Shown: piece after piece, positions 1 to 64,000 of the stretch | Position numbering within the stretch: position 1 is the stretch's first letter | Layout: each line of letters starts with the position of its first letter | From: Alphaproteobacteria bacterium | GTDB lineage: Bacteria; Pseudomonadota; Alphaproteobacteria; Rs-D84 | Reading direction: 5' to 3' | Length of the DNA stretch: 64,000 nucleotides | Assembly (NCBI GenBank): GCA_017472065.1 | Contig: JAFURB010000010.1 | Coordinates: 270 to 64,269, forward strand | Translations under genes and position numbers: made by a program | Notes under the pieces: generated by a model | Told to the model about the DNA's origin: nothing | Databases searched by the model: none | The model's input: only the letters and a program-made list of their open reading frames with translations

Positions 1-1596
1 GGACATTTGTGGGTTGGTCGGTTTTTCTTCGGGAATTTCAGTCATAACCGCACCAGTTGTTAACATAACACCGGCGGTAGATGCCGCCGCGGCGATTGCT
101 GTTTTAACAACCTTGGCTGGGTCAATTATACCCGCCGCCATCATGTCAACATATTCATCAGTTTGGGCGTTATAGCCAAAGTTATAATCGGACGATTCCA
201 TAACCTTGCCCACGACGATTTCACCAGATTTGCCCGCGTTTTCTGCGATTTGTGCCATTGGCGCAACAATCGCACGGCGTACAATATCAATACCAACATC
301 TTGGTCGGCATTTGCACCATGTAAATCACGCAGTGCCGCGACCGCGCGGACCAACGCAACACCACCACCGGCAACAATGCCGTCGGCCACGGCGGCACGC
401 GTTGCCGCCAATGCGTCATCGACACGGTCTTTCTTTTCTTTTACCTCTACCTCGGTCATGCCGCCAACCTTGATAACAGCAACACCGCCAACCAATTTCG
501 CCAGACGTTCTGACAATTTTTCACGATCATAGTCACTGGTTGTGGTTGCAATAGCATTGCGAATTTCATCGGCACGCGCCGCAATCGCAGATTTATCACC
601 GCCCCCGTGCGCCAACAATGTTGAATCTTTGGACACGACAACTTTCTTGGCTGTCCCCAGCACCGCCGGTGTGATATTTTCAAATGTCATCCCCATGTCA
701 TCAGAAATAACGGTTGCGCCTGTCACAATCGCGATATCTTTTAACATTTCTTTGCGACGATCGCCAAAGCCCGGGGCCTTGACCGCGCAAACTTTTAATC
801 CGCCACGCAGACGGTTTAATACCAATGTTGCCAATGCTTCGGATTCGACATCTTCGGCGATAATTAATAATGGTTTGCCCGATTGTGCAATCGGTTCCAA
901 GATTGGTAATAATGCCTGCAGACCGGTAATTTTCTTTTCAGAAACCAAGATTTGCGCGCCATCTAATTCCGCCAACATCTTTTCACTGTTTGTGACAAAG
1001 TATGGTGACATAAAGCCTTGGTCAAACTGCATACCTTCGACGACATCGATTTCAGTATCCAGGCCCTTGGCTTCTTCGACGGTGATAACACCTTCTTGGC
1101 CAACACGCGCCATGGCACCTGCGATTTTTTCACCAATATCAGCATCTGAATTTGCAGAAATAGTTGCAACCTGGGCGATTTCCGCACTGTCACGAACCGG
1201 ACGTGCGTGCGCTTCTATATCTGCGATAACCGCATTGGTTGCCAAATCAATTCCGCGTTTGACATCCATTGGATTCATGCCAGCGGCAATAACACGACGA
1301 CCTTCGCGGATTAATTTCTGGGCCAGAACAGTTGCCGTTGTTGTTCCATCACCGGCATCGTCACCGGCTTTTTTAGCAACCTCTTGGACCATGCGCGCGC
1401 CAACATTTTCAGTTGGGTCTTTTAATGACACGGCCTTGGCCACTGTCACGCCGTCTTTGGTCGCAACCGGTGCGCCGTATGATTTTTCAATAACAACCGT
1501 GCGTCCCTTGGGGCCCATGGTGATTTTGACCGCGTTTGCCAATTTATCAACACCCGCCGCCATTTTATCTGTATCAAAAATAATGTCTTTTGCCAT
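1..1596 (-). CDS. groEL: Chaperonin GroEL (partial; C-terminus runs off the window start)
   Basis: Own translation of the minus strand from ATG at 1596 gives [54 protein letters not shown]..., open to position 1 and 18 nt downstream of groES. It is absent from the ORF track because there is no stop in the window. Track ORF 542..1660(+) is its antisense shadow. Confidence 0.95.
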
Positions 1597-1614
1597 TTAT
1601 GATTCCTTTTGTAA

Positions 1615-1902
1615 TTATTCCAAGATTCCCAAGATATCTGTTTCTTTGATTAATACATAGTCACGACCGTCAATCTTAACCTCGTTCACAGATGATGCCC
1701 ATTTTGCGAACAAAACGACATCGTTTTCTTTGACTGTCATTGGGATTAAATCGTCACCCGCATATGCACCGGGACCGACCGCAATAACGCGACCACGTGA
1801 TGGTTTTTCCTGGGCGTTGTCGGGGATAATAATTCCGCCAGCGGTTTTTGTTTCTTCTTCTAATCTTTCCAGCAGAACGTAATTGTGTAATGGTTTAAAC
1901 AT
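1615..1902 (-). CDS. groES: Co-chaperonin GroES
   Basis: 95 aa, MFKPLHNYVLLERLEEETKTAGGIIIPDNAQEKPSRGRVIAVGPG..., a typical Cpn10 sequence immediately upstream of groEL. Confidence 0.96.
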   Translation of the reverse strand: MFKPLHNYVLLERLEEETKTAGGIIIPDNAQEKPSRGRVIAVGPGAYAGDDLIPMTVKENDVVLFAKWASSVNEVKIDGRDYVLIKETDILGILE

Positions 1903-1936
1903 AATAAAATCTCCTTAAATTAAACCTGTACGACTT

Positions 1937-1964
1937 ATATAGTCTAAAAATTGTTGATTTCAAG
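1937..1964 (-). promoter_or_regulatory. Candidate RpoH (sigma32)-type heat-shock promoter of groESL
   Basis: The minus strand reads CTTG(1964-1961)-18 nt-CTATAT(1942-1937), close to the alphaproteobacterial CTTG-N17/18-CYTATNT pattern. No CIRCE inverted repeat was seen. Confidence 0.35.
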
Positions 1965-2010
1965 TATGCATTTTAATATCGTATAAATGAAAAACAAGGG
2001 GAATAAAAAT

Positions 2011-2391
2011 ATGTATGATAAAAATAATGTATTTGCAAAAATGATACGCGGTGAAATACCAACAAACAAGGTCTTTGAAAACGAACATGCGATGTCTTTC
2101 TATGATATCAATCCTATGTTCCAAACCCATGTATTGGTTATCCCCAAGGGACCATATCAAAATATATTGGATTTTTCAAAAAACGCATCGACGGATGAAA
2201 TTATTGGTTTTTGGGACTGTTTTAATAAAACGACTGAAAAACTGGGAATTGATTGTGAATTTAACTGTGTTGCAAATGCAGGCGCAAACGCACCTTTTAT
2301 CAAGCAAAGCGTGTTTCATTTTCACCTGCACTTGGTTGCGGGCGAACGCAAGCCGGCATTTCACGAACAATTGGCGGCGGAATTCAAATAA
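2011..2391 (+). CDS. HIT-family (histidine triad) nucleotide hydrolase
   Basis: Histidine triad HFHLHLV near the C-terminus. Start moved to ATG 2011 (MYDKNNVFAKMIRGEIP), preceded by AAGGGGA. Confidence 0.85.
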   Translation: MYDKNNVFAKMIRGEIPTNKVFENEHAMSFYDINPMFQTHVLVIPKGPYQNILDFSKNASTDEIIGFWDCFNKTTEKLGIDCEFNCVANAGANAPFIKQSVFHFHLHLVAGERKPAFHEQLAAEFK

Positions 2392-2606
2392 TGAGAATTA
2401 CCGTCCGCGTTATTCCACGTGCCAAAATTAATCGGGTTGAAATTCAGCCCGATGGCATTGTGCGCGTTCATACAACAACCGCCCCCACCGACGGCAAGGC
2501 AACAGCGGATGTAATAAAAATGCTGGCGGCGCATTATGGTGTGCCTAAGACCAGCATTAAATTAATTCGTGGAGCAACATCACGTGATAAAATATTTGAG
2601 ATTTAA
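2391..2606 (+). CDS. DUF167/YggU-family small protein
   Basis: 71 aa, MRITVRVIPRAKINRVEIQPDG...VHTTTAPTDGKATADVIKMLAAHYGVPKTSIKLIRGATSRDKIFEI, matching the YggU (UPF0235) pattern. Start overlaps the stop of the HIT gene. Confidence 0.75.
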   Translation: MRITVRVIPRAKINRVEIQPDGIVRVHTTTAPTDGKATADVIKMLAAHYGVPKTSIKLIRGATSRDKIFEI

Positions 2607-3154
2607 GAATCCAAAACCAATTTCATTAATTCTTCGACTGTATTTGCATTGTGCATATTATAGTCGTCCAAGCTTTCTATAAATCCACAATCTATCATAT
2701 GTTTTACCAAATTGCCAAATGGCGCCCAGAAGTTTTCTGAATTCAAAAAGAATAATGGTTTTCTGGTTTCACCAATTTGCTGCATCGTCATGATGTCGGT
2801 CAATTCATTTAGTGTACCAATGCCCCCCGGCAAAATAATAAACGCATCCGACAATTCAAACATGCGTTGTTTGCGTTCATTTACACCATCAACAATTTCA
2901 ACATCGATTTCAGGATGTGCAGGTTCTTGGCGTGCAACAACATCATCGGTCGAAACACCGATAACATGTCCGCCGGCGCGCAATGCCGCCGTTGCAACCG
3001 CCCCCATCAGACCCACATCGCCGCCGCCAAATACCATTTGAATATTATTCTGGGCCAGTTGCGTACCAACCATAATTGCCGCACGATTAAATTCAGGATT
3101 ATTACCAAATTGATGACCACAATATACCGCAACTGTCTTGAAAAACTTTCTCAT
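2603..3154 (-). CDS. LOG-family (TIGR00730) nucleotide phosphoribohydrolase
   Basis: GGGDVGLMG and PGGIGTLNE motifs, 183 aa. Confidence 0.85.
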   Translation of the reverse strand: MRKFFKTVAVYCGHQFGNNPEFNRAAIMVGTQLAQNNIQMVFGGGDVGLMGAVATAALRAGGHVIGVSTDDVVARQEPAHPEIDVEIVDGVNERKQRMFELSDAFIILPGGIGTLNELTDIMTMQQIGETRKPLFFLNSENFWAPFGNLVKHMIDCGFIESLDDYNMHNANTVEELMKLVLDS

Positions 3155-3204
3155 ATTCTTTTTTCCCTTTATTTTCAGAAATTATAGCATAAAATACCAA
3201 AACA

Positions 3205-4194
3205 ATGAACGAAAACTTTGTTAATTTTGTTCGAAAATATTCCGATACACCCATTGCCGCCGCGGTCAGTGGGGGTGTTGATTCGGTGTGTATGTTGGTG
3301 TGGTTGGTAAAATGCGGATTAAATGTCACGGCACTGCATGTTAATCACGGATTGCGTGATGCCGCAGACACAGAAACACAATATGTCGCAGATTTGTGCA
3401 AACAAATGAATATCCCATGCCAGATTTTTTATTGGACAGATGACAAACCCACCACCGGTATCGAGGCCGCTGCACGCAACGCACGATATAAATTTATGAC
3501 AGATTGGTGTCACGAAAACGGTATTAACACATTGATGCTGGCCCACCAGGCAGATGACCAGATTGAAACTTTTTTAATGAATCTGGGGCGTGGCAGTGGC
3601 CTGTATGGTTTGGCGGCCATAGCGCGCGAAAGTGAACGCGATGGGGTAAAAATTGTTCGACCAATGCTGAACGTATATCGTGATGAACTGATAAAATATT
3701 GCGAAAAAAATAGCATCAAATACTTTGTTGACGAAATGAACAGTGATGAACAATACACACGCGTTCGTATTCGCAAAAATCGTCATTTATTATCTGAAAA
3801 ACTGGGAATTGATGATGCGCGCATCTTGTTGGCGATTGAAAACCTGGGGCGTGTGCGCGATGCAATAACATCGGACATTGATGCAATGATTGAATCTGTG
3901 ATTTGTCGTGGTGGCGCGATGTTCAGTGATTCTTTTCTATTTGACCAGGCACCCGATATTAGACTAAAGTTTATTGGCACACTGATTAAAAAAATTGGGG
4001 GGGATGATTATCAGCCGCGCTTGAAATCATTGGCCGGCGCACTAGATAAATTATCAAACGATTGCAAATTTACCCTGGGGCATTGTACAATACGCAGACT
4101 GGGGGAAAAAATTCTGGTCGTACCAGAAGGTTCACGTACAACATTTAGGAAAAGAAATGAGAAAAATAAAAGACACACTGCAAAACAAAACTAA
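3205..4194 (+). CDS. tilS: tRNA(Ile)-lysidine synthase
   Basis: N-terminal PP-loop AVSGGVDSVCM, 329 aa, conserved position directly upstream of ftsH. Confidence 0.85.
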   Translation: MNENFVNFVRKYSDTPIAAAVSGGVDSVCMLVWLVKCGLNVTALHVNHGLRDAADTETQYVADLCKQMNIPCQIFYWTDDKPTTGIEAAARNARYKFMTDWCHENGINTLMLAHQADDQIETFLMNLGRGSGLYGLAAIARESERDGVKIVRPMLNVYRDELIKYCEKNSIKYFVDEMNSDEQYTRVRIRKNRHLLSEKLGIDDARILLAIENLGRVRDAITSDIDAMIESVICRGGAMFSDSFLFDQAPDIRLKFIGTLIKKIGGDDYQPRLKSLAGALDKLSNDCKFTLGHCTIRRLGEKILVVPEGSRTTFRKRNEKNKRHTAKQN

Positions 4195-6079
4195 TAAAAA
4201 CCTGAACAACACGATGAAAAAACGCGATCGGTCTGGATGGTTCTTGGGATTATTTGCAGTTTTGTTTGTTATGGTGGTTGGGCGCGCATTTTTAATTGGT
4301 GGTGCACCGATGATTGGGATGCAAAACAATATGTCTGCGAATCAACGGGCGACGGTGTTAAACTTTTCCGATGTGTTGCGTCGTGCAGATGATATTCAAA
4401 CCATGGAAATTCGCGGTAATGATGCGCGTGGCGTATTAAAAGACGGCACAAAATACACCGCAACAATTACATATGACCCAGAATTATTAACCAAAATTTC
4501 TGAATCTGGGGCAAATGTTTCGATTGATTCATCACGCGGTTTTGTCGATGTATTGGGAACATGGTTGCCGATTGTTATTGGGTTGTTCTTTATATGGTGG
4601 ATTTTCCGTGGTTTGCGTGGCGGGCCGGCCGGTGGCATTGGTCGCAGTCTGGTAAATCAAAACCCAACCAAAATTACAACAGGCAAACCAGGCACAACAT
4701 TCAAAGATGTGGCCGGTATCGATTCAGAAAAACAGGAATTGGCGGAAATTGTCGATTTCCTGCGGAACAAGGATAAATACCAAAGTGTTGGCGCACGTGT
4801 TCCGCGTGGTGTTCTGTTGTCGGGCGAACCGGGTACGGGTAAAACATTGCTGGCCCGTGCCATCGCAGGCGAAGCAAATGTACCGTTCTTTGCAACATCG
4901 GGATCTGATTTTTCTGGGATTATTGTAGGGCTGGGGGTTGCCAAGATTAAAGAGATGTTTGAAATGGCAAAACGCAACGCGCCATGCATTTTATTCATCG
5001 ACGAAATCGATGCAATCGGTCAAAGACGCAGTGCACACTCGTTCAATGACCAAGATCGCGAACAAACATTGAATCAATTACTGATTGAAATGGACGGATT
5101 TGCAAATAATACAGGTATCATTGTTATCGGGGCAACAAATCGTCCAGATATGCTGGATTCGGCACTGTTGCGCCCAGGCCGCTTTGACCGCCAGGTTCAT
5201 ATTGAATTACCAGACATGGCGGGCCGAAACGAGATATTAAAACTGTATGCGGGACGTGTCAAAATGGATACGGATGTAAACCTGCACGATGTGGCGCGCG
5301 GAACAACCGGTTTTTCAGGCGCAGATTTGGAAAATCTGTTGAACGAAGCGGCACTGCACGCGGTGCGTCATGGTCGCAAAGAAATTTCACCAATTGATAT
5401 CGAAGAAGCGCGTGACAAGATTATCATGGGACCACGTAAATTACGAAAAATGCGCCCAGAAGACATTAAACTGACCGCATATCACGAAGCGGGCCATGCG
5501 TTCGTTAGCATGATATATTCCGATGTCACAGATCCAATTCACAAGGCGACAATTATTCCACGTGGTCGCGCGTTGGGGATGGTTCAGCATCTGCCAATTG
5601 ATGACAAGGTTTCAATGACCCTGGCCGAGGTTCGTGCCAACCTGGCAATCGCATTGGCCGGACGCAGTGCCGAAGAATTATTCTTTGGCGCAGATAAAAT
5701 CACCACCGGCGCAGAAAGCGACATCGCAATGGCGACACGTCTGGCACGCTATTCAATCACAACGGCGGGATTGTCGAATAAACTGGGGCTGGCGGCGATT
5801 AATCAGGTGTCTGCAATTGGCACGCGTGGCGCGCTGGAAAACGCATCAGAAAAAACCGCAGAAATGGTTGATGCGGAAATACGTTCATGGCTTGACACGG
5901 CACACAAGGATGCGACCAAGTTATTAACAAAAAATCGCAAGACCGTAGAAAAATTAGCAACAGAATTGCTGAACCGTGAAACATTAACAGGCGACGAAAT
6001 CCGTGAAATTGTTTTCGGCAAGAAAAAGAACACACCTAAGAAGACATCAAAAAAATCTGATGCAAAGTCCAAGAAATAA
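4157..6079 (+). CDS. ftsH: ATP-dependent zinc metalloprotease FtsH
   Basis: Walker [15 protein letters not shown] second region of homology, zinc motif HEAGHA, N-terminal TM segments. The start could also be ATG 4214. Confidence 0.96.
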
Positions 6080-6095
6080 ATTTGAAATTGTTCAA

Positions 6096-6704
6096 ATGTC
6101 ACCACAGAACACAAATTCTGTGGTGCTTTTTGATGGCGATAAATGTGTGGTGTTTGACCCGTGGGGGCGCGCCGATGATTGGCAAAAATATTTTGTTTCG
6201 CACGATGTTACGCCCACTGCGATTTATGCGACCCATGGCCATCCAGATCATATTTCCGCCGCCGCAGAATTGGCCACGCGATTTAATATTGATTGGTATA
6301 TGTCGCACATGGATTTAGATTTGATTGAGTGGGGCAATGGTTTGCTGGATTATTTTAATTTGCCAAAGCTGTCACCAAATGACAAAGCGCCAATTGATAT
6401 AAAAACCGGTGAATATACGGTTTTGTCCGATATAAAAATGCATGTGATTGCTTTGCCCGGACATACACGTGGTGGTGTTGGATATTTTTTCCCAGATTAT
6501 GGGGTGTTCCTTGTTGGGGATACGCTGTTCCAGGATTCATATGGCCGCACAGATTTGCCCGGTGGTGATGATGGAACATTATTTCAATCAATTGGCAAAA
6601 TTTATGATATGAATTTACCAGACACAACAATCGTTATTCATGGTCATGGTATGCATACCACAATTGGATGGCTGAAAGAAAACAATCCATTTTTTAAGAA
6701 ATAA
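6096..6704 (+). CDS. MBL-fold metallo-hydrolase (glyoxalase II-like)
   Basis: THGHPDH metal-binding motif and later HGHG. Start moved to ATG 6096, after the ftsH stop at 6077-6079. Confidence 0.8.
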   Translation: MSPQNTNSVVLFDGDKCVVFDPWGRADDWQKYFVSHDVTPTAIYATHGHPDHISAAAELATRFNIDWYMSHMDLDLIEWGNGLLDYFNLPKLSPNDKAPIDIKTGEYTVLSDIKMHVIALPGHTRGGVGYFFPDYGVFLVGDTLFQDSYGRTDLPGGDDGTLFQSIGKIYDMNLPDTTIVIHGHGMHTTIGWLKENNPFFKK

Positions 6705-6730
6705 AAAACCGGCATTGCCGGCTTTTATTT
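6704..6730. terminator. Bidirectional intrinsic terminator between the MBL hydrolase gene and secG
   Basis: AAAAAACCGGC-ATT-GCCGGCTTTTATTT hairpin flanked by A and T runs, between convergent genes. Confidence 0.7.
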
Positions 6731-6732
6731 AA

Positions 6733-7074
6733 TTATTTAGATTCTGTTTGTGTCGGTGTGTCAGCCGTGCTTTGCGCTGGGGCGGTTGTGGCACCTTGGT
6801 CTATAATTTCTTGGCGCAGGTGACTTTGCTGGGTTGCCATATCGGTCTTTGATGCAACCAATGCCAATGCTGCACATAAAATAAAGAACATTGTTGCCAA
6901 CCATGCCGTCGCACGGGTTAAAAAGTTACCAGCCGCCGCACCCGTTAATGCGCCACCAAACATCGATGCCGCCGACGAACCAGACATGCCAGACCCTTCA
7001 GACTTTTGTAACAAAATGATACCAATCATAAATACTGCAACGATAATTAACAGAACCAGTAAAATTGAAAACAT
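6733..7074 (-). CDS. secG: Preprotein translocase subunit SecG
   Basis: MFSILLVLLIIVAVFMIGIILLQKSEGSGMSG..., two hydrophobic segments. Start moved to the internal ATG at 7074. Confidence 0.85.
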   Translation of the reverse strand: MFSILLVLLIIVAVFMIGIILLQKSEGSGMSGSSAASMFGGALTGAAAGNFLTRATAWLATMFFILCAALALVASKTDMATQQSHLRQEIIDQGATTAPAQSTADTPTQTESK

Positions 7075-7120
7075 ATTTTTTCCTTTTGATATTTTTATCA
7101 CATTGATTTTATAGGGCCAT

Positions 7121-7756
7121 TTACGAAATTGCAAGGATTTTCAGCAATTCATCGGCGGCGGCAATACTGGCCGCTTTTTTTGATGTGCCGGTGGCGGTGG
7201 CGGATTTGCCCATTGCACTGACACGAACACTGAATTCTGGGCAATGCGATGCACCCGTTGGGGTCAGATAATTATACAGTGGCAATGCACCATTATCGTT
7301 CTTTTGAACATATTCTTGTAACTTTGTTTTCGGATCTTTTGGGGCAACAACATTTTCACGTGCCAATTCAGTCCATATTCCCATAACAACCGCACGCGCG
7401 GCACGCCAACCACTGTCGATAAATATTGCGCCAAGGACAGCCTCCATCGCATCGGCCAACATGTGTTGCTGACGCCCACCGGTTAAATGACCATGACGAA
7501 TTTGTCTGTGCAACCCCAGACGCACCGCCACATTGGCCAGTGTCTTGGTCGAAACCAATAGTGCATGGCGACGCGCCAAATCCCCTTCGGGTTCGGCGGG
7601 GAACATGTTGTACAGCAATTCTGCAACAACCAATCCCAAGACACGGTCACCGACAAATTCCAACCGTTCGTTATTATTCGCGGCATTGGCACCACTTTGC
7701 GTTAATGCCAAATCCAATAATGCCTGATTTCTAAAAGTATAGTTTAATTTTTCCAT
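7121..7756 (-). CDS. rnc: Ribonuclease III
   Basis: RNase III signature ERLEFVGDRVLG plus a C-terminal dsRNA-binding-like segment. Located downstream of lepB as in many bacteria. Confidence 0.9.
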   Translation of the reverse strand: MEKLNYTFRNQALLDLALTQSGANAANNNERLEFVGDRVLGLVVAELLYNMFPAEPEGDLARRHALLVSTKTLANVAVRLGLHRQIRHGHLTGGRQQHMLADAMEAVLGAIFIDSGWRAARAVVMGIWTELARENVVAPKDPKTKLQEYVQKNDNGALPLYNYLTPTGASHCPEFSVRVSAMGKSATATGTSKKAASIAAADELLKILAIS

Positions 7757-7757
7757 C

Positions 7758-8711
7758 TTATTTCACACCCATCCCAAATCTGTTCCAGCGCATTTTGTTA
7801 CCCCATGACCATACCGCCAACATTGGCGCATAGTAATTATGCGAATACCATGTGAACCAAACGCGCCCCAAGACATTGTCACGCGGCACAAATCCAACAT
7901 GCATGCGACTGTCACCACTGTTATCACGGTTGTCACCCATAAAGAACAAATGTTTTTCAGGTACCGTAAACACCGCTGTATTGTCCGAATAACGTTCATT
8001 ATCCGATGTTTCAATTATGCTGTGCGAAACACCATTTGGCAATGTTTCTGTGTATTCGGTCATAATAAATATTCCACATGGCACATCGGATGGTTTCCAG
8101 TTCCCTTCGGATACGGGCAGTTTTTCACCGTCTGGGCCAGTGTAAAGATTTATAACACGTTTGTACTGATTACTGCACATCGGGCTGTATTGAATCGTAT
8201 AATTAAATTCAGCCGGCTTGTTATCAACATAGATTTTATTGCCGTCTATTTCAAATGTGCCATTTTCATATTTACCACGTTTAGGTTCTGTGGGTAAAAC
8301 CGCCCAGACATATGGACGTGGATTTTCACGCTTAACCTGTTCACCATTTATGTGCAAACGACCATTAATCATCTGAATCTTGTCGCCGGGTTTGCCAATC
8401 AGGCGTTTAACATAATCCTGGGATTCATCAACAGGATTGCGAAATACAATTATGTCGCCAATTTCTGGTTCAGTCGCCCAGAAACGACCGTTCCACAATT
8501 TCCATGATCCAAAAGGAAACGAATAACGCGAATACCCATATGACCATTTAGTCACAAAAATATGATCGCCCACATGCAGTGTTGGTATCATTGATCCAGA
8601 CGGGATATTAAACGGTTCCAACAACAGACTGCGAAATACAATCGCAATCAATGCACCATAGAATATTGTATTAAACCATTCACGTGCGACATTTTTATTT
8701 TTTGCGGGCAT
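7758..8711 (-). CDS. lepB: Signal peptidase I
   Basis: Catalytic Ser box SGSMIPTL, box E GDNRDNSGDSR, N-terminal TM segment. Confidence 0.92.
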   Translation of the reverse strand: MPAKNKNVAREWFNTIFYGALIAIVFRSLLLEPFNIPSGSMIPTLHVGDHIFVTKWSYGYSRYSFPFGSWKLWNGRFWATEPEIGDIIVFRNPVDESQDYVKRLIGKPGDKIQMINGRLHINGEQVKRENPRPYVWAVLPTEPKRGKYENGTFEIDGNKIYVDNKPAEFNYTIQYSPMCSNQYKRVINLYTGPDGEKLPVSEGNWKPSDVPCGIFIMTEYTETLPNGVSHSIIETSDNERYSDNTAVFTVPEKHLFFMGDNRDNSGDSRMHVGFVPRDNVLGRVWFTWYSHNYYAPMLAVWSWGNKMRWNRFGMGVK

Positions 8712-8780
8712 AAAAAATCCTTTCTTGATGGGGGTATTTTAGACCTTGAAATCAAGTAACGCAAGTTATAATATGCATGT

Positions 8781-10304
8781 ATGATTTCATTAAATTCTGT
8801 TATCTTTAACGGCATGGATGCAACACGCATCGATGTCCAGGTTCAATTAGCAAACGGTTTTGCAAAACCCGAATTTAATATTATTGGATTGGCCGATCGC
8901 GCAGTCAAAGAATCTGCAGAACGGATACGAAATGTTTTGTCGGCATTGAATTTGGCCCTGCCCCCGAAAAGATTAACGGTTAACCTGTCGCCGGCCGATG
9001 TGGAAAAAAGCGGTTCGCATTTTGATTTGCCAATACTGTGCGGAATATTGTGTGCAATTGGAATCCTGCCCGAAGATAGGTTATCAAAATACCTGATACT
9101 GGGCGAAGTTGGACTGAACGGCGCAATTGTACGAACCGATGCCGTATTGCCCGCCGGCGTATGGGCCAAGAATAATGGTCTAGGTTTAATTTGCCCCGGT
9201 CCCCAATGGGCCGAGGCCCGATTGTCCAGCCACGATGATATTTTGGCACCGCACCATGTACTGGAATTAATTAACCATTTCAATGGCACATCACCATTAC
9301 AATTCCCAGACGCCCCATCTGCACCAGATGCGGATGTAAAACACAATATCGATATGGCTGATGTTCATGGCCAGGCCGCAGCCAAGCGCGCACTGGAAAT
9401 CGCGGCCGCCGGTGGTCACGCAATGTTAATGGTTGGTCCCCCGGGATCGGGTAAAACAATGCTGGCATCGCGATTGCCAACAATTATGCCAGAAATGAGT
9501 GCCGAAGAAATTCTGGAAACATCAATCATATATTCCATTGCAGGTCAATTGGATAATAAAAGCCTGGTATCAACACGCCCGTTCCGCAGTGTTCACCACA
9601 CATCCAGTCCGGTCGCGTTGGCCGGGGGCAGTTCTGATGCACGCCCGGGGGAAATATCATTGGCACACAATGGCGTATTATTCTTGGATGAATTGCCAGA
9701 ATTTAACCGGGCAACACTGGAAATTCTGCGCCAACCAATGGAAAGTGGCAAGATACTGATTTCGCGCGCGCGGCGCAATGCAACATATCCGGCGCGTTTT
9801 CAATTAATCGCAGCAATGAACCCATGTCCGTGTGGGCATTTGGGCAATGCCGCGATGTCTTGTTCACGCGCACCCCGCTGTGCCGAAGCATACCAGAATA
9901 AAATATCGGGTCCCCTGTTGGATCGAATTGATTTACATGTCGATGTTGATGCGGTAAACCCATGGGAAATGAAGAACAACGACAACACCCCACGCGAAAC
10001 CAGCGAACAAATCCGCGCACGCGTTGTTGCCGCACGCAATCGCCAAATCGCACGCCAGGGTCATGTTAATGCAACACTGGATGGTCCAGAATTGGAACGT
10101 GTGGCATGTTTAAGCGATGATTTAACAGAATTCTTGAATACAGCCGCAGAAAAGATGGGCATGTCGGCGCGTGGATATAACCGCATAAAGCGTCTGGCAC
10201 GGACAATTGCCGATTTGCGTGGTAGTGATGACATAGAAATGGCCGACCTGGCCGAGGCACTATCATACCGCCCAATCAATCGTGGTAAATACGGCGTTAA
10301 ATAA
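8781..10304 (+). CDS. comM: YifB/ComM-family Mg-chelatase-like ATPase
   Basis: N-terminal Lon-protease-like domain, Walker A GPPGSGKTM, GVLFLDELPEF, 507 aa. Confidence 0.9.
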   Translation: MISLNSVIFNGMDATRIDVQVQLANGFAKPEFNIIGLADRAVKESAERIRNVLSALNLALPPKRLTVNLSPADVEKSGSHFDLPILCGILCAIGILPEDRLSKYLILGEVGLNGAIVRTDAVLPAGVWAKNNGLGLICPGPQWAEARLSSHDDILAPHHVLELINHFNGTSPLQFPDAPSAPDADVKHNIDMADVHGQAAAKRALEIAAAGGHAMLMVGPPGSGKTMLASRLPTIMPEMSAEEILETSIIYSIAGQLDNKSLVSTRPFRSVHHTSSPVALAGGSSDARPGEISLAHNGVLFLDELPEFNRATLEILRQPMESGKILISRARRNATYPARFQLIAAMNPCPCGHLGNAAMSCSRAPRCAEAYQNKISGPLLDRIDLHVDVDAVNPWEMKNNDNTPRETSEQIRARVVAARNRQIARQGHVNATLDGPELERVACLSDDLTEFLNTAAEKMGMSARGYNRIKRLARTIADLRGSDDIEMADLAEALSYRPINRGKYGVK

Positions 10305-10315
10305 ATCAGGCGAAT

Positions 10316-12580
<2,265 letters not shown>

Positions 12581-13255
12581 TCACTTTTTGTTATTTTTTC
12601 CATCAACTACCGGCCTCAAATGATTTGCCAGGTTTAATGCGGCAACACTGTCCGCGTCCAGCCAATCTAATATCCGCCCCATTATGTTTTCAACATATTT
12701 CCCAGAAACATGCCGATTTTTATGAAATTTACTTTCGTTTATCAGGTGCGCCATATCACGCGCCATAGATGATAAAATCTGGGTTTGGTCGGGGGATAAT
12801 ACATTTGTTTGACTGTTCCGAAACAGCAATGTATCCAAATCATTATGACAAGCATGCAACATATCCATAACACGTGGCGTGATATTTAGCCGACGTGATA
12901 TTTCCGGCGCGCGCCATACCAACATTCTGTTCAAGTTTTCTAAACTTAATTTATTGTGAACCCCCATTGCATCGCGCAACATTAATATCGTGTTGACCAG
13001 AACTGAATTTAATTTATCAGACATACTGTGGGCGACGGATTTCTTCATCTGGTTCGCGACACGTGAATTTGTGTAATCGTACAGTAAAAACACCAATGGT
13101 ATCGACAGTAATGATGCAGATACATTTATAACTAAATCACGGATATTATCGTTTGGGGCGTTATCAATGGCGCCTGTGTATAAAATAATTCCACCGGCAA
13201 TTGATAATAAATACGGAATTGATTTTAACAAAAAATTGCGGATATTTATTTTCAT
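12581..13255 (-). CDS. Hypothetical membrane protein
   Basis: 224-aa ORF with two N-terminal hydrophobic segments. No recognisable family. Confidence 0.45.
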   Translation of the reverse strand: MKINIRNFLLKSIPYLLSIAGGIILYTGAIDNAPNDNIRDLVINVSASLLSIPLVFLLYDYTNSRVANQMKKSVAHSMSDKLNSVLVNTILMLRDAMGVHNKLSLENLNRMLVWRAPEISRRLNITPRVMDMLHACHNDLDTLLFRNSQTNVLSPDQTQILSSMARDMAHLINESKFHKNRHVSGKYVENIMGRILDWLDADSVAALNLANHLRPVVDGKNNKK

Positions 13256-13301
13256 ATCCGCATTGTATATTTTTTATCTGACAATATGTACAGGAACGAA
13301 A

Positions 13302-14543
13302 TCAAACAATATCATCACCAACGGGGTGTGTTGTTTTTAACACACGCATATTTGGATTATACTGGGCCGCACAGCGATTCTTGATAAACAACAATGCCCA
13401 CAATCCAATCAGCATTATTATCGCCCCAAGGATAAATATACTGTAACGCCAACTGCCCATTGTGCCACCCAGACCAATCAACAGGCATGTTATGACATAG
13501 ATAACATTATCGCCAATACTGTACAGTGACAAAATCACAGATCGATATGATGAAGGCAAGAAATCTTGGAATCGGGAATACAGCAAAATATAAATTGCCG
13601 CAAACAGCGCATATGCCGCACCCAACGCCCACAGGCCTGCAACATTATAAAATACAGAAAACACAACATACAGACCGCCCGCCAAACTGATTGATGAATA
13701 TAATATCCAATCTGGCACCGCCTTAAAACGATGGGCAAATGTTTGCCCCAGCACACTGCACCCCAGGGCAAAAAACTGAACCAATCCGACATACACAACA
13801 GGCAAACCGATTTCAATACCAATCGGGCTTAAATAATCATCTAAATAACAAATATTACTGACCAGCAATGTTAACATCAGCATCAAGAATATGCACGGTG
13901 TTTGTACGCAAATACGGGTTCCTGTACGAAACAGTTTCATAAAGTTTGTCTTGCGAACACGTTTTGGCGCCTGATGCGGATGTGAACGCAACTGAATCCG
14001 ATTAATGCAAATCATAGAAATCGCAATCGAAACCAATGATGCCAATGTTATCCATTGATACCCAACAAACATCAACAAAGATCCAAACGCAGATAATGCC
14101 GCCGCAACCGCCGACACGTTATATCGCATCCCCAGGACGCGCGCATAAATATCATGGTGACGGCGCGCACGCAATTCGTCATACAATAAACCTTCGAACG
14201 CAACATTAAAGAACGCAGACTGGACACCCCATAAAAACATACCGATTGCAAATCCCCAAAATGTTGGCCAAACCAACCACAGGGCAAATGCAATTGCCTT
14301 TAATATTTGTCCCAGGTTTATGGCATTTTTTAGACCTAATTTGTTTGTTATCCATGTAACAGGGATTTGGGTCATAAATGTTCCCACCGACAAAATAATA
14401 AACAGTGATGACAATGCCATATCGGACATACCGTGTTCTTGCATAAACACGGCATAAACCGGACTTAACAACAATAATTTGTTAAAAAAAGTATATCCGT
14501 AAACATTTGTCAAAAAACGACGCAAAGACGATTTCTTTTTCAT
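13302..14543 (-). CDS. MFS-type transporter (paralog 1)
   Basis: 413 aa, about 12 hydrophobic segments. Clearly paralogous to the next gene (..YGYTFFNKLLLLSPVYAVFMQEHG.. vs ..YGFAFFNKFLLLTPVYAIFMQQNG..). Confidence 0.65.
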   Translation of the reverse strand: MKKKSSLRRFLTNVYGYTFFNKLLLLSPVYAVFMQEHGMSDMALSSLFIILSVGTFMTQIPVTWITNKLGLKNAINLGQILKAIAFALWLVWPTFWGFAIGMFLWGVQSAFFNVAFEGLLYDELRARRHHDIYARVLGMRYNVSAVAAALSAFGSLLMFVGYQWITLASLVSIAISMICINRIQLRSHPHQAPKRVRKTNFMKLFRTGTRICVQTPCIFLMLMLTLLVSNICYLDDYLSPIGIEIGLPVVYVGLVQFFALGCSVLGQTFAHRFKAVPDWILYSSISLAGGLYVVFSVFYNVAGLWALGAAYALFAAIYILLYSRFQDFLPSSYRSVILSLYSIGDNVIYVITCLLIGLGGTMGSWRYSIFILGAIIMLIGLWALLFIKNRCAAQYNPNMRVLKTTHPVGDDIV

Positions 14544-14606
14544 GATTATAATCCCATTAACGGTGGAATTATAAACTATTTTAGGAATAAAATGTATAAT
14601 AAAAAA

Positions 14607-15782
14607 TTATTTGTTCAATGGACATTGACGACGCACGTACAGCATTGCCCACGCGCACACAACCAGCATCAACAGCCCAAGGATAATTATACTGAAACGC
14701 CAACTGCCCAGCGTCGCCCCCAGCCCAACAACACCACATACAATCATGTATAAAACATAATTCAATGTCGTATAAACAGACAGTACAACCGAACGGTGAC
14801 GCGGGGGTATCATATGCTGAAAACGCGAATACAGTAATGTATAAATCCCATAGAACAACATGTACGCAATTCCCATTATCCACAAAGACCATACATCATA
14901 GTGCAAACCAAATGCGATAAATGCCGCCCCCACACCACCAATCAGTGAATACAGCAAACCATCATGAATCTTGGTAAATCTGTATGCAAAACGTTGGCCG
15001 ATTGTCGCACACCCCAGCAAGAACAATGGCACAACACCAACATATTCTGTTGGAATCCCAATTTGAAGACCAATAGGACTTAAAAAATCATCCAAAAACG
15101 GTATATTTATAATCAGCAATGTCAGTATCATAACAGACATCAGGCATGGTATTTTCAAACAAATATTTAACCCAGATCGCAATAATTTCCGCATTGGTAT
15201 CGCAACAACATTTTTTGATGACGCAATTGGAATATGTGGTAATATAATCAAACAAATCATTGATATCAATATTGCCACAACCGATGCCCATGTTACCCAT
15301 GTGTACCCCATAAACATCAGCAAAGACCCAAACGCAGACAATGCAACACCAACTGATTCATATGTTGATTTGCGCCCCAGGATACGGGAATAATCGCGCT
15401 TGTTACCATATATGGCAACACCATCGTACACCAAGCCTTCAAATGCGACACTGCGAAATCCGGCCTGGGCACCCCATGCAAACATACCAATTACAAATCC
15501 AGTATAATTTGGCAGAACCAACCACAATACAATCGCGAACACCTTTAACATTTGGCCAATCATCATTGACCAGCGCTGCCCCAGACGATTTGTGATAAAT
15601 GTAATTGGCCCCTGACATAAAATCGTGCCCAATGCAGAAATTATAAACATTGTTGACAATTGCAGGTCATTCAGACCATTTTGCTGCATAAAAATGGCAT
15701 AAACTGGTGTCAGCAATAAAAATTTATTAAAAAACGCAAAACCATATATTCCCAACAATAAACGACGCATCGATGCCCCCAT
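14607..15782 (-). CDS. MFS-type transporter (paralog 2, tandem)
   Basis: Collinear similarity to 13302..14543. Start trimmed to ATG 15782 to match the paralog N-terminus. Confidence 0.65.
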   Translation of the reverse strand: MGASMRRLLLGIYGFAFFNKFLLLTPVYAIFMQQNGLNDLQLSTMFIISALGTILCQGPITFITNRLGQRWSMMIGQMLKVFAIVLWLVLPNYTGFVIGMFAWGAQAGFRSVAFEGLVYDGVAIYGNKRDYSRILGRKSTYESVGVALSAFGSLLMFMGYTWVTWASVVAILISMICLIILPHIPIASSKNVVAIPMRKLLRSGLNICLKIPCLMSVMILTLLIINIPFLDDFLSPIGLQIGIPTEYVGVVPLFLLGCATIGQRFAYRFTKIHDGLLYSLIGGVGAAFIAFGLHYDVWSLWIMGIAYMLFYGIYTLLYSRFQHMIPPRHRSVVLSVYTTLNYVLYMIVCGVVGLGATLGSWRFSIIILGLLMLVVCAWAMLYVRRQCPLNK

Positions 15783-15894
15783 ATATTCTTGGATTACAGT
15801 ATATACCTTTTTCAAATAAAAAAGCACCAAAAATATTGAATTTTTGTCAAATTTGCACTATAATAAGTGGGATAAGAATAAAGGTGACGGCACA

Positions 15895-17715
15895 ATGGCA
15901 TTTGATACCGAAAAATTTATTGTAGATTTAGCGAAGCAGTTAAACCTGCGAAACATGGATGATGCCCAGCGTGCCAGATTGGCCGACCTGAAAAGAAAAG
16001 GGGTTGCAACAGGCAAACAAAAAAAATGGGATCCCACAGCCCTGCCACCAGAAATTAACGCAATCACACCGGCAGACCCAACCACAACCCCACCAACCCC
16101 AGAAACATTTACATATACTGGCGAAGATACAGCTACGCATCCTGTGCCGACATCGGATAGTCTGCAGGATTTATATCTGAAACTGGTTGTAATTTTGCGC
16201 GATGTTAATGCGGACAAAGATTTACGCGAAAACGATCCAACGAAAAAATTTCTGGAAACCTTTTATGGTGCAGGCAAGGCAATAGAGCAGTATGTATCAA
16301 AACCCGTCCCTGCAACTTATCCGGTTGCCGACATCGCAAATTATATTGCAACAAATAAAGCCCAATTGTTTCTTGCCCTGGGAATCAACGAATCAGACCT
16401 GGAAAAATTGGCAAATGCATTAAATGACGGTTCATACACAACCAATGCCAAAGCATTGGGAATTTTTGAAAAATTTTTAATAAAACTGTCTAATCATTAC
16501 TATAGCGGTGGTGCTACATTGCCTGGGACAATACCCCTGGGAATACAACATCCAGACCAAATATCTGATATATACCAGGCCATAACAACACCAGAAGATC
16601 CCACACCGGCACAACTAAGTCAACTTATGGCTGGCAAAGAAGACCTGTTTGGTAAATTGATTGCCAATGAAAAATTGCGCGAAAAGGTTCTGGCCAAAGA
16701 TACGAACGGCGATATTACCACATGGATTAACAAGGGCTTAAATGAAACAAACTATAATGATGGCGATCACAAATTAAACCCTTTGTACGAAGACAGAAAA
16801 ACTCTGTTCGAACGCGCAAAAGACAACCTGAAAAAGAAATATGAAGATACACTGGGAAAACTAGAACAAAAACACAAACGGCATATTTATTCTACGAACG
16901 CACGATATATTGTCGAACAACTTATCAAGAAAAAAATTGACCCAACAAGTGGTATGGAAAAATTGTATGATACCCTGGGGGCTGTCAAAGCAGATTTACC
17001 AAACCCAGTTCAAAAACAATTAGATTGGGTAATAAAAACACTGGGCAAGGTTTCCGACAAAACATTTTTTAAGGAAGCATTATCAAACGGCAACCAAATG
17101 CGACAATTGGTTCAAGAAATTGTAAAGGCGGCCGTTCATGACGACAAAAAAGAAGAAGCAAAGGTTGCGCTGGAGATGCTGTCTGTTATGCGATATACGA
17201 TGACAACATCTTCGGTGCGAGCAAACCTGAAAAAAACAGAATTCACAATATTTTCTGACAGTTCTTTGTCTATAAATAAAAACGGTGGCGAAATGGTTCA
17301 GGCATTTACCAAGGCAACCGACAAACTAATAAAGACAATGACCATGGGTGTGTTCGAACTGGGGAATCTGGCAAAGAACGCAATTAAAACAAACGGCGTT
17401 AAATTTGGGCATGGCACAGGAAGACTGGACAAAAGAACAACCGACAGTGTTGAATACGCAGACCCAGATAAAAAGAAAACAATGGAAGAATTGTACGCAT
17501 GGTGGGATTTCTTTAATTCGTCAGATCAAAGCAAGGATTACAATATCCTGGCATCACACAAAGGCAAACAAAAGGCAGCAGACGATGCAGGCACCCCAGG
17601 CACAGTCAGCATTACCACAGCCGCAGGTGACACATATTCTATTGACGACCCAACAAACCAGCAAGAAAGATTTCTGGAATTTTTACGACAGAACAATATT
17701 GGACGCGCCGCATAG
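15895..17715 (+). CDS. Large hypothetical protein (606 aa) with Pro/Thr-rich N-terminal linker
   Basis: Start at ATG 15895 after AAAGGTGA. TTGAAT-17-TATAAT promoter at 15835-15865. PPEINAITPADPTTTPPTPETFTYTG segment, no family recognised. Confidence 0.55.
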   Translation: MAFDTEKFIVDLAKQLNLRNMDDAQRARLADLKRKGVATGKQKKWDPTALPPEINAITPADPTTTPPTPETFTYTGEDTATHPVPTSDSLQDLYLKLVVILRDVNADKDLRENDPTKKFLETFYGAGKAIEQYVSKPVPATYPVADIANYIATNKAQLFLALGINESDLEKLANALNDGSYTTNAKALGIFEKFLIKLSNHYYSGGATLPGTIPLGIQHPDQISDIYQAITTPEDPTPAQLSQLMAGKEDLFGKLIANEKLREKVLAKDTNGDITTWINKGLNETNYNDGDHKLNPLYEDRKTLFERAKDNLKKKYEDTLGKLEQKHKRHIYSTNARYIVEQLIKKKIDPTSGMEKLYDTLGAVKADLPNPVQKQLDWVIKTLGKVSDKTFFKEALSNGNQMRQLVQEIVKAAVHDDKKEEAKVALEMLSVMRYTMTTSSVRANLKKTEFTIFSDSSLSINKNGGEMVQAFTKATDKLIKTMTMGVFELGNLAKNAIKTNGVKFGHGTGRLDKRTTDSVEYADPDKKKTMEELYAWWDFFNSSDQSKDYNILASHKGKQKAADDAGTPGTVSITTAAGDTYSIDDPTNQQERFLEFLRQNNIGRAA

Positions 17716-17740
17716 CATTAATTTTGTTATTTTAACAGCC

Positions 17741-17810
17741 TTGATTTTTATGTCGTTTTATGATATAATATTCTGTATCAACACCGCCGTATGTGGCGGT
17801 GTTTTTTTTT
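17741..17810 (+). promoter_or_regulatory. Sigma70-type promoter immediately followed by an intrinsic terminator
   Basis: TTGATT(17741-46)-17 nt-TGATATAAT(-10 at 17764-69), then ACACCGCC-N6-GGCGGTGT plus T9 (17781-17810), 44 nt before the next ATG. Confidence 0.5.
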
Positions 17811-17853
17811 ACAGCTAATAAATCTTTTATATAAAACCTTAAGGAAATATATT

Positions 17854-18432
17854 ATGTCAAAAATTCTGCAAGTGCGGCGCGGTTCAACCGATGCCAATAA
17901 TAATTTTACCGGGATGCCGGGGGAACTGTCATTTGATACAGATAAAAAAACATTACGCGTACATGATGGCGAAACACTGGGCGGATTTGAATTGTTACGC
18001 ACAGACCAAAATTCATCCAGCGGTGATGGCACATTTGATATAACAAGTGTATCAGATGAATTCTGGGCCGAAACCATTGCGCGTTTCGCACCGGCACCAT
18101 TTACAATCCTGACCAGTCCCCAGATGAAGGTAAAAAGCACTGTTCCATCAACCGAGTGTATTTTCGATACCGTCAGCAAAGAACCAGCCTTTGTTCGTGT
18201 AATGCTGATATGCCAATCACCGGATGCCGGATATGCAATCGGCGACACGGTTTATGCATTTGGTATCGGCAATCGCACAAACCCAACACCAAACATATGG
18301 ACCGACGATAACGGCGTGCATGTACAATTAATGATTGGTAATGAACAATTCTGGGTCAGTCACAAAGACACCGGCACACAAACAAACATTGTGCCAGAAA
18401 ACTGGCGTTTATTATTCCGAGTTTACTGTTGA
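17854..18432 (+). CDS. Phage tail-fibre N-terminal-domain protein (Mtd_N / hyaluronidase-like motif)
   Basis: MSKILQVRRGSTDANNNFTGMPGELSFDTDKKTLRVHDGETLGG matches the (I/L)Q(L/V)RRG...GEL..DTD...L(K/R)(I/V)GDG opening of many phage fibre/tropism proteins. RBS AAGGAAA. Confidence 0.6.
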   Translation: MSKILQVRRGSTDANNNFTGMPGELSFDTDKKTLRVHDGETLGGFELLRTDQNSSSGDGTFDITSVSDEFWAETIARFAPAPFTILTSPQMKVKSTVPSTECIFDTVSKEPAFVRVMLICQSPDAGYAIGDTVYAFGIGNRTNPTPNIWTDDNGVHVQLMIGNEQFWVSHKDTGTQTNIVPENWRLLFRVYC

Positions 18433-18486
18433 AAAATGTAAAAACGTTTGCTATGCTGTCCGCGTCAATTAATCAAAGGGGATAAA

Positions 18487-19728
18487 ATGTACATACTTGC
18501 ACTGAACTGTGGTTCATCTTCATTAAAATATCAGGTTTTTGACGCGGATTCTAAACAGGCAATCGTCGGCGGTAATGTCGAAAAGATTGGTTTGCCAGAT
18601 TCTTTTGTCACACAGAAATATCCAGATGGCACAAAACAGAAAAAAGAAACATCTATGCAGAATCATAACGAAGCATTAAATGTTGTTCTGTTTATGTTGC
18701 GCGAAGCATCAATTGATTTGAACGAAATCAAGGGTGTTGGTCATCGCGTCGTTATGGGTGGCGACAAATTCGCATCATCTGTTGAAATTAACGACGAAGT
18801 TATCAAAACAATTGATGAATTGTCGGCAATTGCGCCACTGCATAATCCATCTGCGCTGATGGGTATTGTTACCGCGAAACAGTTATTGCCAAACGCAACC
18901 CAGGTCGCTGTGTTTGACACTGCGTTCCACCAGACAATGCCAGATTATGCATACCGCTATGCGGTGCCAAGTGCATGGTATCGTGAATTAGGCGTTCGTC
19001 GTTATGGGTTCCATGGAACGTCACATTTGTATGTTTCAAAACGCGCGGCAAAAATGCTGGGCAAACCGGCCAACGAATGCAACCTGATTACATTACATAT
19101 TGGTTCGGGCGCGTCGGCCACGGCAATTCGCAACGGTGTTTCCGTAGATACATCTTTGGGTATGACACCATTGGCCGGATTGACAATGGGTACACGTCCA
19201 GGTGACCTGGATCCGGGTGTTGTTTTGTATGTTATGAACCGTTTGGGCATTAACGCAGACCAAATGCAAAAACACTTGAACAAAGATTCAGGGCTGATGG
19301 GTATTACAGAATGCTTTGCCGATCGTCGCGATGTCGAAGGTAACAAAGACGAAAACGACCTGTGCCGCTTGGCCATTGATATGGAAGCACACAATGTAAA
19401 AAAATACATCGGTGCATTTATGGCTGAATTGGGACATGTTGATGCGCTGGTATTTACCGCCGGCGTTGGCGAAAACGACGATTATCTGCGCGAAAAATTC
19501 TGTGAAGGTTTGGAAGAATTGGGCATAAAATTAGACAAAGAAAAAAATGCAGTTGCCCTGGCACGCAAAGGTGTTGACCAAGCCGTTATCAGCACAGATG
19601 ACAGTCGCGTCAAGATTTTGATGATTGCAACAAACGAAGAATTGGTAATTGTCGAAGACACATTGGCAATTATGAACGGCACATACAATCCAGATCATTT
19701 GAAAATGGATTATTCGTTTGTAAAATAA
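18487..19728 (+). CDS. ackA: Acetate kinase
   Basis: MYILALNCGSSSLKYQVFD N-terminus and collinear acetate/propionate kinase sequence. Start moved to ATG 18487. Confidence 0.94.
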   Translation: MYILALNCGSSSLKYQVFDADSKQAIVGGNVEKIGLPDSFVTQKYPDGTKQKKETSMQNHNEALNVVLFMLREASIDLNEIKGVGHRVVMGGDKFASSVEINDEVIKTIDELSAIAPLHNPSALMGIVTAKQLLPNATQVAVFDTAFHQTMPDYAYRYAVPSAWYRELGVRRYGFHGTSHLYVSKRAAKMLGKPANECNLITLHIGSGASATAIRNGVSVDTSLGMTPLAGLTMGTRPGDLDPGVVLYVMNRLGINADQMQKHLNKDSGLMGITECFADRRDVEGNKDENDLCRLAIDMEAHNVKKYIGAFMAELGHVDALVFTAGVGENDDYLREKFCEGLEELGIKLDKEKNAVALARKGVDQAVISTDDSRVKILMIATNEELVIVEDTLAIMNGTYNPDHLKMDYSFVK

Positions 19729-19735
19729 AACACAT

Positions 19736-19766
19736 AAAAATCCCGCCAAATGGCGGGATTTTTTTA
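19736..19766. terminator. Bidirectional intrinsic terminator
   Basis: AAAAATCCCGCC-AAAT-GGCGGGATTTTTTT between convergent ackA and the XRE gene. Confidence 0.75.
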
Positions 19767-19994
19767 TTTATTAACTTTATGATAGTTTTTCGCCCACATC
19801 ATGTTACAAGCTTCGACAAATATTTTGCGTATTAATGTTTCATCGGGTAATATCTGCCCCCTTTCAATCCGTGCCAAAGCATCCCTTGGGATTTTAAGAA
19901 TTTTCGATAAATCCTTGCGACTTAGATGCGCGCTACGCCGTCCACGACGCAATGCATCACCATAGAATCTGGCATCAATTAAAACTACTGTCAT
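19764..19994 (-). CDS. XRE-family helix-turn-helix protein (76 aa)
   Basis: LSRKDLSKILKIPRDALARIERGQILP HTH_XRE-like core. RBS AGGGGGA. Confidence 0.7.
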   Translation of the reverse strand: MTVVLIDARFYGDALRRGRRSAHLSRKDLSKILKIPRDALARIERGQILPDETLIRKIFVEACNMMWAKNYHKVNK

Positions 19995-20004
19995 ATTTCA
20001 TCCC

Positions 20005-20150
20005 CCTTTTTTTTACATAAAAACCGCCATATAAAAGGCGGTTGGAGGCTCAAAACTATTAACAGTAATAGCGTGCTTATTTAGATATATCGCAACCCTC
20101 CAACCTGTGTTGGAGTTTTCTGTTAGAGGTTTTGAGTCCTCGCACCGGAT
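20005..20150 (-). ncRNA. Structured leader/sRNA, copy 1 of a two-member family
   Basis: TTGAAT-17-TATAAT promoter (20184-20156, minus), ~145-nt transcript ending in AACCGCC-N8-GGCGGTT plus U-run. Homologous to 23671..23885 with compensatory changes in helices. Confidence 0.5.
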
Positions 20151-20226
20151 TACCAATGCCCCCACATTATACCGCATAAAAAACAGATATTCAAGTTTGT
20201 TCAAAAAATAAAAATTTTATTATAAA

Positions 20227-21522
20227 TTATTTAATCAAATCGCCGGCCTTGATATATTCGGGGTCGTTTTTTTTCAGGTACTTTTGCGCGCGACGCGCAT
20301 ATTCAACCGATTTATCCGTATCACCACGCATTGCATGATATTCCGCCATCGCCCATGCGTGACGACCAGAATCCGCATCACCATAGCATCGTGCCAAAAC
20401 CCAATACGCCAGTGGAGTCGGTTCCGTCAACACAACATGTTTAGATAACTCAATCGCGCGCGATATATCGCCGGGCTTTTTCCGTTCTGATAAAACCAAT
20501 GCCAGGGCTGTTTCAATCTGGGGCGCGTTATCAATCAGTGACAATGATTTTTCATATGCATGAACACTGTCATCATAATGACCAAACTGATATTCAATAT
20601 CACCCAGCAATTCATAGAAATATCCATTATTTGGATTGCGCGATATTAATGTTTCAACCCCCATGCGCGCACCATCCAGATTTCCCCCACGCATGTTCGC
20701 AATTGCGCGTGCATACAGGGCGGAATCTGATTTATCCGTGTACGGATATTTTGTTAATACCGTCTTTGCATCATCCAAATATCCAATCAGTTTTGCACGC
20801 ACCAATTCATATCGCGCATCGCGCGTGGTGGTATTTGGCGCACGGTAATCGGGCGCATGTTCGGCAATATATTCGCGTGCGTTCTTTAACCGTTCACGGG
20901 TCAGTGGATGATTAATTCGATTTGGATTAATTGTGTTTTCTAATTCGCCGGTTAAATCGTTCATCTGTTCAAAGACAGTTATAAATCCATTTGGATTCTG
21001 GCCAGATTGTATCATTAAATCAATCCCCAGATTATCTGCAATGCGTTCTTCGTCACGGGAAAACGCCAACATCGACTGGGTTGCGACACCCGATGATCCG
21101 GCCAGGACCCCTGCCCCCAGTGATGGATTACCACCGGCGACCATTAATCCGATTCCCAATGCCTGAATCAACATGGTGCGTTTCATTTCGGCATCCATGC
21201 GCGCAGATAATTGTGCCATGTGACCACCAATCGTATGTCCCAATTCATGCGCCACAACCGCAACCAGTGCATCGGGATTCTTTATTTGTTTCAACAGACC
21301 GGTGTAAATAAACACATCTTCGCCACCACGGACAAACGCATTAAAATCATCATCACTGACAATATTTATATTTAACCGGCCACCTGGGATATTGGCCGCC
21401 GTCCCCAGCGGTGCAACCAGTTCTGATAGAAAATGTTCTGTTTCTGTGTCATTAATCAATGTCGCACAAAATGACGGCATCGTTATAAAAAGCGATAACA
21501 AAAGCACACAAAACCTACGCAC
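20227..21522 (-). CDS. M48-family periplasmic metalloprotease with TPR-like C-terminus (BepA/YfgC-like)
   Basis: Signal peptide, HELGHTIGGH zinc motif, helical-repeat C-terminal half. Confidence 0.85.
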   Translation of the reverse strand: MRRFCVLLLSLFITMPSFCATLINDTETEHFLSELVAPLGTAANIPGGRLNINIVSDDDFNAFVRGGEDVFIYTGLLKQIKNPDALVAVVAHELGHTIGGHMAQLSARMDAEMKRTMLIQALGIGLMVAGGNPSLGAGVLAGSSGVATQSMLAFSRDEERIADNLGIDLMIQSGQNPNGFITVFEQMNDLTGELENTINPNRINHPLTRERLKNAREYIAEHAPDYRAPNTTTRDARYELVRAKLIGYLDDAKTVLTKYPYTDKSDSALYARAIANMRGGNLDGARMGVETLISRNPNNGYFYELLGDIEYQFGHYDDSVHAYEKSLSLIDNAPQIETALALVLSERKKPGDISRAIELSKHVVLTEPTPLAYWVLARCYGDADSGRHAWAMAEYHAMRGDTDKSVEYARRAQKYLKKNDPEYIKAGDLIK

Positions 21523-23572
21523 CTTGGATTACCCCACGATTAAATATAAACATTAAATCACGCGTCCAATCATCTGCATCATTATCACGCGCCGCATTTG
21601 CCGCCAATTTGAACAGGTCACGATGTTCACGATAATCTACAAAATGATATTGTATCCAACCACTTTGTCGGGTACCCATTAATTCACCAACACCACGCAT
21701 CATTAAATCTTGTTCGGCAATTATAAAACCATCATCTGTTTCACAAAGGACATCTAAACGCTTTATTCCATCATCAGACAGGTTATTCCCAAATACTAAC
21801 ACGCAATACGATTGCGTGTTGCCGCGACCGACACGCCCACGCAACTGATGTAATGCCGCCAAACCAAATCGTTCTGCGTTTTCAATAACGATAATAGATG
21901 CACGTGGGACATCAATGCCAACCTCTATGACCGTGGTTGCAACCAACATCCGCATATTAGAATTATCGTCGGCAAATTCTTCCATGACGGCGTCACGTTG
22001 TTTTTTGTCCATTTGACCATGAACCAGCCCCGCCGTCGGGAAATATTCGCACAGCATTTTATGCCGTTCAACAACCGCCGTCATGTTTGTGTCAACATTT
22101 TCAGATTCTTCGACCAGGGGACACACCCAGAAAACCTTGGCCCCGGTGGAAATTTGTGTTTGCAGGCGCGCAACCAATTCATTTATTCGCATCATTGGCA
22201 GTTTTGTCGTCTTAATTGGTTTGCGACCGGCAGGCTTTTCATTAATAATCGAAACATCCATGTCGCCATAGATTGTCATCGATAAAGTTCGCGGAATCGG
22301 TGTCGCAGACAATGCCAACAGGTCTGGATTATTCCCTTTTTGTCGCAGGGATTCGCGCTGGGCCACGCCAAATCGATGCTGTTCATCAATAATGACCAAT
22401 CCCAAATCCCGATATTCAACATCCGCAGAAAACAGTGCATGCGTTCCAACGACCAGGCGCGTACGCCCAGATTTTAATGATATTAATTTTTCACGGCGTG
22501 CAACACCTTTGTCACGGCCGGTTAAAATATCACACACAATGCCGATTTTATCGCACATAGGTTTTAGTTTTGCATAATGTTGCTGGGCCAATGTGTCGGT
22601 TGGTGCCAGTAATGCACTGCACGCACCTGTTTCAGCCATTTTTATCGCCGCCGCCAGCGCAACAATCGTTTTACCAGATCCAACATCACCCTGGACCAGG
22701 CGCATCATCGGTACCGGCTTTTGCAGGTCACTAAAAATCTCGTCACAGGTGCGTTGTTGTGCGCCCGTCATTTCAAATGGCAGGGTCGCATAAAATTTAT
22801 CCATTAAATCGTATTTTTTCGGGCGTACAACGCGACGATTCCGGATGTCGGCACGGTTGCGGCGACTGATTACAATTGCCGATTGGTGGGCAAATAATTC
22901 ACAATATGCCAACTTGGCCATATATGTGGCATTTGGCATCAAATCATCGGCAGATGTGGGAAAATGAACATGTTGCATCGCATCAAAAAATTCCAGAATG
23001 CGTTCGTCGGTTTCAAACCGCAATTTATCAGGCAATATTTCAAATATTCTGTCGCGAACATTGGCGAAAACTTTCTGGGTTAATCCTTCGCCTGCGGGAT
23101 AGATTGCCTGAATCGATGGAATCTTGGATGCGTTTTGCATTTCTTCGATAAAGTCAGGATGACTTATCGTTGGGCGCGCGCCACGTTCCAGTTTGCCAGA
23201 AATCATACGCCACGCACCAATTGGTAATTTTTTCAACCAATAATCCAGATAGTTTACATTAAAGAACTGAATCACGACCGTGTTGCCCATTTTGTCGTTA
23301 CATAAAATCTGGGTTGGGCGACGACGACCACGGAAAAAGCCACCTGATTTATGACTTTTGATCAATAACGGAATCGTTATAACATCACCAGGGGTCACAT
23401 CCATAACATTATCTGTTATATCGCGCGCACGAACATATGCCGGACGATGTAACAAGAAATCCAGCACACGGCGCCCACCCAACACATCATCAAAGCGTGC
23501 CGCCAAGACCGGCCCCACCCCCTTGATGAATTGCAGGTCTGTATTCAAAAAATCAATCAGTTCATGTTTCAT
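21515..23572 (-). CDS. recG: ATP-dependent DNA helicase RecG
   Basis: Walker A GDVGSGKT, IIDEQHRFG box, N-terminal wedge region, 685 aa. Confidence 0.95.
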   Translation of the reverse strand: MKHELIDFLNTDLQFIKGVGPVLAARFDDVLGGRRVLDFLLHRPAYVRARDITDNVMDVTPGDVITIPLLIKSHKSGGFFRGRRRPTQILCNDKMGNTVVIQFFNVNYLDYWLKKLPIGAWRMISGKLERGARPTISHPDFIEEMQNASKIPSIQAIYPAGEGLTQKVFANVRDRIFEILPDKLRFETDERILEFFDAMQHVHFPTSADDLMPNATYMAKLAYCELFAHQSAIVISRRNRADIRNRRVVRPKKYDLMDKFYATLPFEMTGAQQRTCDEIFSDLQKPVPMMRLVQGDVGSGKTIVALAAAIKMAETGACSALLAPTDTLAQQHYAKLKPMCDKIGIVCDILTGRDKGVARREKLISLKSGRTRLVVGTHALFSADVEYRDLGLVIIDEQHRFGVAQRESLRQKGNNPDLLALSATPIPRTLSMTIYGDMDVSIINEKPAGRKPIKTTKLPMMRINELVARLQTQISTGAKVFWVCPLVEESENVDTNMTAVVERHKMLCEYFPTAGLVHGQMDKKQRDAVMEEFADDNSNMRMLVATTVIEVGIDVPRASIIVIENAERFGLAALHQLRGRVGRGNTQSYCVLVFGNNLSDDGIKRLDVLCETDDGFIIAEQDLMMRGVGELMGTRQSGWIQYHFVDYREHRDLFKLAANAARDNDADDWTRDLMFIFNRGVIQGA

Positions 23573-23670
23573 ATGCTATAAATTTAGTGAATTTGCGTCT
23601 AATATTCAATAATAAACTTTTTGTTCAGCAAAATGTTGAACCGTTTCAAACTTTCATGTATAATGTGTGT

Positions 23671-23885
23671 GTTATGGTGAATTGCCATAATGGGGTGTCA
23701 AGACCCGTACAATACGCGTTCGAAATAACGGTACAACATGCATGTAGCGTGCCGGGTGTGTTTCGAACGAAAAAACTCCTGATATTTATCGTCAGGAGGG
23801 TTGCGAATATATTGAATAAGCACACAATTCGTATTGATTGTCTTGAACCTCCTGACCACCTGTAAAAGCGGTGGTTTTGTTTTTC
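23671..23885 (+). ncRNA. Structured leader/sRNA, copy 2 of the family
   Basis: TTGAAC(23636-41)-17-TATAAT(23659-64), ~215-nt transcript ending in ACCACC-N9-GGTGGT plus U-run, 22 nt before the ATG at 23908. The 3' ~110 nt aligns to copy 1. Confidence 0.5.
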
Positions 23886-23907
23886 ACAAAACAACAGGAG
23901 TTTAAGA

Positions 23908-24312
23908 ATGAAAAAGATATACATATGCGGATTAGTTAGCACAGTATTAACATTTTGCATAAATCCGTCGCATAAAACATATGCGGCAGATTTCACATCA
24001 ATGAAATGCGTCGCACAAATTGCATCTAATAAAACCAATTGGAATGCAAAATGTGGTAAAATATCCGTCAGTGGAAAATCAACATGTGTAAACATGCCTG
24101 GGGACAAGCCGTATGCGACAACAGGAATATTTCAATTAAGCAATAATAATGACAGGCTGGATTGTTGGTGCAAAATGACATCCCCGAACGAGTCTGCGTG
24201 GATATTTTTAGGTGCATATCCAAGCGCATCAGATTGTGATAATAATTGCATGGATAACTGTGCAGTTCACATGCAATTATCCCAAGAATTTCGCAAAGCA
24301 TTTACACAATAA
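23908..24312 (+). CDS. Secreted cysteine-rich hypothetical protein (134 aa)
   Basis: Signal-peptide-like N-terminus MKKIYICGLVSTVLTFCINPSHKTYA, multiple Cys in the mature part, RBS CAGGAG. Confidence 0.55.
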   Translation: MKKIYICGLVSTVLTFCINPSHKTYAADFTSMKCVAQIASNKTNWNAKCGKISVSGKSTCVNMPGDKPYATTGIFQLSNNNDRLDCWCKMTSPNESAWIFLGAYPSASDCDNNCMDNCAVHMQLSQEFRKAFTQ

Positions 24313-24459
24313 ACAACTGCACAGACACTATAATTATACCAGTTTGCAGATTGTGCATAGCCGTTGTACCATTTGACACGGCTCTAATCAAAAACGCATG
24401 TGTGTGCTTGATTTAGGCCCGTTACACAATTAGATGTTAGCGAAAATTGAAACAGCAAG

Positions 24460-24957
24460 TTAATACTTTACTTCATTTAATATTTTCCAAAATTCAGGAA
24501 CGTTCTTTGGTGCCATTCCGTTCAGCAGTTGCACCGATGCGATTGAGCCAAATGGCGCATAAAAACCATCATCAAAATCATAATATTTTCGTATGCAGTT
24601 ATTTATTGCAACATCTAAATCCGCCATTGACATGTGAATCATCAAATCCCATACCCGTTCCAGTATCTCGTCATACTTGTAATCACTGAATCTGTAATTA
24701 TCCCAGAAATAATACAATATTTGTTTTGCCTGTGCACGACTCAAATCTTTGATATTTTCTGGGAAATTAAAACGTGGATGTGCCACCCGATACATATCCA
24801 GTTTTTCTTGATTTACGGCATATGCATTTATAAGTGCGGGGTTAATTTTTGTTTCGCCCCCCGCATATTCTATAACCTCATCAATCCAAGCGTCGATTGG
24901 ATGCCCCCATGAAGGTGAATGCATCAATAAAAACAATAAAATTATTATCTTTTTCAT
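24460..24957 (-). CDS. Secreted GH108-like (N-acetylmuramidase-like) domain protein
   Basis: Signal peptide MKKIIILLFLLMHSPSWG, then IEYAGGE...HPRFNFPENIKDLSRAQAKQILY, paralogous to the C-terminal domain of the upstream gene. The start could instead be ATG 24993, which overlaps the upstream stop by 4 nt. Confidence 0.55.
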   Translation of the reverse strand: MKKIIILLFLLMHSPSWGHPIDAWIDEVIEYAGGETKINPALINAYAVNQEKLDMYRVAHPRFNFPENIKDLSRAQAKQILYYFWDNYRFSDYKYDEILERVWDLMIHMSMADLDVAINNCIRKYYDFDDGFYAPFGSIASVQLLNGMAPKNVPEFWKILNEVKY

Positions 24958-24989
24958 AAGGGCATTATGACAAATCAGATAAGAAAAAA

Positions 24990-25847
24990 TCAATATCTAT
25001 TTGTACGATTTGTCCATCCACGACCATATTTATCCCAATCGGATAAAGTGCGAAGATATTCGATTCTATTTTCTTTTAGGGTATTCATAAAATCATTTAC
25101 TTTATATACTGGTATATCGTTTAGTGCGTTTATCGTATTTTTGCCCATTTTTCCGTCCACTACCAAATTTTCACTCATTGAATCATTCAGTGTTTTTTGA
25201 ACCATCTTGATAACATTTCTAAAATTACTCATAACCCCCATGTCAAATATAGAATTAGATATTCTTGGGATTTTTATTTCGCCTATTTTACGTTCGTCAT
25301 AATAATCTTCTTTATATATTTGTTTTGCGTGCCCGCGTTCTATATCTGCAACTTTTTTCGGAAAATTAAAGTTTGGATGGTCTGCATTGTATTTGTCCAG
25401 TGTCGGTTGGGTTATTCCAAAATTAGTTGGTTGGTCTATCAAATCAGGATTGTCAACATATCCCGCTTCTTCGTCCAATGTCTTTTCCAAAGAATACTCT
25501 TTTATCTGATTTTTTACCAGCTCATCACTATCATCTAATTCTATTTCTTCTATCCAACAACGACAATTTTTATGATGCGGATTTTTTGGAATCTCTTCAA
25601 TGTGTTCATAAATTTTATTTGCAAAACTCAGACATATATCACGTGTTTTATCATCAATCACCGTATGCCACCGCCATGCGGTTCTGATTGTGATATTATG
25701 CCCCGTTGCGTCTGTACGACTGTTGCCATATTTGTTTTCAAAATAATCGTGTACCTGTTTGGCGACAGTAGCGTGGTTGGGATTATTACTGTTTAAATAC
25801 GCGTCGCTGTGCATAAGGGTTAGTATATTATTTGATAATTTATTCAT
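24990..25847 (-). CDS. Phage MuF/SPP1-gp7-like head-morphogenesis domain fused to GH108 muramidase + PG_binding_3-like domain
   Basis: VIDDKTRDICLSFANKIY...PHHKNCRCWIEEI (MuF-type H.NCRC motif), followed by EEAGYVDNP..TNFGITQ..(GH108-like) and GKMGKNTINALN...GRGWTNR (PG-binding-like). Start set to ATG 25847 after AAAGGA. Confidence 0.7.
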   Translation of the reverse strand: MNKLSNNILTLMHSDAYLNSNNPNHATVAKQVHDYFENKYGNSRTDATGHNITIRTAWRWHTVIDDKTRDICLSFANKIYEHIEEIPKNPHHKNCRCWIEEIELDDSDELVKNQIKEYSLEKTLDEEAGYVDNPDLIDQPTNFGITQPTLDKYNADHPNFNFPKKVADIERGHAKQIYKEDYYDERKIGEIKIPRISNSIFDMGVMSNFRNVIKMVQKTLNDSMSENLVVDGKMGKNTINALNDIPVYKVNDFMNTLKENRIEYLRTLSDWDKYGRGWTNRTNRY

Positions 25848-25849
25848 TT

Positions 25850-25958
25850 TTAATCCTTTTGGTATAAAAAACACCCGCGGTGGCGGGGATAAAAAAAGAC
25901 GACAAAATGCCGTCTGTCTGATGTGATGTATTATATCATATATTCCCGTTTTTTTCAA
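25850..25958 (-). promoter_or_regulatory. Sigma70-type promoter followed by two terminator-like hairpins upstream of the MuF-GH108 gene
   Basis: Minus strand: TTGAAA(25958-53)-17-TGATATAAT(-10 at 25935-30), then AGACG-N9-CGTCT+T7 and CCCGC-CACC-GCGGG+TGT6, then AAAGGA RBS and ATG 25847. Confidence 0.45.
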
Positions 25959-25984
25959 TATAAAACGCCCCAGACGGGGTGTTT

Positions 25985-26485
25985 TTATTTTGTTTTTTGT
26001 GCAATTTTTTCAACCGTCAATCTAAAACCATTTAATTCAAACGAGCGACCCGCCATATTTTGTAGGTTTAATCTGATTGTGACATCTTGATAACGCCCCA
26101 ATAAATCATGCAAAAATGTATAATTTTCTATCATAAGATGCAACTTGCTTGATATTTCACGAGAAATATAAAAATCGTGTGCATAATTAATAGAAACAAG
26201 AACCCATGGCGCGACATAACCATCATTAAACGCCACGCGCGCCCAAAGATTATCCCCCTTTTCAGCGACAGGATTTCCAGTTTTATAGAATTCCCCAGTT
26301 GTTTTAGATGTCAAAAAATGCATTTCTTGGATATTTGGATAGTGGTTTTGAAGATTTTGGAAATTTTTGTGTATAGATTCTGGGTAACCTATGGTCGCGC
26401 CACGATATGTTGTTGCCGGCTTGCCGCCGATAAAAATCCCGTTCGTGTTTATTGTAATATATTCTGTTTTTGGCATATCTGGCAT
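25985..26485 (-). CDS. Hypothetical protein (166 aa)
   Basis: The ORF track entry begins inside tRNA-His; start trimmed to ATG 26485 (MPDMPKTEY...). No family recognised. Confidence 0.45.
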   Translation of the reverse strand: MPDMPKTEYITINTNGIFIGGKPATTYRGATIGYPESIHKNFQNLQNHYPNIQEMHFLTSKTTGEFYKTGNPVAEKGDNLWARVAFNDGYVAPWVLVSINYAHDFYISREISSKLHLMIENYTFLHDLLGRYQDVTIRLNLQNMAGRSFELNGFRLTVEKIAQKTK

Positions 26486-26531
26486 TTCTAACCCTTTTGC
26501 ACCAGTATACAAACAGCATAGGCGTTTGCAA

Positions 26532-26561
26532 TAAAAAAAAATCCCGCAAACGCGGGATTTG
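26532..26561. terminator. Intrinsic terminator downstream of tRNA-His
   Basis: AAAAAAAAATCCCGC-AAAC-GCGGGATTTG hairpin. Confidence 0.7.
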
Positions 26562-26565
26562 TTAA

Positions 26566-26643
26566 TGGGGCGGATAACCGGACTCGAACCGGCGACATTT
26601 GGTACCACAAACCAACGCTCTAACCAACTGAGCTATATCCGCC
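26566..26643 (-). tRNA. tRNA-His (anticodon GUG), G-1 and CCA encoded
   Basis: The reverse complement GGCGGATATAGCTCAGTTGGTTAGAGCGTTGGTTTGTGGTACCAAATGTCGCCGGTTCGAGTCCGGTTATCCGCCCCA has anticodon loop TTGTGGT and an extra 5' G pairing with C73. Confidence 0.9.
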
Positions 26644-26657
26644 ATACTGAATCTTTA

Positions 26658-26733
26658 TGGTGGAGCTGATCGGACTCGAACCGACGACCCCTTGCATGCC
26701 ATGCAAGTGCTCTACCAACTGAGCTACAACCCC
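26658..26733 (-). tRNA. tRNA-Ala (anticodon GGC)
   Basis: The reverse complement GGGGTTGTAGCTCAGTTGGTAGAGCACTTGCATGGCATGCAAGGGGTCGTCGGTTCGAGTCCGATCAGCTCCACCA has a G3:U70 pair and anticodon loop ATGGCAT. Confidence 0.9.
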
Positions 26734-26815
26734 ATGCGGAATCATATTCTATATTTCTTCTTGCCAAATGTCAAATCAATTTGCTAATCTTTTTTTGTAT
26801 TTTAAGGAGTTATAT

Positions 26816-27376
26816 ATGGATTATCCAATTTTGAAGTCAGAAGTTGAACAAAAAACAGCACAAACACTGGATGTTTTGCGTAATGAATATGCCGGTTTGC
26901 GTACAGGACGCGCATCGGTTCATTTGCTGGATGCAATCCGTGTGCCGGTTTATGGCGCAGAAATGCCAATCAACCAGGTCGCAACTGTTTCAACACCAGA
27001 CAACCAGACTTTATCTGTGACCGTTTGGGATATTACAAATGCGCCGGCGGTTGAAAAGGCAATTCGTGATTCTGGACTGGGGCTGAACCCGATGACCGCG
27101 GGCGGTGTAATTCGCCTGAACATGCCACCGTTGACCGAAGAACGCCGTCGTGAACTGGTCAAGGTTGCCGGCAAATACGCCGAAGAAGCCAAGATTTCTA
27201 TGCGTAATATTCGCCAAGATGCAATGGGCAAAATCAAACGCGCCGTTACAGATAAAGAAATTTCCGAAGACGACCAACGCAAATTCGAAGACGATATTCA
27301 AAAGGTCTTTGATAAACGCGGGGCCGAAGTTGATGCCATCGCCAAAGAAAAAGAAGCAGATATCATGGCGGTCTAA
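26816..27376 (+). CDS. frr: Ribosome recycling factor
   Basis: Start at ATG 26816 after AAGGAG. ..LRNEYAGLRTGRASVHLLD..VYG....INQVATVS.P.. is a typical Frr sequence. Confidence 0.95.
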   Translation: MDYPILKSEVEQKTAQTLDVLRNEYAGLRTGRASVHLLDAIRVPVYGAEMPINQVATVSTPDNQTLSVTVWDITNAPAVEKAIRDSGLGLNPMTAGGVIRLNMPPLTEERRRELVKVAGKYAEEAKISMRNIRQDAMGKIKRAVTDKEISEDDQRKFEDDIQKVFDKRGAEVDAIAKEKEADIMAV

Positions 27377-27409
27377 TAACATCAACAATAAAAATCGGGA
27401 ATTACAGAT

Positions 27410-28162
27410 ATGTTCAAACTATTCAAATCTAGACGCGTGGCAGACACGACAAAAAAAATCCCCCAGCACATCGCATTTATTTGTGATGGCAATCGTCGCT
27501 GGGCGGAAAACCGCGGCATGGCCCCACTATTGGGACACAAGGCTGGTATTGCAAACTTTGAAAACCTGGTGGATTGGTTCTTGGCACGTGGGGTTTCAAC
27601 GGTAACTTTTTGGGTATTTTCAACAGAAAACTGGAACAGATCCAAAGAAGAAGTCGATTTCTTGATGGACTTGTTTTATACGGAATTGAAAAAAAATCTG
27701 AAAAATGCAATCGACAAAAACCTGCGGTATCGTGTGATTGGTTCGCGTAACCGGTTGCCAGAAAAATTGGCAAAACTGTGTGACGAACTGGAAGAAAAAT
27801 CGGCCGAACATACCGGTGGCACGGTTGTATTTGCATTAAACTATGGCGGCAAAGACGAAATTGTCGATGCGGTAAATGCGGCGATTGAAAATGGCGAAGC
27901 GGTCACCAAGGAAACCTTTGAAACATTTATGGACACAGGCGATTTGTTACCAGTTGATTTGATGGTTCGAACCAGCAATGAATATCGTATTTCAAACTTT
28001 ATGTTATGGAAATTGGCATATGCAGAATTGCTGTTTGTGCCGGAACATTGGCCAGACTTTGTAAAAAGTGAAAAACTGTGGCAATACACACTGGATGAAT
28101 TTGCAAAACGTAACCGTCGTTTTGGTGGTGGCAAAAAAGCAAATTATGCCGGTAAAAAATAA
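27410..28162 (+). CDS. uppS: Undecaprenyl-diphosphate synthase
   Basis: HIAFICDGNRRWA motif, RTSNEYRISNFMLW motif. Confidence 0.94.
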   Translation: MFKLFKSRRVADTTKKIPQHIAFICDGNRRWAENRGMAPLLGHKAGIANFENLVDWFLARGVSTVTFWVFSTENWNRSKEEVDFLMDLFYTELKKNLKNAIDKNLRYRVIGSRNRLPEKLAKLCDELEEKSAEHTGGTVVFALNYGGKDEIVDAVNAAIENGEAVTKETFETFMDTGDLLPVDLMVRTSNEYRISNFMLWKLAYAELLFVPEHWPDFVKSEKLWQYTLDEFAKRNRRFGGGKKANYAGKK

Positions 28163-28183
28163 AATAACCAAAAGGATAAACCA

Positions 28184-28837
28184 ATGTCCAAAAATACAAC
28201 ACTTAGAATCCTGGCGGGGGCAATAATGGCCCTGGTTGCGGGGGGCGCGGCCGTCATGGAATATTTTGGATTCCCGGCTGTGCGAATCTTGGGGATAATT
28301 ATCGTATTGATGATGATTGTAGAAATGATATTGTGTATGAAAAAAACAAGCCAAGATTGTCGCAAGAAAAATGGATTGGTGTTCTGTTTATTCTTGGGAT
28401 GGCTGTTCTTGATGCTGGGGGCAATTAACACAGTTGGCACGCGACCACAAATCGTACTGCAATTATTATTAATAATCTGTGCCGCGGATATCGGCGCATG
28501 GTTATTTGGCCGAATGTTGGGCGGTGATAAAATGTGGGAACGCATTTCAGCACACAAAACATGGTCGGGACAAATCGCAGGTATTATTTGCGGAACACTG
28601 GTGTATATCGCATATGGTCTGTTGCGTGGCATACCGTTTACAGATGCGGTCGGTATGATTTGGGTTGGTATCAGTGTGGCGTTGTTGTCACAATACGGCG
28701 ATTTAACCGCCAGTTGGATTAAACGCAAAATGGGCATCAAGGATTTTGGCAATATATTGCCGGGCCATGGCGGTATGTTGGACAGATTCGACGGATGGAT
28801 TTATGCGTTGCCATTGGTCTGGCTGACAATGATTTGA
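28184..28837 (+). CDS. cdsA: Phosphatidate cytidylyltransferase
   Basis: C-terminal signature SWIKRKMGIKDFGNILPGHGGMLDRFDG, multi-TM. Confidence 0.88.
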   Translation: MSKNTTLRILAGAIMALVAGGAAVMEYFGFPAVRILGIIIVLMMIVEMILCMKKTSQDCRKKNGLVFCLFLGWLFLMLGAINTVGTRPQIVLQLLLIICAADIGAWLFGRMLGGDKMWERISAHKTWSGQIAGIICGTLVYIAYGLLRGIPFTDAVGMIWVGISVALLSQYGDLTASWIKRKMGIKDFGNILPGHGGMLDRFDGWIYALPLVWLTMI

Positions 28838-28875
28838 TATAACGAAAAAATAGTGAAAGGTAAAGGGAAACAGGT

Positions 28876-29946
28876 ATGCAGACTATTTTAACCATTGTTG
28901 CATTGTTGGTTGTTTTAGGTGTCGTGGTGTTTGTTCATGAATTGGGCCACTTTCTGGCCGCGCGTTGGGCGGGGGTGCGTGTCGATGCGTTTTCAATCGG
29001 TTTTGGACCTGCACTAATTAAATGGACTGACAAACGCGGCACAGTGTGGAAAATTGCGTGCCTGCCGTTGGGGGGGTATGTTTCGATTTATGGCCAAGAA
29101 GATATGTTCAACCGCAAAAAGTATGCCGAAATGGATGCGGAACAGAAAAAAGGACACTATCTGTCTGCGCCGGCATGGAAACAGTTTATAATTATCGCCG
29201 CCGGCGTTACGATGAACTTTATCTTGGCATGGTTGATTTACACATCACTGTTTATGTTCCAGCCACGATTGGTGGGCAATTCGCAATTGCCGGTTGTTGG
29301 CCAGGTTATCCAAGAATCCGTCGCATTTAATGCAGGTGTTAAACCAGGCGATACAATTGTAAAAATTGATGATGAAAATATCTCTAACTGGGGGGATTTA
29401 ATCCTGGCCAAGGAATTGGCGGCAAATCGCGATGCAAATGTTATGATTGCGCGTGGCGATAAATTGGTTCAGGTTACACTGCAACCGGCAGAACGATGGG
29501 GTATGGTCGCCGATGGCAGCAAAAAGGCAGACCCGGCCCGCCAAAATATTTTCCGCGCAATGTATTCAGGCGCACGCAAAACATACTATGAATCCAAGAC
29601 ACTGGTTGTTGTGTTAAAACAAATCATAACCGGCGAACGTTCGTCAAAGCAACTGGGGTCATTTATCACAATCGCACAATATTCAGGTGCAGCAATGTTG
29701 GCAGGATTCTTTACACTGCTGTCACTGATTGCGTTGTTATCGGTAAACCTGGGGGTGATTAACCTGTTACCATTGCCGGTATTAGACGGTGGATATTTGC
29801 TAATCCTGGTTATCGAGGCCATCACGCGTCGCAAATTACAGGGGCGTGGCATGGAAATCGCAATAATGATTGGTTGGTTGTTGATATTGGGTTTATTTTT
29901 ATTAACAATGTGGAATGATTTGGCACGGGTATTTGGGTGGTATTGA
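28876..29946 (+). CDS. rseP: RIP zinc metalloprotease RseP (M50)
   Basis: HELGHF motif in the first TM, central PDZ-like region, NLLPLPVLDGG motif. Confidence 0.9.
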   Translation: MQTILTIVALLVVLGVVVFVHELGHFLAARWAGVRVDAFSIGFGPALIKWTDKRGTVWKIACLPLGGYVSIYGQEDMFNRKKYAEMDAEQKKGHYLSAPAWKQFIIIAAGVTMNFILAWLIYTSLFMFQPRLVGNSQLPVVGQVIQESVAFNAGVKPGDTIVKIDDENISNWGDLILAKELAANRDANVMIARGDKLVQVTLQPAERWGMVADGSKKADPARQNIFRAMYSGARKTYYESKTLVVVLKQIITGERSSKQLGSFITIAQYSGAAMLAGFFTLLSLIALLSVNLGVINLLPLPVLDGGYLLILVIEAITRRKLQGRGMEIAIMIGWLLILGLFLLTMWNDLARVFGWY

Positions 29947-32216
29947 TGAAATATAAAAGTGGTATTTTAATTGCATCTTTGTTGGCAATGATGGTGCCGG
30001 CACATGGCGCAACGGTTTCACGCATTGATGTGACCGGTAACAAGCGCATGGATGCAGAATCTGTACGAATTTTGGCCAATGTTAAGATTGGCGATAATGT
30101 CGGCACACAGCGCGCAAATGAAATTGCCAAGAAATTACAGTCATCTGGATATTTTTCCAAAATTGATGTGCGCATGTCTGGCAATGTATTAAAAATCAAT
30201 ATTGCCGAGGCACCAATCATCAACATGGTAACCGTCGAAGGTAATGATGAAATATCAACCGATGATTTGAAAAAAGAAATCAAAACCAAAGAACGCGCGT
30301 CTTATGATGAATCAACCATCGGTGGTGATGTGCAACGCATGTTGACCGTATATCAACGCAAAGGATTCTTTGGCACAAAAATCGAACCGCAAAAAATCGA
30401 ATTGGATGACAATCGGGTTAATGTTGTCTATGAAATTACCGAAGGCCACCCAACATGGATTACAGATATTAAATTCGAAGGGAATAAAAAATTCAGTGAC
30501 CGTACATTGCGTGGTGAAATTTTATCACGCGAACACGCATGGTGGCGTTTTATGACCCAGTTCGACACATTTGACGAAGATCGCATACAATACGATGCCC
30601 AGATGTTACGGCAGTTCTATCTGCGTAATGGGTATATTGATTTTAATGTTACAGATACAAATGGGACATTTACACCTGACCGCGAATATTATTCGGTTGT
30701 ATTTACAGTTAACGAAGGCGACAAATACGAATACGGAAAAATCAGCATAGACAACCCGTTTGACGATGTTCCCGATGATGTACTGAATGATGTGTTGGTT
30801 GTTAAAACCGGTGATGTATATAATGTTGATGCGGTCGAAGAAACATTGGTAAAATTACGCAGCCGCGTTGCAGACTATGGCTATGCATTTATCAATGTCG
30901 AACCAATTCCAACAAAAAACGCAAAAGACAAAACAATCGATTTGAATTTCAAGATTCAAAAGACAAATCGTATATACCTGAATACTATTAATATTCTGGG
31001 CAATGTGCGTACATTTGATTCTGTGATTGAACAACTGATTCCAATGCGTGCGGGCGATCCGTTTTCCCTGCAGACAATCGAAGAAGGCCGCCAGAAATTA
31101 ATGCGTACACGCTATTTCAAAGATGTGCAAATGGTGCCAACACGCGTGGCCGGCGAAAATATGATGAACCTGGACATCAAGGTCGAAGAACAACCAACCG
31201 GCGAATTGTCTGGCGGATTTGGTTGGTCAAATATTAACGGTTTCATGGTTGATGCCGGGATTACCGAAAACAACTTTATGGGACGCGGCCAGATTGTACA
31301 ACTGCGCGCATCAATTGCCCAATATCAAAAACAGGCATTATTCAGTTTTACAGAACCATATTTATTCGGTCGCCAATTGTCTGGTGGATTTGATGTATCA
31401 TATACAATGTATGATTATTCATCGTTGGGTGGTTTTGGTTATGACCGCGATTCTTTGTCGGTGGCGGGGCGCATGGGGTGGCGATTGACAGACCACTGGA
31501 CACAGAGTCTGCGATTATCCGCATCATTTGACCAGAATTACGATATCCAGGCCGAAGACGGATGGCAAGATGCAACACTGTTTACATTGGGAACCAATCT
31601 GCGATATCATAATTTGGATACAAATTTTGAACAAAATACGCATACCGGTGTGGTTGCGAATTTGGGGTTGGCATATACCGGGTTTGGTGGCACCGAAACA
31701 TTTATGCGGTACAGTGGCGATATTATCGGTATGGTAAAATTCTGGGATGACCGCTGGCAATTGCGTTCGTCGCTGAATTTTGGATATATTCAGCCACTGG
31801 ATGGTGATTATGTGTCGCGTGTTTATCGTTATTTCCTGGGGGGGGAATCATTACGCGGATTTGATGTCGCAGGTGTTGGTTCTCGCAACTGGTGGTACAG
31901 TACATACGCACTGGGCGGATTATGGAAAGTTAACGGTTCAACCCAGTTGAATTTCCCAATATTTATCCCAGATGAATACCAGGTTAAGGGGTTTGTATTT
32001 GCAGACTATGGTATCTTGGGCAAACCGCCAGAAAAAGAATACACATTTGCCGGTCATCCAAATGATATTGACCAAGATTGGCGTACATCGGTTGGTTTTG
32101 GTATTTACTGGAACACCCCAATGGGACCAATGAATTTTAGTTGGGGTTGGCCATTGAAAATAAATGAATACGACCGTGAACAAAGATTCTTGTTATCGTT
32201 CGAGACCCAGTTTTAG
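29946..32216 (+). CDS. bamA: Outer membrane protein assembly factor BamA
   Basis: Signal peptide MKYKSGILIASLLAMMVPAHG, POTRA repeats, C-terminal barrel ending ..LLSFETQF. ATG 29946 overlaps the rseP stop (TGATG). Confidence 0.94.
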   Translation: MKYKSGILIASLLAMMVPAHGATVSRIDVTGNKRMDAESVRILANVKIGDNVGTQRANEIAKKLQSSGYFSKIDVRMSGNVLKINIAEAPIINMVTVEGNDEISTDDLKKEIKTKERASYDESTIGGDVQRMLTVYQRKGFFGTKIEPQKIELDDNRVNVVYEITEGHPTWITDIKFEGNKKFSDRTLRGEILSREHAWWRFMTQFDTFDEDRIQYDAQMLRQFYLRNGYIDFNVTDTNGTFTPDREYYSVVFTVNEGDKYEYGKISIDNPFDDVPDDVLNDVLVVKTGDVYNVDAVEETLVKLRSRVADYGYAFINVEPIPTKNAKDKTIDLNFKIQKTNRIYLNTINILGNVRTFDSVIEQLIPMRAGDPFSLQTIEEGRQKLMRTRYFKDVQMVPTRVAGENMMNLDIKVEEQPTGELSGGFGWSNINGFMVDAGITENNFMGRGQIVQLRASIAQYQKQALFSFTEPYLFGRQLSGGFDVSYTMYDYSSLGGFGYDRDSLSVAGRMGWRLTDHWTQSLRLSASFDQNYDIQAEDGWQDATLFTLGTNLRYHNLDTNFEQNTHTGVVANLGLAYTGFGGTETFMRYSGDIIGMVKFWDDRWQLRSSLNFGYIQPLDGDYVSRVYRYFLGGESLRGFDVAGVGSRNWWYSTYALGGLWKVNGSTQLNFPIFIPDEYQVKGFVFADYGILGKPPEKEYTFAGHPNDIDQDWRTSVGFGIYWNTPMGPMNFSWGWPLKINEYDREQRFLLSFETQF

Positions 32217-32273
32217 TCTTGACGATATGTGTGGATTTTTCTTATAATTCGGTAAAAGGGAAAGGAGTAAGCC

Positions 32274-32420
32274 GTGAAAAAAGTATTGTTGGGATTGTTT
32301 GTTGCGCTGTGCCTTGCCGGATGCGGCCAGGTTTATGACCGTGAACCAGTCGGTGTTGGGTACGATAACAACGAACTGAAATTAAGTCCATGTGCATGTA
32401 TCATGGTATATCAGGCATAA
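32274..32420 (+). CDS. Small lipoprotein (48 aa), VirB7-like by position
   Basis: Not in the ORF track (<60 aa). GTG start 6 nt after AAAGGAG. (M)KKVLLGLFVALCLAGCGQ lipobox. Located immediately upstream of a virB8-like gene. Confidence 0.5.
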   Translation: MKKVLLGLFVALCLAGCGQVYDREPVGVGYDNNELKLSPCACIMVYQA

Positions 32421-32453
32421 TGTCGTCCACCGGACAACACACGGGGGGATGAT

Positions 32454-33143
32454 TTGATATATCCGGACAGTTTTAATTCACCAGTATTTCCAGCCGGCCC
32501 ACGCATTGCCGTATCACGGGTAATGGCAATCGGGGCGATGGTGGTGTTTGCACTGATTATTGTATTTGGTGGATTAATATTTTGGGCGCGTGCATCACAG
32601 AAAATTCACCCATTTCTGGTTACTGTTGATGATGTAACAGGTGCGTGGACGGTTGTTGGACACGATCATGGCGAACGCACAATTACACGCAATCGCGCAA
32701 TGCAAGAATCTGTGATTGCAAACTTTACAAAACAATGGTTTACCGTATCCGCAAACGCACAACAAAATGACGATGTGTGGTATGGATTCGAAGAAAAATC
32801 TGCGTGCTTTGCCGACGATGTGCCAAATCGTGGCCAGATTTATTGTCGTGCATCAGACGAATTGTATAACAGGTTTATTTATAATATCGTGCCAGAATAT
32901 CAGGTTCGAATTGCCGCAGGTGAAACATGGTCGGTTGATGTTGATAACATATACCTGAATACAACATCAAATGTCACAGATAATGGTGGAACATGGCGAA
33001 TTTTGGTCCAGGTTGATTCTAATATATATGGACCTGTCCAGGTCATGGCATATGCCACCCTGGCACGGGATGTACAGGATTACCCAAATACATTGGGATT
33101 TTATGTCGCAGATTTTAATGCATACAGGGTAGATGACAGATGA
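32454..33143 (+). CDS. virB8: VirB8-like type IV secretion protein
   Basis: N-terminal TM AIGAMVVFALIIVFGGLIFW plus a ~180-aa periplasmic domain ending NTLGFYVADFNAYRVDD, resembling the NPLGF.V..YR.D C-terminal motif of VirB8. TTG start after GGGGGGA. Confidence 0.6.
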   Translation: MIYPDSFNSPVFPAGPRIAVSRVMAIGAMVVFALIIVFGGLIFWARASQKIHPFLVTVDDVTGAWTVVGHDHGERTITRNRAMQESVIANFTKQWFTVSANAQQNDDVWYGFEEKSACFADDVPNRGQIYCRASDELYNRFIYNIVPEYQVRIAAGETWSVDVDNIYLNTTSNVTDNGGTWRILVQVDSNIYGPVQVMAYATLARDVQDYPNTLGFYVADFNAYRVDDR

Positions 33144-33781
33144 AAAAACTGGTTATGTTTTTTATGGGATTGTTGTTGATGTGCCTGATGTTCGGGATGG
33201 TTGTTGTTGGTGCGGCGATTTATGATACCGCATCCCAGCAGACAATTGACACGTTCTTTTTTCAGCCATCAAATCTGTCATCACAGCGCATTGATGCGCC
33301 AGAATCTTTTGATAATTTAAGCAATGATGATATTCGCAAGATGCTAGTTGAAAAATTTATCACAGAATATTTCTATGTCATACCGGACATGAACAATGTT
33401 GATGCACGACTAAAAGGTACAATGGGACTAAGCCGAATGGTGTCCGCCGATGTGTTTCGGAATTGGGTTGCCACAACCGGAAATGAAATATCACAGATGG
33501 CATCAAACAAATCGTTGCGTTTTGCACGGTTGATTGACATGCAATTGCCGCACGACAGTGAAAATTGGTGGACGATTACATACGAATTAACAACATGGAC
33601 AACCCCAAATGATTTGGCACATGCACCATCGGTTACCCGTGGTATCATGTACATTAATCTGAATTATGAACCGGGCTTTCGACCAACAATGTATGGCGAA
33701 GAATTTGATATGGGGGACTTCTTGGAAAACGGTGGCGATCCATCACTAATGTTTAAGTTTCGCGTAGAAAATATCGAATAA
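33140..33781 (+). CDS. Second VirB8/DotI-like bitopic protein (weak)
   Basis: Same architecture (one N-terminal TM plus a ~180-aa domain). ATGA overlap with the previous gene. Similarity judged only by architecture and the C-terminal PSLMFKFRVENIE. Confidence 0.4.
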   Translation: MKKLVMFFMGLLLMCLMFGMVVVGAAIYDTASQQTIDTFFFQPSNLSSQRIDAPESFDNLSNDDIRKMLVEKFITEYFYVIPDMNNVDARLKGTMGLSRMVSADVFRNWVATTGNEISQMASNKSLRFARLIDMQLPHDSENWWTITYELTTWTTPNDLAHAPSVTRGIMYINLNYEPGFRPTMYGEEFDMGDFLENGGDPSLMFKFRVENIE

Positions 33782-33796
33782 GGGATTCACGCTATA

Positions 33797-34567
33797 ATGA
33801 TGAAAAAAATTTGTGTGTTTTTATTATGCTGGACTGTGGCGGGGGGCGCGCGTGCGGCCGACTTTGATTTCAGTGAATTTGCAATCACAGATGGGGCGGA
33901 TGCAAATTTCTTGCTGGACCCGGTGGCTATTAATGATTCTGCATCTGGAAAATCCGTTGCGGAATTCGATATTGCGGGTGTAATGCTGGGGATGGGGTTT
34001 GATGATGTTTATACACAATTCTTTGATTCCAAGGGGTTATATGCACCGCGGGCGAAAAATAGCGTCGTTTACGCATTACACAAAGACTGGAAATATAATC
34101 TGGATTATGAATGTCGCCAAGAAGGTGTTTTTATCCCAGAAAAGTTGGAACAATGTATTCGTACATTGGCAAAAAATCGTGGATTGTTGTATGCATCTGA
34201 AATTCACTTGGTACGTGAAAACACAGGGGAAACATTAGATGTGTATTTTACCAGTAATGCAACCGATAATGTCGTTTGGCGCATAGAATACAATAATGAT
34301 GTAAATGAATTAGAAGGCGAATCTGAAAAATTTGAAAATCAGCGCGATAAAAAGATATTGTCGTTCTGGCAAAATGTGCTGGATAAATATGGTGCGCCAA
34401 ATTCAGGCACAGATAAATGGGTTTCATCTGATAATGCGTATGACCCAATGATGACGGCATATTATGGTGCGTTGGAATTAGTGGACAACGGTCGGCGCGC
34501 CGCAGACGAATCAAGAAATATCCAACAGGCACGCGAAAACTTCAAAGCGAAATCTTATGCATTCTAA
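33797..34567 (+). CDS. Secreted hypothetical protein (256 aa)
   Basis: Signal peptide MMKKICVFLLCWTVAGGARA. No family recognised. Confidence 0.5.
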   Translation: MMKKICVFLLCWTVAGGARAADFDFSEFAITDGADANFLLDPVAINDSASGKSVAEFDIAGVMLGMGFDDVYTQFFDSKGLYAPRAKNSVVYALHKDWKYNLDYECRQEGVFIPEKLEQCIRTLAKNRGLLYASEIHLVRENTGETLDVYFTSNATDNVVWRIEYNNDVNELEGESEKFENQRDKKILSFWQNVLDKYGAPNSGTDKWVSSDNAYDPMMTAYYGALELVDNGRRAADESRNIQQARENFKAKSYAF

Positions 34568-34910
34568 TGTAAACACATATCGCCGGGGATTGCGGGCGGA
34601 ATTTATCGCGCGGATGTATCTGCGTATGCATGGTTTCAGAATTTTACATAATCGATATATAACGGGGCGCAACACAAACCGGGCGGAAATTGATATTATC
34701 GCACAACGCGGAAAATTAATTGTTTTTATAGAGGTTAAATCACGCCCCGACATTCAAACCGCATGCGATGCAATCACCCCGCCCCAGGCACGACGATTGC
34801 GTGCGGCGGCGGACACATACATTGCCCAGCGCCAATGGACAGGTAATGCACGATTTGATGTTATCGCCGTTTGTGGATGGCGCATCACATGGTTCAAAAA
34901 TGCGATATAA
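34557..34910 (+). CDS. yraN: YraN-family (UPF0102) endonuclease-like protein
   Basis: RGLRAEFIARMYLRMHGFRIL..R....AEIDIIAQRGKLIVFIEVKSR, typical of YraN. Confidence 0.8.
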   Translation: MHSNVNTYRRGLRAEFIARMYLRMHGFRILHNRYITGRNTNRAEIDIIAQRGKLIVFIEVKSRPDIQTACDAITPPQARRLRAAADTYIAQRQWTGNARFDVIAVCGWRITWFKNAI

Positions 34911-34979
34911 AAATTTGCATATTGCATCACAATAATTTATAATAGGTATGTTTTCACAAAAACACTAAAAGGAGACAAT

Positions 34980-35129
34980 ATGAAAAAAGCATTATTGGCA
35001 TTGTTTGCCGTTATGACATTGGCCGCCTGTACAGGTTCTTATAAATCAGGTAATTGCGAATATGATTTCTTGTTACACAAAGATATTTCAGTTTCAAAAA
35101 TCATTGGTAATATAACAGGTGGTTGTTAA
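34980..35129 (+). CDS. Small lipoprotein (49 aa)
   Basis: Not in the ORF track. ATG 34980 after AAAAGGAGA. MKKALLALFAVMTLAACTG lipobox. Confidence 0.5.
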   Translation: MKKALLALFAVMTLAACTGSYKSGNCEYDFLLHKDISVSKIIGNITGGC

Positions 35130-35130
35130 T

Positions 35131-35158
35131 AAAAATCCCCCGTTCGGGGGATTTTTTA
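35131..35158. terminator. Bidirectional intrinsic terminator at the left edge of the phage-derived block
   Basis: AAAAATCCCCC-GTTC-GGGGGATTTTTT. Confidence 0.75.
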
Positions 35159-35419
35159 TTTTATAACTGCACCCTTAATCAGGTTCAAGTCTTCTTTGAT
35201 ATCATCTATTTTTATTTGAATTTGGCCAATACCGGTTTCAAGAACTGTTGTGCGATTTTCCAACGCTGTTATGCGCGTGTCAACACGTTCCAATTCTGCG
35301 ACGGATGAATCCTGGCGCGCAACCCAGTAAATAACCCCCGCAATAAAGGCGATTAAAAACCAGCTGTCACGCAAAAAGTCTAGTATGCCGGTGGCACTGT
35401 TATATGGGGGCATGGTCAT
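35156..35419 (-). CDS. Phage-associated membrane/coiled-coil protein (87 aa)
   Basis: One TM (WFLIAFIAGVIYWV) followed by a heptad-like LERVDTRITALENRTTVLETGIGQIQIKIDDIKEDL. Confidence 0.45.
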   Translation of the reverse strand: MTMPPYNSATGILDFLRDSWFLIAFIAGVIYWVARQDSSVAELERVDTRITALENRTTVLETGIGQIQIKIDDIKEDLNLIKGAVIK

Positions 35420-35422
35420 TTT

Positions 35423-35614
35423 CTATTTCCCTTGGTTTGACAGTTTTTCAATATGGTGGACCAATGCGCGTTGCGATTCCAGCGCACGCAGTTCGTCATC
35501 ACTGGCGTTTGGTCCCAAATATCGTTCAATCGTCATTTTTCGCAGATGCGCCAACACCGCCCGGCCGGACGGTGTCGAAAATGTACGAATATAGTGTTGT
35601 TCAATATCGTTCAT
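35423..35614 (-). CDS. Small phage protein, Bbp19-like pattern
   Basis: FSTPSGRAVLAHLRK....LGP.....ELRALESQRALVHHIEKL resembles the F.s..G..VL..L...eG.R.v.l.I pattern of Bbp19-type proteins found next to portals. Recalled from memory only. Confidence 0.4.
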   Translation of the reverse strand: MNDIEQHYIRTFSTPSGRAVLAHLRKMTIERYLGPNASDDELRALESQRALVHHIEKLSNQGK

Positions 35615-35619
35615 TGGTT

Positions 35620-36849
35620 CTATACCCCCATCAAACTTTCAGATGCAACCATCTGGGCAATCGGGGCAATGTATTTTAATTCTGCATCACCATGCAATGT
35701 AATTGTGTCAATCACACCACGGCGTGATAATATTTGCAATCCGCGTTCGCACAATGGGCGTATAAATTCATGCAGCAATCGCCCATATGTCGCACCCAAT
35801 ATACGCATCATATCGCTGTTTCGGGCCATGATTTCTGTGGCGGTCATTTCTTTTTCACTTAATAGCCCCAACCGGTCTGCCAACAATGCGTGCCGAATCC
35901 GTTCGCGCAAATCTTTTAATATAATTTGCGATACATCAAAATTCGCGCCACTGGTCAATGGGGTCAGGCCCGATGATCCAACAGCCTTGGGGATAATTGC
36001 CCCGGGGGTCAGGTTTATGTTATTCAGGTTTATTACACCGTCATCGTCCGCCATCCAGATGCCCGATACCGCAATTGTCGCATTTTTCAAGACCAGTTCC
36101 ACAACCTTGTTCGCGGTTTTTATGTCTGGTAACGCACGCAAGACCGGTCCACGACCATATAATTCCCCCGATGCCAACGACCAGCGGAATATTAAGTATG
36201 GATTTGTTTCAAATGTGCCGGTGGCCACAATATTATTTTCAATATCACCACCAACATCCAGCCATGCTGTAAATTCAGTACCGACCAGACTTTGGACCAG
36301 TTTTATTGGTGTATCTGCATCTTGTTTAATCATATCGCGGATATTTGATGGTGGGGTCCATGTGGGATATTTTTCCATAACATCGCGTGCCGACATAGAT
36401 GTTGTATGAAATACTGCGTTTGGTAAAATCGCAATATCTGCCATCGGGATTGCTGTGAACGAAAATGCAGATGATGCACCAATTGGATTTTCAGCCATAA
36501 ACAAACACGCGGTCCCCAGAACAACTAAATCCATATAACACTGGTGAACAGTAGTATAGAAATTAGAATCGTTCAAATTCGCACGCAATGCCGCCGTTGC
36601 CGCACATGCATCGGGTGATGCATCACTTTCTGGCACCAGGGTCAGCCATAATGATTCTGGTGGGGTCAGTAATGTGTACAGCGATGCCGCCAGGTTATCA
36701 ACGGCATCGGTTGCGGTTGCATCATACAATGTCGCCAATTCATCATCGGCCGATGGCATTGTATATCTGCGCGCCGCGTCCCAACGATTTAGCCATGGGG
36801 CACGCATATCTAATGCACGTTTATATAACTGATAAAGGTTTGATTGCAT
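35620..36849 (-). CDS. Phage portal (head-to-tail connector) protein
   Basis: 409 aa directly downstream of the terminase. N-terminus MQSNLYQLYKRALDMRAPWLNRWDAARRY... is typical of podoviral connector proteins. Confidence 0.7.
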   Translation of the reverse strand: MQSNLYQLYKRALDMRAPWLNRWDAARRYTMPSADDELATLYDATATDAVDNLAASLYTLLTPPESLWLTLVPESDASPDACAATAALRANLNDSNFYTTVHQCYMDLVVLGTACLFMAENPIGASSAFSFTAIPMADIAILPNAVFHTTSMSARDVMEKYPTWTPPSNIRDMIKQDADTPIKLVQSLVGTEFTAWLDVGGDIENNIVATGTFETNPYLIFRWSLASGELYGRGPVLRALPDIKTANKVVELVLKNATIAVSGIWMADDDGVINLNNINLTPGAIIPKAVGSSGLTPLTSGANFDVSQIILKDLRERIRHALLADRLGLLSEKEMTATEIMARNSDMMRILGATYGRLLHEFIRPLCERGLQILSRRGVIDTITLHGDAELKYIAPIAQMVASESLMGV

Positions 36850-36879
36850 ATTTTTTCCTTTTTGTTGTTTTTGGGTTAG

Positions 36880-37746
36880 TTAGACTGAAAACTGTGTGTT
36901 TGCATAAAATGTCTGGGGGGCGCGGCCCATGGGGCGGATTACAATTGGCGTGGTGGAAATGGCGCCAGCCAATGCATCCAATCCATCGTCATGCCCCACC
37001 CCACCAATTGGTGACCACCCCAGCATTTCCGAAATTAGCGGTGTTTGCCGCACACGCATATGGGCATACAAATGCCCAGATGTCAGCAACGGTTCAATTG
37101 CATCCAGGATTCTGTCGGCCTTGTTACGACTGTTCGTGATTTTGTTGACATAGATATTTTCGCCATGATGTTTTGCCACATCAGACATGATTTCAGGCAA
37201 CGCATTGCCAATTCCGTTTGTTTCAATCGTTATACGGCGTATTGTGTAACGACGCATAAAATCCAGAACCATTTGACATTGGATGTTTAATGGGTGCGTT
37301 TCTGTATCTGGGACATGCATGTACGTGACATCATGGATGAACACATTGTGATTCTTGTCATCACGGTATATCAGGACACAGACACTGTCGTCTGATTTGT
37401 GACGGCCACTGGACGGGTCCCAATATATGGACGCCCCCGATATTTGATTCGAACCCAATCGCGCCGCGTGTATATCCAAGGTGTCTTCATAAAAGTGAAT
37501 TTGCCCCGGATCCAGCCGAATTCGTTCCGGTGGGACAAATTCCAACATCATTTGTGATGAAAAATGACGCGGTCCCACAATTTGCCGCATCTGATTTATC
37601 TTTTCAGTCGGGAAAAGTTCGGGCCACGCAGGCACACCATTGGCATCAAGTATCGGAATTTTCAATAATTTATATCCTGATAAAAAAGGCATTGAAAAAG
37701 CATTTTTTTCATATACCATTGGCGTTAAGGAAAAGGATTTTGACAT
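36880..37746 (-). pseudogene. Terminase large subunit, C-terminal (nuclease) fragment, T7 gp19-like
   Basis: ..SGYKLLKIPIL...WPELFP..., FSSQMMLEFVP and HDDGLDALAGAI align with T7 gp19 RGYTTIIWPALYP, FTLQFMLNP and HDDRLDALALGI. It has no ATPase domain of its own. The upstream part of track ORF 36880..37821 is antisense to dnaB. Confidence 0.75.
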
Positions 37747-39301
37747 GGATTTTACCCCCAAGACTTTGCCAACTAATTTAGAAGCAGAACAGGCAGTGTT
37801 GGCCGCCGTATTAATGAACAATCGTGCGTTGGAACGCGTGTCTGAATTCTTAAAAGCCGAACACTTTTATCACCCGGCACACCAGGGAATCTATAAACTG
37901 GCCGAACGCCAGTTTGCCGCCGGGATTCCGTTTGATATTATCACTGCAAAAAACTATCTGGACCAACAAGGGGTCTTGGAATCCGTTGGGGGCGTTGATT
38001 ACCTGACAAAATTGTCCGGCGCGGGTGCGACGGTTGTTAATGTCGAACAACATGGACGCATCGTTTATGAAAATGCCCAGCGGCGACAACTGATTAACCT
38101 GGCCCAGGATATTATGGATAATGCATTTGTCGAAGACTTGGACAATCCAGTTAATCGCCAAATCGAAATCGCAGAACAAAAGTTATTCGATATGGCAACA
38201 ACCGGCGATTCCGAACGCGATGTCATTTCAATTGCAACCGCGCTACAGGCCGCCCTGAGGGAAGCAGAAACCGCATACAAGGCCGACGGACAGTTATCTG
38301 GGTTGACGACAGGACTGACGGCGTTGGACAAATCAATTAGTGGTTTGCACCATTCTGATTTGATTATTATCGCGGGTCGTCCGGCGATGGGTAAAACAAC
38401 ACTGGCCATGAATATCGCATTTAATGCCGCAAATGCAATTCATTATGGGATGGCAAATAAAAACTATAAAGGCGTGGTGGTATTTTTCAGTTTGGAAATG
38501 TCACATTCACAATTGGCGGCACGTGTTCTGTCATCACAATCCAAGGTGCCGGCATCTGCGATGCGTGAAGGTAACCTGACGGATGAAGATATGCTGAAAA
38601 TGACACAATATGCCGATGCAATCAGCAAAATCCCGTTATGCATCGATGATACGCCGGGCATGTCGGTTCCAATGATGCGTACACGCGCAAGACGATTAGC
38701 ACGCAAATACGGTGGAATTGCGTTGATTGTGGTGGACTATCTGCAATTGATGACATCGCCGGGTGGCAAGCGCAGCGACAACCGCGTTCAAGAAATTTCC
38801 GAAATCACGCGTGGATTAAAAATGCTGGCCAAGGAATTGGATGTTCCGGTTATTGCACTGTCCCAGTTGTCGCGTAGTGTTGAACAGCGCGATGATAAAC
38901 GCCCCCAGTTGGCCGATCTGCGTGAATCTGGATCAATTGAACAAGACGCCGACATTGTTATGTTCACGTATCGTGAAGAATACTATCTGGCAAACAGAAA
39001 TCCATCCGAAAGAATTTCAAACACAACAAATTCATCCATGGTCGAATCATGGCAAAAACGATATGAACAATCCCGTGGCAAGGCCGATATTATCATTGGT
39101 AAAAACCGTCATGGTCGCCCTGAAACAGTACGCACTGCGTTCTTTGGCGATTACAGTTTGTTCGATAATTTACCGGATGAATTTGACACACGGGGCGAAA
39201 ATGTTTCCGCACAACCAAGTGCCAGCATACCACTGGACGGGTCTGAATTTGCACCAACACCAATTGACATTGATGCAATTCCAGACGATATGCCGTTGTG
39301 A
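37745..39301 (+). CDS. dnaB: Replicative DNA helicase DnaB (with acidic C-terminal tail)
   Basis: LPTNLEAEQAVLAAVL, Walker A GRPAMGKTT, LSQLSRSVEQR, RESGSIEQDADIV. Start set to ATG 37745 after AAGGAAAAGG. Confidence 0.92.
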   Translation: MDFTPKTLPTNLEAEQAVLAAVLMNNRALERVSEFLKAEHFYHPAHQGIYKLAERQFAAGIPFDIITAKNYLDQQGVLESVGGVDYLTKLSGAGATVVNVEQHGRIVYENAQRRQLINLAQDIMDNAFVEDLDNPVNRQIEIAEQKLFDMATTGDSERDVISIATALQAALREAETAYKADGQLSGLTTGLTALDKSISGLHHSDLIIIAGRPAMGKTTLAMNIAFNAANAIHYGMANKNYKGVVVFFSLEMSHSQLAARVLSSQSKVPASAMREGNLTDEDMLKMTQYADAISKIPLCIDDTPGMSVPMMRTRARRLARKYGGIALIVVDYLQLMTSPGGKRSDNRVQEISEITRGLKMLAKELDVPVIALSQLSRSVEQRDDKRPQLADLRESGSIEQDADIVMFTYREEYYLANRNPSERISNTTNSSMVESWQKRYEQSRGKADIIIGKNRHGRPETVRTAFFGDYSLFDNLPDEFDTRGENVSAQPSASIPLDGSEFAPTPIDIDAIPDDMPL

Positions 39302-39377
39302 TGAATTATTTTACTTGCCAAGCCCTTAAAAATTGACTATTATTTTGTCAAGATTATGTTTTTTAAGGAGTTGCACA

Positions 39378-40385
39378 ATGGCCCAAGAAGAAATCATTTT
39401 TCCAAATAACATCAGAAATATTCGTCTGAATAACGGGATGAAAATGACGGAACTGGCACGCCAGGCGGGTTTGTCTTTGTCGGCGGTGTCTAAAATCGAA
39501 AAGGGTGTTCGCCGTCTGAACCAGAAACAATTATTAAACATCTGTAACATCTTGGGGTGCAAATTATCCGATATTTTCATCAAAGAATCTGACGAGGTTG
39601 CAGAACAATGGCAATCCGAAATCAAACGCCGATTGAACGATAACGAAGACGGCGGTCTAAAGATTTTCGGCAGTGGTCTGCGCCGCATCCGCCAACAGGC
39701 CGGAAAAACAATCGCACGCGCGGCAAAAGATGCCGGTATGACATTGTCTGTGTATCATAAAATCGAAGTTGGCCAGCGCGAAATCTATGAAAATGAAATC
39801 GAACCATTGGCGCAATCGTTCGCAATGACCATTGAACAGATGTTTGATAAAATCGCAACAATGTACAAGACGGGCGAATTAAACAAACAAATTAACAAGG
39901 TCAAAGAACGTGTTAAATCTGTTCTGGAACCGGGCAACCCATTGTCCAGTATCGATATGGGCGGTGGTTTGTATGGCGCAAAACTGTATGACAGTGCGCG
40001 CAAAAAACTGGCACCGGTATTTGGTATGCCATCAGGCAAATCAATCGCGTTCAAAAAATCTGACAAAACGATGATTGTTGCACCAATGTCACTAGAAGGA
40101 CGCAGTGGTATTTACGCAGTAATGCCAAATTCAAAGCGTCTGGGCGGTTTTATCCCAGAAAAATCATATGTGTTTGCCGATGTTGATGCCACGGTTGCCC
40201 CAGGCGATTTGGCTGTATGCATTGATGCAGATTTTAATGCACTGGATTCTGAAACAACCGTCAGCGCCCAAATCGTCAGTGTTCGCCAAGATTCCAAGGG
40301 TAAAATATACGGCCAGGTTGCAAGCCCAGAAGAAAAAATCAACGCACAAACAATGCACAAAGTTGTTATGATTGTGATGGACTAA
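39378..40385 (+). CDS. Dual-HTH (two XRE-type domains) regulator with S24/LexA-like C-terminal fold
   Basis: Two HTH_XRE cores (MTELARQAGLSLSAVSKIEKG; IARAAKDAGMTLSVYHKIEVG) plus a ~130-aa C-terminal beta-rich domain (..VAPGDLAVCID..) reminiscent of S24 peptidases. Catalytic Ser/Lys not evident. ATG 39378 after AAGGAG. Confidence 0.6.
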   Translation: MAQEEIIFPNNIRNIRLNNGMKMTELARQAGLSLSAVSKIEKGVRRLNQKQLLNICNILGCKLSDIFIKESDEVAEQWQSEIKRRLNDNEDGGLKIFGSGLRRIRQQAGKTIARAAKDAGMTLSVYHKIEVGQREIYENEIEPLAQSFAMTIEQMFDKIATMYKTGELNKQINKVKERVKSVLEPGNPLSSIDMGGGLYGAKLYDSARKKLAPVFGMPSGKSIAFKKSDKTMIVAPMSLEGRSGIYAVMPNSKRLGGFIPEKSYVFADVDATVAPGDLAVCIDADFNALDSETTVSAQIVSVRQDSKGKIYGQVASPEEKINAQTMHKVVMIVMD

Positions 40386-40436
40386 GAATAAAACGTCCAC
40401 CACAATCATTTTCCACCCAGGAGAGAGAGCAAAACC

Positions 40437-41093
40437 ATGAAAGCACGAATAACCGCCACGGCACAAAAACTGTTGAACCTGTATCGCCAAGAACACGTTA
40501 TCATCGGTGGATGGGCGGCGATTAATCCTATATTTGTTGCCGAAGCAACCGAAGATGTAATCAAAGAATTACGCGAAATGCCAACTGGTAAAATGCTGGT
40601 CCAGCATATCGAAAACCTGAAAAGCGGTAAAACACCAATGAATTCAATTGAACCAGAACTGGTCCCGTATGGTGGGATGATGGGACAATCTGGATTGACT
40701 GATATCAGGTTGGTGGCCAAGGATTTATCTGAACTGCAATCCGCGATAAATGCATTTACACCCGACCAAAGCGGTCTGAACATGATTTCAGAATTGCCAT
40801 TGGTGCGCCGATTTGGCGAAGAGTGGCAAAATGCAATCCGTGATGCATTGGGACAGTATCCAGATATCCAGGCCAAGTGGGATGTTGTTATTAAAACATA
40901 TCGCGCATATCAATTATGGGACAGTGCCAGCCAGATTGTTAACGAACCAATTGATGAACGCACACGCGCCGAAATCCAGGCCGATATGCCAGAATATGAA
41001 ACATACCTGCCGATGTTTGGGGATGCGGGAAATGAATTGCTGACCAGATTGCGTACATTTATTAGTTCTGTTAAATCAGACGAAAACGCATAA
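40437..41093 (+). CDS. Hypothetical protein (218 aa)
   Basis: ORF with a GAGAGAG purine tract upstream. No family recognised. Its stop faces the stop of the terminase N-fragment across the palindrome CGCATAAAATTATGCG. Confidence 0.45.
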   Translation: MKARITATAQKLLNLYRQEHVIIGGWAAINPIFVAEATEDVIKELREMPTGKMLVQHIENLKSGKTPMNSIEPELVPYGGMMGQSGLTDIRLVAKDLSELQSAINAFTPDQSGLNMISELPLVRRFGEEWQNAIRDALGQYPDIQAKWDVVIKTYRAYQLWDSASQIVNEPIDERTRAEIQADMPEYETYLPMFGDAGNELLTRLRTFISSVKSDENA

Positions 41094-41095
41094 AA

Positions 41096-41731
41096 TTATG
41101 CGGTGCGATATATCGTATCCATCGTATGTGGTGTCCCAATATAAATCATTGCCCCATTTGGCGACAGAATAAAATCCAGTTCACGCAATCGTTCACGCAA
41201 ATTTTCCCGTTTTTGTGCGGTGTTTGATGTATTTGGAACCTCGACATCGTCACAGATTATTAAATCTGCACGCATACCAGTTATGTTGCCATGGATACCC
41301 TGGCAAATCACAGATGGTTCACGAATTCCAATTGGACGATTTATGGTTATTCGGTCGGATGCCCAATCGCGACGCGATGACGGAATCAGGTCCGCACACA
41401 ATGGATGATTTTCCAGAATATGACGAATATGCATAACCATACGCGATGCCAGTGTCGTATGCGCCGACAGAATCAATATTCGGGTCTGGGGGCATAACAG
41501 CAATGTACACGCAGCAAAAATTCCAACAACTGTTGATTTGCCAGAATGTCGAAATGCCATCAACAGTCCACGATGTGTATCATCACACAGAACCCCGACC
41601 AGAAATTCCATAATCTGGCGGTGATGGGTGGGCGTTTCATACCCCAGGACACGATTCCATGTATCCAGAAAGTTATAATAGGCCGTAATCATCACTGATG
41701 TTACCAGGGGTGGTGGATGTGATAAATCCAT
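41096..41731 (-). pseudogene. Terminase large subunit, N-terminal (ATPase) fragment, T7 gp19-like
   Basis: Walker A FRHSGKST, Walker B DLIICDDVE, ends ..IYIGTPHTMDTIYRTA* where T7 gp19 reads [20 protein letters not shown]. The continuation lies 3.3 kb away at 36880..37746. Confidence 0.8.
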
Positions 41732-42230
41732 AGTCGTTGATCAGATTTGGCCGCACATTATCCAACACCATTATCAAATTTCGATACAGCCCCAGCACAC
41801 CACCACCGGTCATTTTATCTTGGATAAGACTGTTTGTGTATTCCAAGAAATCAATCACATTTGTATGTGTGTTGCGCCACTGTTCAATATCTACATTTGG
41901 CGCATGCAGGTCTTTTAGGGCCTCAAGCAAGAAATTAAAGTCCGAATTCAGGTGTTCTGGGTCTATTTTTGCGGTCGGTTGGTAATCAACAACACGGTTT
42001 AGTGCAACCTGGCGATAGATATCAATACGACTGGCAGATGCGGGCGCATTGGCAAACACAACACGGCCACCGTCAAATGTGGTGTTTTCAATTACAGAAT
42101 ATTCATCTGTACCCAACACATGTTCATCGATTGCAACACGGATATCAGCCGCCTGGAAAAACGGAAAAGAAAATTCATATTCCGTTGTTGTGCCGTCTGA
42201 AATATAAGATACTTTATACATATTATTCAC
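41673..42230 (-). CDS. Tail-fibre N-terminal (tail-docking) domain only, T7 gp17-like
   Basis: YKVSYISDGTTTEYEFSFPFF...IRVAID...RIDIYRQVALNRVVDYQPTAKIDPEHLNSDFNFLLEALKDL follows the T7 gp17 N-domain pattern. It is 185 aa, so there is no distal receptor-binding part. Confidence 0.6.
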   Translation of the reverse strand: MNNMYKVSYISDGTTTEYEFSFPFFQAADIRVAIDEHVLGTDEYSVIENTTFDGGRVVFANAPASASRIDIYRQVALNRVVDYQPTAKIDPEHLNSDFNFLLEALKDLHAPNVDIEQWRNTHTNVIDFLEYTNSLIQDKMTGGGVLGLYRNLIMVLDNVRPNLINDYGFITSTTPGNISDDYGLL

Positions 42231-42242
42231 CCTGCCCTATAT

Positions 42243-42590
42243 TTATCCAACCAATTCGTCAAAACGACTTAACAATGTTTTTAACAGATTTGGTTTGTTA
42301 GCCTTAATCGATTTTAATTTCTTTTGATTTGCGGCGCGTTTTTCATCGTATGGTTTGGCGGTTTCTGATTTTATACGGGCCAATACCGCGCCCTGGGTCA
42401 AACCGCGCGATGACACACCCGATGCGCCGTATTTAGCGCGTTGGGCCGCCAATGTCTTTTTTATCAGGTTTGTCTTGGCTGACTCGTCCGCGGCCATTTG
42501 TGCCAAGATTTCTTGGCGGGCATTTTTTGCATTTCGTTTGTTTTCTTTATAGTCTAAGATTTCACTAACATCTGATACCAATTGTCCCAT
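42243..42590 (-). CDS. Small basic phage protein (115 aa)
   Basis: Lys/Arg/Ala-rich helical ORF between tubular B and the fibre stub. No family recognised. Confidence 0.4.
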   Translation of the reverse strand: MGQLVSDVSEILDYKENKRNAKNARQEILAQMAADESAKTNLIKKTLAAQRAKYGASGVSSRGLTQGAVLARIKSETAKPYDEKRAANQKKLKSIKANKPNLLKTLLSRFDELVG

Positions 42591-42630
42591 TATATTTCCC
42601 CTTTGTTGAATTCAATTAATTTGTTGTTCA

Positions 42631-44352
42631 TTAAATGTTATACCAACCAGATACACAGACCGATAAAATCGTGGCTGGGTACGGCTGGTTGCCATGAATT
42701 GTCCAATATGGCGCAACACAGTTATGCGATGTCCCCAAAACATTGACATGTACATCGCCTGAAAATCCGGGCGCATCATCTGAATATATTTCATTTGCCA
42801 TATTGATACGCATCCCATTGATGTATATGGATTTTGTATCCAATATGCGGGCGGACACCTTTCTTATTCGCAGGCGCGATGCATTGTGTGCCGATGCACG
42901 CATTGGCAGTGATGATGCACGGAACGCGAAATCATATTTATCTGTGTCACGCATCGCGTCGGCCGAAAATTTTTCCAGATTATATGTGTCGCCACGATTG
43001 GTGACAACATATGTAATGCCATTAACAACAACCACAGATTTGAACGCACCATATGTTTTGTATGCACCCCAGGCACTTATCCCCAATGCTGAATTTTGAT
43101 TCAAGACGGCCATATTTCCGTCTGCCATAACGATGTACAATCGATGCAAAGAATCATTATATGCAATGTCAATTGGCAATGTCATCAAATGTTTGGAAAA
43201 AGAGCATAAATCCAGTGCGCTGTAGTTTTCACCCAATTCATCCAGTGTTAATTCGCGTATGTCGCGCAGATTCTTGGATATGAATACGGTGCTGTCTTCT
43301 ATCTTTTGTGGGGCAAGATATCGTGATGCACAACTGCCCACGGATGTGTGTTGTTTTATATCAACCACAGATGGTGTCAGGGGCTTGCTGGATATCGCCC
43401 ATTCGCCAACAGATGTTAAAATTTGCAGATTATCACTGCTGACGACGGTGCAAATTTGCTGGCGCTGTTGTGAAAGCAGGGTTATAAAAATTGCTTCGTC
43501 ATCAAGTCCGGTTCCAACATCAAAGTTTTTGTGATTGCCGACCTTGGACATCCAAACACCGCCCGGATATGAACGCGAACCACCAAATACCAATCTGTCT
43601 TGGTGAAAAGTAATACTGATTGGCCAGCCACGGGCCGGACTGAACGCAGATTCAAACCAATCGGCGATTGGGGCGCTGGGTAATGTACAGGCATCGTTGA
43701 TGTATGCGATGACCTCGGTCGGGCTGATGTATTCTTCGATAAGCCATTGATGATTTAACAATACAAATCGTGTTCCAACATATTGCGTGGTCCAGAAATC
43801 TGAACTGGTTGTGAATTTGGCATAATTATTGCCACGATCGCTGGATGACACAGAAATCTTGATATCATTTGTATCTTCGTATCGCATGAACGGCATATTA
43901 ACCGACATGTCTGTGTCATTTCGGGCAAACATAAAGTTCGACAAACTAAAACCATCTGATGTTTTTTCAAGCACCTGGGGGCAATGGTCTGGATGAACAA
44001 ATATCATTGTGCCAAAACGCTGGGCGTATTGCAGTTTTGATAAATCATCCGCCGACCATGGCGATACCAGGTCTGAAACAAACACGTTGTCTGCATAAAT
44101 CAATATATGACCCGATGTCATTACAAGGATATAGTTTTCTTGTTCAGACACCGAAAAACCAACCAATCGCGCATCACCAGTTAATGAGGCAATATGTGCC
44201 AGACCACATCGGCGCGACAATCCACCACCTGGCAAAACATCCATGTTTTCCAAGCACGACAATCCATTTATATCATCGCGCGCATAGAATTCTGGTGATA
44301 CTTCGCCCGATGCAAATGAGTTCTGTGTTTTTATAAAATTTGCCATTATCAT
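42631..44352 (-). CDS. Tail tubular protein B (T7 gp12-like)
   Basis: N-terminus ..FASGEVSPEFYARDDINGLSCLENMDVLPGGGLSRRCGL matches the F.aGE.SP...gR.D...Y......N......G....RpG opening of gp12-type nozzle proteins. Position after gp11-like gene. Confidence 0.72.
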   Translation of the reverse strand: MIMANFIKTQNSFASGEVSPEFYARDDINGLSCLENMDVLPGGGLSRRCGLAHIASLTGDARLVGFSVSEQENYILVMTSGHILIYADNVFVSDLVSPWSADDLSKLQYAQRFGTMIFVHPDHCPQVLEKTSDGFSLSNFMFARNDTDMSVNMPFMRYEDTNDIKISVSSSDRGNNYAKFTTSSDFWTTQYVGTRFVLLNHQWLIEEYISPTEVIAYINDACTLPSAPIADWFESAFSPARGWPISITFHQDRLVFGGSRSYPGGVWMSKVGNHKNFDVGTGLDDEAIFITLLSQQRQQICTVVSSDNLQILTSVGEWAISSKPLTPSVVDIKQHTSVGSCASRYLAPQKIEDSTVFISKNLRDIRELTLDELGENYSALDLCSFSKHLMTLPIDIAYNDSLHRLYIVMADGNMAVLNQNSALGISAWGAYKTYGAFKSVVVVNGITYVVTNRGDTYNLEKFSADAMRDTDKYDFAFRASSLPMRASAHNASRLRIRKVSARILDTKSIYINGMRINMANEIYSDDAPGFSGDVHVNVLGTSHNCVAPYWTIHGNQPYPATILSVCVSGWYNI

Positions 44353-44358
44353 CCCCTA

Positions 44359-44877
44359 TTAAAACCGAGAACTAATTAGTGAAAAGTTTTCTATGTGATT
44401 ACCGCCACCGATGGAACTGTCAATGAATTTGGCATTTTGCAGTTCTGTTTCGTACAGTGCGGCCAACATTCTGAATACTGTTTGATCGCCTGATAACGGG
44501 ACACAAAATTCCAATGCCAGTTTGGTCGCAACCAATGATGAAAAATAACTGGGGTATTGTTCGGTGCCAACACGCACACATGCCGTGATTGTTATTGAAT
44601 CAGATGCGGCAATAATATTGTTGCCAATAATTTGACCACCTGATTTCAAAACACGCAAAACATCACTGGGGATTGTGAAATTCCCATCGGCATTTACATT
44701 TAAGGTTATTTGACGCGTGGCAAAACGCCATGGATGTGATGCAATCAGGGCATCTGTTATCGGGTCAAATAATGTACGCGCCAATTGTGATGATACACAA
44801 TCATCACTTAAAGACTGAATTGGTTCTTCGCCCAGTTTAAGCAATGCCATTGAACATAAATCTATTTTTGTAAGCAT
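44359..44877 (-). CDS. Tail tubular protein A / adaptor (T7 gp11-like)
   Basis: MLTKIDLCSMALLKLGEEPIQSLSDD...LFDPITDALIASHPWRFA, a typical gp11-type N-terminus. 172 aa. Confidence 0.72.
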   Translation of the reverse strand: MLTKIDLCSMALLKLGEEPIQSLSDDCVSSQLARTLFDPITDALIASHPWRFATRQITLNVNADGNFTIPSDVLRVLKSGGQIIGNNIIAASDSITITACVRVGTEQYPSYFSSLVATKLALEFCVPLSGDQTVFRMLAALYETELQNAKFIDSSIGGGNHIENFSLISSRF

Positions 44878-44897
44878 ACTGTCCCCATTTTTGTTTG

Positions 44898-44932
44898 ATA
44901 AAAATTATCGGTGGCGCATTATCACGCCACCG
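44898..44932 (-). terminator. Intrinsic terminator after the capsid/small-gene unit
   Basis: Minus strand CGGTGGCG-N8-CGCCACCG followed by ATAATTTTTAT, positionally like T7 T-phi after gene 10. Confidence 0.55.
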
Positions 44933-44961
44933 TTATGTATATGTAACAAGAATCAATAAAA

Positions 44962-45195
44962 CTATGCCAATGCAGCCGTGGTAACGTTGCTGGTCGTGAT
45001 ATTGATTTTCTTTATCGCAGTGTTATCTGATGCGTTGATGATTACAACATCACCAATATTCATTAATGTTTTTACATCGTTAAAATATCCAGTGGCTGTA
45101 ATTGTTGCCAATGTTTCTGCGCCAGATGCATAGTGCCACAATGTAAATCCATTTGCATATGCAATCACAGATAAATTTTTATTTTGAAATGCCAT
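44962..45195 (-). CDS. Small phage protein (77 aa)
   Basis: Start trimmed to ATG 45195 (MAFQNKNLSV...) after AAAGGA. No family recognised. Confidence 0.4.
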   Translation of the reverse strand: MAFQNKNLSVIAYANGFTLWHYASGAETLATITATGYFNDVKTLMNIGDVVIINASDNTAIKKINITTSNVTTAALA

Positions 45196-45226
45196 AATAC
45201 TTATCCTTTGGTTGAAATTGTGACAC

Positions 45227-46054
45227 TTATGCAGTTGTCGCATCCGCACATTTGACGCGTACAATACCATCGTTATCAATCAAGACGGCACCCTGGGACA
45301 TACTGTTGCTGATAAAGTGCGCGGCACGTTCACCATGCCATGAAATGTCTGTCTTGACTTCTTGGCCACAGGCGTGTCCAACGCTGGACGCGTGATAGAT
45401 AAAGCAGTCACGATTTGTATCCGTAGATGGTAAACCGTTGTGCAGAACCCATGTGATGCCCAGCCATTTCTTGGCTTCGAAACCACTGACCAATGGGGTG
45501 GAATCACCAACATATTCAGACGACACGAATTCGTCCATCGACAATAATTCGTTCCACTGGTGTACACCAATTACGGCAAAACGACGACCATCATCTGGAA
45601 CATCGTTTGTGTTCAAAACTTCGACCGCAGACAAAATCAAATCTTTGGTCAGGCCGGTGGAATAATCACCAACAGACAGTGTTGATGCGTTCATTGCATC
45701 GATGATTAATTCATCTGTCTTGCGCCCCAGTGCATATGCACCCGCAGACGCAACAACACGGCGTTCATCAATGTTTACCTTTAATTCATCCAATGCATCA
45801 ACCCAATCACCTGCATAATAATCTGTTAACATACATTCAACAGGTTCATGATTCAGATTCATTACTGGAACAATACCGTGGCGTGATTTTGTGCTGGCGG
45901 TGCCACGACCAACCTTTTGAAATGTCGTGGATGCACCAACGACACCTGATTTACTGCGAACGGTTGAACGCAGTTTTGTACCCATCTGTTGATAGGCCAA
46001 ATGAACATCGGCTTCGAATTGTTTTACGAAAACCTGATCAATTGAAACGGACAT
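45227..46054 (-). CDS. Major capsid protein (T7 gp10-like, HK97 fold inferred)
   Basis: VKQFEADVHLAYQQMGTKLRSTVRSKSGVVGASTTFQKVGRGTA parallels T7 gp10 KVFGGEVLTAFARTSVTTSRHMVRSISSGKSAQFPVLGRTQA. Position after the scaffold gene. Confidence 0.72.
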   Translation of the reverse strand: MSVSIDQVFVKQFEADVHLAYQQMGTKLRSTVRSKSGVVGASTTFQKVGRGTASTKSRHGIVPVMNLNHEPVECMLTDYYAGDWVDALDELKVNIDERRVVASAGAYALGRKTDELIIDAMNASTLSVGDYSTGLTKDLILSAVEVLNTNDVPDDGRRFAVIGVHQWNELLSMDEFVSSEYVGDSTPLVSGFEAKKWLGITWVLHNGLPSTDTNRDCFIYHASSVGHACGQEVKTDISWHGERAAHFISNSMSQGAVLIDNDGIVRVKCADATTA

Positions 46055-46123
46055 ATTTTTTCCTTTTTATGTTTGGTTAAATAAAAAATACACTTTTGTG
46101 TAAATATTTTTGTATGCCGGTTA

Positions 46124-46139
46124 TGCAAAAATTGCGCCA
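46124..46139 (-). promoter_or_regulatory. Candidate sigma54 (-24/-12) promoter upstream of the capsid gene
   Basis: The minus strand reads TGGCGCAATTTTTGCA, matching TGGCAC-N5-TTGCA spacing exactly, ~70 nt upstream of ATG 46054. Confidence 0.3.
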
Positions 46140-46180
46140 AGAATACAAAATAGATGCGGGGTCGTGGCGACTTGTCCGCA

Positions 46181-46253
46181 TAAAAAAATCAGTCAGACCT
46201 GGGATACATCTGACTGATATTTTCAAAAACAAAACCCGGACAATTGTCCGGGT
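46181..46253 (-). terminator. Two tandem intrinsic terminators after the Lys/Ala-rich gene
   Basis: Minus strand: ACCCGGAC-AATT-GTCCGGGT+TTTGTTTTT, then ATCAGTCAGA-N11-TCTGACTGAT+TTTTTTT. Confidence 0.65.
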
Positions 46254-46275
46254 AAATTAATAATATGAACTTATA

Positions 46276-46755
46276 TTATTTCTTTTTCACGCATTTTTTC
46301 GCGCATGCTTTTTTTGCAACTGGTTTGGCAGCAACTTTTTTCGCAGGCGCTTTTTTCGCAACTGGTTTTTTAACTGCTACTTTTTTTGCAACTACTTTTT
46401 TTGCAACAGGTTTTGCAGCAACTTTTTTTGCAGGTGCTTTCTTTGCAACAGGTTTTTTAACTGCTACTTTCTTTGCAACTGGTTTGGCAGCAACTTTTTT
46501 CGCAGGTGCTTTCTTTGCAACTGGTTTTGCCGCTGGTTTCTTTGCAACTACTTTTTTTGCAGCAGGTTTTGCAGCAACTTTTTTCGCAGGTGCTTTTTTC
46601 GCAACTGGTTTTGCGGCTGGTTTCTTTGCAACTACTTTTTTCGCAGCAGGTTTTGCAGCAACTTTTTTCGCAGGTGCTTTTTTTGCAACTGGCTTTGCCG
46701 CTGGTTTTGCAGCTGCTTTCTTTGCAGCAGATTTTTTGAACAGGCTGAATGCCAT
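46276..46755 (-). CDS. Lys/Ala/Pro-rich histone H1-like (AKP-repeat) basic protein
   Basis: 159 aa, five tandem units each beginning [15 protein letters not shown], strong RBS GAAGGAGAG, own terminators. Other frames and the opposite strand across the repeat are artefacts. Confidence 0.7.
46300..46740. repeat. Coding tandem repeat (units of ~72-87 nt)
   Basis: Repeated ..GCAGCAACTTTTTTCGCAGGTGCTTT(T/C)TT(C/T)GCAACTGGTTTTGC.. blocks. Two units are near-identical at an 84-nt period. Confidence 0.8.
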
Positions 46756-46860
46756 CTTTCTCTCCTTCGCTATTTTTTGGATAGAACAAATCCGTTTTGT
46801 TCTTACTTTATATTTTATCTGAATATCAAAAAATAGTAAAGTAGAAAGTGAATTTTTTTC

Positions 46861-47517
46861 TTATGAATATAATTTTTTGAAACCGTTTTCTATTTTTCTG
46901 ATGTATTCTGCATCACCATCACGCCAGTATTTTGGATCGCGCATCATGCGACGCAAATCAGAATCTGATAAATTTTTTGTTTCACTTTTATCGGTTTCAA
47001 CATTTGGTTCCATCGATTGCATCATTCGATAAATGCCTTGGATTCCCTGGGGCGTAGAACACAGTTCGTCAAATGCATCGCTGGGTAAAAACTTTTTTCC
47101 AAATGCATCAATTGCGCGCAATGCGTCGTTCATTTTTTCTGTGCCACCAAAAAAATTCTTTAGTTCATTGATTGCATTTTGTTCATTTTGTGTTGAATAC
47201 AAATCAGATATAACAGGTGCTAAAAATTCATTTGCGATGTCATATATTTTTTCAACCTGGGATGATGTCAATCCAATATCATGAAATTTTCTGCGTAAAT
47301 TTTCATCATCAAACAATTCATTTGTTGGATATTGTTCGGATGTTTCCGGCACACCAATCGCACGATTAAAACGCGCACGCGTTTTTTCATCGCACCCATC
47401 ACTTGGTACCGTTATCATTGTACCAATTTTTCGTTCTAATTCAGAATATGATTTCATTAATGCATCTGTGTTTAATGTACCATCTTCGTTCAAAAATTTT
47501 TCTGGGATTTTGTCCAT
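46861..47517 (-). CDS. Capsid assembly scaffolding protein (podovirus type)
   Basis: MDKIPEKFLNEDGTLNTDALMKSYSELERKIG opening, typical of podoviral scaffold proteins. Acidic and helical. Position upstream of the capsid gene. Confidence 0.55.
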   Translation of the reverse strand: MDKIPEKFLNEDGTLNTDALMKSYSELERKIGTMITVPSDGCDEKTRARFNRAIGVPETSEQYPTNELFDDENLRRKFHDIGLTSSQVEKIYDIANEFLAPVISDLYSTQNEQNAINELKNFFGGTEKMNDALRAIDAFGKKFLPSDAFDELCSTPQGIQGIYRMMQSMEPNVETDKSETKNLSDSDLRRMMRDPKYWRDGDAEYIRKIENGFKKLYS

Positions 47518-47522
47518 CTTTA

Positions 47523-47711
47523 TTATCCTTTGTTTTCGTTTGACTTACGCAGAAAGTAAATTCCACCAAGTGTAAAAATACTTTGTAACATTACAAATAT
47601 GTCGCTGTCCCCGACCAGATACGCACCAATCGCAGACAATATGCCAACCGCCGAAACTATATAAGTTCGACGACCGGCTAAAAATCCACCACTAATAAAT
47701 TTATTCATCAT
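47523..47711 (-). CDS. Holin-like small membrane protein (62 aa)
   Basis: Two hydrophobic segments and a charged C-terminus (RKSNENKG), directly downstream of the hydrolase gene. Confidence 0.45.
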   Translation of the reverse strand: MMNKFISGGFLAGRRTYIVSAVGILSAIGAYLVGDSDIFVMLQSIFTLGGIYFLRKSNENKG

Positions 47712-47719
47712 ATTTCCAT

Positions 47720-48130
47720 TTATAAATAAAACAGCAATTCATCAACATCCAGAATATATCCACGCGCACGCGCCCATTCAGGCATTATGCAACCATGATG
47801 AAAACACGTTGCACCACGACACATGTCTGGCAAACCACCACATAACATTCGTCCGACCACGCGCAGACACATTTGAAATGCACGACTGGTGGGGGCGACC
47901 GATAACAATTCATGACGATTTGATGATGGTTTCAGTGATTCAAACATATCGGTATCAGATATTATTTGTGCGATACTTTTTCCGGTGGCACGCGATGCAT
48001 TATTAATCATGGATACCAGTGCCTCGACCGCGGTCAGTGATGATGCAGATGTTTCTGCATAAACAACACGCGCAATTGTGTACATCAACTTTCTGGATTC
48101 ATCTGGATTTTTTATCAGTCGTAAATTCAT
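47720..48130 (-). CDS. SleB-type cell wall hydrolase (Hydrolase_2 family)
   Basis: IARVVYAETSASSLTAVEALVSMINNA......IAQIISDTDMFESL follows the SleB/CwlJ domain pattern common in alphaproteobacterial phages and GTAs. Confidence 0.7.
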   Translation of the reverse strand: MNLRLIKNPDESRKLMYTIARVVYAETSASSLTAVEALVSMINNASRATGKSIAQIISDTDMFESLKPSSNRHELLSVAPTSRAFQMCLRVVGRMLCGGLPDMCRGATCFHHGCIMPEWARARGYILDVDELLFYL

Positions 48131-48164
48131 TTCTGAAAATCCCCCCGTTTGATTTTATGACAAT

Positions 48165-48289
48165 AAAAAACCGCACATATAATGTGCGGACATAAAAAAA
48201 CAAATAAAAAAAATCCCCAACAAATTGTTGTGGATATATTATCTGCTCTTGATGCATGGTATTATACCACAAAAAAACATCTAAGTCAA
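48165..48289 (-). promoter_or_regulatory. Consensus-like sigma70 promoter followed by two tandem intrinsic terminators ahead of the lysis/structural genes
   Basis: Minus strand: TTGACT(48289-84)-17-TGGTATAAT(-10 at 48266-61); ATCCACAAC-AATTT-GTTGGGGAT+T8 (48235-48204); CCGCACAT-TAT-ATGTGCGG+T6 (48189-48165); then GGGGGGA RBS and ATG 48130. Confidence 0.55.
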
Positions 48290-48321
48290 GACAATAATAA
48301 AAAACACTGGTTTTCGGGGGA

Positions 48322-49005
48322 TTACAGCATTGTTATTTCATCGCCATACACCAACAAATATCGTGTATCACGACGCAAAATTAATGCACCATTTTCGTTT
48401 ATACCAATTAATTCAGCAGGCGCACCATGGTACAAAACATCACGATTAAGATGTTCAACCAACTGCATCCAGCGCGCGCGAACAACAGAAAAATCACATC
48501 GGCGCCATTTATCTAAATTACGTATCAGACGCGCCATTAAATCATTTGCGTTCACATCCGTATAATTGGCCAGGCGTGTCGTCTTGTATTCTGCGACCGT
48601 TGGATTTGTGTTTATGTTGATTCCAATTCCAACAATTACATACGGACCAGAATATTCGATTAATATACCCGCCACCTTTTTATTATCAATCAAGATATCG
48701 TTTGGCCATTTAATTGTTGGATTTATGCCATATGAAATCAGTGTTTCTGCAACCGCAACCGCCGTCGCATAAGACAGGCGGCCATCACGCGTGTCACAGC
48801 CATAAATAAAACTGACATACAAATTCCCATGATGCGAAACCCATTTGCGACGATAGCGACCACGACCGGCACTTTGCGCCAATGCCACAACCGCCGTGCG
48901 GTTTGTTGCGCGGCCATCTGCAATCAGTTCATGGGCCATGTCCTGGGTACTGGGGATTTTATCAAATGAAAAAACCTTATATCCAGCCAAGTTTATATAC
49001 CCCAT
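48322..49005 (-). CDS. birA: Biotin-[acetyl-CoA-carboxylase] ligase (no N-terminal HTH)
   Basis: GRGRYRRKWVSHHGNLYVSF matches the GRGRxGRxWxSxxGxL biotin ligase motif. 227 aa. Confidence 0.88.
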   Translation of the reverse strand: MGYINLAGYKVFSFDKIPSTQDMAHELIADGRATNRTAVVALAQSAGRGRYRRKWVSHHGNLYVSFIYGCDTRDGRLSYATAVAVAETLISYGINPTIKWPNDILIDNKKVAGILIEYSGPYVIVGIGININTNPTVAEYKTTRLANYTDVNANDLMARLIRNLDKWRRCDFSVVRARWMQLVEHLNRDVLYHGAPAELIGINENGALILRRDTRYLLVYGDEITML

Positions 49006-49396
49006 CTAAATTAATAATAAATTCGCGCCCAAACAGACGACGCAACTGATAAATTGCAGTATCAACAACATGGGTCGATGTGTTGATTGCGTACCCAAGC
49101 GCACTTTTTAACTCACCCGATGTCATACCGCCGCTTTTATACAATGCAACCACAACACGTCCCTGGATATATGGCAATGACACCGAACGGCCAAATATTT
49201 TATTCAAAATCCGCGAATCATCCCCCGCCCCCAGTAAAATTGCCTTTAATTCCAGTGGCGAGGCAGGCAACCTTATATCCATATCATCCAGATTCAAATC
49301 TGTTGGTGTTACCGCATCCAATACAGTGGCATTCAAATCCGTTAAAATTCCACGCCACACAATATCTGATGTAAAAATGCGTATTCCAGTCAGCAT
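48977..49396 (-). CDS. Winged-helix (OmpR/PhoB effector-domain-like) DNA-binding protein
   Basis: C-terminus MTSGELKSALGYAINTSTHVVDTAIYQLRRLFGREFIINLDGVYKL resembles Trans_reg_C. Start trimmed to ATG 49396. Overlaps birA by 29 nt. Confidence 0.45.
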   Translation of the reverse strand: MLTGIRIFTSDIVWRGILTDLNATVLDAVTPTDLNLDDMDIRLPASPLELKAILLGAGDDSRILNKIFGRSVSLPYIQGRVVVALYKSGGMTSGELKSALGYAINTSTHVVDTAIYQLRRLFGREFIINLDGVYKLGWI

Positions 49397-49495
49397 GTAT
49401 TCATATATACCCCAAAGTCGGTCAATTGTCCAACAAAAAACCACGCATTAATTGCGCGTGGTTTTTGGGGTGTCGAAACCGTACAAAAAATGTGC

Positions 49496-49741
49496 TTATT
49501 CGCGTCCTTGGTCTGGGGATTCAATGAATTTAGTAAAATCTTGAATCCTGGACCCGGTCGACGACAAAATCTTTGAAATACTGTTTGTCGACGGCCATCT
49601 GGGCTGCCCTTCTTTGGACCAACGCTTACTTTTATTAAAAGTAGTTGGGTCCAGACCACTGCACTTAGCCAAGCCCGAACAAGACATACCATGTTCGGTC
49701 GCAAAGCGTTCGATTGCCCGCCATACATCTTCATGGGTCAT
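49496..49741 (-). CDS. Phage-repressor-type HTH protein (CI/S24 N-terminal domain only)
   Basis: MTHEDVWRAIERFATEHGMSCSGLAKCSGLDPTTFNKSKRWSKEGQPRWPSTNSISKIL matches the N-domain of alphaproteobacterial S24-type repressors. No peptidase domain. ATG 49741 after AAGGAGAG. Confidence 0.65.
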   Translation of the reverse strand: MTHEDVWRAIERFATEHGMSCSGLAKCSGLDPTTFNKSKRWSKEGQPRWPSTNSISKILSSTGSRIQDFTKFIESPDQGRE

Positions 49742-49948
49742 TTTTCTCTCTCCTTCGATTTTCGCCAGAAACCACAAGAACGTTCCAGCACATTATTGAT
49801 TTTATGCACGGGTCCTTATTCACACAACAAGTACGATTTCCTAGGTTTTTCGGGATATTTTAGGAAAAAAGACAAAAAAATTAACATACAAAAAATTTTT
49901 TTGACAAAAACACTTGACAAACCCGATTATCTGTATTATATTTCGATT

Positions 49949-50140
49949 CGTCAAAGGAAGCAAAGCCGATGACCAGGTGCGAAAGCATCTGTGGGGTCCA
50001 GGGATTCAGACTCCCTCCTACATTCTCTCTCCTCTGGACCATGGACCCCAGAACATTTTTTTAGAATGCCCAATTTCTTTTTCTCCTTTCCTTCCTTTCG
50101 GGGCATTCGGAAATACCGCCGGAAACGGCGGTGTTTTTTA
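49949..50140 (+). ncRNA. Candidate trans-acting sRNA with C/U-rich (anti-SD-like) loops
   Basis: TTGACA(49914-19)-17-TATATT(49937-42). Hairpin GGGGTCCA..TGGACCCC (49993-50049) with loop CUCCCUCCU..CUCUCUCCUCU. Hairpin GAATGCCC..GGGCATTC (50064-50108) with loop UCUCCUUUCCUUCCUUUC. Terminator ACCGCC-GGAAAC-GGCGGT+T6 (50115-50140). The next gene is on the opposite strand. Confidence 0.4.
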
Positions 50141-50164
50141 TTTCTAATAAAATTGGATTTTTAT

Positions 50165-50989
50165 TTATTCGTCCAATGCGACAATGAATATGCCGCGTTT
50201 GTCAGCCTGTTTTATAACCGCAGGCTTGTTCACGACAAAGCACGTCTTGGTATTTACAACAATGCCGCGCAGATTCGCATCTGCAACCGCGTTTACCGTG
50301 TCAACACCAATCGCAGGAATATCAATGCGTAAATCCTGGCCAGGTTTGGTCATTTTGGCAAAAACACCGCTTTTGCGTTTGCGCCCCGCACGCATTTCAA
50401 CAACACGATTTAGCATACGGGCGGTGCCTTCGGCGGCCTCGACTGCGATAACCTGCTTATCAACAACAACTGACGCCCCAATATCGGCCGCCCCGATGGT
50501 GTGCGAAACATCAATCGCGCGTTCAATATTCTTTTTATCAGCCGCGGTTGGTTTGGCACGTGTCTGCACGCCGGCCGTTTCAAATGTCAATTCTGGGGCC
50601 AAATCCTGGGCCGCTACAATTTCAAAACCTTGTTTTTCTAGAACGCTATTTAATGCAACCGCCATCGAATCATACCCCCGTTGATTTTTTAATATCTTTA
50701 ACAATGTCCAGAACGTCCACCAATCCGGACGAATATCAGAAAAATTTGGATGCCCCAACGCACCAACCATTGTAATTTTCTTAATCCCGCGACGCTTGAA
50801 TTCGCGTATGGCACGACCACACCCACCAAGGCGGATGGTTAAATCAGGATTTAGGTCTGGATTAACAAAGTTCTTTAGCCCGACAATAAAAACATCCCAA
50901 CCCGCACGTTTCAGCGCATCACGCGTAAAAAACGGCAAATCTAGTGCCCCGGCAACCAATGCAATCTTGTTATCTTTATTTTTATTCAT
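50165..50989 (-). CDS. lpxI: UDP-2,3-diacylglucosamine diphosphatase LpxI (DUF1009)
   Basis: Collinear with Caulobacter LpxI as recalled (..DIGASVVVDKQVIAVEAAEGTARML..; ..DIPAIGVDTV..). Confidence 0.8.
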   Translation of the reverse strand: MNKNKDNKIALVAGALDLPFFTRDALKRAGWDVFIVGLKNFVNPDLNPDLTIRLGGCGRAIREFKRRGIKKITMVGALGHPNFSDIRPDWWTFWTLLKILKNQRGYDSMAVALNSVLEKQGFEIVAAQDLAPELTFETAGVQTRAKPTAADKKNIERAIDVSHTIGAADIGASVVVDKQVIAVEAAEGTARMLNRVVEMRAGRKRKSGVFAKMTKPGQDLRIDIPAIGVDTVNAVADANLRGIVVNTKTCFVVNKPAVIKQADKRGIFIVALDE

Positions 50990-51078
50990 GTTTCATATGG
51001 TACGCGTAAAAGTCACTGGAATCAAGTTTCAATTTATGTTAAAATTTTATGTAAATATGTAACCCGGGTTTGTAAACT

Positions 51079-51843
51079 ATGAAAAAAGTATCGTATTTTT
51101 TGATTCTGTTAATGACATCAACGGCAGCAAACGCTAAATTTGATGCAGATTTGTTTATCAGTGAAATTGAAACAGGGGTCGATATGGTCGCTGCACCACG
51201 TGTCGCGCCGGCCGTTATTGATGATGCGCCGGGGATGCTGGGGGCCGAGGTTTATGAAAAAGCCGGCGTGGTCGCATCCAATGATACACGCATGTTTATT
51301 CCAACATCAATGTATGTTCGCATGGGTGGTGGATTAAACCTGGGGTTTGCAACATCCAAGGCGATGTTTAACAATCAAGAATATGAATCATCGGGTTCAT
51401 ATACAACACAGATTGGTCTGGGGTGGAATTTGTCATCGTATGTTCGTACGGAACTGGATTTCCAGACATCTACGTTCAAGTTTTCTGATATCGATAATAT
51501 GGATGCAAATTACCAGACATTTGGTGGAATGCTGTATTTCGATTTGGCGCGTCGTTATGTTCAAACCGGCGACATCACACATCGTCGCACATTTGTTCCG
51601 TTTATGGGGATTGGTGCGGCATTTGGCGCATATCGGTTTAATGGCGCAAACGGTGCCGATGGGGCGGTTCTGGCGGTGCCACGCGCGGCCGTTGGGTTCA
51701 ATGTTATGTTTAACGATTTGATTGGTGTTGATGTGTACTATCAATACCAAATGATGATTGGAAACGGTTTTGGATGGGGTGCACATCGTGGCGGTGTTGA
51801 TAATATCAGCAATATCATGGCATCTTTCCGGGTTAATTTCTAA
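51079..51843 (+). CDS. Outer-membrane beta-barrel protein (OmpA-like/OMP_b-brl)
   Basis: Signal peptide MKKVSYFLILLMTSTAANA, alternating beta pattern, C-terminal ..SFRVNF. Confidence 0.7.
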   Translation: MKKVSYFLILLMTSTAANAKFDADLFISEIETGVDMVAAPRVAPAVIDDAPGMLGAEVYEKAGVVASNDTRMFIPTSMYVRMGGGLNLGFATSKAMFNNQEYESSGSYTTQIGLGWNLSSYVRTELDFQTSTFKFSDIDNMDANYQTFGGMLYFDLARRYVQTGDITHRRTFVPFMGIGAAFGAYRFNGANGADGAVLAVPRAAVGFNVMFNDLIGVDVYYQYQMMIGNGFGWGAHRGGVDNISNIMASFRVNF

Positions 51844-51857
51844 TGGGGGTATGGAAT

Positions 51858-52505
51858 ATGAAAAAACAGATTTTAGTTTCTTTGTTCGCATTAACACCAA
51901 TGGTCGCCAATGCGGCGATTCCATATCGCGTAGAACAGGTTAAAATGCCCGTGGTTGTACCTGCATCTGGGAACGATCCAGAATCTTTTGCACGCGAACA
52001 CAGATTTTATGTTGGCGCATCATATGATTTTTCAATGTGGTCTGATGACAACGACGGCACAATCGCAATCAACGGTAAAAACACATCATCGTTTGATGCA
52101 ACACTGGGGATTCGCATATATGACACATTTAGATTAGAGGCAAACTATACCCATATAAACGCCGAATGGGATGCGTTCAAATTAACGGGGGATGTGGCAT
52201 TTATTAATGCACTGTTCGACGCCAGAATAGACAGCATGTATCGCCTGTTCCGGTCACAGATGATTGTACCGTATGTTGGTGCGGGGATTGGCCTTTCATG
52301 GAACAGCGCCGACGATGCACACCTGGATAAAAAAATCAGCCCTGTGGCGGCGGCATTGGCCGGCATCGCGATTGAATTTGGCGAAAACTTTGCATTAGAT
52401 TTCGGATATCGTTACATGTATATGTTTGAACCGGGTCTGGATACAATCCAGGATTTCAGCCCAATTGCACATCAATTCCGTGCCGGCGTACGCGTAAACT
52501 TCTAA
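51858..52505 (+). CDS. Outer-membrane beta-barrel protein (paralog)
   Basis: Signal peptide MKKQILVSLFALTPMVANA, C-terminal ..GVRVNF. Start trimmed to ATG 51858. Confidence 0.7.
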   Translation: MKKQILVSLFALTPMVANAAIPYRVEQVKMPVVVPASGNDPESFAREHRFYVGASYDFSMWSDDNDGTIAINGKNTSSFDATLGIRIYDTFRLEANYTHINAEWDAFKLTGDVAFINALFDARIDSMYRLFRSQMIVPYVGAGIGLSWNSADDAHLDKKISPVAAALAGIAIEFGENFALDFGYRYMYMFEPGLDTIQDFSPIAHQFRAGVRVNF

Positions 52506-52512
52506 GTCAATC

Positions 52513-53436
52513 ATGAAAACATGTCCGTTTTTTGGTCGGTGTGGCGGTTGCAAATTTGATTTTGCCGCACCTGATTATCGCGACAAAAAGACATCCACCC
52601 TGCCCCAGATGCCAATAACAGACAATCCAATTTGGATTGATGCAGGGTTGCGTCGCCGTGGCGATTTCTGCTTTGGCGGGGGCGCATTTGGATTATTTGA
52701 AAGTGGCACAAAAAACATTATCCCAATAACAAATTGCCCAAATATGGTGGCGCAAATAAATGCAATTTTACCAGAATTGGCCAAATTACCATGGGCGGGA
52801 ACCGGTGCATGCCTGGTAACACTGTGCGACAATGGCATCGACATAAATATTACTTCAACTGTTCCATATGTCAGTCCTGATTTTAGACATGCCGCTGAAA
52901 AAATACATGCAATACGCATAACATGGAACGACAAGGTTATTATTCAAAACGCAACCCCAATGGTCAGTTTTGGTGACAAATCCGTCGAATATCCATCGGG
53001 CGCATTTTTACAGCCCACAATTCATGGTGCAGACATATTGCGCGACATGGTTGTTACGGCGGCAAATGGCGCAAAACGCGTGGCGGATTTGTTTTGTGGA
53101 CTGGGGAATTTCACATTTGCATTAAACGCCGACGGTTTCGATGTTGTTGGCACAGGCGCAAAACGCGATTTATTCAAAAAACCATTAACGGTCGGCATGC
53201 TGAATACATACGATTGTGTTGTAATGGATCCGCCGCGGGCCGGCGCCGATGCCCAGTGTCGCGAAATAATAAAAAGCAATGTCGGCCGTGTAATCTATGT
53301 ATCATGCAACCCAAATACCTTTCGTCGTGATATGGAAACATTAACACGCGGTGGCTATAAATTAACAAAACTGATTCCCGTCGATCAATTCACAGGCAGC
53401 ACACATTGGGAAATTTTTTCCGTATTTGAAAAATAA
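52513..53436 (+). CDS. Class I SAM-dependent RNA (uracil-5) methyltransferase, RlmD/TrmA-like
   Basis: N-terminal Cys cluster CPFFGRCGGCKF, MDPPRAGA motif, YVSCNP motif. Confidence 0.8.
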   Translation: MKTCPFFGRCGGCKFDFAAPDYRDKKTSTLPQMPITDNPIWIDAGLRRRGDFCFGGGAFGLFESGTKNIIPITNCPNMVAQINAILPELAKLPWAGTGACLVTLCDNGIDINITSTVPYVSPDFRHAAEKIHAIRITWNDKVIIQNATPMVSFGDKSVEYPSGAFLQPTIHGADILRDMVVTAANGAKRVADLFCGLGNFTFALNADGFDVVGTGAKRDLFKKPLTVGMLNTYDCVVMDPPRAGADAQCREIIKSNVGRVIYVSCNPNTFRRDMETLTRGGYKLTKLIPVDQFTGSTHWEIFSVFEK

Positions 53437-53438
53437 TA

Positions 53439-53468
53439 AAAAAAATCCCCCAAACGGGGGATTTTTAT
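53439..53468. terminator. Bidirectional intrinsic terminator
   Basis: AAAAAAATCCCCC-AAAC-GGGGGATTTTTATTT. Confidence 0.75.
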
Positions 53469-53479
53469 TTCGTTTTGAA

Positions 53480-53809
53480 TTATTCTGCTTCGACGATATC
53501 GACAACTGTTACCTTGAACACAACATCTTTGCCGGCTAAATCCTGGACATAATCTGTTGGGAAAGTAATGTTAACATCGCGTTCTTCGCCCTTGACCGCG
53601 CCAATCAATTGTTCTTCGAAACCCGGAACAAATTGGCCACTGCCTAATTTTAATGGAAAGCCTTCGGCGGTGCCACCTGGGAATTGAACCCCGTCCAAAT
53701 ACCCTGCAAAATTAATAACAACTGTGTCGCCATTTTGTGCGCCACCGGCATTACTGTCGCATGCGCCCAATACACCACATAAACCCAATGCAATCATCAA
53801 TTTTTTCAT
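53480..53809 (-). CDS. FKBP-type peptidyl-prolyl isomerase lipoprotein
   Basis: Lipobox LGACDS, GDTVVINFAGYLDGVQFPGG......LGSGQFVPGFEEQLIG, a typical FKBP/trigger-factor PPIase core. Confidence 0.75.
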   Translation of the reverse strand: MKKLMIALGLCGVLGACDSNAGGAQNGDTVVINFAGYLDGVQFPGGTAEGFPLKLGSGQFVPGFEEQLIGAVKGEERDVNITFPTDYVQDLAGKDVVFKVTVVDIVEAE

Positions 53810-53842
53810 TTGCTTTCCTTTTTTGTTTGTTGTTCTTGTTTG

Positions 53843-54403
53843 TTAATTGTTATAGATACAGCGGAAACCATATTCACGCATTGTGGACCCTTCGGCCTCA
53901 ATCCGATAATCAAAATACGGCGTTGGACGCATCACATCGAATGATGGTTTGTCATATACCATTACAATACTGGATGCATTGCGACCACAAACGCGCTTCA
54001 TTTCATAATCTGCAACCGTCGCCAATACCGTGCGCGCATCGCCATTTATATCCATACCATCGGCATTTTGCATCAGACGCAGGCGCATTTCGCGCAAATC
54101 AGAATTACCCAACAATATTTGCACACGAACCATTGTGCCATGATATTCTTGCCATCTGGTTTCCATGCGTGATGTATTCCAGCGGTTTGCGGTTTGTTCT
54201 TTTTCCGCCGCAGTTTTTGGCTTATAAGAATCAATATTCGCGAACTGATTATCGGCCTGCATAAAAGAACTGGTTCGTTCGTTATACAATGGCGCATCCG
54301 CCCCACCCTGGGCAAAATCAGTTTCGTTGTATGGGGTATCGCCCGTGGTACAACCAGCCAAGACAAGCGCAGAACATAACGCAAAAAGAATTGTTTTTTT
54401 CAT
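53843..54403 (-). CDS. Hypothetical lipoprotein (186 aa)
   Basis: MKKTILFALCSALVLAGCTTG lipobox. Start trimmed to ATG 54403. Divergent from the virB11-like gene. Confidence 0.5.
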   Translation of the reverse strand: MKKTILFALCSALVLAGCTTGDTPYNETDFAQGGADAPLYNERTSSFMQADNQFANIDSYKPKTAAEKEQTANRWNTSRMETRWQEYHGTMVRVQILLGNSDLREMRLRLMQNADGMDINGDARTVLATVADYEMKRVCGRNASSIVMVYDKPSFDVMRPTPYFDYRIEAEGSTMREYGFRCIYNN

Positions 54404-54483
54404 GGTCTTTTTCTCTCTTTTTTTTAATTTTAACAAATAAACCTTTTTGATTCAAGTCACGATTTATGGTAAAATACAGATAA

Positions 54484-55443
54484 ATGTCAAATATAGTATT
54501 AGAATCTTTGTTGCGCCCACTGGAAGAATTCTACAAACCATCGTTTGTAGAAGAAATCGCAATCAACCACGCAGGCGAGGTTTGGATGCGCCTGCATGGG
54601 GCGCGTGTTCCGTGGGTTTCATACCAGGCCGAAATATTATCCAAGCAATATTTGGTTGATCTGATACACACGGTGGCAAATATATACGAACGCCCATTTG
54701 ACCCGGTTCATGGGATGCCGGTGGTTTATGCCACATTGCCCGGCAATCATCGCTTTACCGCAATCGCCGGACCAAACGTTCAATACGACGAACGTGATGT
54801 TACCGGCGGTGTCGCAATGAATATTCGTGGCGGTGGCGCACATGACACCAGTTTTGAAAACTATCACCTGGAACGTGGCCGCCCATTGTTAAAGGTTAAA
54901 CCACGCGAAAATGTTCGCCCCGACGACCCATATGAACGATTGATGACCGCCATTAATGACGGCAGTCCTATTTTAATCAGTGGGGCAACCGCAACCGGTA
55001 AAACAACATTCTTGAACCATATGCTAACACTGATTGATAAAAACAGTCGTGTTATTACCGTCGAAGACGCGCGCGAAATCCGTGTTCCCCAGGCAAATCG
55101 TGTTCATTTTGTTTTGTCGCGCACAGAACAGACGAACGATATGAATTATGCACGATTGCTGGACCTGGTGGTGCGTATGACCCCGGATGTTATTATCGGT
55201 GGTGAAATTTCAACCGATAACGCGGCGGTATTGTGGGAAATGTTGGGTACAGGACACGATCACTTTTATACTACAATTCACGCAGAAAGTGCCGAAGCCG
55301 CATATTCTGCATTTGCCGACCGTATTTTACATACCCAGCCGGCATACGATCGCACAGATTTAATCGCGGAAATGAAAAAGAAAATCCGTGTCGTTCAATT
55401 ATCGCGTGATGGGGCCCTGCGCGCCGTTACCGAAGTCGTTTAA
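54484..55443 (+). CDS. virB11: VirB11-family type IV secretion ATPase
   Basis: ..VEEIAINHAGEVWM.., Walker A SGATATGKTT, RVITVEDAREI, IIGGEIS, GTGHDHFYTTIHA. 319 aa, which fits VirB11/TrbB rather than CpaF size. Confidence 0.82.
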   Translation: MSNIVLESLLRPLEEFYKPSFVEEIAINHAGEVWMRLHGARVPWVSYQAEILSKQYLVDLIHTVANIYERPFDPVHGMPVVYATLPGNHRFTAIAGPNVQYDERDVTGGVAMNIRGGGAHDTSFENYHLERGRPLLKVKPRENVRPDDPYERLMTAINDGSPILISGATATGKTTFLNHMLTLIDKNSRVITVEDAREIRVPQANRVHFVLSRTEQTNDMNYARLLDLVVRMTPDVIIGGEISTDNAAVLWEMLGTGHDHFYTTIHAESAEAAYSAFADRILHTQPAYDRTDLIAEMKKKIRVVQLSRDGALRAVTEVV

Positions 55444-55463
55444 TAACAATAGGAGTATTTATT

Positions 55464-55721
55464 ATGGACGAAGATAAAATCACGATAACTGATCCAAACT
55501 ATCGCGAACCAGTAGATGAAAGACTGGAACGCGAATTAAAAGAATATGGTGAAGAAAAACTGCGTCGCGCCGAAGAAAAGGAACAGGCCAGATTTGATGC
55601 AGACTGGGCAAAATACCAGAAACGCGTCGAAAAACGCAAAAAGTTCTTTGCGGCAATAAAGAATATCTTTGTTAAGAAAAACAATGATATGCAACAACAA
55701 AACGATCAAAACCAACGATAA
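55464..55721 (+). CDS. Small charged coiled-coil protein (85 aa)
   Basis: ORF after AGGAG, highly charged (E/K/R). No family recognised. Confidence 0.4.
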   Translation: MDEDKITITDPNYREPVDERLERELKEYGEEKLRRAEEKEQARFDADWAKYQKRVEKRKKFFAAIKNIFVKKNNDMQQQNDQNQR

Positions 55722-55808
55722 AGAATCCCCGGAACGGGGATTTTTATTTTTTTTGAAAAAAGTACTTGCATTTATTCCACCAACAATATATTATACATAG
55801 CGCTTTAA

Positions 55809-55885
55809 GGGGTTGTAGCTCAGCTGGTTAGAGCGTCTGCCTGTCACGCAGAAGGTCGCGGGTTCGAGCCCCGTCAATCCCGCCA
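55809..55885 (+). tRNA. tRNA-Asp (anticodon GUC)
   Basis: GGGGTTGTAGCTCAGCTGGTTAGAGCGTCTGCCTGTCACGCAGAAGGTCGCGGGTTCGAGCCCCGTCAATCCCGCCA, anticodon loop CTGTCAC. Confidence 0.92.
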
Positions 55886-55893
55886 GCTATTTG

Positions 55894-55918
55894 CACCGTC
55901 ATTTGACGGTGTTTTTTT
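55894..55918 (+). terminator. Intrinsic terminator after tRNA-Asp
   Basis: CACCGTC-ATTT-GACGGTG+T7. Confidence 0.75.
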
Positions 55919-55979
55919 CTTATTTATTATTTGAAAATTTGTTCTATAATACACGCATACAAACCAAAGGAGAAAACCC

Positions 55980-56414
55980 ATGAAATTCAAATTATTTGCA
56001 ATTGGCGCATGTGCAATGGCATTGGCGGCATGTGATATGAACACACAATCCCCAGATATGTTAAAAGGCAAACATTTTGTCGCAAACCAGCCAGACGCCA
56101 CAATCGTTCTGTCTTTTGCGCCAGACGAAATGCGCGTTAATGGCAAGGTTGTAAACCTGTACAACGGGGGATACACCGCCGACGGCAACAACATTAAATT
56201 TGACGGTTTTGCATCAACCATGATGATGGGCGAACCAAATGCAATGGCCGCAGAAACAGAATACTTTCAATTTATGCCAACGGTCGAAACATACGAATTA
56301 CGCGATGGCATATTGACATTGACCGCATCCGATGGCAAAGAAATCGTGTTCACAATGGTTGAAACAGACCCACTGGCAACGACAGAAACAGTCAGCGAAA
56401 CGGTTACGGAATAA
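55980..56414 (+). CDS. META-domain (HslJ-like) lipoprotein
   Basis: Lipobox ALAACD, ..N.YNGGYTADGNNIKFDGFASTMMMGEP....E..F......YELRDGILTL, a typical META domain. Confidence 0.72.
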   Translation: MKFKLFAIGACAMALAACDMNTQSPDMLKGKHFVANQPDATIVLSFAPDEMRVNGKVVNLYNGGYTADGNNIKFDGFASTMMMGEPNAMAAETEYFQFMPTVETYELRDGILTLTASDGKEIVFTMVETDPLATTETVSETVTE

Positions 56415-56479
56415 AAACTTGACATGGGGCAAAAATACATGTATAATTTGCCGGCGTTCGATATGAACACGGCAGTTTT

Positions 56480-56555
56480 GGCCCCATCGTCTAGAGGCCT
56501 AGGACACCGCCCTTTCAAGGCGAGAACACCGGTTCGAATCCGGTTGGGGCTGCCA
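56480..56555 (+). tRNA. tRNA-Glu (anticodon UUC)
   Basis: GGCCCCATCGTCTAGAGGCCTAGGACACCGCCCTTTCAAGGCGAGAACACCGGTTCGAATCCGGTTGGGGCTGCCA, near-collinear with E. coli tRNA-Glu. One C-A mismatch in the anticodon stem. Confidence 0.88.
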
Positions 56556-56717
56556 AAATTACAACCGACCTTTGTGGTCGGTTTTAATTTTGCCTGTTCC
56601 CACCGAGATGAGAACCGCAGGTTCGGGGCGTCAGTTGGTGAAAACAAGTGTTAACGAAGTTTGAGCCTTACGTAGCGAAAGGGGCCCATGGAGTGAAAAC
56701 GAACATGGGAATCAGAC

Positions 56718-56740
56718 AATCCGGTTGGGGCTGCCAAAAT
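56718..56740 (+). repeat. Perfect 23-nt direct repeat of the tRNA-Glu 3' end (att-like)
   Basis: AATCCGGTTGGGGCTGCCAAAAT occurs at 56537-56559 (within and just after the tRNA) and again at 56718-56740. Confidence 0.9.
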
Positions 56741-56845
56741 AAACAAATCGGGTTTTATACCCGATTTTTCTTTGTTTTCTAATGCTTGCACGAGTTCGTA
56801 AGTTGACGGTTAAAAAATGCTACCGTTTCACATATTTGCGAACTC
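56718..56845 (+). repeat. Junction J0: tRNA-3'-end copy + hairpin + R2 palindrome
   Basis: tRNA 3' copy, AATCGGGT-TTTA-TACCCGATT+TTTTCTTTGTTTTC, then R2-a ACGAGTTCGTAAGTTGACGGTTAAAAAATGCTACCGTTTCACATATTTGCGAACTC. Confidence 0.8.
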
Positions 56846-56902
56846 TTGTTAGACGTTTTTGCCTTTTTATGGTATAATAAGGTTTAGAAAGGAAATGTTT
56901 AT

Positions 56903-57823
56903 ATGAAATTAACCGACGAACAAAGAATAAAATCAATAAAAAAAATATTACAAATGCAACGTCATCCTGTACATAAGGATAAGGGCGATAAAGCCGATAT
57001 ACTTATCAGCAGAACCAAGAATTACCCAGGCATAACTGAAAAATCTACAGATTTTGAACGTTTTTTTGCGATAAGTGGCAAAGATACATATGAAAGCGGG
57101 CAACAATGGTCGTGTGGAACCGAAGCTAAAACATTTTGTTATCTGAATTCAATACTGCCAAAAAATGAGCAGCTAGAAGTTAAGATCATGATAAGCACGC
57201 ATCCAAATCATCTGATAGACAGCATGGCTAACCATACTTTGCCATGTGTCAAAATGGGTGATGGTAAATGGTATGCACTTGAACCTACCTCTGTCGCAGA
57301 AAATCGAATACGTCACCCAATGTACCCAGACATACCATTTCTCATGGATGAATTGAAAGTTGGGAACCAAATTCATCATATTAAAAAAGGGATGGTGGAA
57401 AGAGGAAATCCACCATATGAAATAACCGCAATTATGTCATGGCAAGAATACGAAGAAAAATGTTCTGATTTTGGCACTTTTCTGAAATATGGATCAAAAC
57501 GTGACAAGAAAACAAAAACCATAATTGCAACAATAGAAACGGTATTGCAGCAAATAAATTCAAATGGGCAAATTGGTAATACTTATAATTTCTGTAAATT
57601 AATGCAAGGTTCTAAATTGCCGATAAAGGTTGTTAAACCTAAAGGTTACGATTTTACAGAATTACTAATAAGCATAAATGGGGAGCTGTATAAATTTGGA
57701 ACGAGGCATAAATATGCTATGATCCAAAAACTACAATACAAGATAGATAAAGAATGGACCATGTCAGATTATGTAAAGTTATATAAACAAAATAGTATCA
57801 ATAAAAACAAAGAACATGAATAG
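56903..57823 (+). CDS. Transglutaminase-like cysteine protease fold protein (cassette 1)
   Basis: QQWSCGTEAKTFCYL (Cys), ~39 aa later NHTLPCVKMGDGKWYALEPT (His...Glu/Asp) fits the C-H-D transglutaminase-core spacing H.w.ev...g.W...DPT. AT-rich gene. Confidence 0.5.
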   Translation: MKLTDEQRIKSIKKILQMQRHPVHKDKGDKADILISRTKNYPGITEKSTDFERFFAISGKDTYESGQQWSCGTEAKTFCYLNSILPKNEQLEVKIMISTHPNHLIDSMANHTLPCVKMGDGKWYALEPTSVAENRIRHPMYPDIPFLMDELKVGNQIHHIKKGMVERGNPPYEITAIMSWQEYEEKCSDFGTFLKYGSKRDKKTKTIIATIETVLQQINSNGQIGNTYNFCKLMQGSKLPIKVVKPKGYDFTELLISINGELYKFGTRHKYAMIQKLQYKIDKEWTMSDYVKLYKQNSINKNKEHE

Positions 57824-57846
57824 TGAGTTTAAAATCAGAATTTATT

Positions 57847-58035
57847 CAAAAACACCTTAACTTCTTTCCTGAACCGCAATAATTCTTTGATTTCATCATC
57901 TCGCAAATTGCACAGATGGCCCTGCCAAAAATCAAAAACACCCGTTTGGGTGTTTTTTTGATTGGATTTCCAATACTTTCACGAGTTCGAAAGTTAGATG
58001 TTGAAAACAGACACTGTTTTGCACATTTACGAACA
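57847..58035 (+). repeat. Junction J1: R1 + hairpin + R2
   Basis: AAAAACACCTTAACTTCTTTCCTGAAC...CGCAAATTGCACAGATGGCCCTGCCAAAAA, ACACCC-GTTT-GGGTGT+T7, R2-b ACGAGTTCGAAAGTTAGATGTTGAAAACAGACACTGTTTTGCACATTTACGAAC. Confidence 0.85.
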
Positions 58036-58071
58036 TTTTCAGAGTAACCACTAAAATAACGAGTTTTGGGT

Positions 58072-58650
58072 TTATTTTGTGATAATCTTTCTGAACTTGA
58101 TTAGATTTGTAATTGTTGGATTTCGCCTAGATATTGGCACATTATATTTAATATCTTCAATTGTGTAATTATTGCGCGTCAATATCGATTTTGACCTTTC
58201 GTTTGTATAAACAACACTGGCGTATAATGATTGTAAATTTAATTGGTTCAGTGAATAATCTTCTATTTTTTTAATCGATTGTGTGGCGACACAAAGCCCC
58301 TCGTTTTCTTGGGAAACCCAAAACCAAATCTCAGCATCGTGCGATATTGGGCTAATATTATCAAGCCCAATCATACCAGCAACAGAATTATCCCGCATAA
58401 TAACAAATGGAGCATCATGTGCACTGTTTGCTATTTTACGTTTTATATTTTTATAATATGTATCAACAACATAGGCAATCATAAACAAAATCGTCTTTGA
58501 AAAGTTTGGCGTCACTTTTTTATTTGCCCAAAAAAAGTAAGATTGCAGGCGCGTGCGATTTGCATCCAAAACACGATAAAAATCATGTGAATGTCGCCAG
58601 AGCAAAGAAAAATCTAGTTTTTTTAATTCTATCTTCATAGTTTGAAGCAT
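58072..58650 (-). CDS. GNAT-family N-acetyltransferase (RimJ/RimL-like; cassette 2)
   Basis: ..VAGMIGLDNISPISHDAEIWFWVSQENEGLCVATQSIKKI..., an Acetyltransf_3-like core. The start is uncertain (ATG 58650 or 58638; the track start 58659 is TTG). Confidence 0.65.
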   Translation of the reverse strand: MLQTMKIELKKLDFSLLWRHSHDFYRVLDANRTRLQSYFFWANKKVTPNFSKTILFMIAYVVDTYYKNIKRKIANSAHDAPFVIMRDNSVAGMIGLDNISPISHDAEIWFWVSQENEGLCVATQSIKKIEDYSLNQLNLQSLYASVVYTNERSKSILTRNNYTIEDIKYNVPISRRNPTITNLIKFRKIITK

Positions 58651-58687
58651 AGCACACAAATACAGTTTGTCAATTTTTATATTTCTC

Positions 58688-58875
58688 TAAAAACACCTTT
58701 GCTTCTTTCCCGAACTGCAGAAAATCGTGGACGGTATCTGTTCGTGAATTGCACAGATGGCCCTGTCAGGAATTAAAACCGACCACACAAGTCGGTTTTT
58801 TCTTTGTTTTCAGGCATTCTACGAGTTCGTAAGTCGGGTGTTAAAAATAGCCACCGTTTTGCACATTTACGAACT
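58688..58875 (+). repeat. Junction J2: R1 + hairpin + R2
   Basis: AAAAACACCTTTGCTTCTTTCCCGAAC...CGTGAATTGCACAGATGGCCCTGTCAGGAAT, AACCGACC-N6-GTCGGTT+TTTTTCTTTGTTTTC, R2-c ACGAGTTCGTAAGTCGGGTGTTAAAAATAGCCACCGTTTTGCACATTTACGAACT. Confidence 0.85.
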
Positions 58876-58939
58876 ATTAAAAATAAAAGGTTAGAAATCT
58901 AACCTTTTTCATGGTTCGTATTTATCGTGGGTATCTGAT

Positions 58940-59710
58940 TTATTTTTCTGCTTCTGCTATTTTCTCTCGTAATTCTGGTTCATTTTGCTGAACAAAATTA
59001 AACGACGTTTCCATAAAATCACAAATATCTTTACGGTTCAGATAAAATTTTTTCATGGTATCAAAAATTAATTCGCCCTTTATTGTCATATCGTAGAAGT
59101 ATGAATAAGCAATATATTTTGGGTGTTCTATTAAATCATTTATGGCTGAATTACGAATAATGGTTTCAACGACTATCTCTGACAACAACCATTTGATATT
59201 TGGAAAATCATATTCAGAAGGATTGTCGTTAAAATGCTTATTCCAGAAATAGAACCAAGCAAAATGGGTTATTTCATGTAATGCCATTGTCATTGCATAT
59301 GTTGGATCAAAATAATGATAAATATCAAAAGTATGTGTTTCAATATCACGCGGGCAAATGGGGTTTAATCCAACCTCAGCAACCATATCATTCAAAATAC
59401 CTCTGCAATCATTATTAAAAGCAGAACTGTATGCACTATTCAATTTGTCTGCTATTTTTTCCCATTCCGCACTAAACATATTTATAGAGTTTTCTATGAT
59501 TGGTTTTCTTTTCCCTGCCTGAATTTTCATTTGTTCAGTAATATATTCAAATCTTTTTTCTTCGGGTAAAGATATGGCATATTCATAATTTAAATCAGGG
59601 TATGCTTTGAACAATTGCTTTTGCCACCAGACAGTCGTTCCGTCTTTCTGGTGGAACAGTATAAAATCTAAATCTCTTTCAAAATCTTTTTGTTGCCAAG
59701 TTAGTTTCAT
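58940..59710 (-). CDS. Hypothetical protein with HExxH motif (cassette 3)
   Basis: 256 aa. MALHEITHFAWFYF contains HEITH. Followed by hairpin terminator AAGGTTAGA-AA-TCTAACCTT (58886-58908). Confidence 0.5.
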   Translation of the reverse strand: MKLTWQQKDFERDLDFILFHQKDGTTVWWQKQLFKAYPDLNYEYAISLPEEKRFEYITEQMKIQAGKRKPIIENSINMFSAEWEKIADKLNSAYSSAFNNDCRGILNDMVAEVGLNPICPRDIETHTFDIYHYFDPTYAMTMALHEITHFAWFYFWNKHFNDNPSEYDFPNIKWLLSEIVVETIIRNSAINDLIEHPKYIAYSYFYDMTIKGELIFDTMKKFYLNRKDICDFMETSFNFVQQNEPELREKIAEAEK

Positions 59711-59764
59711 GTAATAACCTTGTAGTATTTCCCTTAATTATATCACAAAATTTGCATAAATATT

Positions 59765-59870
59765 TTTATTTCTTTCCCGAACGACAACAAATCACGAATA
59801 AAATCATCTCGTGAATTGCACAGATGCCCCTGCCAAAATCAAAGCCACCCGTTTGGGTGGTTTTTATTTT
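59765..59870 (+). repeat. Junction J3: R1 + hairpin, no R2
   Basis: TTTCTTTCCCGAAC...CGTGAATTGCACAGATGCCCCTGCCAAAATC, CCACCCG-TTT-GGGTGG+TTTTTATTTTT. What follows is unrelated to R2. Confidence 0.8.
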
Positions 59871-59907
59871 TGTTAAAGCAGACCCAACCGGATGCGCCAT
59901 AGTGCCG

Positions 59908-61290
59908 TTAAATACGAATTTCTGTATCTATACTTATATTTTTTACAAACATATTATCGTGAGACACAAGTAATATTGCACCACGATATTGATTCAACGC
60001 ATCTTCCAATATACCAATACTTTTGATTTCAAGATTGTTGGTCGGTTCGTCCAATATCAATAAATCAGGTTGTTCAGAACTGCCCAGAACGGCCGCTAAT
60101 GTTGCCTTTAATAATTCCCCACCAGATAATGTCCCGACACACTGTTGCGACGCATCCCCACGAAAACCAAAATTCGCCGCAATCGCATGAGCATCATGCT
60201 TAAGACACCCTGATATTTCCATGATATTTTCAACTATGGTTTTGTTTTTGTCTAAAACGGATAAGTCTTGATTTACATAGGCTATCTTGCCAAAGGTTTT
60301 AACCGTTCCTGAATCTGGCTTTAGTTCGCCACAAATAATTTTTAACAATGTAGATTTTCCAGAGCCATTTTTACCAACCAATCTTATCCTTGATTTTCCA
60401 TACATTGTGAATTCAAAATCTTGGAATATAATTTTATCGCCATACGAATAATACAAGCCAGATATATTTATCAGTTCTTTACTATAAAACGGTTTATTTG
60501 GCATTGGTATTTTAATCGTTTCGTTTCGCATTTGTTCTGACAAAGATTGTTGAATAGATATTTGTTCAACCAATTTCTTTTGAATAATTGCGCGCTTTTT
60601 AGCCTCGGTTTCTTGACTTTTGCCTTTTAGAGCATTTTGTTCCAATCTGCTTCGTCTGGAACTATTTATTTCTTTTTGTTGTTTGAATTCGTGATGCTGT
60701 CGTGTGTTTTGTGCAACAGTTATCGTATTATTCAATCGCGCAATAGATTTCTGGGCATTGGTATATTTTGAATAGATATTGTCAGATTCTATTTTTTTCT
60801 GTTCCAGATAGAAATCATAATTGCCACCATAGACTTTTAATTGCCCATTATGTAATTCGATTATTTTATCCATTTGTTGTAACAGTTCCCGATCGTGCGA
60901 AACAATTACAACACCATTTGGATATGTGTTCAATCGATTAAAAAATACCTGTTTTGCATCTGCATCCAGATTATTGGTCGGTTCATCCAACAGTAAAATA
61001 TCCGCACTTGATTCAAAAGCCCGCATCAGTGCAAACATTTGTTGTTCACCACCGCTTTTGGAATCTGATACATTTATTTGACTTAACATATAAACACTTG
61101 CGTTTTTAGTAACCGCACCAGAATCAGGCAATAAGTCCCCCGCCAACAACCGCAAAAGTGTTGTTTTGCCAGATCCGTTATCGCCAACAATAGCCACGTG
61201 TTCATTGTCGTTAAAGGCAATAGAAGCACTGTCTAATAAATCATTGTCGTTATAACCAAAAGATACATTTGATAAAGAAATTAAAGCCAT
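59908..61290 (-). CDS. ABC-F family ATPase (two ABC domains, no TM; ARE/translation-factor type; cassette 4)
   Basis: Walker A GDNGSGKTT and GKNGSGKST, signatures SGGEQ and SGGEL, charged inter-domain linker. Start trimmed to ATG 61290 after AAGGGG. Confidence 0.85.
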   Translation of the reverse strand: MALISLSNVSFGYNDNDLLDSASIAFNDNEHVAIVGDNGSGKTTLLRLLAGDLLPDSGAVTKNASVYMLSQINVSDSKSGGEQQMFALMRAFESSADILLLDEPTNNLDADAKQVFFNRLNTYPNGVVIVSHDRELLQQMDKIIELHNGQLKVYGGNYDFYLEQKKIESDNIYSKYTNAQKSIARLNNTITVAQNTRQHHEFKQQKEINSSRRSRLEQNALKGKSQETEAKKRAIIQKKLVEQISIQQSLSEQMRNETIKIPMPNKPFYSKELINISGLYYSYGDKIIFQDFEFTMYGKSRIRLVGKNGSGKSTLLKIICGELKPDSGTVKTFGKIAYVNQDLSVLDKNKTIVENIMEISGCLKHDAHAIAANFGFRGDASQQCVGTLSGGELLKATLAAVLGSSEQPDLLILDEPTNNLEIKSIGILEDALNQYRGAILLVSHDNMFVKNISIDTEIRI

Positions 61291-61540
61291 AATAAAACCC
61301 CTTATATTGCAATTAAACGAATACATATTTCTATGTGCGATTTATAAAAATTACAATATTATATACGCATCGGGTTTTATCCTTTGTTTTTATTATAATT
61401 GAATTGTATTATAAATATTTGTTAAAGCAAGAAATTTTATCAATAAACACTTTGATTTCTGGCAGTTCGTAAGTTGGGCCGCAAAAAAACATTGACAAAA
61501 ACAATTTTCGGGACTAGCCTTGTAAAAAAAGATACAGAAA

Positions 61541-61978
61541 ATGCAACAAAAATACAAACTGACACCGGATCAGGCGCGGCGATTCAAAGAACTGCGTAAA
61601 ATGTCCCCTGATGCATACGAAAAAATATGCAAGGGGTGTGGCCTGTGTTGTCTGTGCAAAACCGGTTGTGATGGTTTTACATTATACACCAGGCTGTGTT
61701 GTAATTACCTGGACATAAACACAAAACGATGCAAGATATATAATTCTCGATTAAAAGATCGTGCAAATCAATGCGCCAAGGTTACACCAGAACTGGCATT
61801 GGCGGGCGATTTGGTGCCACGCACATGCGGATATGTAGAATATATTTTCGGTCCTGCAAAAGAACCGATTAATCTGGACTGGTCAAGTGTTGTGCATTGT
61901 GGTAACATGGATGTTGGCGATACATTTACTGCTCTCGGTTATGCCATACTGGATTCAATAAACTGGAAACAAAGATAA
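61541..61978 (+). CDS. YkgJ-family cysteine-cluster (CxxCxxCC) protein
   Basis: CKGCGLCCLCK ... CCNYLD...CKIY, typical of the zinc/iron-chelating YkgJ/UPF0153 family. Confidence 0.65.
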   Translation: MQQKYKLTPDQARRFKELRKMSPDAYEKICKGCGLCCLCKTGCDGFTLYTRLCCNYLDINTKRCKIYNSRLKDRANQCAKVTPELALAGDLVPRTCGYVEYIFGPAKEPINLDWSSVVHCGNMDVGDTFTALGYAILDSINWKQR

Positions 61979-61988
61979 GGAACACATA

Positions 61989-62456
61989 ATGACAAAAGCA
62001 TACAGAATTTCACAAGTTTATGATATTGCAACCGCTTTTATTACAGATGCAGGGTCTTTCGTAGAGATTTCACATAAGGAAAATCATATTCTATACAAAT
62101 TCACGCAAAATCTGTTGAATATGGGAAAATATACATTGACCATTACACAACCAATCGGGGCCGCCGTTAAACCAAGCAAATATGTGCACGATTGGGAGGT
62201 TGACTATAAACAAGGCTTTATCACACTGGATGGAAACGGCGAAAGATTGCTGTTTGCACAGACAAGACATGGTGTTGGCAAAGAAGCAGATAAAAAATCA
62301 TCTGATGTGGAAAAATGGTTGGCACGTGCAAAATCACGCAAGTTCTTTAAGTTGATTAATATGATTAAACAAAGAACATATGGCAATTTACCACTGCAAC
62401 ACAATTCCAAGGAAATATTCAACATTATATATCGATTAAAAGAATTACAAAAATAA
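61989..62456 (+). CDS. Hypothetical protein (155 aa)
   Basis: ORF 10 nt after the previous stop. No family recognised. Confidence 0.4.
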   Translation: MTKAYRISQVYDIATAFITDAGSFVEISHKENHILYKFTQNLLNMGKYTLTITQPIGAAVKPSKYVHDWEVDYKQGFITLDGNGERLLFAQTRHGVGKEADKKSSDVEKWLARAKSRKFFKLINMIKQRTYGNLPLQHNSKEIFNIIYRLKELQK

Positions 62457-62478
62457 ATGCCGCCCGATTGGGCGGTTC

Positions 62479-63678
62479 TTATTTGCGATGCTTGAAATAC
62501 GGTAACATTTTTAATGTAAACCAGCCTGCCAGCATAATTGACGCCGTTATAACAACCAGATACCAACGCAACCACGAATAGCCACCAAACACACCAATAT
62601 ACATTAACCCAATGTATCCAATCCACCGACCGATAAACAGCGCAAAGTCACGAAATACAAAATATTCTATTCTGTGATTTGATGTTACACACTTAGAATT
62701 TGATAATTTATACATATTTACAGAACATAGTTGATCCAAAACAACAATGGATGTCGAATAAATAAAATTATAAATTAAAAATGTTAATGGGGTTGTATGG
62801 AATACAAAAAATGACACACCACACAGAGTTATAAACATACTTGTTAAAATCATATAGGGATAATACCTAGGTTTTCCAAACCGCCCAGACAGCCAAGATG
62901 TTATAATAGAAAACATTGAAAACAATGTGGTAAATATTCCCAGATTCAAATCTGTTTTGAACATATAAACTGTGTACATTGTAATCACAGATGCCAATAA
63001 CCCTGTACCAAAACCACGCATAATTTCCATCGCAAATAAATTACGAATAACAGGAAAACGCAACATACATTGGAAAAAAACACGAAAATCTACTGGATTT
63101 TTACTGCGGTGGCGTGACGGCGATAAAAATAACATCAACCCCAGTTCCAATATCGATAATATCAATAAGAAATGTGCGACCTGAACATATGAACCCGTGT
63201 CTATAAAAAAACCCAGTGTAATTGGAACGAAAACCTTGACCGCATATGATGCGGCCATTTTTGCCCCCATATATGCACCAACATTTTGACGGGTACTTTT
63301 TTCCGCAACCATCAAGTTCATCGGCAAATGATACATCGCAGACCCAATACCATACAAAATCCCCAGTGGAATTACATACTGGGCCACGCGATTTTCTAAT
63401 AAAATAATGCACAACAATAATAAAATCTTGGGGATTAGATTGAGTGCGAATACAGCCACCTTGTTATAACGTTTACACCAATGTGCAAAAAGAAAAAAGC
63501 CCGCACTGGTCGCCGCATATTCAAATAATTTATACACAGACACAGATAAAATCTCGTCTGATGCGATTTGCATTATAAAAGAAATTAAAAAAGTACCCAA
63601 AAATAAATCCGTAACATTTCGCAATGCGGAAAACACAACCAATAATTTCAAATCCCGTGATAATTTGGGTGATGACAT
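62479..63678 (-). CDS. Multi-pass membrane transporter (MFS-like)
   Basis: 399 aa, about 12 hydrophobic segments. No strong motif recognised. Confidence 0.55.
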   Translation of the reverse strand: MSSPKLSRDLKLLVVFSALRNVTDLFLGTFLISFIMQIASDEILSVSVYKLFEYAATSAGFFLFAHWCKRYNKVAVFALNLIPKILLLLCIILLENRVAQYVIPLGILYGIGSAMYHLPMNLMVAEKSTRQNVGAYMGAKMAASYAVKVFVPITLGFFIDTGSYVQVAHFLLILSILELGLMLFLSPSRHRSKNPVDFRVFFQCMLRFPVIRNLFAMEIMRGFGTGLLASVITMYTVYMFKTDLNLGIFTTLFSMFSIITSWLSGRFGKPRYYPYMILTSMFITLCGVSFFVFHTTPLTFLIYNFIYSTSIVVLDQLCSVNMYKLSNSKCVTSNHRIEYFVFRDFALFIGRWIGYIGLMYIGVFGGYSWLRWYLVVITASIMLAGWFTLKMLPYFKHRK

Positions 63679-63791
63679 GTGAATATTCTCTCTCTGGACT
63701 GTACTGCGAACATTATATCATAAAAATCCTACGATTTTAATCACATATATAAAAAATTGACACTACAAGTCTGGCATTATATAATCAAGTC

Positions 63792-63908
63792 ATGAAAAAA
63801 GTATTTCTTATTTTATTCGCAATTATGGTTACCATGGCCGCATGTGGGGTCAAATCTGAACTTAGACACCCAAGTCCGAACTATCCGCGCACATATCCGG
63901 TTTATTAA
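63792..63908 (+). CDS. Small lipoprotein (38 aa), LptM/YifL-like
   Basis: Not in the ORF track. MKKVFLILFAIMVTMAACGVKSELRHPSP.., lipobox then G.K..L..P as in LptM-type lipoproteins. Followed by a terminator. Confidence 0.45.
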   Translation: MKKVFLILFAIMVTMAACGVKSELRHPSPNYPRTYPVY

Positions 63909-63932
63909 AAAATCCCCATTTCGGGGATTTTT
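63907..63932 (+). terminator. Intrinsic terminator
   Basis: AAAAAATCCCC-ATTTC-GGGGATTTTTAT. Confidence 0.7.
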
Positions 63933-64000
63933 ATGAGACATGAGATATGAAGTTGCTTAAATAAATAAAAGTTTAGTGGGGTCACCCCATTGTCATCGCG

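Follow-up and report, generated by a model that had tools for sequence, protein, structure and literature searches.

Two copies of a 5′ leader RNA in the window, the 64,000-nucleotide stretch of contig JAFURB010000010.1 from an alphaproteobacterium of the Rs-D84 lineage that was analysed as a whole, belong to a large, apparently undescribed family of switchable leaders that is distantly related to sRNA-Xcc1. Across the family there are two folds, each of them conserved and covarying; the terminated one has the greater stability, and the terminator is the sole route to the gene behind it. We consider it likely that each copy is the 5′ leader of the next gene and works as a transcription attenuator that is OFF by default, alternates between two mutually exclusive folds and responds to a putative effector.

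Two leaders in the window and their relatives

All motifs and pairings that the first-pass annotation had typed out are present in the sequence (copy 1 on the minus strand within 19700-20500, copy 2 in the region 23400-24200), with coordinates amended as listed in Table 1. For copy 1, the promoter hexamers and their 17-nt spacer had been read correctly, but each hexamer was placed 10 nt too low (20184-79 and 20161-56), and the -35 hexamer falls outside the span of 20005-20184 given for the element. Its terminator, AACCGCC-N8-GGCGGTT followed by a U-run, is likewise present, but at 20043-20019 instead of 20033-20005. The homolog proposed at 23671-23885 is real but lies on the plus strand. The leader also proved larger than described: it has a P0 hairpin at the 5′ end, its outer helix is extended by G(A/G)GG:CCUC, and P3 has a competitor in a second outer sub-helix.

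A consensus scan independently recovered the copy 1 terminator and both promoters, the latter being the top two sigma-70-like sites of the window between 19700 and 24400 (each 10/12); the transcription start of copy 1 was placed from the position of the -10 box. The 29-nt core pattern common to both copies, GGAGGGUUGCGA-N8-AAUAAGCAC, occurs twice in the window against 0.00 expected occurrences. Covariance model R1 finds exactly two copies in the window, scoring 90.1 bits (copy 1) and 106.2 bits (copy 2), and no third; a 17.9-bit match at 25893-25985 was rejected as an extra copy, being merely a terminator plus a promoter. The full-length leaders have MFE values of -55.9 kcal/mol (copy 1, z -7.04 versus shuffles) and -73.1 kcal/mol (copy 2, z -4.63 versus shuffles). 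The two copies diverge around the M48-peptidase and recG genes. The XRE gene behind copy 1, the product of which matches Pfam HTH_3 and HTH_31, is monocistronic with a strong bidirectional terminator at its end (19736-19763), and the product of the gene behind copy 2 has no Pfam or NCBIfam match.

Table 1. Features of the two leader RNAs, their promoters and their downstream genes (positions in the window)
Feature	Position	Strand	Remarks
Copy 1 promoter	20166..20194	-	-35 TTGAAT 20194-20189, 17-nt spacer, -10 TATAAT 20171-20166
Copy 1 leader RNA	20019..20159	-	~141 nt, class A short subtype; inferred start to end of U-run
Copy 1 P0 hairpin	20143..20158	-	CAUUGG-UAAU-CCGGUG; 7 pairs, 3 with double changes (class A short alignment)
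Copy 1 outer helix, 5′ strand	20129..20141	-	GAGG 20141-20138 and outer-a CUCAAAAC 20136-20129; partner 20045-20056
Copy 1 outer-a helix (DNA)	20136-20129 with 20056-20049	-	CTCAAAAC with GTTTTGAG
Copy 1 outer-b, 5′ strand	20120..20125	-	UAACAG; partner CUGUUA 20065-20060; seen in MFE structure
Copy 1 strand 1 (anti-antiterminator)	20109..20115	-	CUCCAAC; forms hairpin H1 with strand 2
Copy 1 strand 2	20097..20105	-	GGUUGGAGG (DNA GGTTGGAGG); partner strand 1 (H1) or strand 3 (P1)
Copy 1 P2	20073..20096	-	Stem GUUGC...GCAC; conserved loop GAUAUAUCUAAAUAA
Copy 1 P3 hairpin	20056..20071	-	CUAUUA-CUGU-UAAUAG; double changes between classes, including A-U to U-A
Copy 1 strand 3	20040..20048	-	CCUCCAACC (DNA CCTCCAACC); 3′ strand of P1
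Copy 1 intrinsic terminator	20019..20043	-	AACCGCC-N8-GGCGGUU and UUUUU; helix with double changes
Copy 1 downstream gene	19764..20008	-	76-aa XRE-family HTH protein; RBS 20008-20001, ATG 19994, stop included at 19764
Copy 2 promoter	23636..23664	+	TTGAAC 23636-41, 17-nt spacer, TATAAT 23659-64
Copy 2 leader RNA	23671..23884	+	~214 nt, class B, with insertion domain; MFE and covariance model
Copy 2 P0 hairpin	23672..23690	+	UUAUGG...CCAUAA; helix 1, double changes in 7/8 pairs
Copy 2 outer helix, 5′ strands	23692..23716	+	GGGG 23692-95; helices 2 and 3, with 6 and 5 pairs showing double changes
Copy 2 outer-a	23698-704	+	UCAAGAC; partner 23840-46
Copy 2 outer-b	23710-16	+	CAAUACG; partner 23830-36
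Copy 2 insertion domain	23717..23769	+	Closing stem CGUUCGAAA / UUUCGAACG; equivalent stem in class B consensus (helix 4)
Copy 2 hairpin H1	23776..23799	+	Strand 1 CUCCUGA 23776-82; strand 2 GUCAGGAGG 23791-99
Copy 2 P2 and P3	23800..23841	+	P2 23800-23823; P3 ACAAU 23824-28 with AUUGU 23837-41
Copy 2 strand 3 and terminator	23848..23884	+	Strand 3 CCUCCUGAC 23848-56, overlapping the terminator
Copy 2 terminator	23854-84	+	GACCACC...GGUGGUU and U-run
Copy 2 downstream gene	23896..24312	+	134-aa signal-peptide Cys-containing protein; RBS 23896-23900, ATG 23908

The core pattern and the covariance model, a search of the latter kind having been proposed in the first-pass annotation, yield more than 140 relatives, which come from MAGs under the labels Candidatus Enterousia or uncultured Alphaproteobacteria. 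Scanning species-representative genomes with the core pattern gives at least 116 loci, nearly all of them in MAGs of Candidatus Enterousia, uncultured Alphaproteobacteria or 'Rickettsiales'. Rs-D84, the order that includes Candidatus Enterousia, has genomes of ~0.75-1 Mb (PMC12306168). Single MAGs, for example JAFTPS/RGIG4037, CANSHD and CAMWON, hold at least eight pattern-matched loci with at least one leader each, and an identical copy is carried by two IMG/VR contigs. The family covariance model was built from 115 unique copies, and in the fetched loci the covariance model adds ~35 more divergent ones.

The order of elements is common to all classes. The 5′ part comprises a TATAAT promoter, P0, G(A/G)GG, outer-a, CC(U/C)N, outer-b and an optional insertion domain, and is followed by an A-rich linker, strand 1, strand 2, P2, P3 and outer-a′; the 3′ part consists of strand 3 overlapping the terminator, the U-run, a spacer of 20-50 nt, and an RBS with start codon. 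TATAAT stands at the equivalent distance 5′ of nearly all relatives. A co-oriented ORF with an RBS follows 116 of the 122 strict-pattern matches, its start lying a median of 61 nt past CCUCC, and in ~95% of copies such an ORF is found 20-50 nt past the U-run. As this spacer leaves no room for another promoter, the gene can be transcribed only through the terminator.

Two conserved and covarying folds

In the terminated fold, an outer helix made up of G(A/G)GG:CCUC, outer-a:a′ and outer-b:b′ is combined with H1, P2 and the terminator. RNAalifold gives this fold as the consensus for 28 short class A leaders as well as for 36 class B leaders, and it is the MFE structure in 93 of 102 leaders and in both window copies. 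When the class B alignment is laid onto this fold, 96.5% of the cells are paired and 26 of the 49 pairs have changed on both sides; the covariation score is 0.427, compared with 0.152 for shuffled alignments (reached by 0/500) and 0.04-0.10 with the partners slid. The outer helix that the first-pass annotation had drawn around the region is borne out by strong covariation. Its pairs in copy 1 show 2-15 double changes each in the RNAalifold consensus, and the 5′ and 3′ strands are complementary over 7-8 nt within their own copy versus 4-4.7 nt across copies (0/1000 permutations), the values being 7.5 versus 4.3 nt for outer-a and 7.3 versus 4.6 nt for outer-b. In the terminated fold of copy 1 the CCUC of strand 3 pairs with the 5′ GAGG, and its AACC begins the terminator stem. 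The partner of outer-b, CUGUUA, constitutes the loop and 3′ side of P3, so that outer-b and P3 are mutually exclusive.

The antiterminated fold has P1, the helix of strands 2 and 3, around P2 and P3. P1 has nine pairs and is perfect, or contains a single G-U pair, in ~120 copies; its register was assigned by Watson-Crick-weighted scoring, as a G-U-permissive three-strand descriptor scan and a 'most 3′ register' rule were noisy. Strands 1, 2 and 3 read CUCCAAC, GGUUGGAGG and CCUCCAACC in class A, CUCCUGA, GUCAGGAGG and CCUCCUGAC in class B (with a UGGC wobble variant), CCCGAC, GGUCGGGG and CCCCGACC in class C, which has further relatives, and UCCUGC, GGCAGGAGG and CCUCCUGC in one copy; GGAGU/GCUCC variants make up a further sequence type. 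Strand 1 tracks the sequence type of strand 2 in every class. The sequestor/antiterminator/terminator topology that had been put forward for copy 1 is thus upheld by the joint change of all three strands in at least five sequence types, and the overlap of strand 3 with the terminator stem recurs in every class as AACC, GAC or GACC.

P1 and H1 are invariant inside each class, and support for the switch therefore comes from a handful of between-class changes and from the rarer divergent copies. P3 is incompatible with outer-b, yet it covaries between the classes, with A-U replaced by U-A in 45 of 115 copies. The stretch between the switch strands, which had been noted as conserved, resolves into P3 and P2; the P2 stem varies freely, with covariation, in divergent copies, and its loop GA(A)UAUA...AAUAA is kept in classes A and B. 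How conserved P2 looks is exaggerated by the strict DNA pattern with which most copies were gathered.

Forcing P1 to form costs 7-11 kcal/mol in the full-length RNA and 3-5 kcal/mol before the 3′ half of the terminator has been made. Termination would therefore be the default, and a modest input could reverse it; by our own estimate, a gap of 3-5 kcal/mol is within reach of a bound factor. A kissing interaction of the P0 loop with the terminator loop, which many XRE-type leaders support and copy 1 of the window does not, was left out of the window model.

Downstream genes and the predicted attenuator

The type of leader corresponds to the type of gene behind it. Short class A leaders (the type of copy 1) precede a small XRE-family HTH gene in 25 of 26 cases, while a gene for a signal-peptide-like protein follows 13 of the 15 class A leaders with insertion (A-long) and 57 of the 61 class B leaders (the type of copy 2), together 70 of 76. 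Most of the secreted proteins are rich in Cys and fall into no Pfam family; matches to Ephrin_rec_like or Flg_new repeats are confined to a few. Searches of NCBIfam and of PDB sequences with the gated proteins returned nothing past the generic XRE HTH. Beside an ORF with an Mtd_N domain we looked for a diversity-generating retroelement and found no template/variable repeat pair. We take the correspondence of leader subtype and gene type as the logic of a regulon and count it in favor of the attenuator. The arrangement itself is that of an attenuator: a GC-rich hairpin with U-run lies just 5′ of the ORF with no promoter in between, a conserved alternative helix, the antiterminator, overlaps the 5′ half of the terminator, and a third strand sequesters it.

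In the mechanism we propose, the 5′ end of the RNA (G(A/G)GG, outer-a and outer-b) would by default pair with the region up to and including the CCUC of strand 3. Strand 1 would keep strand 2 in H1, the terminator would form, and the polymerase would stop 20-50 nt before the RBS. In the alternative state, strands 2 and 3 would pair as P1 and close a P1-P2-P3 three-way junction like that of sRNA-Xcc1; P1 would consume the first 3-4 nt of the terminator stem, and the gene would be transcribed. A putative effector, be it a metabolite, a second messenger or an RNA-binding protein, may bring about read-through by recognising the P2 loop or the junction, and could do so either by stabilising P1-P2-P3 or by blocking the 5′ strands. 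Read-through driven in this way would place the small XRE regulators under common control with secreted Cys-rich proteins, which form a large set. The junction and the conserved loop of P2 are candidate ligand sites, and the P2/P3 stretch may have the ligand- or protein-binding role that the first-pass annotation had suggested. No particular ligand is indicated by the genes or by the RNA, and the leaders match no known aptamer family in Rfam.

Each unit has its own promoter and terminator, and many sibling copies reside in one genome. Both features would also suit a stand-alone trans-acting sRNA, with the terminated RNA as the product, read-through as an incidental or secondary event, and exposed C-rich and G-rich motifs pairing with targets, for example Shine-Dalgarno regions. 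Xcc1 is annotated as such a trans-acting sRNA, described with a length of 88 nt (PMC2996969), and is reported to accumulate as an RNA of 88-89 nt in Xanthomonas and in EHEC (PMC2996969, PMC5331693). The five tandem Xcc1 homologs of Xylella (PMC12189769) are furthermore resembled by tandem leader units without an ORF between them at two loci (L048 5566-6091 and L091 1882-2463); some upstream units do not stand directly before an ORF. These ORF-less units fit stand-alone RNA genes or decaying duplicates better than the attenuator, but their scores are lower, and in each array the unit lying farthest upstream lacks a terminator hairpin, which suggests decay. Moreover, a co-oriented, promoterless ORF so close behind the U-run in ~95% of copies is not expected of an independent sRNA gene, neither fold leaves CCUCC or GGAGG unpaired, and a conserved second fold (P1, P3) that disrupts the terminator would serve no purpose in a plain sRNA. 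We judge this explanation improbable: because the cis arrangement is strict, a purely trans-acting role is unlikely to be the main function, and action in trans as a second role beside the cis function is possible.

The small energy difference of 3-5 kcal/mol at the decision point would also accommodate an attenuator without any dedicated effector, in which polymerase speed or NTP pools, NusA/NusG, temperature or Mg2+ set the race between outer helix and P1. Outer-a′ is transcribed just ahead of strand 3, so that the order of folding matters, and the reduced genomes perhaps encode few regulators (PMC12306168). However, the P2 loop is kept in classes A and B while its stem covaries, and this conservation argues for sequence-specific recognition, because the two folds do not differ in P2 and the switch itself does not involve it. 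The maintenance of at least three leader classes side by side in one genome also speaks against an effector-free device, which we regard as quite improbable.

Sensing of translation, whether by a leader-peptide attenuator or through ribosome/16S contacts of the SD-like GGAGG and the anti-SD-like CCUCC, is highly improbable. GGAGG and CCUCC are indeed SD and anti-SD cores and the three-strand logic is like that of trp-type attenuators, but inspection of the aligned copies reveals no conserved start codon or ORF in the leader, with UUG and AUG candidates varying, and SD identity is not required, because GGAGG/CCUCC is replaced by GGGG/CCCC or CGGGUG/CACCCG in class C and in the Xcc1 of E. coli. 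Conservation at the level of DNA, as a promoter-operator cassette for XRE proteins or as a recombination or gene-conversion substrate of the surface-protein family, can draw on the XRE DNA-binding proteins within the gene set, the numerous secreted-protein paralogs and the short palindromes AATATATT and GATATATC in the P2 loop, but is hardly credible given compensatory double changes in at least five helices, some of them long-range with partners 100-170 nt apart, which only RNA structure explains, given P0 and P2 stems that differ between copies of the same genome and so provide no common operator, and given leaders that are far more conserved than the unrelated proteins downstream.

Relation to sRNA-Xcc1 and other regulatory RNAs

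The first-pass annotation had not recognised the element as any known family. The Rfam scan agrees insofar as neither window copy has a confident match or reaches the gathering score of any family, but it also brings out a recurrent sub-threshold match to sRNA-Xcc1 (RF02221). Copy 1 aligns to this family from end to end; its score of 35.4 bits (E 0.0015 in 5 kb, 0.02 in the whole window) falls short of the threshold of 53. Three relatives, belonging to class A or class C, reach 33.6-38.5 bits and several others give no match; for copy 2 there is no match at E up to 10. As in sRNA-Xcc1, a G-rich/C-rich P1 of ~9 bp closes P2 and P3 in a three-way junction, with a UUUGAG-like joiner before the 3′ strand. 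By the Rfam criterion the window elements are not members, and the most fitting place for them is on a distant branch that is related to Xcc1 and has a more elaborate structure.

For comparison, the genuine Xcc1 of E. coli O157:H7 EDL933 is located at 1394619-1394707 on the minus strand of NZ_CP008957.1 (69.1 bits). The coordinate printed for it in PMC5331693 corresponds to hok/sok in the RefSeq record, and a scan of 100 kb places the real Xcc1 ~2.6 kb away. Class C leaders, from the same MAGs as the other relatives, share strand 2 with it identically (GGUCGGGUG), have CGCCCGACC as strand 3 where E. coli has CACCCGACC, and have the P2 motif AUACAACA in common with it; owing to this near-identical P1 and common P2 motif they bridge the window elements to Xcc1. 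Like the leaders, the EDL933 Xcc1 stands 40 nt 5′ of a co-oriented gene, here a phage antirepressor gene; the 5′ strand of its P1 has a complementary strand upstream, and the 3′ strand is overlapped by a hairpin. Unlike Xcc1, the leaders have a different P2 loop sequence, an extra 5′ domain (P0 and the long outer helix with two sub-helices), a well-matched anti-P1 strand and an intrinsic terminator with a true U-run. In addition, P1 is formed in the MFE structure of the E. coli Xcc1, which has no U-run, whereas the MFE structure of the leaders is the terminated fold; the attenuator logic may therefore not be general to the wider Xcc1 family. Xcc1 is reported to precede symE in integron cassettes (bioRxiv 10.1101/2025.06.18.660453) and an ORF6N gene in APSE (bioRxiv 10.1101/2020.03.17.996009), and in the literature on Xcc1 we found no paper that treats it as an attenuator. 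Patterns derived from the consensus retrieved from viral contigs first 0 canonical Xcc1 and then 2 chance matches, which lie inside coding sequence and have no Rfam support.

The leaders are like riboswitch expression platforms and the trp, pyr and T-box attenuators in that mutually exclusive 1:2, 2:3 and 3:4 helices are placed directly 5′ of an ORF. T-box and c-di-GMP riboswitches occur in many copies per genome ahead of linked genes, and the leaders resemble these regulons in preceding a functionally linked gene set many times per genome. In contrast to riboswitches and classical attenuators, however, they contain neither a leader peptide nor T-box or specifier features and match none of the riboswitches in Rfam (T-box RF00230 has no match between 19500 and 24500 even at E up to 10), and their OFF state is enforced by a long closing helix between the 5′ and 3′ parts rather than by a local hairpin alone. 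Default termination relieved by a factor-stabilised antiterminator that overlaps the terminator is also the scheme of the BglG/SacY RAT, PyrR and ANTAR leaders. The genes bglG and sacY lie behind their own RAT leaders, and similarly a regulator gene, here XRE, is found behind a leader of the kind carried by the presumed co-regulated genes. The leaders nevertheless contain, by eye, neither a RAT sequence nor a pair of ANTAR-type hexaloop hairpins, and, unlike in protein-dependent antitermination, no candidate antiterminator protein was identified for them; XRE proteins are DNA-binding HTH proteins that are not known to have an RNA-binding role.

For RNA biology, the family is a large candidate with strong covariation and two well-supported alternative folds. 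Strongly covarying RNAs with two folds and without a known effector have repeatedly been a source of RNA-binding regulators or riboswitch ligands that were new. Xcc1 is annotated in numerous genomes of phages, integrons and pathogens, and its link to the leaders suggests a testable new interpretation of that family. Tentatively, the leaders might constitute a class of RNA switch that has not been described before and senses a signal, either as an orphan riboswitch or as the target of a dedicated RNA-binding factor, with the P1-P2-P3 junction as its sensor. By extension, the widely annotated 'trans-acting' Xcc1 of phages, integron cassettes and plasmids would be a cis gate on antirepressor, toxin (symE) and regulator genes, and in the Rs-D84 gut Alphaproteobacteria this gate would have expanded to a genome-wide regulon of surface or secreted proteins. 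The leaders may be a major layer of control over the surface or secretome of uncultured gut Alphaproteobacteria with genomes of ~0.75-1 Mb, and one RNA with one switch would offer a concrete handle on an organism that nobody has grown.

Possible pairing and terminators within class A and class B leaders

In the class A short leaders, which precede XRE genes, the loop of the 5' hairpin P0 is complementary to the terminator loop and both co-vary (e.g. L007, L009, L011, L028, L039 and L056; L-numbers denote fetched loci bearing relatives of the leaders). Loop pairs (P0:terminator) include GUGAU:AUCAC, GUGAC:GUCAC, UGACG:CGUCA and GUGAUGA:UCAUCA, and the longest complementary run averages 4.14 versus 3.35 for permuted loops (0/2000). 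As the two loops are complementary and change together, a loop-loop contact within the terminated fold is suggested for XRE-type leaders. This complementarity is not present in window copy 1.

A GC-rich hairpin followed by U5-7 occurs inside the insertion domain of many leaders of class B (L035, L042 and L074 among them), with the pattern GGCGC-N4-6-GCGCC-UGUUUUUAU. It resembles an additional intrinsic terminator within the leader, placed ahead of the main one. The insertion of window copy 2 (23717-23769) holds a weaker version of it.

A typical class B leader precedes a secreted protein on a contig labelled Bacteroides fragilis (L068, CAVGNU010000002.1). Judged by eye across its first 60 residues, this protein is 80-90% identical to those of L083 and L087, whose records carry the label Alphaproteobacteria/'Rickettsiales'. 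The contig has probably been binned wrongly. Two IMG/VR 'viral' contigs (L002:12083-12198; L004) share an identical class A leader with a 316-aa secreted protein downstream; these contigs may be prophage regions or misclassified host DNA.

Other features of the window

The ORF with the Mtd_N domain and its 623-aa neighbour are flanked by MFS transporter genes and ackA, and a search around the Mtd_N ORF revealed no template/variable repeat pair of the diversity-generating kind. The 322-aa ORF, which joins a Phage_Mu_F-like segment to endolysin-type domains (Glyco_hydro_108 and PG_binding_3), encodes a cell-wall hydrolase of phage origin within chromosomal surroundings. Direct repeats occur as two stretches that lie 1245 nt apart and are 70-75% identical, and might reflect a tandem gene duplication; one MFS-family ORF contains one copy of each stretch. 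A perfect 12-bp bidirectional terminator, AAAAAUCCCGCC-N4-GGCGGGAUUUUU, separates the convergent XRE and ackA genes, and it draws numerous spurious Rfam 'leader' and sRNA matches below threshold.

Features in the window and in fetched loci
Feature	Locus	Position	Strand
MFS-family ORF	window	14607-15830	
Direct repeat stretches	window	14008-14312 and 15253-15557	
623-aa ORF, no clear family, adjoining Mtd_N ORF	window	15844-17715	+
213-aa ORF, Mtd_N (phage major tropism determinant, N-terminal)	window	17791-18432	+
Bidirectional terminator	window	19736-19763	both
322-aa ORF, Phage_Mu_F-like segment, Glyco_hydro_108, PG_binding_3	window	24990-25958	-
Class C leader	L010	3984-4122	-
Class C leader	L012	3843-3970	
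Class C leader	L062	7794-7917	
Class C leader	L081	2577-2710	
Class C leader	L089	1431-1557	
Class C leader	L100	2713-2823	
Class C leader	L102	5782-5888	
Class C leader	L109	1449-1569	-
Tandem array, three promoter-leader units	L048	5566-6091	-
Tandem array, three promoter-leader units	L091	1882-2463	-
sRNA-Xcc1 region, E. coli O157:H7 EDL933	L125	49579-49830 (NZ_CP008957.1 ~1394579-1394830)	-

Class C leaders, tandem arrays and canonical sRNA-Xcc1

A third leader class, class C, was found in the same MAGs as the other classes, with the switch strands GGUCGGGG / CCCCGACC / CCCGAC and a longer, GC-rich P2 containing AUACAACA. Class C leaders, too, lie upstream of genes for signal-peptide proteins. 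Class C is the leader class closest to canonical sRNA-Xcc1 (38.5 bits; gathering score 53 bits).

The units of both tandem arrays are spaced by ~210-260 nt with no intervening ORF; scores are lower for the upstream units, and a terminator hairpin is missing from the unit furthest upstream in each array. A comparable arrangement, with five Xcc1 homologs in tandem, has been reported from Xylella.

We found no mention in the searchable literature of a cis role for sRNA-Xcc1 of E. coli O157:H7 EDL933. There, a promoter (TTGACA-18-CATACT) lies upstream, the leader also holds an upstream hairpin with a U-run, and a phage antirepressor (Ant) gene follows 40 nt downstream; this layout suggests that the canonical RNA acts in cis.

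Follow-up and report, generated by a model that had tools for sequence, protein, structure and literature searches.

A multicopy leader RNA with two covarying, mutually exclusive folds precedes genes for secreted cysteine-rich proteins in Rs-D84 Alphaproteobacteria

We analysed a 64,000-nucleotide stretch of contig JAFURB010000010.1 (assembly GCA_017472065.1), referred to as the window, and found that it carries two copies of a structured RNA whose family lies directly before genes, has two covarying folds and ends in a terminator that overlaps the alternative helix. We consider that this RNA is probably a cis-acting 5' leader of a new family, predicted to control termination and antitermination just before the gene, with a small molecule or a second messenger as its most likely effector. 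The family is apparently undescribed, as no description of it turned up in Rfam 15 and we found no publication on RNA elements of Rs-D84 or Enterousia in the searchable literature. It is a new family inside a known general kind, that of attenuator and riboswitch leaders; its unusual traits are the copy number in a ~1-Mb genome, the secretome (not metabolic) cargo, and the covariation that supports both folds.

Copy 2 occupies positions 23636-23907 of the plus strand and comprises a promoter, a structured RNA of ~215 nt and a terminator, 22 nt before the ATG at 23908. The sigma-70-type promoter proposed in the first-pass annotation (TTGAAC 23636-41, a 17-nt spacer and TATAAT 23659-64; score 10/12) was confirmed. 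Specifically, in a consensus scan of 4.7 kb (19700-24400), the leader promoters of copies 1 and 2 were the two top promoter-like sites with 10/12 each, and the same scan gave no plus-strand promoter-like site between the copy 2 leader and ATG 23908.

From 5' to 3', the elements of a leader are the promoter, P0, GGGG, the 5' strand of P1, a 3-5-nt linker, the 5' strand of P2, P3 and an A-rich linker, and then S1, a loop, S2, a core with HP1, ACAAU, the 3' strand of P2, AUU, the 3' strand of P1, S3, the terminator, the Shine-Dalgarno (SD) sequence and the ORF. In copy 2, P0 is a 5' terminal hairpin at 23671..23691 (arms GUUAUGGU and GCCAUAAU) that is present in the minimum-free-energy (MFE) fold. 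The following GGGG (23692-95) is the 5' strand of an outer helix extension with CCUC at 23848-51 as its partner, and the 5' strands of P1 (UCAAGAC, DNA TCAAGAC, 23698-704) and P2 (CAAUACG, 23710-16) pair with GUCUUGA (DNA GTCTTGA, 23840-46) and CGUAUUG (23830-36), respectively. P3, a variable long hairpin at 23717..23769, was placed by the MFE fold and by its conserved, covarying base (CGUC...GACG). The P4 hairpin at 23776..23799 is formed by S1 (CUCCUGA, 23776-82), a loop and S2 (UCAGGAGG, in DNA letters TCAGGAGG, 23792-99), and S1:S2 is 98.7% paired across the family. The invariant core GGGUUGCGA-N8-AAUAAGCAC (23798..23823) contains the local hairpin HP1, UGC 23802-04 with GCA 23820-22, which was recognised by covariation and by RNAalifold. 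Downstream are the arms of HP2 (5' ACAAU 23824-28, 3' AUUGU 23837-41), then S3 (CCUCCUGACC, DNA CCTCCTGAC(C), 23848..23857), which is shared by fold A, fold B and the base of the terminator stem, and the intrinsic terminator ACCACC-N9-GGUGGU followed by UUUUGUUUUU (23855..23884), identified by sequence and fold. An SD sequence, CAGGAG at 23895-900, precedes the cargo ORF (23908-24312), which encodes a cysteine-rich protein of 134 aa that carries a signal peptide.

Several of these elements had been recognised in the first-pass annotation, and the terminator with its U-run, the P1 strands and the letters of the three switch strands in both copies stand as it gave them; P0, P2 and HP1 are additional. 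The annotation had also assigned copy 2 a ~75-nt insertion with an extra helix. The helix exists, at 23717-23769, but it is P3, which is the family norm rather than an insertion. None of 200 dinucleotide shuffles folded as well as the copy 2 RNA (z = -4.5) or the copy 1 RNA (z = -5.6). In the window, a covariance model derived from relatives detected copy 2 (170 bits), copy 1 (40 bits, E about 3e-9) and no third copy. Folding, model scores and the recurrence of the architecture across the family all place it well beyond chance. Note that the neighbourhood is ordinary chromosome, encoding acetate kinase, an M48/TPR peptidase, RecG and RRF, with a few phage-like genes nearby.

Copy 1 lies on the minus strand (20194-20017) and is a short AAC-type form without P3, before a gene for a 76-aa XRE-type helix-turn-helix (HTH) protein (19764..19994; Pfam HTH_3, E = 1e-6). 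Its promoter at 20194-20166 also scores 10/12. Parsing of the leader placed P0 at 20159-42, GAGG at 20141-38, P1 at 20136-29 with 20056-49, and P2 at 20125-20 with 20065-60, and reading of the sequence gave S1 (CUCCAAC, DNA CTCCAAC) at 20115-09, S2 (GTTGGAGG) at about 20105-097 and S3 (CCTCCAAC) at about 20048-40. The invariant core, the block common to copy 2, is at 20098-073, and the terminator, defined by sequence and fold, is at 20043-22, followed by a U-run. P3 is likewise missing from other leaders that precede HTH genes, and nearly all other members have it.

The family extends well beyond the window. A search with the core pattern in one genome per species returned at least 115 stretches. 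Among the core-pattern matches listed, the exceptions were three chance matches and one probably mis-binned contig; the remaining ones were in gut MAGs labelled Candidatus Enterousia, Alphaproteobacteria or 'Rickettsiales', and the host lineage of these MAGs is the order Rs-D84. The covariance model found at least 120 matches in 100 sources, including ~17 matches with a diverged core outside the search pattern, and the core is near-invariant across the 120 matches with these 17 included. Altogether, the leader occurs in at least 54 assemblies, and the two richest single MAGs, on a ~1-Mb genome scale, have at least 14 and at least 13 copies; Rs-D84 genomes are ~0.75-1 Mb in size (PMC12306168). 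The lineage is uncultured, genome-reduced and probably partner-dependent, living in the gut. The possibility raised earlier that the similarity is limited to two loci thus does not hold, and a recent local duplication of the two copies is ruled out by the at least 115 core matches and at least 54 assemblies.

Every one of the 104 parsed copies is followed by an SD sequence and an ORF on its own strand, usually 20-50 nt past the U-run, and the encoded cargo proteins fall into 22 unrelated clusters. Of the two options offered initially, a regulatory RNA class in its own right or a pair of paralogous sRNAs abutting the next genes, the size of the family, its invariable position 5' of a same-strand ORF and the diversity of the cargo favour the former. 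Nearly all cargo proteins have a signal peptide and many cysteines. The 134-aa protein of the window belongs to the largest cargo cluster (30 members) and matched no Pfam family, and a word-based search for its homologues returned only a 98%-identical cluster. Pfam gave no family, or weak Ephrin_rec_like or Flg_new matches, for the other cargo. The HTH cargo (72-95 aa) is orthologous and follows AAC-type leaders at eight loci, including that of copy 1. No metabolic clue to a ligand emerged from the cargo genes in the Pfam and homologue searches.

Because MAFFT alone mis-registers P2 and, in the AAC type, S2:S3, we built a separate covariance model for each fold, and each alignment was fitted to the structure of its own model. 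The fold A alignment contained 120 sequences; the promoter, partner-swap, terminator and peptide counts were made on 98 leaders. Fold A consists of the GGGG:CCUC extension, P1, P2, the P3 base and the S1:S2 hairpin. In its model-based alignment, 97.6% of the cells pair and 27 of the 33 pairs show two-sided changes, with a covariation score of 0.509, compared with 0.146 for shuffled partners (0 of 500 reached the observed score) and at most 0.045 when the strands were slid by 1-3 columns. The outer helix (GGGG:CCUC with P1) is 99.6% paired, with two-sided changes in 8 of 11 pairs, and P2 is 99.1% paired, with all seven pairs altered on both sides; positions of P1 and P2 show as many as four Watson-Crick pair types. 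The many-event, very strong covariation is located in P1 and P2, of which P1 alone had been described before. In an alignment-independent partner-swap control, a P2 helix of at least 6 bp was present in 92 of 98 leaders versus ~7% with a swapped 3' strand. The P3 base, CGUC/GACG, is conserved and covarying. RNAalifold, run independently, recovered P1, P2, the P3 base, S1:S2 and HP1, and 24 of its 29 pairs are compensated.

The regions around these helices are also constrained. In 65 of 98 members, a TATAAT box is found at a constant distance of -38 to -40 from P1. The P0 position is occupied by a stable hairpin in 97% of leaders versus 29% of shuffles, and its arms take more than 50 different sequences. 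The junction strands and the 15-nt HP1 loop are nearly invariant amid drifting helices. Such a pattern is typical of a binding pocket, so that it favours a small molecule or a second messenger as the effector.

Fold B replaces P1 and P2 with S2:S3, over 9-10 bp, and HP2 (ACAAU:AUUGU). The HP2 loop is the 3' strand of P2 (23830-36 in copy 2) and the 3' arm of HP2 overlaps P1, so that folds A and B are mutually exclusive; HP1 is compatible with both. Since the fold A alignment mis-registers the shorter S3 of the AAC type, a second model was built on fold B. In this alignment, 97.8% of the cells pair, and the covariation score is 0.220, compared with 0.087 for shuffled partners and at most 0.064 for slid strands. 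S2:S3 is 96.9% paired, its outermost pair being unformed in 31 of 114 sequences. Two-sided changes were found in five pairs of S2:S3, in all three pairs of HP1 and in one pair of HP2 (A-U in 87 and U-A in 25). Both S1:S2 and S2:S3 co-vary family-wide with ~97-99% of cells paired, as the first-pass annotation had suggested from two copies. However, only two alleles of S1/S2/S3 exist, CUCCAAC/GUUGGAGG/CCUCCAAC (AAC) and CUCCUGA/UCAGGAGG/CCUCCUGAC (TGA), and in each of the three strands they differ by a substitution plus an inserted base pair, all other variation being wobble-compatible. The three-strand covariation is thus essentially one deep event plus wobble-compatible changes, and fold B is backed by a small number of independent sequence events, namely the two alleles of S1/S2/S3, a single HP2 pair and infrequent variants of HP1.

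A hairpin with a U-run follows S3 in 96 of 98 members, with a median stem energy of -7.9 kcal/mol. This stem begins within S3, at its position 8 in TGA-type leaders and at its positions 5-7 in AAC-type ones, so that S2:S3 pairing removes the 2-4 G-C pairs that adjoin the U-run; S2:S3 and the terminator share no more than 2-4 nt. By constrained folding, fold A plus terminator was the MFE structure in 86 of 96 leaders, and fold B was less stable by ~7 kcal/mol when S3 has just emerged and by ~11 kcal/mol in the full transcript. Given the greater stability of fold A with the terminator, the predicted default is termination (OFF), and read-through would require an input. With such a gap in stability, fold B may rarely form unaided.

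From these structures we infer regulated termination with the following direction. Each copy would be transcribed from its own promoter. In fold A, the predicted ground state, a stalk made of GGGG:CCUC, P1 and P2 would carry a four-way junction of P2, P3, S1:S2 and HP1; S1 would hold S2, and GGGG would hold the 5' part of S3 (CCUC), leaving the S3 tail to complete the terminator and keep the gene OFF. In fold B, S2 would take all of S3 and HP2 would replace P1 and P2, so that the terminator would lose its 2-4 basal G-C pairs and read-through would turn the gene ON. S1:S2 would thereby serve as an anti-antiterminator, S2:S3 as an antiterminator, and the S3 tail with its downstream strand as the terminator, and the clamp of P1, P2 and GGGG:CCUC would couple the decision to the conserved four-way junction. 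An effector is proposed to shift the balance of the folds, most likely a small molecule or a second messenger at the junction, followed in likelihood by a dedicated RNA-binding protein. The predicted outcome is the co-regulation of a dozen or more genes for secreted Cys-rich proteins and one HTH regulator per genome.

The second of these effectors defines an alternative in which the leader is a protein-dependent antiterminator target, like the RAT of BglG/SacY, PyrR or ANTAR, and an RNA-binding protein at the HP1 loop or junction stabilises fold B or locks fold A. This reading shares the cis-attenuator core with the preferred one, and the effector alone differs. The deficit of 7-11 kcal/mol by which fold B is weaker than fold A would demand outside stabilisation, which a bound protein could provide, and the sequence-invariant HP1 loop with its flanks fits a sequence-specific protein site; moreover, the regulon consists of secreted proteins with no obvious metabolic pathway, and a small HTH gene is a conserved member of it. 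On the other hand, the analysis yielded no candidate RNA-binding protein, the HTH cargo is of a DNA-binding type, and a covarying four-way junction with conserved joining strands resembles a small-molecule aptamer more. We therefore regard a protein effector as rather unlikely.

Ribosome-mediated attenuation was also considered, with S2 (AGGAGG) acting as an SD sequence for a short ORF from a UUG in the core, and translation through P2, P1 and S3 setting the terminator. S2 is strongly SD-like, a UUG lies ~12 nt downstream, and copy 2 would yield a 17-codon ORF that ends in the terminator loop. However, the UUG is found in only 69 of 98 copies, the resulting ORFs span 7 to more than 49 codons and stop at scattered positions, and copies differ in P2 length by single nucleotides, so that the frame shifts. 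In addition, stops occur inside the invariant core in two of three frames, no frame is open in most copies, and the helix substitutions are compensatory rather than codon-like. A conserved peptide-coding frame, which was named earlier as the observation that would overturn the RNA reading, was thus absent among the 98 copies, as was a conserved short ORF with an SD sequence, a start and a placed stop of the kind that such attenuators have. Coding potential was rejected on the grounds that no frame, start or stop position is conserved; the leader peptide is largely refuted and highly improbable.

The two-allele pattern bears on a further alternative, in which the copies are sibling sRNAs acting in trans. 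Here, the anti-SD strands S1 and S3 (CCUCC/CUCCUGA) would act on ribosome-binding sites, or S2 on the S3 of other copies, and the cargo would be expressed by incidental read-through. Every copy comes with a promoter and a terminator of its own. S1/S2/S3 are restricted to two alleles in a set of more than 100 copies whose P1 and P2 drift, as would fit a sequence that is read in trans, and the nearest Rfam family, sRNA-Xcc1, is described as trans-acting. The SD region of the cargo also contains CAGGAG, complementary to S1 and S3, after 30 of 76 TGA-type leaders versus 0 of 22 AAC-type leaders; the reciprocal UGGAG is weak in the AAC type (2 of 22), against the expectation for such sRNAs. Equally against it, every one of the 104 parsed copies is directly 5' of its ORF with too little space for a separate promoter, the candidate seeds S1 and S3 are paired and unexposed in the dominant fold, and a pure trans role would hardly explain why two mutually exclusive folds are conserved around a terminator. 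A gene independent of the downstream ORF with an exposed seed, the hallmark of trans-acting sRNAs, was not found, and we hold this explanation to be improbable. Note that the signal for a fourth strand at the SD sequence is seen in the TGA type only, and is a hint, not a finding.

Under the preferred cis-acting leader, some activity in trans could nevertheless be added. The terminated ~200-nt leader would be an abundant RNA that could possibly act in trans as well, as the restriction of S1/S2/S3 to two alleles and the CAGGAG of TGA-type cargo genes hint. By analogy with the c4 alleles of the heteroimmune phages P1 and P7, the AAC and TGA alleles could form orthogonal channels, in which S2 of a terminated leader would pair with the nascent S3 of the same allele, giving a regulon-wide feed-forward antitermination.

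We compared the RNA with known families. A scan at gathering scores with 4227 Rfam families, covering the whole window and 18 loci, gave tRNAs and tmRNA only. In a permissive Rfam scan, copy 2 produced noise and copy 1 a sub-threshold match to sRNA-Xcc1 (RF02221; 35.4 bits, E = 9e-5, below the gathering score of 53); the sRNA-Xcc1 model had no match to copy 2 at E <=10, and none of the 18 AAC-type loci reached its gathering score. sRNA-Xcc1 is a ~88-nt RNA of integron cassettes and prophages, described as a trans-acting sRNA, and multi-copy in some genomes. For comparison, we used the genuine Xcc1 locus of E. coli EDL933, which scores 69 bits and lies ~40 nt upstream of the prophage Ant gene, and diverged loci of phages phi191, STEC801 and VHML. 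Genuine Xcc1 loci are 25-40 nt upstream of antirepressor genes, and their closing helix runs into a hairpin with U's and covaries between E. coli phages and the Vibrio phage VHML. The 3' domain of fold B resembles sRNA-Xcc1 in its three-way topology, with a G-rich closing helix around two hairpins, and in the leader-like site 5' of a gene. The 5' domain (P1-P4) is however lacking in Xcc1, and the cargo and host lineage differ. The interior is also unrelated, as the hairpin-1 loop and the conserved UUUGAG joining strand of sRNA-Xcc1 are unmatched, the joining strand here being the variable 3' strand of P1. When the fold B model was run against true Xcc1, the closing helix alone matched (12 bits, E = 0.07). 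We also considered whether Xcc1 shares the same three-strand switch, and dropped this idea because its upstream S1-like strand shows no covariation. The resemblance to sRNA-Xcc1 is thus confined to topology and genomic position and does not amount to demonstrable membership.

The strand logic has a second counterpart in phage immunity. In c4 RNA of phage P1, one element is complementary to two identical flanking stretches (a1b1 / a'b' / a2b2). According to Citron and Schuster in 1990 and to later reports, the c4 antisense RNA of phages P1 and P7 and IsrK of Salmonella are said to be embedded in prophage immunity leaders. The present family is similar to c4 and IsrK in its triple complementarity, in its discrete specificity alleles and in the placement of the RNA within the leader of the controlled genes. 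It differs in that its downstream strand, S3, abuts an intrinsic terminator rather than a ribosome-binding site, the c4-type target position being approached only by the CAGGAG of TGA-type cargo genes given above, and in that it has no prophage immunity context and carries a large extra 5' sensor-like domain. The Rfam C4 model gave no match to copy 1 in the permissive scan, and the isrK model reached 13.3 bits (E = 1.3) versus a gathering score of 50.

The closest general likeness is to riboswitch and attenuator leaders, with which the family shares the 5' UTR site, the conserved, covarying junction, the invariant joining strands, the choice of S2 between two partners and the terminator that overlaps an alternative helix. 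Regions 1:2, 2:3 and 3:4 of the trp attenuator resemble the strand logic here. In fact, a structured 5' UTR domain with covarying helices and invariant junction nucleotides, as expected of a riboswitch, is present in the family, and an alternative pairing that includes or excludes the terminator is seen in silico only. Differences from known riboswitch and attenuator leaders are that no Rfam gathering match exists, that a leader peptide is lacking, that the terminator overlap of 2-4 nt is short and that the gene set gives no metabolic hint. In some bacteria, c-di-GMP riboswitches occur in many copies before genes for surface or secreted proteins, as is the case here.

It is possible, if on the doubtful side, that the family represents a riboswitch class or kind of RNA sensor not described before, with control over most of the Rs-D84 secretome and a signal that RNA has so far not been known to sense. 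Candidate signals under that reading are a host- or partner-derived metabolite and a second messenger. If it were true, one RNA architecture would make up a large share of the regulatory capacity in genomes of such size (PMC12306168), and the regulated set would be proteins likely to mediate contact with host or partner cells. The list of orphan riboswitch-like leaders would further gain a class with more than 100 representatives, two conserved folds and very strong covariation. The signal sensed by an uncultured lineage would thereby become testable with cloned RNA, without cultivation, and sRNA-Xcc1-type RNAs of prophages and integrons would merit re-examination as leaders of the adjacent downstream genes. 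At one locus (L069), two complete leaders are arranged in tandem before a single ORF, similar to tandem riboswitches.

A possible additional strand of the leader was found in the Shine-Dalgarno (SD) region of the cargo gene. The SD region of many leaders contains CAGGAG (for example, at 23895-23900 of the window), which is complementary to CUCCUG of the S1 and S3 strands and mimics S2, the strand that pairs with either of them. This motif was present in 30 of the 76 leaders carrying the TGA-type allele of the switch strands but in none of the 22 AAC-type leaders, whose reciprocal motif, UGGAG, occurred in the SD region of only 2 of the 22. The SD-region CAGGAG may serve as a fourth strand that acts at the translational level.

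Another element lies at the apex of the P3 hairpin. In 28 of the 98 leaders, spread across the family (loci L013-L126), the apex is a perfect, GC-rich hairpin with an A-tract on its 5' side and at least 5 consecutive U's on its 3' side, as exemplified by L032:5531-5728, L053 and L027. The apical hairpin with its U's is a module inside the leader that resembles an intrinsic terminator. The P3 of copy 2 in the window (23636-23907) is of another kind and does not have this module.

Two complete leaders are arranged in tandem in locus L069 (L069:4575-4709 and L069:4791-4927), 5' of a single signal-peptide ORF with its ATG at about 4978. A promoter-like box, P0 and a terminator are present in each of the two separately, and S2 and S3 of the second leader are partly degenerate.

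The cargo of copy 2 (23908-24312) belongs to the first cargo cluster, whose 30 members have a common signal peptide and cysteine pattern and diverge very fast. When homologues of this protein were sought by a word-based search, only one cluster, of 98% identity, was found. Many paralogues of such small secreted Cys-rich cargo proteins occur within single genomes, and they resemble a family of variable surface or secreted proteins. A typical TGA-type leader with a Cys-rich cargo was also seen in L051 (CAVGNU010000002.1), a contig binned as Bacteroides fragilis. Leader and cargo are nearly identical to those of L063 and L067 from Alphaproteobacteria MAGs, and L051 is most likely a mis-binned contig rather than a genuine occurrence of the leader beyond Rs-D84. 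In addition, on two IMG/VR contigs classified as viral, L009 (at L009:12038-12175) and L011, an AAC-type leader is found together with a signal-peptide cargo of 316 aa; these contigs may be Rs-D84 prophages or chromosomal sequence classified wrongly.

Both window leaders are flanked by phage-like genes, as examined by domain matches, at 17791-18432 (plus strand) and 24990-25958 (minus strand). One of the two proteins has an N-terminal Mtd_N (major tropism determinant) domain, and the other has GH108 and PG_binding_3 domains and a weak Mu-F match. On the related contig L003 (L003:3147-3518), an integrase is located a few genes away from the same cargo. A bidirectional terminator at 19736-19763 of the window, a 12-bp perfect hairpin between an A-run and a T-run, separates the convergent acetate kinase and HTH genes.

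For comparison, Stx phages and the Vibrio phage VHML carry genuine copies of sRNA-Xcc1 (RF02221), namely L127:6620-6708 (minus strand) of E. coli EDL933 as well as L128, L129 and L130, and these lie 25-40 nt 5' of genes for antirepressors (Ant/Rha). sRNA-Xcc1 may have a role as a cis-leader that its published label of trans-acting sRNA has overlooked. Its closing helix covaries between hosts and continues into a hairpin followed by U's.

Follow-up and report, generated by a model that had tools for sequence, protein, structure and literature searches.

A candidate head-borne GH108 muramidase and its exported, catalytically degenerate paralog in an alphaproteobacterial chromosome with T7-like head genes

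Introduction

What is a peptidoglycan hydrolase joined to a module of phage head proteins doing in a bacterial chromosome, and why is it followed by an exported relative of that same hydrolase? The two genes, here called P1 and P2, lie in a 64,000-nucleotide stretch of alphaproteobacterial DNA (the window). A preliminary description, made from the letters of the sequence, took P1 for a MuF-domain protein fused to a GH108 muramidase and P2 for a secreted paralog of the muramidase. It offered two readings as alternatives, i.e., a capsid-packaged ejection protein that replaces a missing gp16-type function, or a peptidoglycan-targeting effector with a decoy or immunity protein derived from the enzyme.

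Toxins fused to MuF are known from prophage remnants that carry terminase, portal, and capsid genes, and their packaging into the head was predicted in 2012 (Zhang et al. 2012, PMC3482391). A 2017 catalogue placed them chiefly in temperate phages of Firmicutes (Jamet et al. 2017, PMC5576092), and in both papers delivery by the head is a prediction rather than a demonstration. The MuF toxin domains described there are mostly nucleases, metallopeptidases, ADP-ribosyltransferases, and RelA-like enzymes with cytosolic targets (PMC3482391; PMC5576092), and the terms lysozyme, peptidoglycan, and muramidase have no occurrence in the main text of the 2017 catalogue (PMC5576092).

Results

Both genes are real open reading frames (ORFs) on the minus strand where the preliminary description had placed them, and every motif that it quoted is present (Table 1). 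The GH108 character of the C-terminal half of P1 was borne out by Pfam, with Glyco_hydro_108 (PF05838) matching at 59.6 bits against a cut-off of 21.2 (E = 4.6e-16), and the tail described as PG_binding_3-like likewise passed the cut-off of its family (PF09374; E = 4.7e-6, 27.1 bits against 24.6). The closest solved structure in a PDB sequence search was the GH108 enzyme SagA of Brucella abortus (7dnp; E = 5.1e-11), with E127 of P1 aligned to the catalytic E17. The catalytic triad of SagA is Glu17/Asp26/Thr31 and is like that of T4 lysozyme (PMC8334348). E127, D138, and T141 of P1 are nearly invariant across 58 aligned sequences, and the motif at the Glu reads EAGY in the window's P1 and EGGY in most relatives. 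Because the spacing from Glu to Asp is 10 residues in P1 as against 8, D138 is to be read as the probable Asp. The predicted structure of P1 (pLDDT 87.2) matched 7dnp with a VIA Z of 17.2 (rmsd 2.4 over 154 residues), 2ikb with a Z of 14.7, and 6v3z with a Z of 13.5, and its matches to the lysozyme domain of VgrG3 (4noo and 4nso; Z 7.0) and to pesticin (4epf; Z 5.0) reflect the general lysozyme fold. Sequence and model together indicate an intact GH108 muramidase, complete with a PG_binding_3 clamp and predicted to be active.

Table 1. Features of the window discussed in the text.
Feature	Position	Strand	Basis or remark
P4, Cys-rich 134-aa protein with a signal-like N-terminus	23908..24312	+	Convergent to P2
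P2, 165-aa predicted exported paralog of the GH108/PG_binding_3 part of P1	24460..24957	-	BLASTP, hhalign, Foldseek, alignment
P2 putative signal peptide, residues 1-18, with Lys-Lys n-region and hydrophobic core	24904..24957	-	Sequence and homolog alignment
P1, 285 aa from ATG 25847, without signal peptide	24990..25847	-	ORF, translation, Pfam
P1 PG_binding_3 domain, residues ~213-282	25002..25211	-	PF09374; aligns to the C-domain of 7dnp and 2ikb
P1 GH108 catalytic domain, residues ~117-206, with E127 (EAGY motif), D138, and T141	25230..25499	-	PF05838, alignment, structure match
P1 N-module, residues 1-116, N-terminal helices and MuF core	25500..25847	-	Phage_Mu_F, PHROG, alignment
GC hairpin with T-run, likely terminator between P3 and P1	25961..25980	-	Read by eye
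P3, conserved 166-aa gene, family unassigned	25985..26485	-	Islet co-resident; upstream of P1 here
tRNA-His	26566..26642	-	ARAGORN; islet starts at its 3' side
tRNA-Ala	26658-26733		ARAGORN; precedes tRNA-His
T7-type portal gene	35620..36849	-	PF12236, E = 7.1e-82
Tail tubular B gene	42631-44352		T7-like set
Tail tubular A gene	44359-44877		T7-like set
Major capsid gene	45227..46054	-	PF19821, E = 2.3e-71; PHROG
Scaffold gene	46861-47517		T7-like set
Endolysin-like ORF beside the scaffold gene	47720-48130		phrog_938, E = 3.2e-8

The MuF assignment of the N-terminal part stands in a reduced form. The core motif (W-x-W-H ... C-x2-C ... P-H-H-x-N-C-R-C-W) is present, with the junction to the C-terminal domain falling directly after C-R-C-W, but the Phage_Mu_F profile (PF04233) scored 25.2 bits (E = 2.8e-5), below its cut-off of 29.6, and matched the C-terminal core only (profile positions 61-110 of 112). 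Some relatives with this module lie above the cut-off, e.g., P0060 at 34.4 bits and a gene of genome G140 at 32.5 bits, with only the last ~55 positions matched. Among PHROG families the N-module retrieved minor head protein and head morphogenesis matches (E from 1.6e-4 to 3.4e-6). In fold searches with the P1 model, the BFVD and VIA rows were filled by the GH108 part and not by the N-module, and the BFVD rows named minor capsid protein were weak (probabilities 0.63, 0.21, and 0.09). The first Cys of C-x2-C, a Cys in 48 of 50 relatives, is Arg in the window's P1, so the carrier module may be impaired in this copy. A search of viral contigs with the N-module found no close relative, so that it yielded no free phage with this module in its virion; the 23 loci retrieved are 27-44% identical to the MuF core along stretches of 64 residues or fewer.

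P2 is the paralog that it had been taken for. BLASTP aligned it to P1 at E = 3e-11 (24 of 73 residues identical), and a profile-profile comparison with hhalign gave a probability of 97.5% (E = 7.9e-12 over 138 columns), so that a kinship far beyond chance is confirmed at the level of sequence. On P2 itself no Pfam family rose above its cut-off (PF05838 reached 15.6 bits against 21.2), and a PDB sequence search yielded no meaningful match, the best being unrelated proteins at E = 0.095. When the P2 model was compared to the PDB with Foldseek, the best 10 rows were all GH108 structures, at a TM of about 0.5.

The start first suggested for P2, an ATG at 24993 overlapping P1 by 4 nt, has to be replaced, as the codon at 24993 is TTG. 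The most likely start is the ATG at 24957, since M1 is invariant in 50 aligned homologs, and it leaves a spacer of 32 nt (24958-24989) between the two genes. The signal of the homologs mostly ends in A-V-A followed by D, and the same region forms an N-terminal helix with low pLDDT in the P2 model. Export signals were judged by eye and with a crude script, which missed P2 itself and whose flags are not used as counts.

The divergence of the catalytic region of P2, noticed from the outset, reaches the triad itself. In the hhalign alignment Ala32 stands at the position of the Glu, with a conserved Glu30 two residues earlier, D138-Q139-P140 of P1 are deleted, and Asn44 occupies the position of the Thr; in the BLASTP alignment Asn44 is paired with the Asp and the Thr is deleted. 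By either alignment, two of the three triad residues are gone across the P2 family. The alignment of 50 P2 sequences holds 34 invariant columns. P2 is, as these alignments describe it, a conserved pseudo-enzyme. The absence of a PG-binding tail, also claimed for P2, is true of the last ~26 residues (the last helices), but the alignment to P1 runs through P1 residue 259. P2 was also considered as a holin or spanin, and this was ruled out by its single N-terminal signal with no further membrane segment, its globular GH108-like fold, and the lack of a lipobox in this copy.

Full-length orthologs of P1 are present in 15 of the 151 genomes of the bacterial family, and P2 lies behind P1 in all 15; orthologs of P2 (E < 1e-40) are present in 22 of the 151. 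At least 13 genomes have intact copies of both ORFs, 55-93% identical, and with a median dN/dS of 0.13 for P1 and 0.148 for P2, both genes are under purifying selection. None of the 13 intact P1 genes of the 285-aa type is without P2, yet five genomes (G128, G136, G140, G086, and G120) have an intact P2 without an intact P1, and two of these (G136 and G086) retain a C-terminal remnant of P1 directly upstream of P2. Such an asymmetry is as expected of an immunity gene. Broken copies of the pair were seen in G116, G120, and G107. At the same tRNA-His locus in another genome (G076), a MuF-Tlde1 pair is followed downstream by a GH108 gene without MuF and by P2, an arrangement reminiscent of a displaced toxin tip and its accompanying immunity gene.

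An immunity protein of tight specificity would be expected to move together with its toxin domain, and here the identities of P2 do not follow those of the GH108 domain, which counts against such specificity. Compared to one genome (G094), the GH108 part is 97-100% identical and P2 just 84%; compared to five others, the GH108 part is 62-71% identical and P2 82-89%. A complex prediction for P1 residues 112-285 and mature P2, both supplied with alignments, gave a score of 0.02 and a mark of 0.32, which speaks neither for nor against binding. In a search of sequencing runs, all of them contigs, no run contained half of the query words. One 502-nt contig in a metatranscriptome library, ~90% alike, bridges the stop of P1 into P2 (24786-25287); it is a weak hint, from which neither transcription nor a single transcript follows.

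The temperate-phage setting evoked in the preliminary description gave way to a chromosomal one. The window is bacterial chromosome, with recG, tRNA-Ala and tRNA-His, frr, uppS, cdsA, rseP, and bamA around the pair, no integrase near P1-P2 in its annotation, and, as its sole phage genes, a T7-like head set common to the bacterial family. P1 and P2 sit between recG and tRNA-His in an islet with a GC content of 0.358, against 0.41-0.48 over most of the window. No direct repeat of the 3' end of tRNA-His was found flanking the islet. The junction repeat of a tRNA-Glu cassette array, sought in the islet, is not shared, the longest match (27 nt at 92.6%) being a terminator-like stretch. The pair shares the islet with P3, which lies upstream of P1 in the window but, in two other genomes, comes after P2 (order P1-P2-P3 at loci L007 and L009); at L072, P3 and another effector pair are followed by P2. 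If the hairpin between P3 and P1 is a real terminator, P1-P2 would have their own promoter. P4 has no match in Pfam or PHROG. No type VI secretion genes were noted in the window.

The T7-like set of the window runs in the order scaffold, capsid, tail tubular A and B, fibre N-part, terminase, and portal. Of the 151 family genomes, 135 have an intact portal gene and 137 an intact capsid gene, each as a single copy and the capsid in 18 of 18 genera, and the head genes are a chromosomal set inherited vertically in this bacterial family. A gp16-type function had been called missing, and neither Pfam nor PHROG found internal-core genes in the set; a 115-aa ORF alone stands at their place. P1 is 9.8 kb from the portal gene in the window. 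In three genomes of other genera (G035, G049, and G018), the MuF gene starts at most about 55 nt after the portal gene, and in a further one (G063) the gap is 1 kb. This position directly after the portal gene in three genomes suggests a link of the MuF module, and of P1 with it, to the phage-like head, and the portal is the presumed docking partner of the MuF-module proteins.

MuF-module genes were detected in 65 of the 151 genomes with our own profile and in 69 with PF04233; being present in under half of the genomes, they are not a fixed part of the particle. The C-terminal domains were surveyed in 59 MuF-module genes from 58 of the 61 loci examined. Their C-terminal domains are GH108 (25 genes), Tlde1/YkuD (17), GH24 (11), a second Phage_lysozyme/pesticin-like type (4), and M23 (1), with one gene too short to class; the Pfam names of the five C-domain clusters are GH108, Tlde1/YkuD, Phage_lysozyme (two clusters), and Peptidase_M23. 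Every group is of a peptidoglycan-cleaving type. The N-module stays recognizable across these fusions, e.g., at 61-64% identity in P0123 and P0124, where it is joined to a GH24 lysozyme, and one conserved N-module with several unrelated C-terminal domains is the hallmark of MuF polymorphic toxins.

Each C-domain type also has characteristic neighbours. The 285-aa GH108 type is accompanied by P2 at 14 of 14 loci (13 by ORF clustering, the 14th by tblastn), and the second lysozyme type by a 334-aa lipoprotein at 4 of 4. The 17 Tlde1 genes adjoin membrane-protein clusters (DS0 in 13, DS8 in 3, DS16 in 1), the 11 GH24 genes a lipoprotein (4) or a secreted protein (6), and the 11 genes of a long GH108 type secreted proteins (DS4 in 5, DS5 in 4). 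A single neighbour cluster, DS2, is common to two C-domain types, and no neighbour cluster matched a known family in Pfam. For the long GH108 type and for 6 of the 11 GH24 genes, the neighbour is convergent and not in an operon, which is unusual for immunity genes. Since related genomes are not independent, these association counts overstate the support that they give.

Discussion

One N-module, five or more wall-cleaving C-terminal domains each with exported neighbours of their own, and copies of P2 that persist without P1 point to an effector/immunity logic. Our preferred reading, held at somewhat less than an even chance, is that P1 and P2 are a head-packaged muramidase effector and a periplasmic neutraliser descended from that same effector; packaging, ejection, toxicity of P1, and binding of P2 to P1 are what we infer from the comparisons above. 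P1, having no export signal, would be made in the cytoplasm and loaded by its MuF module into the T7-like head kept in the chromosomes of the family. It would be ejected with the particle contents into the periplasm of a recipient and cut glycan strands there, in place of the missing core protein of the T7 gp16 type, and its dose might decide between a role in breaching the wall and one in killing the cell as an effector. P2 would have come from a duplication of the GH108/PG_binding_3 part, followed by loss of the Asp/Thr part of the catalytic loop and of the last helices. In the periplasm of the producing cell and of its kin, to which it would be exported, P2 may neutralise incoming enzymes of the P1 type, giving immunity or exclusion, either by binding the enzyme or by occupying the substrate site. 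The evidence thus fits a combination of the ejection-protein and the effector/decoy readings that had been offered as alternatives. More broadly, this family of gut Alphaproteobacteria with very small genomes possibly uses a tamed T7-like head as a protein-delivery particle for swappable MuF-tagged wall enzymes, each with a periplasmic antidote, the antidote in the case of P1/P2 being made from the weapon; we put this forward as a more speculative proposal.

P1 could instead serve penetration only, as a virion-internal muramidase replacing gp16, with P2 a periplasmic glycan-binding pseudo-enzyme that has its own role at the wall and stands beside P1 through tandem duplication. That all C-domains fused to the module cleave peptidoglycan, as virion-associated hydrolases would, agrees with this, as do the missing internal-core genes, the independence of P2 from variation in the GH108 domain, and the published argument that lysozyme domains in virion proteins help to breach the wall (Iyer et al. 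2017). However, P2 is kept intact in five genomes where P1 is lost or truncated, other C-domain types also have an exported or membrane neighbour of their own, and of the genomes with head genes only about half also contain the module, so we regard a pure penetration role as unlikely.

The pair might also be a lysis cassette, P1 being an endolysin that releases particles or lyses the cell and P2 a periplasmic brake or timer. The best PHROG match of P1 is indeed named endolysin (phrog_315, E = 2.6e-27), P1 has no signal peptide, like canonical endolysins, and GH108/PG_binding_3 genes of ~180 aa without MuF are common in the genus. An endolysin needs no MuF module, however, and Tlde1 and M23 domains occur on this module as well, next to partners that are membrane proteins or lipoproteins. 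No holin-like gene adjoins P1, P2 itself having no membrane segment beyond its signal, and another endolysin-like ORF lies beside the scaffold gene. Furthermore, the pair is present in 15 of 151 genomes, whereas the head genes are near-universal. A lysis cassette is improbable on these grounds.

Slightly less probable again is a housekeeping role, in which P1 would assist secretion in the manner of Brucella SagA or Salmonella TtsA, making an opening in the wall for a machine that spans the envelope or for the export of large proteins, and P2 would be a periplasmic modulator like PhiA. SagA is the closest solved structure to P1 by both sequence and fold, the window has VirB8-like and T2SSE-type ATPase genes, and PhiA has been proposed as a periplasmic inhibitor of SagA (PMC8334348). 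According to the same source, though, PhiA is a beta-barrel of the MliC/PliC type and not related to GH108, and it did not bind SagA in vitro (PMC8334348). Neither SagA nor TtsA has a MuF module, and the P1-P2 pair varies between strains, lies in islets linked to tRNA genes, and can be exchanged for Tlde1, GH24, and M23 versions, unlike a housekeeping factor of assembly. Finally, that P1-P2 is a decaying remnant of an old prophage lysis or head gene, as the low GC of the islet, the replaced Cys in the window's P1, and the broken copies in three genomes might suggest, is very improbable in view of the intact ORFs in at least 13 genomes, the low dN/dS of both genes, and the preserved catalytic residues of P1.

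If our preferred reading is true, the locus is a new form of the predicted MuF toxin delivery system; on the more speculative proposal, it would also be the first case in which toxin delivery by MuF capsids, long predicted, becomes concrete and testable. It belongs to a compact lineage-wide system made up of a head set, one short carrier, at least five wall-cleaving cargo domains, and type-specific exported partners. As all of the cargo would act in the periplasm, toxicity, rescue by the partner, and binding can be tested by periplasmic expression in E. coli even though the host is uncultured. P2 would then be an inhibitor or immunity protein that descends from the very enzyme it targets, which bears on the origin of immunity genes and, on the more speculative proposal, would be a new way for such proteins to arise. 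The near-universal presence of T7-like head genes in genomes of less than 1 Mb also suggests a gene-transfer-agent-like particle, and we found no description of a T7-like particle of that type from Alphaproteobacteria in the literature searched.

Comparison with known systems

The closest parallel is with the MuF polymorphic toxins, which share with the present family a MuF-type N-module, interchangeable toxin domains, a small adjoining candidate immunity gene, and an association with portal, terminase, and capsid genes that includes prophage remnants. In contrast to those toxins, every C-domain here targets the wall and the partners are exported, the carrier is a short MuF derivative below the Pfam cut-off, and the head genes are inherited vertically across a bacterial family.

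Known alphaproteobacterial gene transfer agents (RcGTA) are siphovirus-like, of the HK97 type. They too are phage-derived particles encoded by vertically inherited chromosomal genes; the genes here are T7-like instead, and, being known from genes alone, do not imply particles or their DNA content. In phage T7, gp16 is a large internal core protein with a lytic transglycosylase domain and without MuF, and it shares with the proposed P1 the role of a capsid-internal wall-cleaving protein that is ejected on infection.

SagA with PhiA and TtsA of Salmonella (6v40) have the enzyme family and the two-domain clamp in common with P1, and SagA also has a proposed periplasmic modulator. They differ in lacking the MuF module and in serving secretion in the producer cell, and PhiA, as set out above, is not a GH108 paralog.

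Several wall effectors act in the periplasm and are countered there, as with VgrG3/TsiV3 and Tlde1/Tldi1 of type VI secretion and with pesticin/Pim. Like P1/P2, these pair an effector of the lysozyme or L,D-transpeptidase fold with an exported immunity protein, and the Tlde1 domain is itself found on the N-module of the P1 type. Their delivery relies on VgrG/PAAR or on a TonB-dependent import domain, as opposed to MuF here, and to our knowledge the immunity proteins of VgrG3, Tlde1, and pesticin are not paralogs of their own effectors.

In phage T4, the tail lysozyme gp5 has a periplasmic inhibitor, Spackle, that excludes later-arriving particles. The gp5/Spackle pair, to which we liken P1/P2 by description, combines a virion-borne lysozyme acting in the periplasm of the recipient with a periplasmic blocker from the same element. 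It differs in that gp5 is a tail protein and not a MuF-tagged head protein, and Spackle is, as far as we know, not homologous to lysozyme, whereas P2 would be a blocker derived from the enzyme that it counters.

The P1-P2 locus

A low-GC islet flanked by recG and frr and lying downstream of tRNA-Ala and tRNA-His (minus strand) holds four small genes: P1, a predicted muramidase on a MuF-like N-terminal module; P2, its exported paralog; and two further genes, P3 and P4. The GC content of 24001-26000 is 0.358, compared to 0.41-0.48 across most of the window. The sequence motifs quoted in the preliminary description were all found in the P1 and P2 translations, while the ATG that it placed at 24993 reads TTG. 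The most likely P2 start is the ATG at 24957, conserved in an alignment of 50 homologs, and therefore a 32-nt spacer separates P1 from P2 instead of the 4-nt overlap that a start at 24993 would give. Other genomes conserve P3 at 84-89% but vary in its place, which is before P1 in some and after P2 in others. The window also carries a hairpin repeat of about 70 nt (10-bp GC-rich stem, RNA fold z-score -2.4), which the window's genome matches at 10 sites, 5 with an identity of at least 87%; many metagenome contigs end at this repeat.

Features of the window, and of two fetched loci where a locus name is given
Feature	Position	Strand	Details
Mtd_N tail-like gene	17791-18432		apart from main phage-type set
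Match to hairpin repeat	20044-20101
recG	21515-23572
Hairpin repeat	23790-23860
P4	23908-24312	+	134 aa, Cys-rich, signal-like N-terminus, no family
P2	24460-24957	-	165 aa
P1	24990-25847	-	285 aa
P3	25985-26485	-	166 aa, no family
frr	26768-27376
T7-type portal	35620-36849		PF12236, 7.1e-82
Large terminase, two ORFs	36880-37821 and 41096-41731	-	phrog_38
Fibre N-part	41673-42230
Tail tubular B	42631-44352
Tail tubular A	44359-44877
Major capsid gene	45227-46054
Scaffold gene	46861-47517
136-aa ORF beside scaffold gene	47720-48130	-	PHROG endolysin phrog_938, E 3.2e-8
201-aa gene and lipoprotein, L072	5568-6173 and 5087-5629
201-aa gene and lipoprotein, L030	11634-12239 and 12118-12720

Domain and structure analysis of P1 and P2

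P1 looks like an active muramidase, a prediction made because of its domain scores, its SagA-like fold and its retention of E127, D138 and T141. Two of the three domains first proposed for it score above their Pfam cut-offs, Glyco_hydro_108 (59.6 bits versus 21.2) and PG_binding_3 (27.1 versus 24.6), whereas the Phage_Mu_F match falls below its own (25.2 versus 29.6) and spans profile positions 61-110 of 112 only. Over its C-terminal 170 residues P1 aligns with GH108 enzymes of known structure, namely SagA (7dnp, E 5.1e-11), NMB1012, Sen1395 and TtsA, and the AlphaFold model (pLDDT 87.2) superposes on SagA with a Z of 17.2 and an rmsd of 2.4 over 154 residues. The T4-lysozyme-like catalytic residues reported for SagA are Glu17, Asp26 and Thr31 (PMC8334348); in the alignment to SagA, E127 of P1 occupies the catalytic Glu position, and E127, D138 and T141 are near-invariant (alignment, n = 58). 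P1 has no signal peptide. At residue 69 (window 25640-25650) it carries an Arg; in 48 of 50 relatives this position is a Cys, the first in the C-x2-C motif of the MuF core, and the exchange may be a first step of decay or a tolerated change.

The homology of P2 to P1 covers P1 residues 114-259 (BLASTP E 3e-11; hhalign 97.5%, E 7.9e-12, 138 columns), and P2 starts with a predicted signal peptide, per its own sequence and the homolog alignment. The best of five P2 models reached a pLDDT of 82.0, the other four 62.8-66.1, and its top 10 Foldseek matches are GH108 structures only, with modest scores (TM about 0.5, E 0.04-0.4). The catalytic region is divergent, as had been noticed from the sequence: BLASTP, hhalign and the alignment show a catalytic loop that is shortened by 3 residues and has an Asn where Asp or Thr is expected, and the Glu (E30), while conserved at 90% or above, sits two residues off the catalytic position. 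The claim that P2 lacks the PG-binding tail holds for the last PG_binding_3 helices, which are absent, but homology to P1 extends through residue 259. The P2 family has 97 database members, all named 'hypothetical' at most, with 34 invariant columns among 50 aligned sequences.

Linkage of P1 and P2 across the family

The linkage of P2 to P1 is strict, and P2 persists in genomes that no longer have an intact P1. Full-length 285-aa P1 orthologs occur in 15 of the 151 family genomes with P2 directly downstream in all 15, counts that come from related genomes and not from independent samples, and no intact 285-aa-type P1 without P2 was seen among the family genomes surveyed. In the interval from frr to recG the pair can face either way, and its flanks vary among genomes. 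P2 orthologs at E<1e-40 were found in 22 of the family genomes. In G136 and G086 (loci L073 and L075) an intact P2 stands behind a C-terminal P1 remnant directly after tRNA-Glu, and in G140 (L074) a lone P2 takes that position. G120 has a P1 interrupted by a stop codon and an intact P2, and in G107 it is P2 that is broken. G128 has a 201-aa gene and its lipoprotein in P1's place, with P3 and P2 retained, and the tRNA-His locus of G076 holds a MuF-Tlde1 gene and a membrane partner, followed by a MuF-less GH108 gene and then P2. Pairwise dN/dS values have a median of 0.13 in P1 and of 0.148 in P2, with 31 and 29 of the 36 pairs usable, respectively.

The N-terminal module as a carrier

The N-terminal module of P1 is accessory in the family and carries wall-cleaving domains; its profile has matches in 65 of the 151 family genomes (PF04233 in 69), and P1 is its sole match in the window's own genome. 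The survey retrieved 61 loci and covered 59 genes with the module, their domains named from Pfam; L016, L062 and L071 were dropped, the core lying in no ORF of at least 150 aa. At least five wall-cleaving domains share the carrier and have exported neighbours specific to their type, only one neighbour cluster serving two C-domain types. No Pfam name matched any neighbour family. Both ends of the module are common to the long form (about 400 aa) and the short form (285 aa), the long form having about 95 extra residues in the middle.

C-terminal domain types of the module-bearing genes and their neighbours (DS, neighbour-gene clusters)
Type	Genes	Neighbours
GH108, short (285-aa) form	14	P2 in 14/14 (13 by clustering, 14th by tblastn)
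GH108, long form	11	secreted: DS4 (5), DS5 (4), DS2 (1), DS18 (1), all convergent
Tlde1/YkuD	17	small membrane proteins: DS0 (13), DS8 (3), DS16 (1)
GH24	11	lipoprotein (4), convergent secreted protein (6), none at contig end (1)
Second Phage_lysozyme/pesticin-like type	4	334-aa lipoprotein in 4/4
Peptidase_M23	1	contig end
Too short to class	1	none

In a recurrent sixth arrangement, a lipoprotein comes after a protein of 201 aa that joins a virion-type wall hydrolase domain (phrog_873, phrog_7182) to a C-terminal MuF core (41 bits, above the Pfam cut-off); reading frames of this length with the MuF match occur in at least 9 genomes. Separately, the MuF-Tlde1 gene of G140 (L026 9606-10761) breaks at an A-rich run into two frames that overlap, through a frameshift, pseudogene formation or an assembly error.

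A T7-like head gene set in the chromosome

Per Pfam and PHROG searches, phage-type genes stand among ordinary housekeeping genes in the window. About 3.3 kb separate the two terminase ORFs, an N-part matching phrog_38 positions 272-460 and a C-part matching 478-705; this stretch contains dnaB, an HTH gene and a 218-aa ORF on the other strand, and G063 shows the same order. The portal is present in 135 of the 151 family genomes, 105 of 108 in the same genus and 17 of 18 genera (55-91% identity), and the capsid in 137, 106 and 18, respectively. A single-copy, intact portal kept family-wide, in genomes of 0.5-1.1 Mb, means that the set is vertically inherited under constraint. A recent prophage is contradicted by the family-wide conservation of the head genes. 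The set is a candidate domesticated podovirus-like particle, of which the 136-aa ORF is a candidate lysis enzyme. No internal-core genes stand at the T7-equivalent place in the window's set, which holds just a 115-aa ORF, bearing out the earlier remark that a gp16-type function is missing.

Proposed function of the pair

What the preliminary description observed stands, the domains and paralogy included, apart from its P2 start, the overlap tied to that start and the extent of the tail loss; the two interpretations that it offered, a muralytic ejection protein or an effector with a neutralising paralog, are supported in part. We tentatively read P1 as a head-carried muramidase and P2 as its periplasmic neutraliser, at slightly less than an even chance. 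In this reading the carrier module would load P1 into the T7-like head, P1 would be ejected into a recipient's periplasm and cut the wall there, and P2 in the periplasm of the producer and its kin would neutralise the incoming enzyme; the full picture with capsid delivery we consider rather unlikely. The MuF assignment depends on a short sub-threshold core match, backed by weak PHROG head-protein matches and by how the genes are ordered in three genomes from other genera, and no close relative of the module was found in a viral contig collection. The Arg at residue 69 of this copy and the convergent orientation of many neighbours of other C-domain types also count against the proposal.

The comparison of identities bears on P2 in particular. 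Compared with G094, identity is 97-100% in the GH108 part and only 84% in P2; compared with G052, G088, G133, G071 and G145, it is 62-71% in the GH108 part and 82-89% in P2. The two identities do not co-vary, which argues that the enzyme domain recombines without P2. As such, P2 as a broad-range neutraliser, or with an unrelated function, would fit these sequences better than a tightly cognate immunity protein. The system is compact, family-wide and testable.

Comparison with known systems

The T4 gp5 lysozyme has a periplasmic inhibitor, Spackle, and these two proteins are probably the nearest functional analogy to P1-P2. The structurally nearest enzyme to P1 is Brucella SagA, whose proposed partner PhiA is reported to have a different fold, with no SagA binding seen in vitro (PMC8334348). 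Iyer 2017 describes lysozyme domains in virion proteins and MuF fused to a zeta-toxin-like kinase acting on wall precursors. The words lysozyme, peptidoglycan and muramidase are absent from the main text of Jamet 2017 (PMC5576092), whose supplements may list such domains, the MuF passages of Zhang 2012 (PMC3482391) mention no MuF-lysozyme fusion, and the text portion of PMC12306168, a paper mentioning Enterousia, does not contain the word 'phage'. The nearest concept is that of the MuF polymorphic toxins and their predicted 'MuF phage-capsid-like' secretion route, as set out in those Zhang and Jamet papers, and P1-P2 would be a variant of this predicted kind of system.
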